64,000 bases of DNA from Eledone cirrhosa (Eukaryota), in the NCBI GenBank assembly GCA_964016885.1, contig OZ024743.1:101618001-101682000 (forward strand), in the 5' to 3' direction. The notes beneath the pieces are model-generated. The model had not been told where the DNA came from and searched no databases. It saw only the letters and a program-made list of their open reading frames with translations. Both the position numbers and the translations under genes were made by a program. Positions 1 to 64,000 of the stretch are shown here, one piece after another (the first letter of the stretch is position 1; the number at the start of each line of letters is the position of its first letter).

Positions 1-128
1 TTGAAAATATCACCTACGTACGTTTCGCCCAGTTGGGCTTCTCAGTACGCTACTTGGCAAATAACTATATGTATCACCTATCCCTCCTTTTTTCTCTCTT
101 TCTCGATACGTAAATACTATATATATAT

Positions 129-216
<88 letters not shown>

Positions 217-229
217 TTTGTTTTGAAAC

Positions 230-950
230 AGCGAGCGAAGTTTGAAATGTGTTAGAAATAGAAGTTCTCGCCGTATGGAAGCTTATATATATTGATTCGG
301 GTAAGGCCCGCAGATTCCGTGTTATTGTAGCGGCAGATGGGGATACACTTCTGTTGTTGTCTTTAATGAATATTTCACTCCCTTCCTGCAATACAAGCAC
401 TGGATACGACATCTACGATGGATGATCTGCATAAGGTTGAGTACTTTAATTTATTGCATCATCGTTTACTACCCGGAATCATCAGTTGCACCCATTGGTA
501 AACAACGTAACTAAAGTGTGATAGTGGAGGGGGAATGAATGGTGTGGACGATAGCACCGGGAAGGACGATAGGAGATATCAATTGATTTTTCAGAATTTG
601 AGAGGTGGGTGTAGTGATGAGCGTATAGCTAAGCAGTTCTAGTAGAGCAGGGTATGGAGATAGATCAAACAACATGTTATGCTGGTAGGCATCGTTCTCC
701 AGTACAAATCCACATGTGTATTTAAAAACTTTCCTGTAATATAAGTGACAACAGGACTGTTGAGTTGGCAGAAGTTGTTGATCACTGGATAAGAAGATTT
801 ACAGTATTTAGTATCATAATTTGCATGCTAATTTCAAATTGTATCAGTGTTAATTTGTGAATGTTCCTTTCATTCTTCTGGTATCGATAAAATATCAGTC
901 ATATATTGGACTTGATTCAATTGACTACATCAATTGAGCCCTTCCTTCCA
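230..950 (-). pseudogene. Highly degenerate Penelope-like (GIY-YIG) element remnant
   Basis: Minus-strand fragments resemble the C-terminal GIY-YIG region of PLE proteins (..MKEH.., RNLRALPESIYISFH); many stops and frameshifts; a hammerhead-like motif lies downstream at 15-48. Confidence 0.3.
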
Positions 951-1092
951 TTTCTGTGTATATATATTGGATGTATGTATATATAAGGACCCTTAACTTT
1001 TGTGGTGACTTCTAGTCTGTATTGAGCATTTTAAACCTGGTGGAGTACATCCCCTCCTCAGGGCAGAACACAGCAGATTTCTTTCAGCGAAG

Positions 1093-1185
<93 letters not shown>

Positions 1186-1676
1186 GCTGGAAGTGAAAGA
1201 AAGAGAGTGAGAGACAGAGGGAGAGAAAGAGGAGAGAGAAAGAGAGGGAGGTAGGGTTAGAAGAAACGAAAAAGAGTTATAGTAGAAGTATTGGACTGGT
1301 GCTTTTTTTTCCTCAACCTTGAAAGGACGAAAGGCAAAGTTGTCCTCGGAGGTATTTGAAATCAGAGAACCAGAACGAAAGTCGCAAAGCATTCTATCCT
1401 ACCTTCTAACGACACTGCCAGTTCACCGCCTATATGGTGTATGTACACAAGTGGGTTGTTACAGACCCGTTGGAAGCAAATAAAAGATAAATCAGCCCGT
1501 GAACATTTTACCAATGTGAGCTTTAGCTTTTATAGAATTCATTCAAGTGATTTGTGTTCCGTCCGTGGACATTATCAGTCGGTGTTAAATATCTATTGAA
1601 CTAGTCTCGAATCAATCGATTTTTATTGTATTCGCAAATTCAATTTGTCTTTATCCAAAATTTTAACATTAATATA

Positions 1677-1779
<103 letters not shown>

Positions 1780-1839
1780 AAGTGAAGTTGGGCGTTGTTT
1801 GTTTATTTGTTTGGTGTCCCGAACTTGCAGGCTACACCG

Positions 1840-2185
1840 TTCATCCGATTTTCATGAAACTTGACACATATATATAACTCGACCCGTAGATTGGAATGGG
1901 CTACTTGAAATTTTCGAAAAATCGATAATCGGGGTCCCAGAAGACCAAAATAGATATTTTCAAAGATCGTCCGATTTCGATGAAACTCGACGCAAGTGTG
2001 TATTTTGATCCGGGGATGAACGTGGGCTACATTAAATTTTTGAAAAAAAATCGATAATTGGATCATCAGAGGCAAAAATCGATATTTACAAAATGTGTCC
2101 GATTCCAATGAAATTTGACGTAGATATGTATTTTGATGCGGGGATCAACGTGGGGTACAATAATCGGACCCCCAGAGGCAAAATT
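1840..2185. repeat. Three ~120 bp tandem repeats in the Helitron 5' region
   Basis: Recurring TCCGATTT.ATGAAA.T.GAC and TATTTTGAT.CGGGGAT.AACGTGGG.TAC blocks. Confidence 0.7.
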
Positions 2186-2459
2186 CCGGCAACCGAAAAA
2201 CGTCATTCTTCTTGCTTCCATTTGTCGCGACTCCTGCCATGCAAAAAACATTCAATCTATCAGGATTATCCACCGTAAGTCTCTTTAAATTAACGCTCAC
2301 CATATTCAGCAAGCCTTTTATGCCGATTCTTCCATTTCTTATATAAGGACTATCAAGATTATACCGCCGCGCATCATCCTGTATTGCGCTCAGTCTTCTC
2401 AAGCGATCATCGAGCCTCCATGCGCTCTCTTTATTCCCGTGGTCCCACTACCGTAGCAT

Positions 2460-3850
2460 AATGAGGGTCCGTCAACCCCTGCCCTCTCCCTTCCCTGCAC
2501 GCCGTCGTCCCACTGTGTCGTCATGCCTCACCATGCCACATTACTGCCCTGTCGGCCACCATCACCTCCTCAGCCCTTTCTTTTGCCTGCCTGCCGTGCT
2601 TCTTCAAGACTGCCATGCCTAACCAAGCCGCATCCCTGCCACCATCATGTCCTTCCCTCTCCCTTCCCTGCACGCCGTCGTCCCACTGCATCGTCATGCC
2701 TCACCATGCTGCATCCATGCTCTGTCAGCCGCCATGCCCTCTCCTGCCCTCTCCCTTACCCGCACGCCTTGATCCTTCACGAGTGCCATGGCTCACCATG
2801 CGAAATCCCTGCAACCGTCAATCCCGGCCATCTCCCTTCCCTGCACGCCGTCAACCCACTGCATCGTTATGCCTCACCATGCCGCATCCATGATCTGTCA
2901 GCCACCATCCCCTCCTCAGCCCTTTATTTTGCCTGCCCACCGTGTTCCTTCAAGACTGCTTGCCTAACCAAGCCGCATCCCTGCCACCGTCAACCCCTGC
3001 CCTCTCCCTTTCCCGCACGCCTTGGTCCCTCACGACTGTCATGGCTCACCCTGCGGCATTCCTGCTCTGTCAGCAACTTGCTCAAATGTCATCAGTATGG
3101 TTTATTCCTGCGCCGCACATAACCGCCCACTATCTCAGACCAAAAACAGCACCGAACATGAAGACGATCCTGTGTAAGTCATTTTACATTCAATTTGACC
3201 ATATTTAACAACATTAAACAAAAATTCATCCCTTTCTCCTCCAAAGCCTACCGATCATGTATGGCCGATAAACATCCAGCCTTGCACCCGGTTTTCTCAA
3301 ACAATCATTGTGCCTCCCGGTACTCTCTACATTCCCGAGGTGCAACTCAATTGGCATGCCACATCCACGCCCTGTCAGTCGCCATGCACCCTGCCCTTTC
3401 GTCATGCCTCATCATGCTGCATTCCTGCCCTGTCAGCCGCCATCCACTCCCCGACACTTTCCACTGTTTAGGCATGGCAGTCTTGAGGGACCAAGTCACA
3501 TCCCTGCCACCGTCAACCCCTGCCCTCTCCGTTCCCTGCACACCGTCGTCCCACTGCATCGTCATGCATCACCATGCCGCATCAATGCTCTGTCAGCCGC
3601 CATCCTCTCCTCGGCCCTTTCTTTTGCCTGCCCGCATTGTCCTTCAAGACTGCCGTGGCTCACCATGCGGTATCCTTGCCACCATCCACCCCTGCCCATT
3701 TCATTGCCTGCTGGCCTACGTCATGCCTCAGGATGCCGCATCCATGCACTGTCAGCCACCATCCCCTCCTCGGTCCTTTCTTTTGCCTGACCTCCGTGCT
3801 CCTTCAAGACTCCCATGGCTATCTATGCCGCATCAATTCCTTGCCACCCA
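2460..3850. repeat. GC-rich composite tandem repeat (~170 bp subunits within ~800 bp higher-order units) inside the Helitron
   Basis: CCCTCTCCCTTCCCTGCACGCCGTCGTCCCACTGCATCGTCATGCCTCACCATGC and CTTCAAGACTGCC blocks recur many times; the AT-richer spacer (GTAAGTC..TT.AA) recurs at ~2275, ~3175, ~3940 and ~4228. Confidence 0.75.
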
Positions 3851-5663
3851 CTTAAACGTCATCAGCATGGCTTATTGTTGCCTCATTTGACCACCAATTT
3901 TCGCAGGCTAAACACAATACCAACGTGCACGATAGTCCATGGTAAATCTTTTTAATTACATGTTCATCATGCTAAGCAAAGGATGAATAGCAACTCTTTC
4001 ATTTCTCCTGACATGTCATTCTGTAAATTATGGCCGAGAAGCATCCTGTGTAGCATCGCGTCTTCTCAAGCGATCAGCATGCCTTCCACTGCCCTCACAA
4101 TTGACTCACAATGACGCATTTATTCCCTGCGACGCCCTAAACATAATCAGCATGGCTTATTTTTCTGCCGCGTTTAACCGGCCCTCATTCTAGGCCATAA
4201 ACAACAAAACCGCACGATGCTGCTGCGTAAGTCTATTTAAATTAATGGTCAACATGTTCAGCAAAACAATTGTACCAATTCTTCACCTCCAATGCCTATC
4301 CATTACATCTTAGAGGTCGGGATTCGCAATTTCTACGATTTCAATATTGACACAACAGTCCGGTTTTTCGGCACATCTTGCTCCGATAGGAATATCAACG
4401 TGATTTTCACTTAATTCGTAAGTGTTCAGTCTTCTGTATGCTTTTATTTTTTATTGATACAACACCGACTACAATAATCTAACTTCACTTTGTAGGCTAG
4501 ACGCGAATCACAAGGAAAACAATCCTCTGATATACAACCCCACCAAATTCTTTGGTCTACCTAGATTTCAATGGCTATATCCTTTGCCTTTGTACGGTTG
4601 TACATTTGACAATGTCGCAAAACATTATTCCACTTGATTCTTACCTTTCAGCTATGAATTGGGCAGTGCCTTAAAATTCCGTTTTATTTGCGTGCAATTT
4701 TTTGGTATCTTATGAATGGAGAATCGAAACTCCTTTTTCTCATAACCTGATACATGCGTTACACATGCTCGATGGATGTTTGTGGACTATTTTTTCAAAA
4801 TACCAATATCACAGATTGGAGCACAAAAAGAAACGTTTGTTCTTCATTTATTTCGGTTAAAGCATCCTGCTGGAATTTAACGCAGACCCGTTTAAATCCA
4901 GCGCCTTATAACCTCGAGTGTAGCCGGGTACACCAGCTAGAAAGACAAATAGAAACATTGTTTCCTCGGTCCGATTTGACGAAAGTCGATTTAGTTCCAC
5001 AACAAATTAACAAACCATACTTGAGGCTGTTGCAAAGGGCAATAATCCTAGGCACAATTTTGATCAACTTTTTTTCACCTATAGCAAATTTACCGGGACA
5101 GGTTTTTAGCTACTCAAATCTACTTCAGAAGTCACGCATTCATGTAAAAAATCGATAAAACTAAAGCGAGCGTTCAACTTTGCGCAAAAAACAAGGCAAA
5201 GTTGCACATGGGAAAACGTTTTACAGGAACGTCCGATTTTCTTGAGAACTGTCGCAAAAGACTCGCCATTATGCCGCGGTTCAGATAAAGTCCATTTTAT
5301 TTCTTCTTCTGCATATGTGAGCGCGAAAATTATATTAAAAAAACCCCTGAAAAAATCGACTTTTTAACCCTGCTTTAAAAATCAACGGAAATTCAATTTC
5401 AAGTGAATTTGACTTCCGTCAGTCGTGCAAAGAACAATTTCAACGATACACTGTGTACCTACAATTGATCCATTATTTATGCTCAATTACACACCTGCGT
5501 CTACTAACCTCTTTTTTATTCCTTGAGGTTCGAAGGTTTTTGCACCTGTGATGCACGGGAAGTAACTTTCACACATTTTAACAACAGAGCAAAGGTCGAC
5601 TTACACCCGGGCAACGCCGGGTACTTCTGCTAGTGTGTATATATATATATATGAGAAAGTATG

Positions 5664-5760
5664 ACCCCGACGGCAGAGCTCAAGCTGTTTCGACGGCTAT
5701 TTCTGGACTAAAGTAAGTTTTTTTAGTCTGGTAAATAAATAGCCGAACTTTTCAAGGGGT
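5664..5760 (-). ncRNA. Type I hammerhead ribozyme motif, U3-A8 core variant
   Basis: Minus strand reads ACCCC-TTGAAAA-G..CGGCTATTT...AAATAGCCG.C-GAAA-CAGC..GCCG-TC-GGGGT, giving stem I ACCCC/GGGGT, a long stem II and a GUC cleavage triplet. Confidence 0.75.
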
Positions 5761-6668
5761 ACTTCCTTATATGGGAAGATTCTAGTTGTCAAGAGGATTG
5801 GTCAAACTTTGTAGCAGACACAGAAAAGTCTATCATGGCAATGGGTTTGGGGTGGGGTGGCTGAACTTGTCTGTAGAACGATAGGCGAATGGGTAGAGCC
5901 GTTCAAGCGTTGAAGGTGAAATCTACACGGCCAATTCTAAGGAATGTGCATGAAAGTAGGCCAGAGGAGGTAGGCGAAAAAAGGTTTCTTTAGAAAAAGG
6001 AGGAGGTACGTTAATGAATAGGTAAATCAAAAGGGATTGGGGGACAATGAAAAAATATAATAAAAAAGAATATAATAAAAAATGAGAGAAAGATATATTA
6101 GAAAGTAAGATTGGAAAGTGAGAAGTGAAATAAAACAGAAACTAAGGAGTCTAACACAGCTGCTATATTTAGTTGGTTCTGCTTTTTCGGCCAATGCTAT
6201 AGAATGAGTTGCTAGATGAGAATTATTGAAAATTTACAATGGGGTTTTAACAATTAATACCACTTCTCTGGGTTCTAACACAGTTACTATGAATAGTTAG
6301 TATAGCGTAATCGGCCAATGCTATCTATAAGTTACTGGGGTGGGGGTACTGAGGCTAAATAGGCTCGACGGGCTGCCTCGGGGTAGGCGAAAGGGAAAAA
6401 AAAACAAAGAAACGAACGAGGAAGAAGATCGGTGGTGGAAGAAGTGATAGGAGGAGACAAAAGGAAGAAGAAAACACAGAGGGAAAGAAAAGAGGTACAT
6501 CTACCTATGTAAGTTGGGGTTTTCCCTATCTTATTCGGCAAGTGGGGTGTTTCAGCCCTTGTCTACCCACCTGGATCGTTAGGGGGTTTGAGGGCGGGGT
6601 AAGACTTCCGCAATCTGTGTTTGCATGCAGTTACCAGTTCGTCTTTTTTGTTTAGGAGTTGATCCTTC

Positions 6669-6944
6669 GTGAGGACGGACACCTCCAACAAAGCTTATAT
6701 AGGATTAATCGCTTGTGACTTTAAGACCCGGCTCTACCAACACCGACATACGTTCCGAAACCCGGTCCAGCGACATGCCACCACACTTTCGGGCCATATC
6801 TGGGACCCCCAAGATAATAATATAACTTACCATCTTACTTGGAGCTTACTGTCCAGAGCTAACTCTTACACGGGAGGACGCCGTCCTTGTAACTTATCGC
6901 GGAGGAAACATTACAAATGGTGTTTACGAAGGATAAACTCCTAA
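6669..6944 (+). pseudogene. GIY-YIG endonuclease fragment of a Penelope-like element
   Basis: YIG..FKTR..QH...F motif and downstream CNL; homologous to 63068-63406. Confidence 0.8.
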
Positions 6945-7744
6945 ACAAAAAAGACGAACTGGTAACTGCATGCAAACACAGATTGCGGAAGACTTACTTC
7001 GCCCTCAAACCACCTAACGATCCAGGTGGGTAGACAAGGGCTGAAACACCCCACTTGCCGAATAAGATAGGGAAAACCCCAACTTACATAGGTAGATGTA
7101 CCTCTTTTCTTTTCCTCTGTGTTTTATTCTTCCCTTTGTCTCCTCCTATCACTTCTTTCCACCCTGATCTTCTTCCTGGTTCGTTATTTTGTTTTTTTTC
7201 CCTTTCGCCTATCCCGAGGCAGCCCATCAAGCCTATTTAGCCTCAGTACCCGCACCCCAGTAACTTATAGATAGCATTGGCCGATTACGCTATACTAACT
7301 ATACATAGCAGCTATGTTAGACCCCAGAGAAATGGTATTAATTTTTAATACCCAATTGTAAATTTTCAATAATTCTCATCTAGCAACTCATTCTACACAT
7401 GTACCGCGCGGTTAAACCACTGGGAGTGAAGGACCCCTAGCCTTTGTCAGGGCATTCTTCTAAAAGACGGCAACTCAGGAAACTGGGATAACTCCGATAT
7501 AAGACCTGCGGCTCAGTAGTTACCGATGATGTTGATCTTTTCTTCTTTTCGGGTTATAGCTATTGTCACTCAGAGAGTGGGATTGGCTCAGTGCACCGTC
7601 TTTCCTTACTTAAAAAAATATCTTCATGCACAGGCATTGTATGATAGAATTAATTAATAATTATTAATAATGGTATATCGTGCAATGGCCATACTCGATA
7701 ACGAGGGAACAATCATCATCATGTATGTAGGTGTGTATGTATGT

Positions 7745-8200
7745 ATGTTTGATGATGGCTGACTGGGAGATAGAAGCTCTTGAAAGAGAGACGTGGCGTG
7801 GAATGGTGAATGATGGGGTCCATAATTTTGAGGACAGATGCATAGAACACGAGAAGATCAAAATGGATGTGCGTAAGCAATGCCCTGGTGTATCTCTCGA
7901 AACGATCGGTGTCTCCATTGAATTAAAGTGCCCTGAGTGTGGAGCAAATCTGGTCTCAGGAGCCACAGTCGCAGCCATGTTCAAAGAGAACCAGTGAACT
8001 ATGATCTCCATGGTGTTGTGAGGGTTCACGGGCAACCTGATGCGGGACCACAAGCCAGCGAGATCCATAGTTGCCGTCAGTGTGTGAAGGAGTGCAAGTC
8101 TCTAGCAGGCTTCAAAAGCCATATCCGAGCGTCCCACATCTGAATCTGACAAACGATTGCAATACTCTTGGCGGAGTTTGCAGCCATCATGTATGTATGT
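7745..8200 (+). mobile_element. RTE-clade LINE 3' fragment with C-terminal C2H2 finger
   Basis: WEIEALERETWR..V and CRQCVKECKSLAGFKSHIRASH, followed by a short 3' UTR and (TATG) tail; the same 3' end occurs reversed at ~29840-29892. Confidence 0.65.
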
Positions 8201-8206
8201 TATATA

Positions 8207-8311
<105 letters not shown>

Positions 8312-8580
8312 GAAGAAATTAAAAGATGGTTAAAAAAGTTCCATATATTTTATTATGCGCATTTCGAAAAAAACATCATCATGGAACAAAAATTGTGTTC
8401 TCATCAGATAAAATAAGGTAACATGATATGAGGCATAAGAGCACTTGTTTACAGGAAAGTGCTAAGTCTACATCTTTTAATTGCTTCTTTTATATATACT
8501 CCAGTTCTACCAACTGCTGTTGAGTGCTACTTATCTGATATATGCATAGTTTTATTGTTCTACAATATTACTCACCTTCT

Positions 8581-8612
<32 letters not shown>

Positions 8613-9315
8613 TTATTACATTAACAGAGAAAGCTTTAAGCAATACTCCGACCGACTTCCGTCTCACTCAACAAACATTAGGATATACCTTAGTATAATC
8701 CCAATTATACGTTTGGGGTGCTAACTATACATATTTTGCGGATAGCCAGTTGTATTATTTTATATGAGACAATTAAATACATCCCTCTTTCCAAACGATC
8801 GTTTCATTATAAGTTTTCTACAAGTTGGGAAAATAATGTCCAAGTTATGTAGAAGCCTACACATAGTCTATAGGAATATATGAAGGTGGGCACTTATAAA
8901 TCATCAGTGGATGCCCAACAATATCGATATAAAAAAACCCTACCCATATTAACATTCAGCGATGGTACCCGTCAGTGTTAGTGTGACCGCCAAATTTGAA
9001 ATTCCAGCAGTCTCACAAAGAGAAATCTCACACCGTCACCAAGTGGGAAGCGGAGGTCATCGCAAAACATAAAAGGATAAAATAATATGCACGCAGGTCA
9101 ATTAATTCTGTTAAGAATTTTAACCATGCGCGAAGAACTCAATTGGATACAAAAAAAAAATATATATGCATGTATTATTTATACATGCATATAGGTATTT
9201 TCTCAGGCTAAAAACAGACACAAGATACCGGAAAAACAATCAATATTTCATACAAAGAATAAATAAAGAAAGTCATACCTAAAAATATCTGGAAATTTTC
9301 ATCTCTGGCCAATTC

Positions 9316-9346
<31 letters not shown>

Positions 9347-9385
9347 CTATTTAATATATTAATATATAATATATATATATATATA

Positions 9386-9528
<143 letters not shown>

Positions 9529-10046
9529 TACATTCATACATATACACACAGACATATATATAAATTAATTTATACACATACATGCACACCGACGTATACA
9601 CATTAAATCACAGATATATCTTCTAGGTCTGCAATTCTATCATGACTTCTGATACTACATATATATTGCAATCAAATTCATGACAATGGATCGGTTAGTT
9701 AATCTTCTCTGCAAATTGAAGTAACCTTAGTAAATTAGCTTTTAGTAAATAGAATTTAGTATACGTTTCTCTTCCTTCATATATTAGGTGTCCTGTTTGT
9801 TTCCGGATATCAATTTAAAATCTCCAACCATAGACACACCTATCTTCATATACATAATTAAATCGGGGTTTATCCTAAGTCCTTCTTTCCTTTTCTCTTT
9901 TCCTCCCTTTCTCGCCCTTTCTCTTTTCTCACACATTCTCTCTATCTATCTTTTCCCTTCTCTCTTTCTCTCACACACTCTCTGTATCTATATCTCCCAT
10001 CTCTCTTTCTACTTCTCTGCCTCTCTTTCCCTGCCTGTCTGTCTGC

Positions 10047-10078
<32 letters not shown>

Positions 10079-11543
10079 CTTCTTCTTCTTCTTCTTCCGG
10101 ATGAGTTGGTCTCAGGTTGTTCGCCTGATCGAGATCAGAGATCAGTGATCAATTTCCAAGGCCGACTGCGAGGAGGTCGACAAACTTGGGCCCCATTTTC
10201 TGTCTGTTTGTCTCTCTGCTTTTCTCTTTCTGCATCCTCAGACCTTTCATTGATAATTCTATGAGCTTCTCTGAACTTCCTGACTCTATATAATATAACC
10301 TCATAAGCTCTCCTCACCTCACTAGCTTTTTATATCTCTATCCTCCATCTTTAATCCCTCACCGTTATTTCTAATGCATCTCACACCATAAATTCCTGAT
10401 GATGCATTTTAATCAATCTTCCTTCTTTAGAATCAAATCCGGCTGACTGGAACTCTATATCCTTCTTCATTGAACTTAAACATTTGAAATCTAAACCTGG
10501 AATTATTAGCCCCAATCTGCGAATATTATTCCCCAGAAAAAAGTGGTTAGAAATAAATAATAAAAAAAAACACCTAAACCCAAACAAAACAGCAGAAAAG
10601 CCAAAAATCAAAAATAAAACAAAGCAAAACAAATAAAAGAAGAAAAAACTATAGAACATTTATCTCTTTATATCCTGTTCGAATCGTCCGAACGCCGTAG
10701 TGACGCGCGGCGTTTCTTGGGCATTTTTAAAGTGTGGTGGAGCTCATCTCGTCTCCAGGTCCAAAAAGCCGATTTCTTTCAGAGAAAGAGGGGGGGTGGG
10801 GAGTGGTAAAGAAGAAGCAAGAAAGAGATATAGAGAAAGAATCGACCCCGTTCCTGGACTGATACTTGGTTATCGACCATAAAAGGATAAAAAGACAAAG
10901 TTGATCTCTGCGAGATTTCAACTCAGAGCGCAGAGAGCTGGAATAAATACCGCGAAGCATTCTATATGGCGTTCTAACGACTCTGATAATTCGCCGCTTC
11001 ATTCTTTAGATTATATTGGTTTAAAATATCATTGTATTCCTTGTAATATTCTTCTGGTTAACTGACGGTCAAAGAACTTTGTATATCAAGAAAAAAAACA
11101 AAAAAAACTACAGCCATCACCCATCGCAATCAAGTATGACTTATTAGTATGTACCATGCTTTTGTTAAGGTTTTAAGTGTTCATGCAGCTGCGAGTAGCC
11201 AGACATGCTCCCGACTCTTGCACGTTAATTTCTGTTGCTCGAACAACCGGAGCTATCATCGTCGTAATCGACGGAGGTCTAATACGCTGTATGTTATTAG
11301 ATGATTCCAGAGAGATAGATAGTTATCGAGATAGAGAGATAAAGAGATAGATAAATAGATAGATCGACAAATTGTTAGAGAAATAGATAGAGAAATAGAT
11401 AGGCAGATAGATATATATTTACAATTGTTTCGGGGCTATTGCTCCTTGTCAAGATTGTGTGTAGGGTATAGCAGAAAAAAGAGAAATACACAATCTTGAC
11501 AAGGAACAATAAACCCGAAACAACGTAACTAGGACGACATCAA

Positions 11544-12460
11544 TTGCAGGTCCTCTGTCAGGTTGATCGAATCTGGCTTGGACCAACACCGCCTCGCTTA
11601 CCTCCGTTCCGCTTCTCAGCCCACAGAGGCGCGTGGCTCAATTCGGTATCCTCTTCATCAACCGGTACCCTTCTTGATGATGAGTGCACTCGCATTAGGG
11701 TAGCACAACGCCTTGGCCTCCGCGTGTGTGAGTCACATAAATGCCGCTGCGGGGCAGTTGTTGACAAGTTCGGCCTGCACCCTCTGTCTTGCTACCAGAG
11801 CGCAGGCCGGTTCCCCCGACACGCCGCTCTCAACGACATATTGAAAAGAAGCCTGGACGCAGCTGGCTTTCCATCTCAACTGGAGCCAGCAGGCCTAGAC
11901 TATGGAGATGGCAAGCGCCCCGACGGAATCCCCCTCTTCTCATTCGAAGGAGGTAGATCCCTAATCTGGGACGCCACCTGCTGGGACACGTTCTCCACCT
12001 GCAGCTTATTCATTTCTACCACAAACCCCGGCATCGCAGCCCACCTCGCAGAAGAACGTAAAATAAACAAATACCGGGTTTGTCCGGCCGTTTCCTCTCG
12101 GAACCGGTCGCCATCGAGACCTCAGGCGTACTTCGACCCCGTACTGCCTAACTCCACCGCAAGATCGGAGCGTCGGCGGCCCGTCTGAGGAGGGAGCCCC
12201 GCGATGATGGATGGCTGTTGCAACGGGTGTCACTGGCCATCGTCCGGGGGAATGCTTTTGCCATCTTGTCAGCGGGGCGCAGCACTTCTGCCCTTTTGCC
12301 TTAGGCCCAAAGCCCAATCACCCTCCCCTCTCTTTTGCGACACCAGACGTCCTGTCATCCCTTCTTCTTCCCGATCCTTTTCTTCTTTCTTTCTCTCCTC
12401 TTCTTTTTTTCTATATTTTTTTTCTATATTTACCTATTCTTTCTTTCCTTTTGTTTCCTT
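11544..12460 (+). mobile_element. CRE-like RLE-type non-LTR retrotransposon, 5'-truncated
   Basis: GAWLN..RLG..C.CG..D..GLHPLSC...RHAALN zinc motif, then DGKRPDG and WDAT restriction-like endonuclease motifs; frameshift near 12080; T-rich 3' UTR. Confidence 0.75.
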
Positions 12461-13053
12461 GATATAATCTGTTGTTACCTAACGCCGAAATATTTGCTTT
12501 GTTTTTATATAAGAAATTAACTATTTATAAGCCAACGAAAGATATTCCACGCAGGCAATCGATTTGTTAGAAATATCATTAAAATTACCAAAATGAAGAT
12601 GAGAGTGAATAGTACAGAACCAGATATAGAGTATTTGAAGAAGTATAGTAGAGATGTTTGCGATTAAAATAGATATCTGCCCGATCAAAGCTAAGTTGAA
12701 GTAAGAATTGTATTTTTGTTTATAACATAACTACTCACTATTTTATATCTTTATCATTTCCACATAATTTCTTCAACATTGTAGATTGTTTCTTTCTGCT
12801 ACCGCTGGAACAAAAGGATGATGTTAGTCGTCTTGAATACACATGGGTCATAAGGCTGTTTGCTTGCAAACGAATCAAATATTAATAACTGTTTCTAGTT
12901 TTGGCACAAGGCCAGCAATTATACCAGTGCATTACTGGTACTTTATTTTATCGACCCCTATTATTATATTATTATTATTCACTCACAAATGCATTTACGT
13001 ATCCGCTACGTTAGAGTGATAGCACACACACACAAACACAAACACACACGCAC

Positions 13054-13130
<77 letters not shown>

Positions 13131-13139
13131 CAGTATATG

Positions 13140-13210
<71 letters not shown>

Positions 13211-13249
13211 GCATATATGCATATATATATATATATGTGTATATACGTA

Positions 13250-16200
13250 TGCTTTAGCCGGTCCCAAGCCCGGTTGAGAAAGGAGGAGGGTTGGAGCGTA
13301 AAAACATTTCACCGCTACAGAAACGACGAGAAAAAACCATTTTGATACCCAGCGGCGAAAAAGAAGACACGTCATCCCTGGTCAAAGCCGAAAGGAGGCC
13401 CGACCGCGGATAAGTCCTATCTTCAACGCCAGATCAAACACAAGAGTAGGCACCTGGAATGTCCGCACGCTCTTTCGGGACGGGCGGATGGAGCAGGTGC
13501 TGAAGGAGATGAGAGAATATCGCCTTGACATCATGGGCATCAACGAGACGAGGTGGACAGGACAGGGACGACTCGACAGTGGAGACATGACTATTCTCTA
13601 CTCTGTGGATGATGACAACCATGTCCACGGACTTGGTATCATCCTCACCGGAGATGTATCACGGGCTCTTGTGGGATGGAGGCTAGTGAGTGAACGAATT
13701 ATTACTGCCAGATTGAGCACAAGGTTAGCCAAGGTGACCGTAGTGCAAGTCTACGCCCCGACTGAAGCTGCCTCAGATGAAGATAAGGATACCTTCTTTA
13801 TCCAACTACAGGATGTCCTAGAGGAAACACCCAGGTCAGACAGTAGGCTGGTGATTGGTGACTTCAATGCCAAGCTAGATGGAGACAGGAGAGAAATGCA
13901 TTCAGCCATTGGCCCCCACGGTTCAGCTGATTCCACCAATAACAACGGGGAACGGTTGCTGTCCCTGAGCAGTATCAGCAACCTCTCCATCGGGAATACA
14001 TTCTTCACCCATGGGCAGATTCACAAGATGACATGGACTTCCCCTGATGGCAATACCAGGACCAGGAATGAGATTGATTATATCTGCATTGGCACGAGGT
14101 GGCGTTCCTCTCTCTTGGATGTTCGCACCTACCGAGGGGCAGACGTCGGATCTGATCATCATCTTGTGGTTGGAAAAATCCGCTTGCAGAAGAACAAAGC
14201 AAATAAGACCGTGACGCCATATGCTGTCGCAAGCCTGCAAGACCAAAGCACGTCAAAGGGATTCTACCTGGAGATCAGGAATAAGTTCCAAGAACTACAG
14301 CACGCACAGAACCGTGAAGACCAGTGGCAGATGTTTGCTCAGGCAGTCAGGGCTCGTGCTGATGTAGTTATTGGTAGAAGAAGGGAGACCAACCGGGAAC
14401 AGTGGATCAGCAGTACTTCATGGAATCTCTTTGACGAGAGGAAGGATGTTAAGAACAAAAAAGATCAAACCAAAACTCGACAGCAATGGCAGGAAGTGGA
14501 CAGAGAGTACAGACGTCTTGACAAGGAAGTAAAGAAGAGCTGTCGAAAAGACAAGCGCCAGTGGTTAGAAGATCGGGCTGCAGAGGCACAGGTGGCAGCA
14601 GATCGAAATGATTCCAAGACGCTGTACCGGATCGTCAGAGAGCTAACTGGAGGACGAAGTGGAAGCAGTTTGCCAATCAAGAGGAAAGATGGTCGGATGC
14701 TTGCAGCCAGTGAAGAGCAGGCCCAGAGGTGGAACGAACACTTTCGTGAGGTCCTCAGTCAGCCATCTCCCAACACAGTCTTCGAGCTTGACTGGGAGGA
14801 AGCGAGCTACCGGCTGGATGTACGACTTGACGACATCACAAGAGCTGAGGTGGCCAAGGCCATCCGCTGCCAAAAGAATAACAAAGCGGCAGGGCTGGAT
14901 GAGATTCCTACAGAGCTTCTGAAGCACGGTAAGGATGTAATAGAGGAGCAGCTCACCCATTTATGCAATGTGATTTAGCAAGAATAGGAGGTGCCGGAGG
15001 ACTGGGGAAATGGAGTGATTGTACCACTACCAAAGAAGGGTTGTCTCAGCGACTGCAACAACTGGAGAGGGATCACGTTGCTATCAGTGCCAGGGAAGGT
15101 ATTCTGCACAGTCATCCTGAACCGGCTGAGAGCAGAAGTAGATCGTCATCTTCGAGACGAACAGGCTGGCTTGCGCAGTGGAAGGTCTTGTTCAGAGCAG
15201 ATCTTCACTCTCCGAAATATCATTGAACAATGTCGGGATTTCCACAAGTCCCTTGTTGTCAACTACATTGACTTCAGGAAATCTTTCGACAGTGTTCATC
15301 GGGAGTCATTGTGGAAGATTGTAAGACTCTACGGTGTCCCAGAGAAATATATTAACATCTTCAGGTCGCTGTACCGACATTCCAGGTGCTGCGTTAGGAC
15401 AAATGACGGAAACACGGAAATGTTTGACATCTTGCCGGGTGTTCGACAAGGCTGCATCCTTTCGCCTTTCCTTTTCCTCATTGTCATCGATTTCATCACG
15501 AAGAAGACAATGAGTGACCCTCGTTTTGGCATCAGTTGGGATGGAAGGAGATTAAGCGACCTGGACTTTGCCGATGACATCGCAGTGATAGGCCATTGCC
15601 GAGAGGACCTGCAAGAGATGATAAACGTTCTAAATGACAATGTACAGAAAGTTGGCCTGCGCATCAGTTGTGAAAAAACCAAGACCATGTCGACAGATGA
15701 CCCTCCAAATCGTCCCATCATGGTTGGTCAGCGTAACATTGAATGTGTAAACCACTTCCAATACCTTGGCAGCAACATCTCTGACGATGGGGATGCTGAG
15801 GTGGATGTGCGCACAAGGCTGGGAAAAGCAGCGGCGGTGTTCCAGCAACTCCGTCTGATATGGTCCAGGTGTTCCATCGGCAACGCCGTCAAATTCCGTA
15901 TTTACATGTCCATTGTAGTACCAACAGCGATATATGCCTGTGAGACATGGAAGAGTACGGAAAGTGTATGTAACAAGCTTGATGTATTCCACCGTCGTTG
16001 CATTCGGACCATATTGAAAATTTCATGGAGAGACCAAGCTAGCAACGAGGAAATGATGAGGAGGTCAGGATTGGAGAGGTTAAGGGACACTGTCCGGAAA
16101 AGGAGACGGCGGTTCGCGTTCCACATCATTCGTTTGCCAGCGGATCGACCTGCTCATATTACCATGGATTGGGTACCAGAAGGTGGCAGGAGAGAACGGG

Positions 16201-16360
16201 GAAGACCACGAAAAACATGGCGGAGCACATTCAGGGGGGCCCTGCAGGAGATGGGAATTACCTGGAGAGGTGCTAGAAGGGCCGCCAGTGACAGGATCAA
16301 GTGGAGGAAGCTCGTCGCCCAATGTTCCACAAGGGACTGGAGGAACTAAGACTAAGACTA

Positions 16361-16362
<2 letters not shown>
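13250..16362 (+). mobile_element. Near-full-length RTE-clade LINE inserted in (TA)n
   Basis: 5' UTR motif GTCCCAAGCCCGG..AAAGGAGGAGGGTTGG; single APE-RT frame; 3' tail of (ACTAAG)3 right at the stop codon. Confidence 0.9.
13450..16349 (+). pseudogene. RTE APE endonuclease-reverse transcriptase ORF with two in-frame stops
   Basis: GTWNVRT, YAPT, GDFNA, SDHH, NWRGITLLS, GVRQGCILSP and FADD motifs; ORFs 13488-14978 and 14991-16349 are in one frame, split by TAG at 14976 and 14985. Confidence 0.9.
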
Positions 16363-16404
<42 letters not shown>

Positions 16405-16409
16405 ATATA

Positions 16410-16469
<60 letters not shown>

Positions 16470-17327
16470 TATATATATAGTAATAATAATAAATTTGAAG
16501 ACTAAAATCCAAAGAGGGCTCGATAAAAATAAATATATATCACATATATAAGAACCGTAGAGCAAATATTTATTAAAATAACAGATTAAAGTTTAAGCAA
16601 AGAATCGCTGCTTTCACTCTTAACGGGATCTTCTGAAACTAACAAAGTCAATCTGTGAACGCAGAAGTGAATATTTCAAAAAACGTTGCAACCGGAGGAA
16701 GACAGGAAGACGATACTTTGGTTCGTGGAAACGTTCCCTGGCAAAGGACCGGAAAAAAACGAATATAAAAACGAAAACAATTACACGCAAAGATAAAATC
16801 ACGTTTATGGTATAAAAGAAGTCGTAGTCTAATATTCTCTTAGGTGGTTCATAGAGACGTTCTCTGGCAATGAACGGAAAAAACGAAGATAATACGTCAA
16901 TATGTGGATCGTGGAGAACAATTGCACGCAAAGACAAAACAACGTAAATGGTATAACTGAAGTCGTAGACTAAAATTCTAACTAGGAAACCGAATGATTC
17001 TCGGCTTCGGAGTTAAGAATAAAGTAAATAAAATACAGAGGCAATTGAAATTAAATAAATACATACACGCATCCATATACGTCAAGCATACGCGAAAACA
17101 CTCACCATAAGTATACAAATACACGCACATATAAATATGTGTGTGTGTGTGTGTGCGTGTATACAAATAATTAAATAAACGTATATAAATAAATAAATAC
17201 GTATATAACAAGCGCACACACATACCTACATGTAAATACACATATGTTCGGAGACGTACAACCATACGCGAAAACACTCGCCATAGGTATACAAATAAAC
17301 GCACATATAAATACACGCACATATAAA

Positions 17328-17387
17328 TTGTTACTCTGGAGTTTCGCCTGTTTATAACGATAAACAGGCGAAACTCCAGAGTAACAA
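17328..17387. repeat. Perfect 28 bp inverted repeat containing a hammerhead 3' half (PLE pLTR fold-back)
   Basis: TTGTTACTCTGGAGTTTCGCCTGTTTAT-AACG-ATAAACAGGCGAAACTCCAGAGTAACAA; includes GAAA-CTC-CA-GAG-TA. Confidence 0.75.
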
Positions 17388-17489
17388 GACTCACTATTTA
17401 GCTTTAATGAAATAAAACTTAATAAATTAATACTTCGGTATTGAGTACACTTTTCTCTCAGCCGCCAACCACATACGGATATATATATA

Positions 17490-18180
17490 CTAGCTGATGT
17501 ACCCAGCTTTTCCCGGGTAAACAGATGATAAGAGAAGACAGGTAAAAGAGAAAATGACTATATTGGATGTTTGTCTGGTTACAGTATGAGGCGAGTCCGT
17601 GGTCTCTGTGTGATAAAGAAAACAGTAAAAAAAATCTTCCAGGTATAACAGATTCTTCGTTGTACCGTTTGTGCATAGTATATGTACAATTCTAGGTGCT
17701 CCCACCTAGAATAGTGACCTCTAGGAGATGGTTCATCTCTGCCTGACTGTAAAACGTGTATCATTGCATAGACGTGGTTGTTCCACGTTTCTCAACAAGA
17801 TGATGGAAGTTCCAATCTTTTATATTATATGTAGATATAGATATAGATAATTAATATAAAAGATGGTGCTCAGCCAGTTCGTCTTCAACTTTCGCAGCAC
17901 GCCGTGTTTCGTTGGTGTTGTTCAGCCAGCTCCTCTTCATTCATGGCGGCACGTCTTCGCCTCTGAAGTTCGGCGTTCCGATGGCGCTGTTCGGCCCGTT
18001 TTTCTTCATTCCTGGCTGCACGCCGTCGCCGCTGTAGTTCACTGTTTGATAAAGTCGAATTGCTTTTATTACCAGTATTCATTTCGAGCAATTGTCAAAA
18101 ATGACACAATAATAAATATAAAAGATGTCCGTCAATGTAAAAAGAGGTCCCTATTTATTCCCTTCACAACTCTGTGTATG
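17490..18180 (-). mobile_element. Internally deleted Helitron
   Basis: Minus-strand 3' end CCCGGGAAAAGCTGGG-TACATCAGCTAG; PIF1-helicase fragment IGTSIILLRNVEQPRLCNDTRF (~17745-17815); R/E-rich repeats (17885-18091) like Helitron Rep N-termini; 5' boundary approximate. Confidence 0.75.
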
Positions 18181-18535
18181 TTAGACTGACAGACAGGCAC
18201 ACAGACAGAGAAATTGCGTGGCGATTGTGGAACGCCCCACGTACACACACATACACGCATGGAAACGCGCACACGCATGCAAACTTACACACGCATCCGT
18301 GCACGCACACACACATAAACATACGGGCACGTACATACGCACGCACACATGGTAATAGTTACAGCGTTCACTTTGCCTCTCTGTTCTTACTCTCCCCTCT
18401 CACTCCCTCATTGGCATTATGCGTATTAATTTAAGTTTGGCGTCGTTGAGGTGGGCGGAGTCGTTTGAGACCTATGAACCAATGATAATCGAGAATTATG
18501 ACACACGGAATACTGACGTTCTTGAAATTAATATA

Positions 18536-18609
<74 letters not shown>

Positions 18610-18801
18610 ATGTACATATATGTATGTGTGTGTGAGTATATATATATATATGTGCATGTATATATATATATGTGTGTGTATATATACATATATATATATA
18701 TGTATGTATATATATATATATATATACACACATATATATACATGAACACACATATACTCTCTCACACACACACACGTGCACACACACACACACACACATA
18801 T

Positions 18802-18843
<42 letters not shown>

Positions 18844-19523
18844 CGTTGAAAGTATCAGTAGTGGTTAGTGAAATACGACTAGCAGTAGATCCATTTTCAT
18901 TAAGTAATAGCCATAGGAACGTGATGAGTGGACTTGTAGATAGGATCAGTCTGTGTGCCAGAGCTTACGAAATGCAACATTTATTGATGACAAATACAGT
19001 AGAATGGACAATGTAATACTGAATGTATAATAAATCGAAAACAATACGCGCACACGCAGAACAGAGCGAGATAGAGAGAGAAGGGGAAAGGGGGGAGTGG
19101 TGGAGGGGGAGAGAGAGGGGGAGAGAGTGATAGCGAGATGGAAGAGAAGATAGAGGGGGAGAGAGAGAAGATAGAAGGGGAGATGGAATGGTGATGGAGA
19201 GGGAGAGAGAGAAGATAGAGGAGGAGATGGCAGGGGAGATAGAGGGGGGAGATGTAGGGGGGAGATGTAGGGGGGAGATGGAGAGGGACATGGAGGGGGA
19301 GATGGCGGGGGTAGATAGAGGGGGAGGGGGTAAAGTGGGGGTGGGGTGGGGTGGGATGGGGGAAGAGATAATGATATATATAAATGGAGAGGGGGAAAGT
19401 AATTAGATAGTGTGATAGAGATATAGTGTGAAGGAAGGGGAAAGATAGATAGTTAGATACCACGGTATATATTTATTTCTATTTGATTAGGTGTATGTTC
19501 TGTAGATGGATATATATATATAT

Positions 19524-19556
<33 letters not shown>

Positions 19557-19802
19557 AACGGAAAAAATGAAGTAGGCTGTTACTTAAATATAAGTATGTA
19601 CACGTACATACATATATGTATACAGACGTAAAGTAGTATGTATATATATATATACATACATGCACACATATATATATATATGTACGTATGGATTCACCGA
19701 ATATTTATTATAATGCTCGGTGTGTTTGTAAACAAACATCCCGTATTAAGCCGTAGTGTCTAGCAACCATCGTTGCTAGTTTGTTCAACACTGACAAAGG
19801 AA

Positions 19803-19843
19803 CGCTGTACTAGTTTCAAGCTTATTAGCTATCGTCAGCAACG
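19803..19843 (-). ncRNA. Minimal type I hammerhead ribozyme
   Basis: CGTTG-CTGACGA-TAGC-TAATAA-GCTT-GAAA-CTAG-TA-CAGCG; canonical CUGANGA/GAAA core and palindromic stem III (ACTAGT). Confidence 0.8.
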
Positions 19844-20322
19844 TATAGCTTCCTGCCAGATGATTGAACACTACGGCTTAATACGGCATGTTTGTTTACA
19901 AACACACCGAGCATTATAATAAATGTTCGGTGAACCCATACGTACATATATATATATGTGTGCATGTATGTATATATATATACATACTACTGTACGTCTG
20001 TATACATATATGTATCCACGTATACATACTTATATATATATATATATTTATATATAAATTGAAAAGAATGAAATGAAATTTCATTTCTCAGTCTTAGTAC
20101 GGCTGATACCTAAATATAAGTATGTATATGTACATACATATATGTATACAGACGTACAGTAGTATGTATGTATATACATACATGCACACATATATATATA
20201 TACGTATGGGTTTACCGAACATTTAATATAATATTCGGTTAGTTTGTAAACAAACAGTCCGAATTATGCCGTACAGTGCTCGGCAACCATCGTCGCCTTT
20301 TTGTTCAACACTGACACAGGAA

Positions 20323-20363
20323 CGATGAACTAGTTTCAAGCTTATTAGCTATCGTCAGCATCG
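20323..20363 (-). ncRNA. Minimal type I hammerhead ribozyme (second tandem copy)
   Basis: CGATG-CTGACGA-TAGCTAATAAGCTT-GAAA-CTAG-TT-CATCG; stem I differs from the first copy but still pairs. Confidence 0.75.
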
Positions 20364-20744
20364 TACCTTCCTGTCAGATGATTGAACGTTTGAAAGTATA
20401 TACTTTCCTTATGCATATTAACGACTGAGCAGCCTAATTTGCATATCGAGTGAGTTAGTCGACCGGGCGTACCGAAAACGATACATGGAAAAGAATGAAA
20501 TGAAATTTCCTTTCTCACTCTTAGTACGGCTGATACCTAAATATAAGTATGTATGTATACGTACATGCATATATGTGTACAGACGTACAGTAGTATGTAT
20601 ATATATACATACATGCACATATATATATATGTACGTATGAGAGAGAGAGAGAAGAGGTAAGGGGCGAAAAGAGAAGGAGAGAGAGAGAAGAGATGAGGGA
20701 CGGGAAGAGGAGAAAGAGAGAGAAGAGGTGAGGACGAGAAGAGA

Positions 20745-20819
<75 letters not shown>

Positions 20820-20934
20820 AGTGATAGAAGTTTGGCTAAAACCACAAAAAAAACCTCACAGAAAACATCATAATGAGAAAATAAAATAAACACAGAAAAC
20901 AACAATAACAACAAATACATATCATTTACCCTTA

Positions 20935-21165
20935 CCGGTCGCTCTCCGACAGGCTTGGGGTTGTGCCCTTGGCAGTGGATACTTCTGGTGTCCTTGGCCC
21001 TAGAGCTACCTCCCTACTCACCACCACAGGCGCTGAACTGGCCAGCCGCAGGTGTGAGCCTCACGAGATGGAATGGCCCTTCCAGCACATCTCCCTTACC
21101 ATCCTCCGGGGAAACGCCTTCTCCATTCTGTCCGCCGGGGCTGCACGTGGGATCCCATTTTCTCA
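20935..21165 (+). mobile_element. CRE-like element ORF-end fragment
   Basis: PLAVDTSGVLGP..QHISLTILRGNAFSILSAG, homologous to the C-terminus at ~12100-12280. Confidence 0.6.
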
Positions 21166-21502
21166 CCATACAGAGAGCTGGAGAGGGCGAGAGAGATGGG
21201 GAGGGCGACAGAGATGGAGGCGATGACAGTGGGTATTCGGCTCTTTCACGTTCGTAGTTTTGTGTTTAGAAGTAATTCTATACTAAGAACATGGAATAAT
21301 GGAGTTGGTAGTATTCTTACAAAACTACAGAAACTCATACAAAACATAAAACTCATCTTGATCCCTATTAAAAAGAAGTGGACCAAGGAAACAATGTTTC
21401 CACTTATCTTTCCATTGTTAGTACAATCTGTCGCTCTAAATTCCTGGCAGAAGGAGGTGGATTTGAACTCACTGCACACAAGTTGGGTGAGATTCTGTAA
21501 AT

Positions 21503-21704
21503 TAGCCATGTCAAACATGTAGCCCTCGTGCCACGTGCGGACCTTTGCAAGCACATCTGCGGCCCGCACAAAGGTTTATACAGCGCGAGCATGTTTTATC
21601 TTCTTAAAATTAGTTGTAATGTGCGCAATTAGTTGTATGTGGTCCTCAGACAACACATATGTAACCCATGTGGCCCTCGAGTGACCCTCAGTTTGACATG
21701 CCTG
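21503..21704. mobile_element. hAT-type MITE
   Basis: TIRs TAGCCATGTCAAAC / GTTTGACATGCCTG, internal GGCCC motifs, and 8 bp target duplication CTGTAAAT / CTGTAAAC. Confidence 0.75.
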
Positions 21705-22132
21705 CTGTAAACCATCTTTTTATTATTCCGCCAACACCGCCAATACTCCGGGCAAGTACTCTATGTATCGTCTCCGAAAGGATGAAAGGCAAAGTGGGCG
21801 TCAGTGGGCTTTGAACTTTACCAATTATATTTCATCGTAATTATTATGTACTGGGTAATTGCTGGTCTTGTGCCTAAAGTAGAAACAATTATTATTTATT
21901 TAAAACATTCAAACGTCCGTATAGATCTAGTAAGTCATGGCAAACTAGGAGAGGTAACAAATATCTCTTATAATTAAGAAACAAAAACAAAACGAGAGAG
22001 AGAGAGAGAAAGAGAGAGAAAGAGAGAAGCAAAGTGAAAAGAAAGAGAAGGAAAAAAAGGCAAATTACGTAAAAATAATTTTTTAAAAGTGAAAAAGAAG
22101 CAGTTAAAGAAATGCAAATATTTATTTTAAAA

Positions 22133-22753
22133 TAATTGCTTCTACTTTTGGCACAAAGCCAGCAATTATCGAGTACATTACTGGTACTTTATTTTATCGA
22201 CCCCGTAAGGATGAAAGGCAAAGTTAACCTCGGCGGGATTTGAACTCAGATCGTAAACGGAGGTAACTATGCTGGAAAGCATGTTCGACCCTCTACCGAT
22301 ACTGCCAATCCACCGCCCATTTATTTAAAAATAATTGTTTCTTATATAGGCACAAGGCCAGTAATTTGGGAGGAGAGGAAAGTCGATTAAATCGACTCCA
22401 GTGCGTGACTGGTACTTTATTTTATCGACCTCGTAAGGATGAAAGGCAAAGTTAACCTCAGCGGGATTTGAACTCAGATCATAGAGGGCCGTAACTCTAT
22501 GCTGCAAAACATGGCGTCCGACGCTCTACCGATACTGCCAATCCACCACCTATTTATTTAAAAATAATTGTTTCTACTTTAGGCACAAGGCCAGCAATTA
22601 CCCAGTGCATTACTGGTACTTTATTTTATCGACCCCGTAAGGATGAAAGGCAAAGTCAACCTCGGCAGGATTTGAACTCAGATCGTAAAGGGACGTAACT
22701 ATGCTGGAAAGCATGGCGTCCGACCCTCTACCGATACTGCCAATTCACCGCCC
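22133..22753 (-). mobile_element. Three head-to-tail tRNA-derived SINEs (cephalopod OK-like type)
   Basis: Each has a GGCGGTG.ATTGGCAGTATCGGTAGAG head, GAGTTCAAATCC B-box-like motif, GGTCGATAAAATAAAGTACCAGT core and TAGAAACAATTATT tail. Confidence 0.85.
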
Positions 22754-22774
22754 TATTTAAAAATAATGACAACT

Positions 22775-23005
22775 ATAATGAAGGCAATAATAAAAAAAAG
22801 GGAAACAAATGGAAAGAAAGAATAGGGAAATATAGAGAAAAAGAGACAAAGAAAGAAGAAAAAGAACGGGAAATGGCAAGAGCTCTGGTGTCGCAGAAGA
22901 GGGGGGGGAGTGGTGAAGGGGGAGGGTGATTGGGCTTGTATCCCAGGGCAAGAGGGCAGAAGTGCTGCGCCTTGCTGACAGGACGGCAAAAGCATTCCCG
23001 CGGAG
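22775..23005 (-). mobile_element. CRE-like element 3' end
   Basis: Reverse complement matches 12245-12460 (GGAATGCTTTTGCC..GCAGCACTTCTGCCC..GCGACACCAGA). Confidence 0.75.
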
Positions 23006-23414
23006 AACAGTAATGTTTCTGTGTTGAATGTATTCGTAGGACCATGCACTGGGCGATTTTGCTTACTCTCAGGTATTGAATAATCACCCCTACTCGCTTA
23101 TTAATTTTTCAGATTTTTTCCACCCCACCACTTTTATCTCGCCCACCATCGCTTATTAAATTATTAAGCTATCTCTGGCGAAGGTTTATGGTAAGTGATT
23201 CATATCGATACAGCAGCTGGAGATCTAATAATGATTTTATTTTACATTAAAAAAACATTATATATGACAAAAAAACAACAAAAAAAACAAGCAAACAAAT
23301 GAACATTACAAGAAATCCCATATTTACGAACGTACACTATATAATTACTGATTTCCCAACTCCCCCGCTTATAAAATTTTAAGTAAATGTCCAACCCTCC
23401 CTTCCTCGGTGTAT

Positions 23415-23597
23415 TCGCAGTATCGGTAGAGGACGGACGCCATGCTTTGCAGCATAGAGTTACGGCTCTTTGCGGTTTGAATTCAAATTCCGCCGAGGTT
23501 AACTTTGCCTTTCATCCTTACGGGGTCGATAAAATAAAGTACCAGTAATGCACTGGGATATTTGCTGGCCTTGTACCAAAAGTAGAAACAATTATTT
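23415..23597 (+). mobile_element. tRNA-derived SINE (same family)
   Basis: Same head, core and tail as 22133-22753; further copies or fragments at ~1310-1430, 12890-12960, 21770-21895, 24435-24630, 35333-35503 and 58270-58346. Confidence 0.85.
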
Positions 23598-24744
23598 GGG
23601 ACCGGAGAGTACTTTAATAAAAATTAATTGTCATTTCTAGCAAATCAAACGTCCAAGTAGGGTCTCCATCATTGGATCAGATATGACTGAAGTTGCTGTC
23701 TTAGTTATTTAGGACCAAGACTATACCTACAATTAAAAGCCTTCAAACAATGACCATTCATTATTTTTGGTTTCTAATGTGTTGTTCTTTTACGACGAAT
23801 ATGTTGTTGTTATTTCTAGCAGACCAGGTGACCCCAAACAGCGCCCTCGTTGGATCGAGAAAATTGAAGTCTTTTTTCGCTACAATTGTTTAATTGCAGG
23901 TCAGCACTTATCTACTGGTCTAACAAAGCTATGATCAAATACAGGGGTATCAAACACGCGGCCCTCGGACTGTGTGTGGCCCACAAACTACTTTTTTATG
24001 GCCCTAAAACTTGGTAATTTGTCCCTCTTTTAATAATATTTAAAGTACAATTTATTGCACTCTACCAATGAAATACAATAAAAGGGTAAAATGGAATATG
24101 TCAAAAGTAAAAACGGTAAAATGGAATTTACCGAAAATAAAAGTGAAATAAAGAAAAATTTGAAACAGAAAATGTTTCCCAACATTTTATATTAATTCAC
24201 ATATCCCACTTACTCTCAATATGTGCATTCATTTTGATATTCCCCGCTCTAGCCTATCACCTATATTGCAGCATTATTAATATTGTAACAGCTGGAAAGC
24301 ATCTCACTTTTGGACCGCACTGTCTCTTTCCAACGGTTTAATGATCTTTTAGAATCTTTGAGTTTAAGGCTCTTGATCAAAGATATTGAAGCCAGCATTA
24401 TCTGGACTTTTTTAGCTAATATATCAAATAATGGTTTCTTATATAGGTACAAGGCCAGCAATTTGGGAGGGAGGGGATAGTCGATTAAATCGACACCAGT
24501 ACGTTACTCCGTAAGGATGAAAGGCAAAGTTAACCTCGGCGGGATTTGAACTGAGACCGTAAAAGACCGTAACACTATGCTGCAAAGCATGGTGTCAGAC
24601 TCTCTACCAATACTGCCATTCCACCGCCCTCATAATATATCAAATAATACCATCCTTTTTTAAGGTGTTAGGGAGTTATTTTAAAGATAGATTTAAATGA
24701 TATTTCTATTGTTTAGATAGAAAAATATATCAGAATATAGACGT

Positions 24745-24910
24745 AGGCAGGGCTGTATGGTTAATTAGTTCCCTTCGCAACAACGGGGTCCTAGGCTCGG
24801 TTTCGCTGTGCCTCATCGTGGCAAAGTATTTTTTTCTATAACTCTGGGTTTATCAGCGCCTTGTAAGTGAGATCTGGAGTAGGAAGATATTAAAGAAGCC
24901 AGCCGTATAT
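24745..24910 (+). mobile_element. Degenerate tRNA-derived SINE (second family)
   Basis: GGCTGTATGGTTAA A-box-like head; ends AAAGAAGCCAGCCG then (TA)n. Confidence 0.5.
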
Positions 24911-24943
24911 ATATATATGTATGTATATATGTATGTATGTATG

Positions 24944-25018
<75 letters not shown>

Positions 25019-25019
25019 T

Positions 25020-25381
25020 CTCTTTCTCTTAATTTCGAGTATATTTTTTTGACCGGCCACCTTCCTGGTGGCAAGGTTGTAAAAGAAAAGAAATTGTCAT
25101 CCCTTGAATCGCAAGAATGTTTTGCATATTTTGAAGGTGCCAGCTATCGCAGCCATTTGTAGACTATGAATTAGGGAGCTGCGCTTTTTGTCCGCAAATC
25201 CAAGTTCGGTCATACTTTGGTCCAAGCGGGTTGGTATATAACCCGTAGCACCAATAATGATGGGTATGAAGCTAAAGGTGTATCTTGGATACTGGATTTG
25301 TAAGCTCCTCATCAATGGTCCGTAGATGTCCTCCTTCTCCTGTATTTTTCTGACAACGTTTACATCAAGTGGGCAGCTGAT
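25020..25381 (-). mobile_element. R4/Dong-like RLE non-LTR retrotransposon 3' fragment
   Basis: IPIIIGATGYIP and [18 protein letters not shown]-terminal motifs; flanked by (TA)n/(TATG)n; homolog at 30340-30790. Confidence 0.7.
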
Positions 25382-26132
25382 GTATGTATGTATGTATGTA
25401 TGTATGTATGTATGTATGTATGTATGTATGTATGTATGTATGTATGTATGTATATATATATATATTTATATATATATATATATATGTATACATACATGTG
25501 TGTAAGCATATGAGGGTGCGTGTTGTGTGAGTTTATATTTCCACATGCGTCTATATTTATGTCTCGTGACTTTAGTGGTTCCACAAATAAGAAAATAACA
25601 ACAACACAACAACCTAGAACATCCGTACGAACCTTGAGATAAAAAAAAGCACAAGGATCAAAATAAACTGGTAAATCTAGGCAACACAGTAGCATGGCCA
25701 CTGTCAAATATCTGAAACCTGCAAAAGAATAAAATAATATATTCAGTGTTTGGTATAAATTATGGCATTAAATAGCAACAAAGAAACCAAAAGACCGCAA
25801 GGAAACTAGAATTATAAAACGTTTTTAAGCTGGAAATATGAATGGGAAAAACCAATTGATAATACATTGTATTTGTATTCAGAATAAAATAAATGGTGGA
25901 GATGGAGGTAGTGATGGTACTGGTGGTGTCGGTCTAGTAAGGGTTATGATGGTGGGGATGGGGGGATGGTTGAAATAGTGCGAGTGATGGTGGTGGTGGT
26001 GTTGATTATTGTGGTGGTGATGGTGGTGGTGAATGTAATTGTGATGATGATGGTGGTAGTAAGCGAATCGCTGGCGGCAGTAGAAATATGGATGGAAAAA
26101 GAAAACAGGGCTGGTGCCGGCGTTGGTATTCG

Positions 26133-26200
<68 letters not shown>

Positions 26201-26555
26201 AAACACACACAAACACACACACACGCACACACACATATATATATATATATATGAACACACACACACGCATACAGACACACATACATAAATACATATATAT
26301 ATATATATCCATCCAATGATCATCACTATCGTCATGAAAGGATGTGGCTGAGATTACCTATTTAAAGAATTTGAAGATCAATATATTTGTTAGGAACGCT
26401 CACACACGCACACAAATGAAACAGTGATGAACAAATCCTGTAAGCTCTACAAATCAGAAAGAGGATATTTTACTGCGTTGGTGTTTGTGTTCGTGTATGT
26501 ATGTGTGGAGAGGACAGACATCCAGCGGAAAAACATATAACTAAATATATATACA

Positions 26556-26651
<96 letters not shown>

Positions 26652-26717
26652 AGAAAGTGAGGTTTTTTTTACAAAATGAAAAATAACCGAGGTGTCCTAC
26701 ACGAGTGAAAGTATAAA

Positions 26718-27119
<402 letters not shown>

Positions 27120-27170
27120 GTATATATATATATGTATACATATATATGTATACATATATATGTATATATG

Positions 27171-27201
<31 letters not shown>

Positions 27202-27302
27202 GTATATATATACAAGTTAATATAAATTAAGTAAAGGACTGTTTGAGTTTATAACTCTAAATATAATATAATATGTATATATATATGTGTATATATATGT
27301 AT

Positions 27303-27426
<124 letters not shown>

Positions 27427-27519
27427 GTATATATACATATATATATATTTATATATAATAAGTACTAAAATATTTATATATATGTATTTATATATAATAA
27501 GTACTAAAATATTTATATT

Positions 27520-27566
<47 letters not shown>

Positions 27567-28114
27567 CCCCAATCCACACTCATATTTTTCTTCCCTACTT
27601 TCTCCCCCTTCGAAGCGTGCGGTAACTGGAATATTGTAAGCGAGCTCCTTTTGAAACGAAGCAGTTGTACAAGCAATAGCACCAGCAACACAAGCAGCAG
27701 CAATCATTGTTAAAAGTACGACTAAACATTGATTAGAAGGCAAACAAAGACAAGCACAAATAGACTGATAATATAAGAATAAGCATAAAAAAACCTGAAG
27801 ATAAGTGAAATATATATATTGGAATTTAATACAAATTTCTGTTATTGAAAGTAAACAGGAAAATTAATGTTTATATGGATGTTAGTCGCCATTTTGACAA
27901 TAGTGGGTGAATTTGCTTGGAAAATAACTGGATTATTTCGTTATTTACAAGAGACTAGATATGAGGCAAGTCAAAATGTTTCTTTTACACACTAAGGAAA
28001 TTTAAAAACTAGGTCTTTGATCATAACACTTATAATTTAGAACAATTATTAAACACCGAGTGAACCAAATCTTTAGAACAGAAACAATTATGTTATGTTG
28101 ATAAAAGAAAAATC

Positions 28115-28345
28115 CTAGATATGTGAGCAGTACTTTACTGTTATCTTGAGCTTTGTTGAGGTTCAGCGCTGTAGAGTGTCAGCTTTGTAGAGGTTCAGGG
28201 CTGTAGAGATTTCTAGATATGTGAGCAGTATTCTACTGTTATCTTGAGCTTTGTAGAAGCTCAACGTCAGCTTAGTGGAAGATCAATTGTCAAGATAGTT
28301 CTAGATATGTGAGCATTATCCTACTGTTATCTTCAGCTTTGTACA
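28115..28345. repeat. Three ~95 bp tandem repeats
   Basis: CTAGATATGTGAGCA.TA..CTACTGTTATCTT.AGCTTTGT occurs three times. Confidence 0.75.
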
Positions 28346-29076
28346 GGATTTTTATGCAAAAACACAAAAGCAAGCATGCAAGCATTTCAGATCACTGGTA
28401 AATAAAATAAAATAAAAACCAACAACGCACTATAACCTTTTTAGGCGAGTGAGGGGAGGAAATTATACTCAAACATAGGAGAAAGCAAAATGGCCTTATA
28501 TTGCAGGACCCACAATGAGTTTGGTATGGGTAAGTAAAATGAAGAAGTGACCACGAATCTTTGGCTAAAGCAGAGCATCGAGTTATCGCTGGATAGGAAA
28601 CTTAATGTGGACCTTTATGCAGCAGTGTCGACTCCGGTAAAGGATACAGAAGGGATAGTTGCCTAGGTTAAACCAGCCGATGCTTTAGGTCTACTGTTCA
28701 AAGAACACAGTCGATGGCTAGTCCGCATAGTTTTTGTCAACCCAATCTTACTCACAAGGTTTAGTTCAAGTCCAACGTTTGGCAGAAAAGACATGCCCAA
28801 AGTGCCACATAGCAGACGGGAATTCATGATGGGGTCACATAATGCAAAGGATCTTTGATCTCGAGTCTGTTCATGGGGCTGACCAACGATGTAAATAACA
28901 GGAACTACCAAAACAACGACATAATAATCTGCTTGGACACTTTACACATATATACATAGATAATTGCATATGTTAATTTCACGAGCAGGCTGAACTATTG
29001 ATAAAAAACCTCAAACATTCGTCGTTTAAACGGATAAACGGACACAGATCCAACACACACACACACATACAGCCCC

Positions 29077-29489
<413 letters not shown>

Positions 29490-30339
29490 AAAGTTAGTTC
29501 CAAAACAAATTATCAAACCCTACTCAACGGCGCGCATTTCACCGAAAGGATTCTGAACCCGTGTATAGCTGCGGTGAGAACGGAAGTGTATATGAGCTGA
29601 TTGGATTCTGCGCGACAGATGACGGGTTGACTTCCGTTCGGGGAAACGCGCGATGTCGAGTATGGTTTGCTAATTTGTTGTGGAATTAACACTATACCGA
29701 ACTCGTCCTTTGGAGTGATTACTCTGCTTACTATATATATAACCTCCATTTTTTTTTTACCACTATATATATATATATGACAGCATGAAACAAAAGGACT
29801 TAAAACATACGTGTTCAAAACACACACACAATATATACATACATGATGGCTGCAAACTCTGCTAAGAGTATTGCAATCGCTTGTCAGAATACAGAAAATG
29901 GTGCATTTTTAGGCTACGGTCAGCTACACAAACATGTAACATATCCTGAACAAGCAATGCCTGTGCTTTGAAGGTTTTTTAAGTGGAGAAAGGCCTTGCA
30001 CTCGACCAATCCCACTCTCTGAGCACGGAAAACACTACCCGAAAAGGAGAACTGGTCAACATCATCGGATGCTTCCGAGGCTGCAGATTTTTTTTTCAGT
30101 ATTTCCCTCTACTAGAAAGGTGTTGTGACAACAAATGGGGGCCTTTGACTCCCAGGTGAAAAAAGTACTATTTGGATGGCCGTTTATTCTGCTGAGTTCC
30201 TCCGCCCTTTGCCGGATCTTATTTTTCATCCCATAGGGTGTCCAAATATCACCCTCCTCACCAAGCAAGCTTGGTGGGGTTACCAGTTTAGTTGCCGACG
30301 ATCCAACTATGGGACAGATTGCACTGGGTTATATGTTAC

Positions 30340-30790
30340 CAGTAGCACTCGAGAGCGACCTCACATATACATAGATACCGGCCTGATATTGTTGTTTGGG
30401 GCACACATTGAAACGTCCTCTGTTGTAAAGATCAGTTGTCCACTTGATGTTAACGCTGTCAGAAAAATACAGGACTAGGAGGACATCTACGGACCATTGA
30501 TGAGGAGTTTGCAGATCCAGTATCCTAGATACACGTTCAGCTTCAAACCATCATTATTGGAGTTACATGTTATATACCAACCCGCTTGGACAACAGTATG
30601 ACTGAACTTAGATTCGTAGACAAAGGACGCAGCTCACTAATAAAAGATTACAAATGGTTGTGATAGCTGGCACCTTCAAAATTTACAAAACATTCTTGCC
30701 ATTAAAGGGTTAACAATTTCTTTTCTTTTACAACCTTGCCACCAGGAAGGTGGCCGGTCAAAAATGTACTTGAAATTAAGAGAAAGAGAA
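30340..30790 (+). mobile_element. R4/Dong-like RLE element 3' fragment
   Basis: RPHI (RPDI-like), ISCPLD, DIYGPLMRSLQIQYP and [10 protein letters not shown] motifs; 3' UTR matches 25020-25100. Confidence 0.7.
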
Positions 30791-30830
30791 ACATATACAT
30801 ACACACTCACACACACATATATATACACAC

Positions 30831-30925
<95 letters not shown>

Positions 30926-30958
30926 CATATATATATACATATATACACACACACACAC

Positions 30959-30995
<37 letters not shown>

Positions 30996-31042
30996 TACAC
31001 ACATACATATATATATATACATACACCCACACACCCACACAC

Positions 31043-31073
<31 letters not shown>

Positions 31074-31378
31074 TAGGGGAGAATTTGTGTGGTTTAATGA
31101 GGGAGAATTGTGAGAGTGAGAGAGTTAGGTTATGTAGTGGGATATAGAGAGAGGGAGAGAGTTTTGTGGTTTAGTGAGAGAGGAGGAATTGTGAGAGTGA
31201 GAAAGAGTGAGTCATGTAGCGGTATGTAGAGAGGGTGAGAAAGGTAATATTTTGAGAGAGAGTGACAAAATAATGTAGGAGGGAAGAAAAATGTTTTAAT
31301 ATTGTGAGACCCAATATTAATGGCCTGGCATTGAAGTAGCTGTGCATATGAGTGTGTGTGTTTATATGTATGTTTGTA

Positions 31379-31424
<46 letters not shown>

Positions 31425-31846
31425 GGGTGGGGTGGGGTGGGGGTGCGGGTGTGTGTGTTTGTGCGTGTTTATATATATATTGAGCGGGATACAGTAATGG
31501 TGTATTCGATTCTTTGAAGTCACCGGTTATAATTTCATTCAACAAAACCAGCAGCTCTCTCTCTCTCTTCCATTTTCATTCTCTCTCTCCTTCTCTCTAT
31601 GTTTCTCTTTCAATCTATTTTCTCACAGCCACTATGTCTTTCTCTCTATCTTTATCTCTTTCTATTTTTGAAGATACCCGGAAAAATCCTGTATCTCGGG
31701 AACCCGTGCTCCGAATTATGCGAAACTTGTTTATTTCATTTGGAATTTCCCAATTATCTTCCAATTATGCGTTGTTTTGGCTGTTTTACATTACAGATAA
31801 GCACACAAACACAGAGTTTCAGCAGTAGTACTACTACTACTACTAC

Positions 31847-31905
<59 letters not shown>

Positions 31906-31972
31906 TATATAGTGCAAATTTATACGGGAACAAAAGAGAGAGGCAGACAAATAAAGGTTTATTAGGTTCACG

Positions 31973-32039
<67 letters not shown>

Positions 32040-32042
<3 letters not shown>

Positions 32043-32890
32043 TGAAAACATCGCGTGCTGCGTGGTTGCAAATGGGTTACATATGAATAAATTCAGTCCT
32101 TCATCAGTGATCTTCCAACCTTCATTGGTATTTCTTCGCTTTAAAGACCATATACCTCCGGTTGGTGCGAGCAACGGCTAAAGAAAGAAGTTGGGACACG
32201 TAAATAGGGGGAACGAGCGAGACAGTAAACAATCAAAGATGGTAATGCAACGAAAAGTGAGGAAGAAGGAGTCAAGTCCCTGAAATCGATGAACATAAGT
32301 TCTGTGAAATTGTAGACGAGAGAGAAAAATAAAGACCATATGACCTGGTCGAAGTGTGCGTGAGGAAAGAATCTCGCACAGGTCAAACGGGATGAAGTAG
32401 GAGAGGGAGTAGCAGAGAGTGAGTGAGTGAAAGTGTGAGGAAGAGGCTAACAGAGAGAGTGACTGTTAGAGGGGGTAAAAGGAAGTGAGAGATACAGAGA
32501 AAAAGGGAAAGGAGTAAGAAAGAAACAGATGGGTCACAGCGGAGGAAAATATATATATAAATATGAAAACATGGCGCCCTGCGTGGTTGCAAATGGGTTA
32601 CATATGAATAAATTTAGTCCTTCATCAGTGATCTTCCAACCTTCATTGGTATTTCATCGCTTTAAAGACCATATACATCCGGTTGGTGCGAGCAACGGCT
32701 AAAGAAAGTCGTTGGGACACGTAAATAAGGGGAACGAGCGAGACAGTAAACAATCAAAGATGGTAATGCAACGAAAAGTGAGGAAGAAGGAGTCAAGTCC
32801 CTGAAATCGATGAACATATGTTCTGTGAAATCGTGGACGAGAGAGAATAAAGACCATCAAACCTGGTCGAAATGTGAGCAAGGAAAGAAT
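32040..32890. repeat. Two ~335 bp direct repeats (32040-32385 and 32560-32890); reverse copy at ~60610-61070
   Basis: Near-identical blocks GCGTGGTTGCAAATGGGTTACATATG...GGTCGAA; non-coding, flanked by (TA)n. Confidence 0.8.
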
Positions 32891-33655
32891 TTATATATAT
32901 ATATATAGTAATAATAAATATGAAGACCAAAATCCGAAGAGGACTCGATAATTATTGTATATATATAAAAGTATATATGAACCCGTAGAGCAAATATGTA
33001 TTATTTGTACAGATTAAAGTTTAAGCAAAGAATCATCCCTTACACCGTATTATGGGATCCCGTAATAGGATGAAAGCACCGATTTTTTCCTTAAACTTTA
33101 ATCTGTACTAATGTATATATATATACACACACACATATATATATATATATATGAAAAGTTGCAGGACCCCGACGGCTTAGATCCGGCCATTTCGAAACGG
33201 TCGGAGCTTAGCCGTCGGGGATCCTGAATCTTTTTATATTACCCCACTCTACTACGATTGAGTACTCTGTTTGGTTATGGTCCACATGGTATTTTACCAC
33301 ACTCTTTTTGATATATACACCATATTAGATACATATATATGTACTTGTATACGCATGTATAACCATGTTTCAGCCATCATCTATAGTTACTCAGATTCAC
33401 TAAACTTTAGGGCCTTGAAACATCAAACTTTAGTTTAACTCGGATCCTTTTGACTGAGCTGCGCTGGCGCCAGAAAAGCTGTACCGACTGATCTAACAGA
33501 ATCGTTTCACTGCTCTAGTTGGTAGTTGATGGGAAGGCTGATACAACATGACATTCTATGGTGATAACGAAATTAAGTCGCTTTGTAAAATAGATATAGC
33601 ATGCAAACTCATACACACTCATATAAACACACACACACACACACACACACATAAC

Positions 33656-33731
<76 letters not shown>

Positions 33732-33764
33732 TAAATATATAGAGATAGACAGATATAGATAGAT

Positions 33765-33816
33765 ATGTTTCTTTTATTTGCCACCAGGGCATCAAAAGTG
33801 GGACAAGTACAAAGGG
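33765..33816 (-). mobile_element. ~50 bp 3'-terminal copy of the Tx1 element-1 family in a GATA-like tract
   Basis: Minus strand TTGTACTTGTCCCACTTTTGATGCCCTGGTGGCAAATAAAAGAAACATATCTATC matches 41662-41716; TATC-like repeats on both sides. Confidence 0.85.
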
Positions 33817-34604
33817 AGATAGAGAGATAGATAGAGAGAGAGATAGACACACACACACGCGCGCACAAACACACACACAAATGCACATACAAACATACAG
33901 AGAAAAACAAACACAATGAACTAATACACACACAAAAACAACCACAAATGCACATACGCCGCACAAACACACATTTCAGCATGTATGTGAATTCAGACAC
34001 AGAACATGTAGTATGTTGTAAATCGATATATGCCAAGTACCCGCTAACGAAGCCTGTACGGTTTCGTTTCCCATACTAGAACTATCAGTTAAATTTCTCT
34101 CAAATCACACCATAAGATCTTTAAAAACGGAAAGAAACATTGGTTAAAGTATGTCTGAAAAAAGAAAAAAAGACGATAGGTCTGTTAGATTAAGTCTGAT
34201 CTGTGTTTAAACAATATCAGCAACAAAATCATCACCTCTATAGACTAACACACACACACACAGACAAACACACAGACAAACACACACACACATACACAGG
34301 CACGCACACACACACAAAAGTACACATACAGAGATAAACACACTCACGCAAGCACACACACACACACGCACACACATCTAATGCAAATAGACGTGTCAAG
34401 CAAATATTTTTCTAATGCAATGGCAATCGATTTGATTTGAGAATTTGATTAGATTTTCACGTGAAGATAAAGTACAAAAAAAAAAAAAAGAAATTCTGGA
34501 TGAATTGAATTTTCATCAATTGAGAATCGAAACCGGTTCTCAAGTTTCCAGATGCCGAGAAATTTCATGATCTATAACAGTCGTCATAAGTGTTATAAGA
34601 GGGT

Positions 34605-35213
34605 TGGCTGAAAAGTTCATAGGCTGGCTATGAAGGATTGATGCGAGAACTGTGAAATCTTGTATGCGTTAATTTTAATTATTCTTATTAATATTAAGGG
34701 TGGTATATTGGCACTATCCGTAGAGGATCGGACGCCATGCTTTGCAGCATAAAGTTACGGCTCTTTACGGTCTGAGTTCGAATCCCACTGGTTAACTTTG
34801 CCTTTCATCCTTGCGGGGTCGATAAAATAAAGCACCAGTAACGTACTGGGGTCGATTTATCCGACTTCCCCATCCTCCCAAATTACTGGACCTATACTAG
34901 AAATCAATATTAAGGGCGGTGGATTGGCAGTATCGGTAGAGCGTCAGACAACATGCTTTGCAGCTTAGAGTTATGGCCCTTTACGTTTTGAGATCAAATC
35001 CCGCCGAGGTTAACTTTGCTTTTCATCCTTACGAGGTCGATAAAATAAAGTACCAGTAATGCACTGGGGTAGTTGTTGGCCTTGTGCCAAAAGTAGAACC
35101 AATTATTCTTATTAATAATTGCATTGTTTCTTTCCAGGGACTATGTAGAAAAATAAACCTCATTTGGTCATTCCATGAGAGTATCGTGGTCAGCCTATGA
35201 ATAATTCAGCCAA
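34605..35213. mobile_element. Tc1/mariner-like MITE interrupted by a SINE dimer (34697-35108)
   Basis: Inverted TTGGCTGAAAAGTTCATAGGCTG / CAGCCTATGAATAATTCAGCCAA; the SINE pair is bounded by duplicated AATTATTCTTATTAATA. Confidence 0.55.
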
Positions 35214-35848
35214 AATCGTTGAGCATACGAGTATATGACTGTGTCGTTCATTGCTCTTGTTGTTGGACTCCCGTCGGTTCCGACGACGAGTTTTCTAGTC
35301 ATTTGAACAAAGGAAAGCCTGCTTGTAAAATTAATTGTTTCTACTTTTGGCACAAGGCCAGCAAATACCCAGTGCATTACTGGTACTTTATTTTATCGAC
35401 CTCGTAAGGATGAAAGGCAAAGTTAAACTCGGCGGGATTTGAACTCAGACCATAAAGGGCCGTAACTCTTAGCTGCAAAGCATGGCGTCCGACCCTCTAC
35501 CGATGAGCATTCCACAGATACGTGTATTGTTAACGTAATTCTCAGGGAAATTCAGTGTGACAGAGTATATATGTGTGGGAACTATGATGGTTTGGACGAG
35601 TTGACATCGAAAGGGCTACATATATTTTTGCAGTGATCAGTTAAAAGTAGGGTATGCGGTTACTGATGAAGTAACACTATTTGAAACTGTGGCGTAGTTA
35701 ATCTCGCTTTTCTGTTCCCAATGATATTGTATAAACAAAAAGACAGCCTTTATAACTGACCAATGTATCTAACTAATTATATTTAGTTTATATATGCAGC
35801 GAGGGTCACCGCCTATGGAATTGTCATATGGTATATTTTCTCATTACA

Positions 35849-35913
<65 letters not shown>
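35849..35913. repeat. (TATC)n microsatellite upstream of the Tx1 array
   Basis: Pure TATC run; the same repeat separates the elements at 41709-41733, 47445-47526, 47809-47963 and 53834-53850. Confidence 0.95.
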
Positions 35914-36130
35914 GGGATGGACACACGCGTATAACTTGCTGAGTAAGTTCTGTTTAAATTTCTATAGAAATTCTTGTCTGATAACTTTAATTTTTGTACC
36001 ATTTTGTAGAGGGACTGCCAGGTCAAACTTTGATCTGGTCAGTCTCTCAAAATATTCTACGCATTTAGGCGAAATAGTTAAACAAAAAAAAAAAAAAGTT
36101 TTTTCTTGTTGAAAAGTCAATATTTTTTAA

Positions 36131-37927
36131 ATGGCCGAAGCTTCTTCACCAAAATTCGAAGGAGGAAAGGGGAAGATGAACTTACAGCTTCCCCCTGCCA
36201 CTGTCACAGTAGCAGAGGTCAAGAAGAAAGGTCAGCCAGAGGAAGAATTCTCTCCACCTGTTAACCGACAACTTGACGTTGCCATGGCAACAACCCAAAG
36301 AACCAGCAGCAACAGCAACAACAACAACAATGCGACGGACGAAAACAACACCAATAACAATAACAATAACAACAACAACAACAAGACCAATAACGGTGAC
36401 AACAACAACAATGATAACAACAACACCACCAACGACAACAACAACACAAACAAACAAAATTTCTCCTTCGCCGAGACGACAAGGAAAACCCTCGACTATC
36501 TGCCAGTAGATATAACAAAAGCGAAGGAGCTACTGGCGGATGCGAAAAAATATATAGTGTACGGAGAAAATGGTTCATTCACAATCCATTCCCCCCCGGA
36601 ACTAAAAAGCCAGAGACTCCTAAACACGGTCATGTTTAGGACAATCTCGAACAAAAGTAAAAAACCAGCTCAACCATCACAGAGCGAGATAGAGCTGGTT
36701 TTAAAAGACGTCATGAAGGACATCACCTTCATTCAGAAGGATAGACTCTACGGGAGTCTATCCATTCTCATGAAGGACAGGGACACAGCAGTGAAACTGT
36801 CCATCAAACCAATCACATCCACCGCATACACCTTCTACCCTACGTACATGGGTAGAAGAACACAAAAAATAAAAATCCACACCATCCTGCCGATTATGGA
36901 CATATGGTGGGTTTTGACAGGTTTTCTGGACCTGGAGGATGACATGCTGGTGTCCATGGGAAAGGCATCGGGTGACGCGTTCAGTGGAACGAGCCTCGAA
37001 CTTGTAGTTCAAATGAGGCCTGAAAGGATCGCCCAGATCCCTGAACGCGTCATACTGGATGATCTAACCTTCATCAACATTACCGTTGAGGGTAGACGGC
37101 CCCCGTGTTACCTCTGCGGAACCAGAGATCACCTGAGGGCTGTCTGTCCCCAACTTAATAAGAAAACCCCAATCCTGCCTACACCACCAACAACTGCACA
37201 ACCAACACAATCACCACAACTACCACTACAAAAACAACCACCACAGCTCAAACCAAAACAAAACAATGTCCAACCCATCCCCTCCACTCAAAAAACAAAA
37301 ACAATTTCCAAAACACCCGTACCGCAAACACAACCCGAAAATATACCCCTCCCCTCCAACGCGGAAGATGACCCTAGTTCGTCGTCAGACGAGGAGGAGC
37401 ACTTCCACACAATCAAAAGAAAAAAAAGAAAACACACCTCAGACACACAAATGAAAAAAAACCCTCCCCAAAACATAACACTGACACCAACACAAAAGAG
37501 CTCACAACAACAGCAAACAAAAAACACCACACAAAAACAAAAACATGCATACACATACATAAATACAAGAAACAAAAAACTGTTAAACATTGTGTACAAC
37601 AACAATCTAATAAAAACACAAGGGCCTAACTTCACCCAGGCAGGGGATTTCCCCCACCTCAAAATGATTAAGGCCCCACAGGACACCTATAAAACTTTAA
37701 AAAACAATTTTAAAGAGGACGTGGGTCCCCCCTGCGTCGGGCCCATTAACCGCGTCCTCCTAAAAAACTATCCCACCCCCTCCCCAAACACCCACACAAC
37801 TCCAAGCTCCCCAACCACACAACACACTGATGCCCCCACACTTCCACAAACCACCACCCCACCCAACAACCCATCCCCCACCCTAATGGAAATTGTGCAG
37901 CCCGATACCCGGAACGCAGAGAGGTAA
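36131..37927 (+). CDS. Tx1 ORF1p (gag-like, CCHC zinc knuckle), intact 598 aa
   Basis: Asn-rich N-terminus, SFAE motif, CYLCGTRDHLRAVC knuckle, Pro/Thr linker, acidic patch plus KRKKRK, conserved C-terminal block. Confidence 0.9.
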   Translation: MAEASSPKFEGGKGKMNLQLPPATVTVAEVKKKGQPEEEFSPPVNRQLDVAMATTQRTSSNSNNNNNATDENNTNNNNNNNNNNKTNNGDNNNNDNNNTTNDNNNTNKQNFSFAETTRKTLDYLPVDITKAKELLADAKKYIVYGENGSFTIHSPPELKSQRLLNTVMFRTISNKSKKPAQPSQSEIELVLKDVMKDITFIQKDRLYGSLSILMKDRDTAVKLSIKPITSTAYTFYPTYMGRRTQKIKIHTILPIMDIWWVLTGFLDLEDDMLVSMGKASGDAFSGTSLELVVQMRPERIAQIPERVILDDLTFINITVEGRRPPCYLCGTRDHLRAVCPQLNKKTPILPTPPTTAQPTQSPQLPLQKQPPQLKPKQNNVQPIPSTQKTKTISKTPVPQTQPENIPLPSNAEDDPSSSSDEEEHFHTIKRKKRKHTSDTQMKKNPPQNITLTPTQKSSQQQQTKNTTQKQKHAYTYINTRNKKLLNIVYNNNLIKTQGPNFTQAGDFPHLKMIKAPQDTYKTLKNNFKEDVGPPCVGPINRVLLKNYPTPSPNTHTTPSSPTTQHTDAPTLPQTTTPPNNPSPTLMEIVQPDTRNAER

Positions 37928-37951
37928 GTGCCTTTTCTCTTCACCACCAAC

Positions 37952-40900
37952 ATGGCTATGCTAAGAGTAGGCTGTTTAAATGCGCATGGCCTGGGCTCAA
38001 CTTGGAAGCAAGCAATGCTTCTAAATGACCTCAGGTCACAACGTATAGATGTGATGGTTATTTGCGAGGCCCGGATCAGCAACGTGTGACAGCTGGCCCC
38101 CACCTTTGATGACTTTGAGATGCACGCATCTCTCTGTCAGCCCGGAGGTGGGGGTGGAGTTGTCGTTCTGCTGCAAAAACATCTGGGTCTCGCAACACAG
38201 ATGGTACATTTGGACCCGGAGGGTCGACTAGTGGTTCTGGACCTTGGCAGTGGTAAAGGCGGAGCGTTTAGGTTGGTAGCCGCCTACGGCCCTTTCGGGT
38301 CAATGCGGCCGGACTTCTTCCATCGTCTGGAGACTTTTCTGGGGACGTCCCGCTCCTTGCTATTAGTGGGGGACTGGAATGGTATCCTAGATGCACGCTG
38401 GGACTACGTAGGGGCCTGCCCCGATAGAGAGGGGTGTAATAGCCTCAAAGGGTTAATCGGTCGATTTGACCTGGCCGATAGATATCGACTAGATTTTCCG
38501 ACTGCGCCAACCTGGACTTGGGCAAATCGTAGCGGATCATCTAGGTCGTACCTAGATAGGTTCTTAGTTAGAATTAGGGATAAGGACTTTTTAAGTTGTC
38601 CAAAAATGCGCATGGTTGGCTATTCAGACCACAAATTAGTGACCTGCATGGTCAACCTTGACAGAACTCATAGACAGGGCCCCGGTTACTGGAAGCTCAA
38701 CTTGTCCTTGCCGGCAAGTAGAGCCTACAGGAATCGGATTAGTACGTTAGTTAAGGAACGGTTGACTGGAGCGATCGTCAACAGCAGGTGGTGGGTATCT
38801 CTAAAGAGAGAGATTAGAGTAGTCTCGATAGAATTTAGTAAGGTTTTAGCTGCGGATAGGAATAGGAAGGAAAGGGAGCTAATAGATAGAGTAGAAGAGG
38901 CAATTAGAAGCGGCGACGTGGCCAGAGTGCTAGCGTCGAGAACGGCTTTGAGCCAGTTTTTCGACGCGAAGCACGAAGGCTGCGTTGTCCGAAGTAAAAT
39001 ACGTGCTCTAGGGAACGAGGGGACCAAAGCTGTTAGCTGGGCCCGCGTGACAGAGGCCAACAGTGGAACTAAATCCACCATCCTGTCTTTGCGAGACCTG
39101 GATGGACGGGCGATTCTTGAGCCTAGGCAGATGTGTGAGGCCTTTCAAAGGCACTTTGCCCGACTGTTCGGGAGGGGCGGGGAGCCGGTTGGGAACGTGG
39201 ACTTCGGTCCATACCTGGACGGCCTGCCGCGCCTCTCGGACAGGGAGGCGAAGTCCTGCGAGGAGCCGATTTCGGCCGCTGAGATAGAGGACGTGCTGAG
39301 CCAATGCGGCAAACGCAAATCCCCGGGTCTCGATGGTCTTCCTTACGAATTATATCTAGCTATGCCGGACTTGTTCCCCGATCTCCTCGAGGCGGTCTAC
39401 TGCAACTGGCAACAGAACGGGAGAATTCCCTGTACTGTGACCAAGGGCGTAGTCACGCTAGTGAGGAAGGACGAGAACAAGGGGGACGAAATAAGTAACT
39501 TCAGGCCCATAACTCTGCTAAATACAGAGTTACAGATTTTGGCCAAGGTGCTAGCAAAGAGGTTGGCGCTTGTCGTGGGCAACCTGGTGGAAGATGCGCA
39601 GACATGCGCTATCCCGTCCAGGTCCATCCATGACAACCTCCACCTCGTGCGATACATCATAGACAGGGTTGGGAACGAACCCGGCTTTGGTGGGGCTCTG
39701 ATCAACTTGGATCAATCTAAGGCGTTCGATAGGGTCGACCATGGTTACCTGGATGCGGTGCTAGCGGCGGCAGGCTTCGGACCCATTTTCAGGGGCTGGA
39801 TCACTGCTATGCACAGCAGCCGCATCTGCTCTAGGGTCAAGGTGAACGGCTACCTCTCGGAGCCGTTCAAAATCGCACGGTCCATCCGACAAGGGTGCCC
39901 TCTCTCCTCCCTTCTGTATGTGTTGACTCTCGAGCCACTACTGCGGAAGTTGGAGTTGTTGCAGGGCATCCCTTTGGAACCGGGATTGCGGAAAGCGGTG
40001 TCGGCCTACGCCGATGACGTGACAGTAATGGTGTCGACGGCCTCCGAAATCGAGGCGGTCGGCACCTTACTGGAGGAGTACGAAAAGTTCACAGGGGCTA
40101 AGCTGAACCGGGACAAGTCGATCGGTTTGCAACTCGGCACGTGGAGGGTCAGACCGATGCCCTCCGATGGCGTCGCCGGACGCTGGACGGAGGGCCCGGT
40201 GAAGTTGCTCGGGGTCTGGTTCGGACCGGACCTCCAGGTGGAGAAAAACTGGGCGGAGGTTACGAACAGGGTGTTTGCACTGACCCAGAAGTGGGCCAGT
40301 TGCAAACTATCCCTGAAAGGTCGGGCGGAGGTGGCGAACACCTACATAGCGTCCGTCATCTACTACCGCCTGACCGTAGTGCCCTGCCCAAGGGAAACCC
40401 TCACCAAGATGGAGCGCGCGCTCTTCCAATTCCTTTGGAAGAGGCGGGCTCCTATGGTGAGGAGATCCATCTGCTGTCAACACCCTTCGAAAGGAGGGCT
40501 GGGGATGGCGTGGCTAATGATGCGTAAACACGCATTAAGGCTACGGCACCTCTACGTATTCCTCACCGGACAACCGGTGTGGGCCTCGTTTGTGAGACGA
40601 ACCTTTCCCAGACTCGTCTCACTCACCGAGCTGCAATCCTGGGTCAAGCAAAGACCGAGAAAACTGGGCGCCTGGCACACTGAGTGTGCCCAGGCGCTCA
40701 CCGCCCTCTGGCAGGCGGATCCGGTTATCAGTGGAGACTCCACCGCAACATTCTATAGAGAGCTGGTACGCAGCAGGTGCGACGACGCCCTCGGAGAAGC
40801 CCTAGACATGGAGGAGGACGAACTGGCCGGCCTGTTCGGTAGGACATTCAGCCCGGGACCTATGGACAACTTCCAGAAGTCCCTGGCCTGGCAGTGCTAC

Positions 40901-41389
40901 CGAGGAGCTTTACCCGTTCGAGAAATGCTCTACAGACACGGGCGCCCGGGTAGGGACCCCGCCAAAAAGATCTGTCCCAGATGCGTGTGCGACGAGGAAA
41001 CCGTTGCACACGCATTGGTACACTGCTCGGGCGTAGCCGATCTGTGGGGCTATGTCGAACAAGTGCTGTCAAGGGTGGGACCGATCCGGTTGACCACCGA
41101 GTCTATTGTAATGATCAAGCCGCCTCCCCCCTTCAAAGATGAAGCAGAGGCGGTGTTTCTGTGCGTAATAGCCATGGCGAAAGAGGTTGTATGGTGGACG
41201 CGTCTGAAAGGACTGAGGTCAGGCACCTTTCTCTCTGGCCAACAACTGGTCCGTTTCTTCCGATATCATTTCGGAAGAAGGATCAGGATGGAGAGAGAGG
41301 TGCTGCACCCCAGCCGTTTCTATGAAAGATGGGTGAAAGTGGCGAGAATGGCCCGTGTGAATGGGCCTTCACTCTACATCAGACTATAG
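37952..41389 (+). pseudogene. Tx1 ORF2p (APE endonuclease-RT-CCHC) with one premature TGA at 38087
   Basis: ATG 37952 is in frame with ORF 38120-41389; GDWN, YLDRF, SDHK, GPGYWKLN, KSPGLDG, FRPITLLN, KAFDRVDH, RQGCPLS, YADD and CPRC..H..C motifs. Confidence 0.92.
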
Positions 41390-41935
41390 GTGAGGAAGAT
41401 GAAAGACCAAGGGAGCACCCCTTCTCTGTGCTCCTGAGGAGAAGGGTTGCACACTTTTTTCGGGGGTGTGTGCGAACCCCCAAGGCGCCTCCTCTCTATT
41501 GAGGATTTTGTTATAAATTTTATTTTTTGTTATATTTTATAACAAAATCCTCTATTGAGGATTTTGTTATAATTCTATTTTTTGTTATATTTTATTTTAT
41601 TTTTATATATTGTTATTGCCTCCTCCCTATTGAGGACGCCTTGTTTTGTAAACTCCCCCCATTGTACTTGTCCCACTTTTGATGCCCTTGTGGCAAATAA
41701 AAGAAACATATCTATCTATCTATCTATCTATCTTGATAGAGTAAGACACGCTTCGCATCGGCTCCGCTATTCCATCGGGATTTACCCTTACTATTGTAAG
41801 TACCGGATAAATTTTTTAGTGCAACACATTTGGAACACTAACCCCTGTTATTTAGGGAAACATTTTTGCATTTACCCCCTTTTTAGGGGGTAAAATAAAT
41901 ATCTATTTTTGCCGAAAAATTTCTTTCTTGGCAGC

Positions 41936-43773
41936 ATGGCGGAAAAGATGGCAGACATGTCTGCCATTAGCTCTGCCACGCCCCCCAAGTCTGAAGAACA
42001 AAAAATAATTACAACAAAATTAGACATTGAAACAAACAAACAAAATGAAAAAACAAATGTTAAGGAAAATGAGCAAACAGAAAACAAACAAACAGAAAAT
42101 AATACAAATAACGACAGGGCAACTTTCGCCCAGAAAACAAAACAATCCATTACATACACACCAATTGACCTAACTGCCGCCAGAGAAAAACTGGCCGAAG
42201 CAAAGAAACACATTGTTTTGGGGGAGAACAGAATGTTTTCCATTAACTCCCCCCCCCAGAATTCAAGAAAGCCAGAGCAGAAAACACAGTTCTATACAGA
42301 ACTATACTGAACCAGACAAGAAAGCCAGCACAGCCCAGCCAAATGGAAATAGAGTTAGTCCTAAAAGACTATATGAAGAATATTCTCTTCATACGAAAGG
42401 ACCGACTCTATGGCAGCATTTCGGTCCTAACAAGAGACAAAGAAACGGCGGAGAAGCTTTCCCTAAGCCCACTCTCGTCGACAACATATAGCTTCTATCC
42501 CTCCTACATGGGTAGAAGAACACAGAGAGTAAAAGTAAAAACAATGCTGCCCACAATGGACTTCTGGTGGGCTATTGCTGGCTTCATTGATATGGGCGAA
42601 GACACTATGCTGTCAATGGGGAAGGCAACTGGAGATGCGTTCCTGGGAATGGGCCTCGACATACTAGTCCAAATGAGGCCCGAAAGAATAGCACAAATCC
42701 CGGATCGCATCTGGCTGGATGACCTTACCCCAATAGACATAATTGTAGAGGGGAGAAGACCAGCATGCTATTTATGCATGGAAAGGGGACACGTTAAGGC
42801 TAACTGCCCGAAACGTATCCCCCAAAAAGGACTATTGCCCACACCCACCACAAACAGTACACCAGCACCACCCACCTCCAAAAATACACTAATACCACAC
42901 ACAGCAAACAAAATACAGACACCACCAACCACAAACACAACACAAACATCACCACCACCAGCACCAAACACAAGCACGACACAAAAATCACCACCACCAA
43001 CCACAACACAAACATCACCACCACCATCACCAACCACAAGCACGACACAAACATTACCACCACCACCACCACAAAACCCATTCCAAACAAATAATAAAAA
43101 AAACAGTAACAAATCTACCCCTCCCGCAAAAAAAAAACAACCACACAACACGTCCCTCCCACCTAGCGCTGAAGAATTTCCCCCAACTTCTGAAGAAGAA
43201 GGAGGAGAAGCCTTCAGACAAGTTAAAAGAAAAAAAAGAAAACACACACCCAGCACACCACAAATAACCCACACACAAACACCAACTCCAATCAAAAACA
43301 CCCCACCCTCAACAAACAAAAATAAATCTGCGCCTCCCCTCTCCGAAACATTGACAGCATCACAAAAAAAGACGTTGCAATACACATATATAAATAAAGA
43401 AAACAAAAAACTGGTTAAATTAATAAACAATAACCCTATGGTGCAGACCGAAGGGCCAAACTTTATCTCAACAGAGAACTTCACCCATTTAAAAATGATA
43501 AAGGTCCCTCTGGACCTTTATCGTTCCTTAAAAGAACAATTTAGACGGGACGTGAGCCCCCCCTGTTTAAAACCGTTGAATCGCGTCCTCTTGAAAGATT
43601 TCCCCATAACCGCCCCTCTCCCTGACACAACTCCAAATACCCCAACCCCACCACACACGTGTACCCCCACACCACCACAAAACATCCCTCCACCCAACAC
43701 ACCTGATGCCATGGAAATTACGCAACCCGGAGAGGTAAGTGCTTTTCTTTCTTCACTTTCAACACCAAAATAG
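41936..43773 (+). pseudogene. Element 2 ORF1, frameshifted at a C9 run (42249-42257)
   Basis: MAEKMADM start; CYLCMERGHVKANC knuckle; aligns with element 1 ORF1 across the homopolymer. Confidence 0.85.
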
Positions 43774-46700
43774 ATCAATTGAGAGTTGGCTGTTTGAACG
43801 CGCGTGGCCTGGGCTCAGCTTGGAAGCAAGCAAAGCTTCTAAGTGACCTCAGGTCACAAAGTATAGATGTGATGGTTGTTTGCGAGAGTCGGATCAGCAG
43901 CGTGAGACAGCTGGCGCCCGCCTTCGATGACTTTGAGATGCACGCATCTCTCTGTCAACCCGGAGGCGGGGGGGGGGGGGAGTTGCCGTACTGCTGGATA
44001 AACGTCTGACTCTCGACGTACAGATTGTTCACTCGGACCCGGGGGGTCGATTACTGGTGCTGGACGTCGGAGGCGGTGAAGGCGGGGCTTTCAGACTGGT
44101 CGGTCTTTATGCTCCCTTCGGGGCGGAAAGAGCCGACTTCTTCCAACGTCTGGAGACTTTTCTAGGAACGTCGCGTTCCCTGCTTTTAGTGGGGGACTGG
44201 AATGGAATCCTAGATGCGCGTTGGGACTATGCAGGGGCATGTCCCGATAGAGGGGGGTGTAGCAGCCTCAAGGGGTTACTCGATCGATTCGACCTGGTCG
44301 ATAGATTTCGACTAGATTGTCCAACTGCGCCAACCTGGACCTGGGCAAACCGCAGTGGACAATCTAGATCGTACCTAGATAGGTTTTTGGTTAGGAGTAA
44401 GGATAGGGACGTATTTAGTTGTCCAGAACTGATCATGGTTGGCTATTCAGATCACAAATTAGTGACCTGCGTGGTCAACCTTGATAGAACGCATAGACAG
44501 GGTCCCGGTTACTGGAAGATGAACTTGTCCTTACCGACAAAGAAAGATTACAGAAACCGGATTAGTAGCTTAGTTAAGATGCGGTTGACGGGAGCAATCG
44601 TCAACAGTAGGTGGTGGATATCTCTAAAGAGAGAGATTAGAGTAAGTTCGATAGGTTACAGTAAGGAACTAGCGGCGAATAGAAATAGGAGGGAAAGGGA
44701 GTTAACAGATAAACTAGAAGAGGCGATTAGGAGCGGAGACGTAGCCAGAGTGTTAGCGACGAGAACGGCATTGAGCCAGTTCTTTGACGCGAAGCACGAA
44801 GGCTGCGTTGTCCGAAGTAAAATACGTGCTTTAGGAAACGAGGGGACCAAAGCTGTTAGCTGGGCCCGCGTGACAGAAGCCAAGAGTGGGATTAAATCCA
44901 CCATTCGGTCTTTGCGAGACCAGGATGGACGGGTGATCCTTGAACCTGAGCGAATGTGCGAGACCTTTCAAAGGCACTTTGCTCGACTGTTCGGAGGTGG
45001 CGGGGGGCCGGACGGGGATGTGGACTTCGGTCCATACCTCGACGGTCTACCGCGTCTTTCGAGCGGCGAAGCGGAGTGCTGCGAAAGGCCAATCACAGCC
45101 ACTGAAATCGGGGAAGCGCTCAGCCAATGCAGCAGACGCAAATCCCCGGGTCTCGATGGTCTACCATACGAACTTTATTTAGCTATGCCGGTCTTGTTCT
45201 CCGAACTCCTCGAGGCTGTCTATTGCAACTGGCAACAGAACGGGAGAATTCCCTGTTCTGTGACCAAGGGCGTGGTCACGCTAGTGAGGAAGGACGAGAG
45301 CAAGGGGGACGACTTAAGTAACTTTAGGCCCATAACTCTGCTGAATGCAGAGTTACAGATTTTGGCCAAGGTGTTGGCGAAGAGGTTGGCGCTTGTGGTG
45401 GGTGGTTTGGTGGGAGACGCGCAGACATGCGCTATCCCGTCCAGGTCCATTCACGACAACCTCCACCTCATGCGATACATCATAGAGAGGGTTGGCTACG
45501 AACCCGGCTTTGGTGGGGCCCTGATCAACTTGGATCAATCTAAGGCGTTCGATAGGGTCGACCATGGTTACCTGGATGCGGTGCTAGCGGCGGCGGGCTT
45601 CGGACCCGTTTTCAGGGGCTGGATTTCTGTCATGCACAGTGGCAACATCTACTCTAGGATTAAAGTAAACGGCTACCTCTCGGAGCCGTTTCAAATCACC
45701 CGATCCATCAGACAGGGGTGCCCCCTCTCCTCCCTTCTGTACGTATTGACTCTCGAGCCACTGCTGCGGAAGTTGGAGTTGCTGCGGGGCATACCCCTGG
45801 AACCGGGATTGCACAAAGCGGTCTCGGCCTATGCCGACGACGTAACAGTAATGGTGGCGGACGCCTCGGAAATCGGGGCGATCGCCACCCTACTGGAGGA
45901 ATACGAAAGGCTGACGGGGGCTAAGCTGAACCAGGACAAGTCAGTCGGTTTGCAACTCGGAACGTGGAGGGGGAAAGCGATGCCGTTAGACGGTGTCGTC
46001 GGGCGGTGGACGGAGGGCCCGGTGAAGCTGCTCGGGGTCTGGTTCGGACCGGACCTCCAGGTGGAGAAGAATTGGGGCGAGGTGACGAGCAGGGTGTTTG
46101 CGCTGACCCAGAAGTGGGCCAAGTGCAAACTATCACTGAAAGGTCGGGCGGAGGTGACGAACGCTTACATAGCGTCCGTCATCTACTACCGCCTGACCGT
46201 CGTGCCTTGCCCCAAGGAAAAGCTCACCATCATGGAACGCATGCTCTTCCAGTTCCTCTGGAAGAAGCGGCCTCCCATGGTGAGGAGATCCATCTGCTGC
46301 CAGCACCCTTCGAAAGGAGGGCTGGGTATGCCGTGGCTGTTGATGCGTAGGCACGCATTGAGGCTACGGCATCTACAGGTATTCCTCAACGGTCAGCCGG
46401 TGTGGGCCCCGTTTGTGAGGCGAGCCTTCCCACAGCTCGTCTCGCTCACCGAACTGCAATCCTGGGTGAAGCAAAGACCGAGAAAACTGGGCAACTGGCA
46501 CACCGAGTGTGCCCAGGCGCTCACGGCTATCTGGCAAGCGGACCCGACTGTCAGTGGAGAATCCACCTCGACATTCTATAGAGGGTTGGTGGCTAGCAGG
46601 GGCGACGACACCCTTGGAGAGTCGCTAGGCATGGAGGAGGACGAACTGGCCAGCCTGTTCGGTAGAACTTTCGGCCCGGGACCCATGGACAACTTCCAGA

Positions 46701-47212
46701 GGTCCCTAGCCTGGCAGTGTTACCGGGGGGCTCTGCCCGTTCGAGAAAAGCTCTACAGACACGGGCGCCCGGGCAGGGATCCCGCGAAAAAGATCTGTCC
46801 CAGATGCGTGCGCGACGAGGAAACCGTTGCGCATGCACTGGTACACTGCCCGGGCGTTGCCGATCTGTGGGGCTACGTCGAACGACTGCTGTCGCGTGTG
46901 GCGCCGATTCGATTAACCGCCGAGTCTGTGGTGAACATCAAGCCGCCTCCTCCCTTCAGAAATGAAGCAGAGGCGGTCTTTCTGTGCGTAATAGCCATGA
47001 TGAAAGAGGTTGTGTGGTGGACGCGCCTGAAAGGTCTGAGGTCGGGTGACTTTCTCTCCGGCCATCACCTGGTTTACTTCTTCCGATACCACTTCGGAAG
47101 AAGAATCAGGATGGAGAGAGAAGTGCTTGGTCCCAGACAGTTTTATGAAAGGTGGGTGAAAGAAGCGAGAATGGCCCGTGTAAATGGGCCTTCTCTCTAC
47201 ATTGTTCTGTAG
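43770..47212 (+). pseudogene. Element 2 ORF2 (ATG>ATA start, frameshift at G13 run 43968-43980), otherwise intact APE-RT-CCHC
   Basis: ORFs 43779-44009 and 44057-47212 align continuously with element 1 ORF2; YADD intact. Confidence 0.9.
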
Positions 47213-47480
47213 GTGAAGAAGTGAAGAGGAAAGGGGGAGCGCCTCCTCTCTGGGCTTCCCCCGCGAAAAGAGTTGCACACTTTTCGGGGGTATGTGCAAT
47301 CCCCAACACGCCCCCTCCCTTTTGAGGACTTTTTATTGTTATATTATTATTGTTATTCCTTTTTTCTTTACTCGATTTATGTAAACTCCCCCACTGTGTA
47401 AATGTCCCCTTCTTTTGTGCCCTCGTGGCAAATAAATAGAAATTTATCTATCTATCTATCTATCTATCTATTTATCTATA

Positions 47481-47526
<46 letters not shown>

Positions 47527-47665
47527 GTAACCTACATGTCTCACTGTCTGCCTCTATATGGATCTATCTATTCAACTATCTTTCCATGTATCTGCTTGTC
47601 AGTCTCTATCCCACTCTCTCTATCTCTCTCTGCCTGCTAATATCCACCCATTTATTCAGCCAGCC

Positions 47666-47715
<50 letters not shown>

Positions 47716-47808
47716 CGACTTTTCTCCCTGTATATTGATCTATCTATCCAGCCATCTTTATGTCTATCTCCCTGCTAATATCCGTCCATTCATCCACCGA
47801 CCACCTAC

Positions 47809-47911
<103 letters not shown>

Positions 47912-47912
47912 C

Positions 47913-47946
<34 letters not shown>

Positions 47947-47963
47947 ATATCTATCTATCTATC

Positions 47964-50900
47964 AGACGTGTGTAACTTCGCGGAGAATTTTCTGTTATTT
48001 TATGTAAGAAAAAAACGTGAGTTTTTAGTTAAATTTTAAATTATTGTGTAACCTGACACCCCGTCTGGACCTTCAGGTGGTGGGTTAACTCATTTTCGCC
48101 CCTACAGGGGCGAAATATCCGTTTGAAAAATATTTTCTCCATCGAATCTTGGAAAAAAGATTGTAAAAGTTTGATTAAAAAGATTGTAAAAGTTTGAACG
48201 CTGCGTTCAACGATAATGGTGGTGGAGAGGCGGTAAGACTACAAAGCTCACAGTCAACATCGTCTTCTTCACTAGATACTATAGAGATGGAAAGACGAAA
48301 TGAAAATGCAAAAACAAATTCATATCCAAACAACACAAATGACACCAAACAGTTCAATGACAACAAAAATAACAGCAACACCAATAATGATGATAAAAAC
48401 AACAATGATAACAACAACAAAGAAAAAAATAAAGACAACACCAATAACACCAGCATCAAAGATAACAACAACACCAAGGAAAATACGAATAATATCAACA
48501 TCGGTGACAACAAGAATAACAACAACAATAACAACAATAATGACAACACCACCAACACGGATAATTCCACAGAGAAACCAAAAATCTCCTTTGCAGAGAA
48601 AGTTCAAAAAAAGGAGGAACTGATATATCTCGACATAACAAATGCTGAACAACTTTTAAAGGACGCTAGGAGATATGTCACTTTCGAAAAAAATGGTGCT
48701 TTCAGCATCAATTCTCCAGTAGAAATTCGCAAGGAAACTGCTCTCAAAACGATAGTTTTAAGGACGGTTTCCAATTCTACCCGAAAACCAGGCCAATTGT
48801 CACAGGAATAAATTGAACTGGTTTTCAAAAATTCAATGAATGATATTGCATTCATTCAAAGAAGCAAACTTTTTGGGAGTATTTCGGTACTCATGAAGGA
48901 TCAATTGACGGCCCCAAATCACTCTGTATCGCCAATTGTATCCAACCTGTACACCTTTTTCCCTACATACATGGGAAAAAGGACACTAAAGATCAAAATC
49001 ACGAGTGTCACACCAAAGGTGAAAATATCGTGGATACTGTGCGGCTTCATCAATTTTGATGAAGACAGAATACTGTCAGTAGGAAAGTCCCCCAGAGATG
49101 TATTCAATGGGACTAGCATTGAAGTTCTGGTGCAAATGAGCCCAGAGCGAATAGCTATGATCCCACAACGTGTACTCCTGGACGGACTCACCTACATAAA
49201 CTTTTCGGTTGAGGGTAGGCAGCCTTCATGTTACCATTGCTTTAGCAGGGGTCACCTGAGGGCTTCCTGTCCTAAATTAATGAATAAAAAAAGGCTCTTC
49301 TGCCGACACCCATCAAAACAACACAACCACCAACACCATCACAACAACAACAACACCAACACACAAAAATAGCCACAACAAACACAATCCCACCCAACCC
49401 CACTCCACCTAAAACCACTGCAAAATCACATACAGACACAACAGCTCCCCAAGACATACTCCTCCCCAATCACACAGACGATTCAACAGATGAGGCTATC
49501 TCGCCATCACCCAGTGAAGACGAGGGAGAACCCCATCGCTTGAAAAGAAAGAAAAGACATCACAAAAACAAAAAACCAGCAAACACTACCACAAACATAC
49601 AACCACCAACACAAACAACAAAAACATCACAAACAAAACCCCCACCTCCTGAAAACAAAATACCTACAACAAAACGAAAGCACACACAAGAACTACAGAC
49701 AAAAACATACACAACACAAGAAAATTACACTTACACTTACATAAACACTGAAAACAAAACACTAATGGAGACCATCACGAACGACCCTTCGGTGAAAACC
49801 GAAGGGAAAACTTTCGCCCACTCTATTAAAAATAGCAAAGAACTGAACCTAAAACTGACGAGGGTCCCTATACAAACTTATAGGTCCCTAAAAGAAACAT
49901 TTGAGAAGGATGTGGGGAATTGCTGCGTGAAACCACTCAACCGCGTCCTTCTCAAATGTCTCCCCACCCCCAGACACCCCCAGACACCCCCATCCCACCA
50001 GACCCCACCCCACCAAACATCTCCGTCTCCACCCCGCCGGAAACCACCACCCATCCAGACAACCCCCCCAACACCCCCATGGAAATCGTGCGGCCTGGTC
50101 CCCAGGAGACGAAGGGTGAGTGATCTCTTTTCTTCTTTTAACTTTTCAGCACCAACATGGCCAATATAAGAGTTGGAACTGTGAACGTACGCGGCCTGGG
50201 GATGCCCTGGAAACAGGGCAAACTCTTAAACGACCTCAGGTCGCACAGTATGGATGTGGTAGCCATTTGGGAGTCCAGGATCCACAGCGAGCGACAGCTG
50301 GCCCCCCATCTTCGATGACTTTGAGATCTACGCATCTATCTGTCAACCGGGGGTGGGGGCGGAGTTGCCGTTTTGTCGCGGAAACACCTGGGCCTCGTAA
50401 CACAGACGGTACTTCTGGACCCGGAGGGTCGACTGGTGGTCCTAGACGTTGACGGTAGTGAAGGTGGAGCCTTCAGGCTGGTGGCTGCATATGCCCCATC
50501 CGGGACACCACGGTCAGACTTCTTCAAACGTCTAGAGACGTTTCTGGGAACGTCCCGCTCCTTGCTTTTAGTGTGGGACTGGAATGGAATCCTAGATGCA
50601 CTTTGGGACTATGTGGGAGCATGTCCCGATAAAGAGGGGTGTAACAGCCTCAAACAGTTAATCGACCGATTTGACCTGGCCGATAGATATCGACTAGATT
50701 TTCCGACTGTGCCACTGTGAACGTGGAATAATCGTAGCGGAACATCTAGATCGTACCTAGATAGGGTTCTAGTTAGAAATAAGGATAGGGACATGTTAAG
50801 CTGTCCACAAATGTTCATGGTTGCCTATTCAGATCACAAACTAGTGACCTGCATGGGCAACCTTGATAGAACCCATAGACAAGGACCCGGCTACTGGAAG

Positions 50901-53833
50901 CTGAACTTGTCGTTACCGACAAGCAAAGCCTACAGTAGACGGATTAGCACTTTAGTTAAACAACACTTGACAGGGGCCATTGTCAACAACAGATGGTGGT
51001 ACCCTCTCAAGAGGGCAGTTAGATTAGACTCGCTAGTTTTTAGTAAAGAATTAGCGTTAGATAGAAATAGAACCAAGAAGGAACTGGTATATAAAGTAGA
51101 AGAGGAAATTAGAAGTGGCGACGTAGCCAGCGTGCTAGCAACGAGAACGGCCTTGGACCAGTTCTTCGACGCAAAGCACGAGGGCTGCGTTGTCAGAAGC
51201 AAAATACGTGCTCTGGGAAACGAGGGAGCCAAAGCTGTTAGCTGGGCCCGAGTGACGGAGGCAAAAAGTGGCAACAAGTCCACGATTCGGTCTTTGAAGG
51301 ACCAAAACGGACGCGTGATACGTGAGCCGAAGCAGATGTGTGCGGCCTTTCAGCGGCACTTTGCTCAACTGTTCGGGCGGGGCGCCGCGCCGGGAGGGGC
51401 TATGGATTTCGGTCCATACCTCGACGGCCTACCGCGACTCTCGGACAGCGTGGCAAAGTTCTGCGAAAAGCCGATTTCAGCCGCTGAGATAGGGGACGCG
51501 CTGAGCCAATGCGGCAAACGCAAATCTCCAGGTCTCGACGGTCTACCCTACGAATTTTACGTAGCAATGCCGGACTTATTCTCCGGTCTCCTGGAAGCCG
51601 TCTACTGCAACTGGCAACAGAACGGTAGAATTCCCAGTACTGTAAGCGGGGACGTGCTCACACTAGTCAGGAAGGACGAGAATAAGGGGGATGACATAGG
51701 CAACTTCCGGCCCATAACTCTGCTAAACACAGAGTTATAGATTTTGGCCAAGGTGTTGGCAAAGAGGCTGGCGTTTGTCGTCGAGAACCTGGTGGGAGAA
51801 GCGCCGACATGCGCAATCCCGACCAGGTTCATACACGACAACCTCCACCTCATGCGATACATCATAGAGAGGGTAGGGTGTAAACCCGGCTTCGGTGGGA
51901 CCCTGATCAACTTGGATCAGTCTAAGGCTTTCGATAGGGTTGACCATCGTTACCTGGATGCGGTGCTCGAGGCGGCAGGCTTCGGACCCGTGTTCAGGGG
52001 CTGGATTGCTGCAATGCACAACAGCAACATCTGCTCAAGGGTCAAGGTGAACGGCTACCTCTCGGAGCCGTTCCATATTACGCGATCCATTCGACAGGGA
52101 TGCACTCTCTCCTCCCTTATGTACGTACTGACTCTCGAGCCACTAGTGCGGAAGTTGTAGCTATTGCAGAGCATCCCTCTGGAACCGGGACTGCGGAAAG
52201 CGGCGTCGGCCTACGCCGACAACGTGACAGTAATGGTGTCGAGCGCCTCGCAAATCGAGGAGGTCGGCACCTTACTGAAGGAATACGAAAGTTTCACAGG
52301 AGCGAAGCTGAACCGGGACAAGTCCATCGGTTTGCAACTCGGATCGTGGAGAGGCAAACCGATGCCTTCCGATGGCGTCGTCGAACGCTGGACGGAAGGA
52401 CCGGTAAAGCTGCTCGGGGTCTGGTTTGGTCCGGACCTCCAGGTGGAGAAGAACTGGAACGAAGTGACGGCCAAGGTATTTCCCTCACCCAGAAGTGGGC
52501 CGAGTGCAAATTATCCTTGAAAGATCGAGCGGAGGTGAAGAACACTTTTATAGCGTCCGCCATCTACTACCGCTTGACCGTCGTGCCTTGTCCAGCCAAA
52601 ACGCTCTCCAAAATGGAGCGCGCGCTCTTCCAATTCCTTTGGAAGAGGCCGGCTCCTTTGGTGAGAAGATCCATCTGCTGCCAACACCCTTCTAACGGAG
52701 GGCTGGGGATGCCGTGGTTGACGATGCGCAAACACGCGCTCAGGCTGCGGCATCTCTACGTATTCCTCACCGGACAACCGGTTTGGGCCCCGTTCGTGAG
52801 GCGAGCCTTCCCACGACTCGTCTTGCTGACCGAGCTGCAGTCCTGGGTCAAGCAAAGACCGAGGAAAATGGGCGACTGGCACATCGAATGTGTTCAGGCG
52901 CTCACAGCCCTCTGGCAGGAGGACCCGGCGATCAGTGGAGACCCCCACTTCGTCATTCTATAGAGGGTTGATCCGCAGCAAGTGCGACGACGCGCTCGGT
53001 GAAACTCTAGGCGTAGAGGAAGATGAACTGGCCAGTCTGTTCGGTAGGACCTTCCGCCCGGGACCGATGGACAACTTCCAAAAGTCCCTGGCCTGGCAGT
53101 GCTACCGAGGAGCTCTACCAGTTCGAGACAAGCTCTACAGACATGGGCGCCCGGGCAGGGACCCTGCAAAAAAGATCTGTCCGAGGTGCGTGCGTAACGA
53201 AGAAACCGTCGCGCACGCATTCATACACTGCCCGGGCGTCACTGACCTGTGGGGCTATGTAGAACGACTATTGTCGCGGGTGGGACCAATCCGCTTGACC
53301 ACCGAGTCCATTGTCATGATCAAACCGCCACCCTCCTTCAAAAACGCAGGAGAGGCGGTTTTCCTTTGTGTGATAGCTATGGCGAAAGAGGTTGTATTTG
53401 TGGACAAGGTTGAAAGGGCTGAGGTCAGACACCTTTCTCTCCGGCCAACAACTGATTCTGTTTTTCAAATACCACTTTGGAAGAAGAATCAGGATGGAGA
53501 GAGAGGTGCTGTACCCCAGCAAGTTTTATGAAAGGTGGGTGAAAGTGGCGAGAATGGCCCGAGTGAATGGGCCTTCTCTCTATATCAGCCTGTAGGTTGA
53601 GGAAAAGGAGGAGGAGAGGAAAGGAGTACAAACTCTTCGTACTCCTGGAGATGAGGGTTTCACATTTTTTCGGAGGTATCTGTTACCCATATGAACTGTC
53701 TCCCCCTATTGGGGAAAATCGACTAATTTTTTAAATTGAATTTGTGATAACATTTTACATGTTTTTATTGTATGTAAACTTCTCCCTTTGTATTTGTCCC
53801 CTTCTTTTGGGCCCCTGTGGCTAATAAAGAAAC
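47964..53833 (+). mobile_element. Tx1-clade element 3 (full length, decayed)
   Basis: ORF1 fragments 48194-50123 (CYHCFSRGHLRASC); ORF2 fragments 50157-53595 with several stops and frameshifts and YADN; ends AATAAAGAAAC then (CTAT)n. Confidence 0.9.
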
Positions 53834-53850
53834 CTATCTATCTATCTATC

Positions 53851-56800
53851 GGACGTGCGGTAGATCGTCGGTAAGTTTTTGTAAAATTTTCTATACAAAA
53901 ACAGAATTTATTGTGTGAAAATTTATATTGTTTGATAGATTAACACCCAGGCTGAATTGTCAGCTGGGTGGCAATCTCAGTTTTCGCCCCACGGGGCCGG
54001 AAATTTTATTTGACAAATTTTCAAAAAATTTAATATTTTTGCTATTGATAATGGCTAACTTAGTAGAAGCAACGCTACTGAACGCTGACGAAGAAAGTAG
54101 AGAGAGAGAAATGCAGAGAGTAACGTTACCGCAACTTTTGTCTACGTAGGCGTCACCATGGAGACAAATAGTGACAACAAAGTTTTGTTTTGCCAAGAAG
54201 CCGAAAAATGCAACTTACAAGATGGACCACACAGCTTACAACAGACATCAAAAACCACAAAAAATGAAACAATAGACACAACTACAAACGGAAAAACCGA
54301 CAACCACAACAACAACAACAAAAAAAAAACTTATACAGAAACAGTCACAAATAATAATAACGTTACCTTTAACTCCGCATGTATTGGCGTCACCATGGAC
54401 ACCAATATGGACAACAAAACTAAAAACAAGATGGTACAACAGACAGAAAAAAACAACAGAAAATAAAACCATTGACACAACTACAAACGGAAAAACCCGA
54501 CAACCACAACAACAACAACAACAACACCAAAAAACTTTTGGGCAAACAGTCATCAAGACACAAGATTTCAAGGATCTCGATATCTCCAATGTGAAACAGA
54601 TGCTCTCAAAAGCAAAGGAGTTTATCACTTTCGGTGAAAACGGTGGATTTCAGATAAACTCACCCCCCAAAATTCGTCTGGAAACATTTCGAAGGACACT
54701 TACCTTCAGAACTGGTTCAAATGAATAAAAACGACCAGCATTCCTCAGTCAAGGGGAAATTGAGGCAAGCTTGAAGGAGATATTGCCAGACATTGACTTT
54801 ATGCAGAGGGCCAAACAGTACGGGAGTATTTCGGTACTCCTCAAAAGCGAGGCCCTTGCACAAAGATACTCAGTGACGCCAATACTGTCACAAAAATACA
54901 CCTTTTTCCCTACATACCTGGGAAAAAGGACACAAAAATTAGAGTTTCAAACATATCACCAAATATTAATATTTGGTGGATATTGACAGGATTTTTAGAG
55001 GAGAGAAAAGATACCATTCTCTCCATCAAAAAGTCAACCAGACACACCTGGTCTGGTACAAATTTGGAGATTCTTGTGCAAATGAGCCCGGAAAGAATCT
55101 CCAAAATACCAGAAAAAGTCCTGGTGGACAACAACAGCCACATAAACATTACGGTGGAGGGAGAAAACCACATTGCTTTCGTTGCAATAGCACCACTCAC
55201 CTATAGGCCTCCTGCCCTTTACAAACACACTCAACCAAAACAATACAAAAGATAACACTTTTACCAACACCGTCACCAAAACACCCACCACCACAACAAC
55301 AACAACTCACGAAAAAAGCAAACACACCAAAACAAACAGCCACTCAACCAACAAAAACAGAAAAAACACAGACAACACCCCTGAAGAACACAGCCCCACG
55401 CCATCCCACTCCATCAAACACTACCACAAACACACACACCGAAATACCATCATAACACAACATACCCCTACCCCACACTCCTGACGATGATTATTCATCG
55501 ACAGATGAGGCTGCTTCTCCTTCTTTAAGTGAAGAAGAATGAGAGCCTCGGAAATGTAAAAAGCAAAAAAAGAGACACTACAAAACCCCCAAAACTCCAA
55601 TCACCAACACCAACACACAACCACAGACACAAACAACAACACAAACAACACCACAGTCAAACATCCCCTACCAGCAAAACCAACACCAACACCACCCCAA
55701 ACAAAAGCACCCACCATAAAAAGAAAACTCCCGGACGAACAACAAACTAAAACAACACAACAGAAACACAAACAACAATACGCATACATCAACACAAACA
55801 ACAAGAGTTTGATGGAGGTTATCTCCCAAAACACCAAGGTGGAGACGGAGGGCAAAACTTTCGTCAAGGCAGAATCGTCTCCACACCTTAAACTTATAAG
55901 GGTTTCTATGGATTCTATAGTGACGTGAAAAATAAATTTTCGCAGGACGAGGAAAACCCCTGCCAGAAACCCATCAACCACGTCCTGTTAAAATGTTTCC
56001 CCACCCCACCCAACACCCCTCCAGCACCCAAATGGAGATTGAACAACAAGATCTCCAGGAAACGAAAAGGTAAGTGCACCTTTTGGTCGTTTTTCTCCAA
56101 CTCTTCTTCCCAAATATGGCTAGTTTACGAGTTGGAAGCGTGAATATACGTGGCCTAGGGATGCCCTGGAAACAGGGCCAACTTTTAAACGGCCTTAGGT
56201 CTCACGGTATGGATGTGATAGCCATCACCGAGTCCAGGATCCACAACAGGCAGCAACTAACCCCCATTTTCAATGACTTTGAGATCTACGCATCTCTCTG
56301 TCAGCCAGGAGGTGGAGCGGGAGTGGCTGTCATGTTTCGGAAGAACCTGGACGTCGAAGTACATCAAGTACACTTGGACCCGGAGGGTAGACTGGTAGGC
56401 CTAGACGTGAACAGTATTGTAGGTGGAGCCTTCAGACTGGTGGCCGTTTATGCCCCGACCGGGCAATCGCAATCACGGCCAGACTTCTTTAAGCGTCTAG
56501 AGTCTTTTCTGGGAACGTCTCGCTCCTTGCTTTTAGTGGGGGACTGGAATGGTATCCTAGATGCACGATGGGACTATGTGGGAGTATGTCCCAGTAGAGG
56601 GGTGCAACAGCCTCAAAACTTTAATCGGCCAATTCCACCTGGCCGATAGGTATCGACTGGATTTCCCAACTGCACCACAGTGGACGTGGGCAAACCGTAG
56701 CGGGACATCTAGATCGTATTTTGATAGGTTCTTCATTAGAGAAAGGGACAAGATGTTAAGCTGTCCACGAATGCACATGATAGAATACATAGACAGGGAC

Positions 56801-57810
56801 CCGGATACTGGAAGCTGAACGTGTCGTTACCGGCACGTAAAGCTTACAGTGAACGGATAAGTAGACTAGTCAAGCAACAGTTAACGGGAGCTATCGTCAA
56901 CAATAGATGGTGGTACTCTCTCAAGAAAGCAATTAGACTAGAATCGATAGGGTTTAGCAGAGAGTTAGCCTTAGAGAAAAACAGAATAGAAAGAGAACTA
57001 GTAGCCAAGGTAGGGGAGGCACTTAGAAGTGGCAACGCGGCTAGAGTGTTAGCGTCGAGAACGGCACTGGACCAGTTCTTCGATGCGAAACACGACGGCT
57101 GCAATCAGTGGAGAATCCACTTCGACATTCTATAGAGGGATTGTACGTTACAAGGGCGACAACGTGCTCGGAGAGACTCTGGGCGACGAAGACGATGAGC
57201 TCGGGACCTATGGACAACTTCCAGAGGTCCCTGGCCTGGCAGTGCTACCGAGGAGCTGTACAAGTTCGTGACAACATCTACACTGCCCGGGCGCAACCGA
57301 CCTGTGGAACTATGCAGAACAACTGTTGTCGCGTATGGGACAAATCCAGTTGACTGCCGAGTCCATAGTAAGGATCAAACCGCCAGCCTCTTTCAAAAAC
57401 GAAAGAGCGGCGGTTTTCCTCTGTACAGTGGCTATGGTGAAAGAGGTTATAGGGTGGACGAGATTGAGAGGACTGAGGACAGATGCCTTTCTCTCCGGAC
57501 ACAAATTGATTCCCTTCTTTAAGTATCACTTTAGAAGGAGATCAGAGTGGAGAGAGAGTCACTGCCCTCCAATAAATTTACTGAAAGGTGGGTGAATGTG
57601 GCAAAAATGGCTCGAGTGATTGGGCCTTCTCTGTTTATAAGCCTGTAGGTTAAAGAAGAGAGCAAAAGGAAGAAAGGAGCACTTGCACAACACGCTCCTG
57701 GAGTTGAGGGTTGTTCTATCGACGGGCTATTAAACAACCCATTTGTGGTGCTTTCCCCCTATTGGGGATTTCGATTGTTGTAATTGTTTGTTTTATATTT
57801 TTTACACGAC
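53851..57810 (+). mobile_element. Tx1-clade element 4 (heavily decayed, RT deleted, 3' terminus lost)
   Basis: ORF1 fragments ~54051-56073 (CFRCNSTTHL); ORF2 from ATG 56116 jumps from KHDGC to ISGES at ~57103; stop at 57646-57648. Confidence 0.88.
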
Positions 57811-57812
57811 TG

Positions 57813-57914
<102 letters not shown>

Positions 57915-58468
57915 CAAATATAATTTCAGCGAGATCGTATATCGGCGGTGGCCAAAACAAAACGAGACGCAACCTTCGAGATTTGCCGGCAAGAGCTCAA
58001 TGTTACTAATAGGAAACCAGAGCAATTAACATGCGTTATAAAGGCAAGATAAAATGAAAACAGTGGTCGCGAAGCCATCAGTCACCGTAGCCAAAAAAAC
58101 GAAATATTTATATATATATATCCAATTATCTTTATTTATCTGATTGCATACAAACCGATAATACAATCATACATAACAACGGACAATAGAAAAAATTATA
58201 TAATTTAAAGCCAGTAAATGTGTTGATATTTTGCAGTGTTAACCCGAAAGCTTTCTTAACGCTATTATATTACGGGGTCGATAAAATAAAGTACCAGTAA
58301 TGCACTGGGTAATTGCTGGCCTTGTGCCTAAAGTAGAAACAATTATATAAATATTTCAAACATATGCGTACAAGTGCACTTGACAAAACATACACACTCC
58401 TACACAGAGCCAAATATATAATACATGTATACACACATACACGCCACCATATTACACAGGCAAATATG

Positions 58469-58505
<37 letters not shown>

Positions 58506-58571
58506 TCTATATATATATACACACACATACATATATATATATAAATGTATGAGTGTATATATATATATGTA

Positions 58572-59604
58572 TACGCATGATGTTAAACTAGCCTGCTTTT
58601 AAATTCTTTTTTTGGCATATTACCAGTGAGACCTTGGTTACCATGTTGAGCTCTGCTGATGAACGAAATCCAACCGTGACCATCTCCACTGAAAGTATCT
58701 GTGAAATAGTCTTTTCAAGACTATACAGAGCATTTGAAGTTGTCCCAAATTGAAGGTTGAGTACTTTAGACCTTGTTTTATCATGAGTTAAGGCTCTATT
58801 GATTTTCTCCTGGATTTCTCTAAATTCTGTTGGATAAATCCATATCCTGATTCCTTTTGAATTGAGTCTGAATTATTTTTCCCATATCTTATGTTAACTA
58901 TTTTCCCATTTTGACGCTATAGTCACATATGGAATACTCTTAGCTTCTCGCTACAACAACTTCTATACTTTTCATTTATATATATATATACTCGGATTTA
59001 TTTCTTAGAGTGCTTAAATTATTTGTGACTAATCCCGGTATTTAAAAAAAAAAGACCGCGATGATGTTGCTTTTTGCTGAACTCCTTTGGTAGAGTTTTC
59101 TTTCGGAATGTTTTTGACTGTTGTTTCATGTAAACAAACATTTGTCTCATTCTGACGTCACCAGCCCTGTTTTTCCACATATGCGTTTATTTTAATAACC
59201 ACGCATGATGTTAAACTAGCCTGCTTTTAAATTCCCTTTTTGGCATATTACCAGTGATACCTTGGTTACCATGTTGAGCTCTGCTGACGAACGAAATCCA
59301 ACCGTGACCATCTCCACTGAAAGTTTTCGTGAAATAGTCTTTTCAAGACTATACAGAGCATTTGAAGTTGTCCCAAATTGAAGGTTGAGTACTTTAGACC
59401 TTGTTTTATCATGAGTTAAGGCTCTATTGATTTTTCCCTGGATTTCTCTAAATTCTGTTGGATAAATCTATATCCTGATTCCTTTTGAATTGAGTCTGAA
59501 TTATTTTTCCCATATCTTATGTTAACTATTTTCCCATTTTGACGCTATAGTCACATATATGTTATGGAATACTGTTAGCTTCTCGCTACAACAATTTCTA
59601 TACT

Positions 59605-59610
<6 letters not shown>
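58572..59610. repeat. Two ~400 bp near-identical direct repeats (58572-58975 and 59200-59610)
   Basis: ACGCATGATGTTAAACTAGCCTGC...CTATACTTTTCAT is duplicated with few substitutions. Confidence 0.85.
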
Positions 59611-59658
<48 letters not shown>

Positions 59659-59769
59659 TCATACATTTATATATATATGTATATATTTATATATATGTAT
59701 TTGTATATGTATGTATATATTTATATATATGTATTTGTATATGTATGTATGTATCTATCTATCTATCTA

Positions 59770-60099
59770 GGGCGGGTAAAATTCCCGAGATCCATGGACG
59801 AGTTCTCTCCATCGGGCTCTGTCCCTCATTATCGCTGCCATGTCCTGCGTCTCCAACAGACCAGTGCCTGTCCTTAGGGCATCGACACGAGAATGCTGAG
59901 GATGGCTCTGAACATTAATCAGTATACACTGAGGATGAAAAACCCAGAGCTGTATGGGAGCCTCCCAAATGTCAGCTCAAATGTGACACACAGGAGACTG
60001 AGGTTAGCTAGACATGCCCACCGACATCCAGAATTTACATTGCACTCAGTGCTCCTGTGGGAGCCCCTACATGGACACACTGGAAGAGGAAGACCAAGG

Positions 60100-60100
<1 letters not shown>
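59770..60100 (+). mobile_element. RTE-like LINE C-terminal fragment
   Basis: [32 protein letters not shown] motif. Confidence 0.65.
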
Positions 60101-60144
<44 letters not shown>

Positions 60145-60155
60145 ATGTATATATA

Positions 60156-60218
<63 letters not shown>

Positions 60219-60367
60219 CATAATAATGAAACAAATAAGTCAGGGTCTTGTAGATAATTAATCCAAAAAATGTATCCATATACTGACTAGTCGATACCAG
60301 CTCTGCGACTCCATAGTGTTAGCCACGAGAAATTTAATCTATTCTGCTATACATCCCCAGAAACCAA

Positions 60368-60493
<126 letters not shown>

Positions 60494-60516
60494 ACACACA
60501 CACATATATATATCTA

Positions 60517-60547
<31 letters not shown>

Positions 60548-61088
60548 TCCTCACCCTTCACTCACTCATTCTCTGTCACTACCTCTCCTCCTCCTCTTTC
60601 TTCCCGTTTGACCTGTGTGTAATTCTTTTCTCTCGCACGCTGACCAAGCTGGTATGAATTTTTTCTCTCTCTCGTCTACGATTTCACAGAACTTATGTTT
60701 ACCGAATTCGCAGACCAGACCCCTTCTTCCTCCCGTTAGACCTGTGCGAAATTCCTTCCTTGCTCACATTTCAACCAGGTTTAAAAGGTCTTTATTCTCT
60801 CGTTCACGATTTCACCGAATTTAAATTCATAGAAATCTGGGACTTGTCTCTTTCTTCCTCACATTCTGTTGCTTCACCATTTTGTTTGTTTACCCTCGCG
60901 TCCCCTTTATTTACGTGACCCAACGACTTTTTTTAGCCGTTGCTCGCACCAGCCGGAGGTATATGGTCTTTAAAGCGATCAAATGCCTATAATGGTTGTA
61001 AGATCACTGATGAAGGACGAGGACAAACTTTTTTCATATGTAACCCATTTGCAACTCCGAAGCGCCCTTATTATCATATATATATATA

Positions 61089-61169
<81 letters not shown>

Positions 61170-61652
61170 AAAAAAGATGAAATCGAAAATGCAACTGGAG
61201 TCGTTTTTTAGAAAAATATATTTATTTGGTTCCTTTACCGGTTTCGCAGTTCTTGTGCTTTTCAAAAGTAGAATTTTTGTACGGCTGTTACTTAAATATA
61301 TGTATGTACACGTACATACATATATGTATACAGACGTACAGTAGGATGTATATATATATATACATACATGCACACATATATATATGTACGTATGGATTCA
61401 CCGAACATTTATTATAATGCTCGGTGTGTTTGTAAACAAACATCCCGTATACATATATGTATGTACGTGTACATATTTATATTTAAGTAACAGCCGTACT
61501 AAGAGTGGTAAATGAAATTTCGTTTCATTTTTTCCGTTTATCGTTTTCGGTGCACCCGGCCGATTAACCCACTCGATATGCAAATTGGGCTACTCAGCCG
61601 TTAATATGCATAAGGTAAGTATATACGTTGAACAATCTGGCAGGAAGGTATA

Positions 61653-61693
61653 CGTTGCTGACGATAGTTAATAAGCTTGAAACTAGTACAGCG
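61653..61693 (+). ncRNA. Minimal type I hammerhead ribozyme (third copy of the 19.8/20.3 kb family)
   Basis: CGTTG-CTGACGA-TAGT-TAATAA-GCTT-GAAA-CTAG-TA-CAGCG. Confidence 0.8.
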
Positions 61694-61972
61694 TTCCTTT
61701 GTCAGTGTTGAACAAACGAGCAACGATGGTTGCTGGACACTACGGCTTAATACGGGATATTTGTTTACAAACACACCGAGCATTATAATAAATGTTATGT
61801 GAATCCATACGTACATATATATATATGTGTGCATGTATGTATATATATATACATACTACTGTACGTCTGTATACATATATGTATGTACGTGTACATACAT
61901 TTATATATATATACACACACATATATATATTCATACGTATGTATACAAATATATATATATATATGTGTGTGT

Positions 61973-62100
61973 GGAGGCGTGTGGCTGAGTGGTTAGAGAA
62001 TTGGATTCGCAATCGTAAGGTTGTGAGTTCGATTCCTGGACAGGGCGATGCGTTATGTCCTTGAGCAAGACACTTTATTTCACGTTGCTCCTTTTACCTG
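61973..62100 (+). mobile_element. tRNA-derived SINE head
   Basis: A box TGGCTGAGTGG, B box GTTCGATTCC, then TGTCCTTGAGCAAGACACT core; no intact cloverleaf. Confidence 0.7.
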
Positions 62101-62689
62101 GAGTTGCGACCGATAGATAGTATTAGCAATTTGAAAGACCAACGGAAACATTGTTTCGTCGGTCCGATTTGACGAAAGTCGATCGTTTAAAAAATATATA
62201 TATATACATATATATATATAGGAAAAAGTAGGACTAGTCCAGAAATAGCCATCGAAACGGCTTGAGCTCTGCCGTCGGGGTCATAATTTTTCCTATTTCC
62301 CACTCTACTACCCTAAGTATTGAGTACTCTGGTGCGTTATGGTCCATCTGGTTCCTTACCACAATTCCTTTGTTATATACATATATATATAGAGATGAGT
62401 TTCTACAGGACTAGAACTGTTTCATTCTGTAGAAATCATCAGGAATCTGGCTTTCCAAAAATAAATGTAGTGGTATTTATATCTTTTCAGGTGGTAGGAG
62501 AGGGTGGAGAGTGGGATGGGTGGAGGTCATTGGTTGAAAGAAAAGGGAATTCATTAAAAGCTAATTCATTAAAAGCGTCTCTATTAGAATCTCTGGCCTC
62601 TCTGCCAACGAAGATATTTTTAACGCTTCTGCCTCCTACTACAATGACGCCCTCGCCCTCAGCGGATTTAATGAAAAGATAACCTACCT

Positions 62690-63580
62690 AGAAACCACCG
62701 CAAGACTGCATAGGAGGAATAAGCATAGGCAGATTAGCTGGTACAACCCTTCCTTCAATAGAGAGGTCTCTACACCTATAGCTAGGATTTTCTTCACTTT
62801 GCTGAACACACACTTCCCCATACAACATAAGTACTACACCATCTTTAATAAGAACACAATAAGACTCACCTACTCCACCACACATAACCTAGCTAGGAAT
62901 ATAGCCAATCACAATTCTAAAAAATTAAATAAGCCAACCACCTCCGAACCCAATCCCCGAACTGGGGCCTTGTGTAATTGCCTAAATAAGGAAGCCTGCC
63001 CACTTGAAAACAAATGCCTGACAAATGATATCGTATACAAATGCGATGTCATCTCAGGCACCGATGATTGCAACAACAAAAGACTTACATCGGCATGACT
63101 TCCAGTAACTTTAAGACCCGGTGGTATGCCCATAACCACTCCTTCAGAGACCGGACAAAACAAACCAGACAACCCTCGCCTTCTATGTTTGGGACCTCAA
63201 AAGGAACTCCACCCTCTTCACGCTTAAATGGAAAATACTCCAGAAAGCGCGCCGATACAACGGAGGAAAAAGTGCCGCGACCTTTGTATCTCAGAGAGCT
63301 ACGAAATTTTATTCGACAAGGGCCGCTACTGAACAAACTCTCTGAACACTGCCCGAACTGCATGCACAAAAACTTTGCAATTTTCAAATACCTTAAGCCG
63401 TGTTAATGCCCGATGGCTAAAAACGGCTTCCCCCTCCTTTTTTTAAACGCCAGCCGACAAAATAGACCCTCTACCTCCTTCCCACCCCACCCCTACCCCT
63501 CCTGAACTTGAAACACGGCACTATGGTTATGTAAGTACCTCTTACATATCTGCATTTTCTGCTTGTAGAGCTGTTTTTAT
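62690..63580 (+). mobile_element. Penelope-like element 3' part (linker plus GIY-YIG endonuclease, frameshifted)
   Basis: SWYNP, HFP..HK..IFNKNT, CNC...CPL...CL..IVYKC and YIGMT..FKTRWYAH motifs; a pLTR/hammerhead 3' half of the 5.7 kb family lies at ~62235-62380. Confidence 0.85.
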
Positions 63581-63795
63581 GTGCCTGTGTATATGTGTAT
63601 ATTTATGAGTACATGTTTGTATGTATTTGTATGAGTGGCCGTTCGTTTGTATGCATATCGCTGTGTGTACGTGCGTTCACATGTACCTGCATTTGGGCAT
63701 GTTTGTGTATGTTTGTGTGTATATATATATGTGTATGTGTATATATGTGTATATGTGTGTATGTGTATGTGTGTATATATGTATGCATGTATATA

Positions 63796-63826
<31 letters not shown>

Positions 63827-63919
63827 GTATATGTGTGTGTGTGTATGTATGTGTATATATGTATATATATATATATATATATGTATATGTATGTGTATAT
63901 ATATATATATGTATATATA

Positions 63920-63950
<31 letters not shown>

Positions 63951-64000
63951 GTATGTATATATATATATATATATGTGTGTGTATATATTTATATATATAT

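Follow-up and report, generated by a model that had tools for sequence, protein, structure and literature searches.

A splice donor-like motif at the end of ORF1 is shared by a group of young non-LTR retrotransposons of Eledone cirrhosa, and its conservation points to a constraint acting on the nucleotides themselves. The 5' UTR of the elements additionally contains a short unit resembling an intron. According to the general view, LINEs express ORF1p and ORF2p from a single unspliced RNA, and introns are lost when they are copied. For the elements described here we propose, at a rough probability of 45%, that two RNA pools exist: a spliced one, which would provide ORF1p, and an unspliced one, which would provide ORF2p and serve as the sole copied template. 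A preliminary description of the same DNA had interpreted the complete ORF2 as an intron and as part of an RNA switch; its observations were confirmed, and comparison across lineages partly supports this interpretation.

Four LINEs Between TATC Repeats

The window, i.e., the whole stretch of 64,000 nucleotides analyzed (assembly GCA_964016885.1, contig OZ024743.1, positions 101,618,001 to 101,682,000), harbors four non-LTR retrotransposons arranged head-to-tail at positions 35915-57816 with (TATC)n between them; all features given in the following lie on the forward strand. Element 1 (E1, 35915..41708) is a full-length L1/Tx1-type LINE flanked by (TATC)n tracts. Its ORF1 (36131..37927) encodes 598 aa with a CCHC knuckle and has its stop codon inside the donor motif. 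A pyrimidine-rich inter-ORF spacer (37930..37951), unstructured in the consensus fold, leads to ORF2 (37952..41389), which encodes an APE endonuclease, RT and zf-RVT and is interrupted by a premature stop near 38087 in this copy. The 3' UTR (41390..41708) comprises a purine-rich start, predicted hairpins and an AATAAA at 41696. Element 2 (E2, 41735..47444) features an ORF2 beginning with ATA that overlaps the ORF1 stop, Element 3 (E3, 47963..53835) is a decayed copy of an abundant family, and Element 4 (E4, 53851..57816) carries an internal deletion in ORF2.

Pfam searches placed RVT_1 and Exo_endo_phos above the cut-off in ORF2 of E2, and zf-RVT above it in E3 and just below it in E1 and E2. 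The ORF2 product matched human L1 ORF2p with E 2e-47 and R2 proteins with E 8e-23 at best, and is thus nearer to the former. ORF1 of E1 gave no Pfam match; a CX2CX4HX4C zinc knuckle is present in its translation. A CCHC zinc knuckle in ORF1 is a feature of the Tx1 clade, and 5' truncation, a 3' poly(A) signal, a repeat tail and the lack of LTRs, all observed here, are features of non-LTR elements of the L1/Tx1 group. Assignment to the Tx1 clade is probable and is based on these features and on the RT motifs of ORF2, which we take to be Tx1-like. The sole named homologue found was from Argonauta hians (60% identity).

The preliminary description had also suggested GATA repeats as the target. 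Since 26 of 32 truncated 5' junctions directly abut TATC repeats, this targeting is real, and 26 of 34 3' ends run into the same repeats (in both counts, a few rows repeat overlapping loci). The families are young and comprise hundreds of copies, with E1 copies being about 99% identical; the exact 23-nt end of the E1 ORF1 is present at 866 places in the genome, and the E2/E3-type junction at 1,297 (mostly E2/E3). A sister family with (ATT)n tails, here F5, yielded 739 candidates at first look, which are 96-100% identical. Sister families (L126, L153-L177) end in (ATT)n and form separate tandem arrays, which brings the microsatellite targets of the clade to at least two. A period of 1,443 bases was seen in a tandem array of 5'-truncated E1-type units (L028-L030).

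Microsatellite-targeting LINEs of the Tx1 clade have been described before, namely Kibi, which targets (TC)n, and Koshi, which targets (TTC)n; as far as the available sections of that report go, they share with the elements studied here two ORFs, an ORF2 of the APE-RT type and insertion into microsatellites (PMC4494074). The targets differ, with (TATC)n in the present elements and (ATT)n tails in the sister families. L1-Tx1 families were also reported, in the accessible part of a repeat annotation, among the recently active repeats of an octopus (PMC13282606).

A Donor-Like Motif at the End of ORF1

Donor-like motifs are found at 37924..37929 (E1), 43735..43740 (E2), 50116..50121 (E3, GTGAGT) and 56070..56075 (E4), in phases 2, 0, 1, and 2, respectively, as counted from a conserved MEI motif. 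These donor positions, and the TAG/G ends of ORF2 (slash marking the proposed boundary) with the last base of the stop at 41389, 47212, 53595 and 57648, agree with the preliminary description. Related lineages were collected from within this genome, the most distant having about 68% nucleotide identity in ORF2. In an unanchored alignment, G/GTRRGT lined up in all 14 lineages; two further lineages, each represented by one decayed copy (L240 and L175), showed no clean donor match and were left out of this alignment. On the tree of these 14 lineages, columns -1, +1, +2, +5, and +6 did not change at all, columns +3 and +4 underwent only exchanges between A and G, and lineage-level changes remained inside GTRRGT, whereas neighboring columns mostly changed two to five times. 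For comparison, only 31 of 297 four-fold sites in ORF2 (about 10%) are invariant in the same lineages, from which the three free donor positions alone give P ~1e-3.

What the motif encodes depends on its phase: an Arg codon plus stop in phase 2, Gly-Lys/Glu-stop in phase 1, and residues inside ORF1 in phase 0. As the donor occurs in all three phases, no single coding reading explains it, and the alignment supports a nucleotide-level constraint on the donor-like motif that is independent of the reading frame. The earlier claim of a conserved donor thus turned out better supported than it was when made, given its presence in every aligned lineage and five unchanging columns against a four-fold invariance of about 10%.

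Outside this genome, the motif was absent in 14 of 16 distant metagenome LINEs. A HMMER search returned 101 distant ORF1 proteins, none of which was near enough to show a spliced tail, and two other searches for ORF1 homologues gave no homologue. Two of eight distant ORF1 proteins viewed end in QGK-stop and EGKS-stop; these ends, read as protein and not as codons, are what a phase-1 donor would encode.

The composition of the elements changes along their length (window 36000-57800): ORF1 is strongly A/C-rich, ORF2 has 50-56% GC, no strand skew and is nearly free of AATAAA, and the switch from one to the other falls at the donor. In the abundant E2 family, ORF2 starts with ATA instead of ATG in a good start context (window 43768-43773; among the E2-type copies listed), and the overlap of this codon with the ORF1 stop suggests that termination-reinitiation may proceed from a non-AUG codon.

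An Intron-Like Unit in the 5' UTR

In each element, GTRAGT was found at just two to three places, and all four have one of these at 20-61 nt from their 5' end. This one is followed by U-rich sequence and, 60-68 nt on, by TAG or CAG. The resulting intron-like units, which were not listed in the preliminary description and are new, span 35943..36009 in E1 (67 nt, from GTAAGT to a U-rich TAG, and retained in copies), 41796..41855 in E2 (60 nt, with a branch-point-like ACTAAC), 48017..48076 in E3 (60 nt) and 53871..53938 in E4 (68 nt). In 10 of 13 5' UTR types, a donor is followed 58-68 nt on by a U/C-rich acceptor, vs. 0.24 expected from shuffles, a comparison whose criteria were set after the four UTRs of the window had been viewed and in which at least two pairs of UTRs are related (81%). 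Many of the 13 5' UTRs are not alignable to one another. Among leader copies, GTAAGT and GTGAGT alternate at the donor and TAG and CAG at the acceptor.

Several leader acceptors lie inside predicted hairpin stems, and these stems, if formed, would be another reason for the acceptors to be kept. No copy without the unit was found for the E1-type leader (nine deviant places beside 907 intact leader acceptors) or for the E3-type leader (11 deviant places, of an uncounted total). We also observed that ORF2 lineages carry 5' UTR types in mixed combinations (L091, L093, L097, L232, L241), e.g., E3-like bodies with an E1-type leader, suggesting that leaders have been swapped.

The Candidate Acceptor at the ORF2 Stop

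In E1, the proposed intron would extend from 37924 to 41389, and the ORF2 stop with the candidate acceptor TAG/G lies at 41387..41390; the corresponding positions are 47210..47213 in E2, 53593..53596 in E3 and 57646..57649 in E4. The preliminary description had taken this TAG to be invariant. TAG/G is indeed kept by nearly all TATC-targeting lineages, while ORF2 of F5 ends in TAA in all 20 regions fetched, a finding which that description had itself named as speaking against its reading; the F5 donor is kept in 17 of 18 junctions. Across lineages, the base following the ORF2 stop can be G, A, T or C, with TAG/A, TAG/T, and TAG/C occurring in some lineages. Out of 101 conserved AG columns, those with a pyrimidine at -3 were ranked by their pyrimidine content; the AG at the ORF2 stop, present in 14 of 17 copies, came fourth, behind three AGs inside ORF2. 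These comparisons do not indicate that a 3' splice site at the end of ORF2 is conserved; of the proposed conservation beyond coding constraint, the donor part holds and the acceptor part does not.

A similar picture emerged for the stops that had been suggested to compensate for the different donor phases. Joining donor and candidate acceptor gives R-stop in E1, VKK-stop in E2, G-stop in E3 and a 28-aa tail in E4, as originally described. Among 16 lineages, eight have a stop no more than four codons from the join vs. 5.4 expected with shuffled phases (P=0.10), in a count made without lineages lacking TAG and without the two decayed copies, and with L238 and L174 set to phase 1 by homology though their single copies read phase 0, a choice which favors the hypothesis. 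In a sister subfamily of E1, the same donor is present, yet the join would add 42 aa. The "extra T" of E3, which had been thought to match its phase shift, already exists in phase-2 relatives and therefore does not track the shift. Acceptor and phase compensation are hence not more than chance. The E4 family had been expected to be phase 1, which was rejected as L110 and L221 read phase 2.

Further features surround the ORF2 stop. A 6-bp hairpin before it (window 41350-41367; 96% paired) recurs across lineages, as do hairpins in the 3' UTR. As a reason for the acceptor, the pre-stop hairpin was rejected, its covariation not being above that of shuffles (132/500). Many phase-2 lineages possess an AG in the second-last ORF2 codon (window 41380-41382), which would join ORF1 in-frame to the ORF2 stop. 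Lineages without it often have a stop directly after TAG/G, L232 and L093 being exceptions.

Search for Spliced Genomic Copies

The exact E1 splice junction had no match in the genome, compared to the 866 exact E1 ORF1 ends, and in all 30 sampled ends the sequence continues into the spacer. With a generic junction pattern, 34 matches were obtained (control 21), none of which derived from the ORF1 ends of these families. Places deviating from the donor at base +3 numbered eight in the E1 group, 45 in F5, 10 in E3 and one in E2, and none was spliced; acceptors followed by an exon with A at position +3 (in E3, A or G) escape this search, and the total for F5 is uncounted. Three F5 rows with foreign sequence past the donor were rejected, as they represent a short chance match, a deletion with 3-nt microhomology and without AG, and an inversion.

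The preliminary description had further considered the mobilization of a spliced ORF1-only RNA in trans, which would make it a non-autonomous element. Both UTRs and the tail would be preserved in such a transcript. No copy of this kind appeared in the junction or exclusion searches, i.e., no precisely spliced copy among 866 E1-type ends and 1,297 junctions, and mobilization of ORF1 in trans is accordingly not supported; we regard it as largely refuted for this genome and as hardly probable at all. The same result disfavors a splice that fuses ORF1 to ORF2. A spliced ORF1 mRNA as such would be compatible with the missing copies, as it would lack RT and so would not be copied in cis.

Two Proposed RNA Pools or a Possible Landing Site for U1

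The elements contain, in this order, a leader donor, an acceptor, ORF1, a donor, ORF2, a candidate acceptor and a 3' UTR with AATAAA, an arrangement which reads like a three-exon gene. If both motifs are used by the spliceosome, the spliced message would be devoid of the leader intron and of ORF2 and would provide ORF1p, whereas the unspliced RNA would make ORF2p and alone be copied; a preference for copying in cis could keep the spliced RNA from being reverse transcribed. The donor at the ORF1 end would then pair with an AG located at, or close to, the ORF2 stop, which is plausible in the TATC families and not available there in F5; the exon past this AG would carry the poly(A) signal. The model hence needs another acceptor in F5 and needs both introns to be removed together, because leader-only splicing of the bicistronic RNA should yield spliced copies. 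Coupled removal of the approximately 60-nt leader intron and the whole ORF2, with unspliced RNA reserved for ORF2 translation and retrotransposition and tissue-specific splicing possibly acting as an on/off switch, is a more tentative proposal, which we consider may well not hold in full.

Alternatively, the donors could be landing sites for U1 snRNP, which would enhance transcription and prevent early cleavage at the AATAAA motifs of the A-rich ORF1, allowing full-length RNA to form, without any excision of ORF2. This option, the main rival, which we consider somewhat unlikely, would account for F5, where the donor is conserved and the acceptor is not, and for the lack of spliced copies in the searches made. 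Consistently, the ORF1 region has one to five AATAAA and ORF2 none or one in all 13 copies, and suppression of premature termination by U1 at a conserved donor has been described for Arabidopsis EVD in the available part of that study (PMC5580714). A role of U1 alone would, however, leave the narrow donor-to-acceptor spacing of 58-68 nt in the leader unexplained; moreover, ORF2 offers nearly no poly(A) signals that the second site could protect downstream, and L232, one of the TATC-family copies checked, has no AATAAA in the 900 nt preceding the donor.

A signal for translation or transcription appears improbable. Here, the motif would be a stop-codon context that, together with the unstructured pyrimidine spacer, serves termination-reinitiation at ORF2, its likeness to a donor being coincidental. 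In phase-2 lineages, positions +2 to +4 are indeed the ORF1 stop, with all three stops occurring, and in phase-1 lineages the stop comes at +6; the ATA start of E2 overlapping the ORF1 stop likewise fits reinitiation, and the leader donor of human L1 is reportedly kept as a RUNX3 site, according to the portion of the source available (PMC5860796). Nevertheless, the motif is kept where the stop lies outside it (E2, E3, and the lineage F8), synonymous and non-coding positions are fixed on the splice consensus, and the leader units are unaccounted for. Very unlikely, finally, is a pairing of the donor with an AG in the first ORF2 codons, by which removal of a mini-intron of 41-59 nt would fuse ORF1 and ORF2. 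A pyrimidine tract does follow the donor, and the AG of an early Arg/Ser codon is in frame in phase-2 lineages; with RT encoded on it, the product would, however, be copied in cis, and the searches revealed no copy of that kind; moreover, the lengths vary and mostly fall below those of the leader units, with no in-frame AG seen for E2.

Returning to the proposed two RNA pools, such a strategy would be retrovirus- or copia-like and located in the L1/Tx1 group. We found no description of conserved splice signals in a Tx1-type LINE in the literature searched, which included few subscription papers and Repbase entries; the term "splic" is absent from the accessible text of a review on non-LTR protein biogenesis (PMC3894237) and of an octopus repeat annotation (PMC13282606). 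The closest parallels, taken from the accessible parts of the respective reports, come from LTR elements: BARE maintains distinct RNA pools including a spliced gag-only RNA (PMC3735527), and the conserved donor of EVD serves both the gag RNA and the suppression of early termination by U1 (PMC5580714). With these, the present elements share a donor that lies toward the end of the gene for an RNA-binding protein and is more strongly conserved than the acceptor, while the spliced RNA for this protein alone and the separate pools are a parallel only proposed here (PMC5580714; PMC3735527). In contrast, EVD and BARE have LTRs and one ORF, and the EVD intron is short and tied to early polyadenylation, whereas here an ORF2 of 3.5 kb would be the intron.

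For the leader unit, Penelope of D. virilis provides a precedent: in the excerpts available, its leader intron of 75 nt, located 46 nt from the start, is described as spliced in most transcripts and as retained in transposed copies (PMC2377424). The position near the 5' end, the short length and the retention in copies resemble the units reported here (PMC2377424); Penelope differs in having one ORF and a GIY-YIG endonuclease and in not being a LINE, and splicing was shown there and is only predicted here. Human L1, also of the L1 group, has a conserved donor and acceptor near its 5' end, and about 2% of its full-length copies are spliced (SpIREs), as given in the accessible text (PMC5860796). 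However, this splicing is described there as harmful, with the donor kept for RUNX3 binding (PMC5860796), and spliced copies make up about 2% there and were not found here, where a second donor lies at the ORF1 end. Introns of TART were, in the part of the report at hand, located in antisense transcripts (PMC1636488).

Should splice signals be under selection in these LINEs and be retained by all their copies, intron retention in transposition would not be confined to Penelope-like elements, and a testable route to an excess of ORF1p and to germline-restricted activity would be at hand.

Additional Features of the Window

Apart from the four elements, the window contains an unrelated endonuclease-RT LINE at 13302-16349, which is split over two frames, and a tandem repeat of 173 nt in 3.5 copies at 2469-3074.
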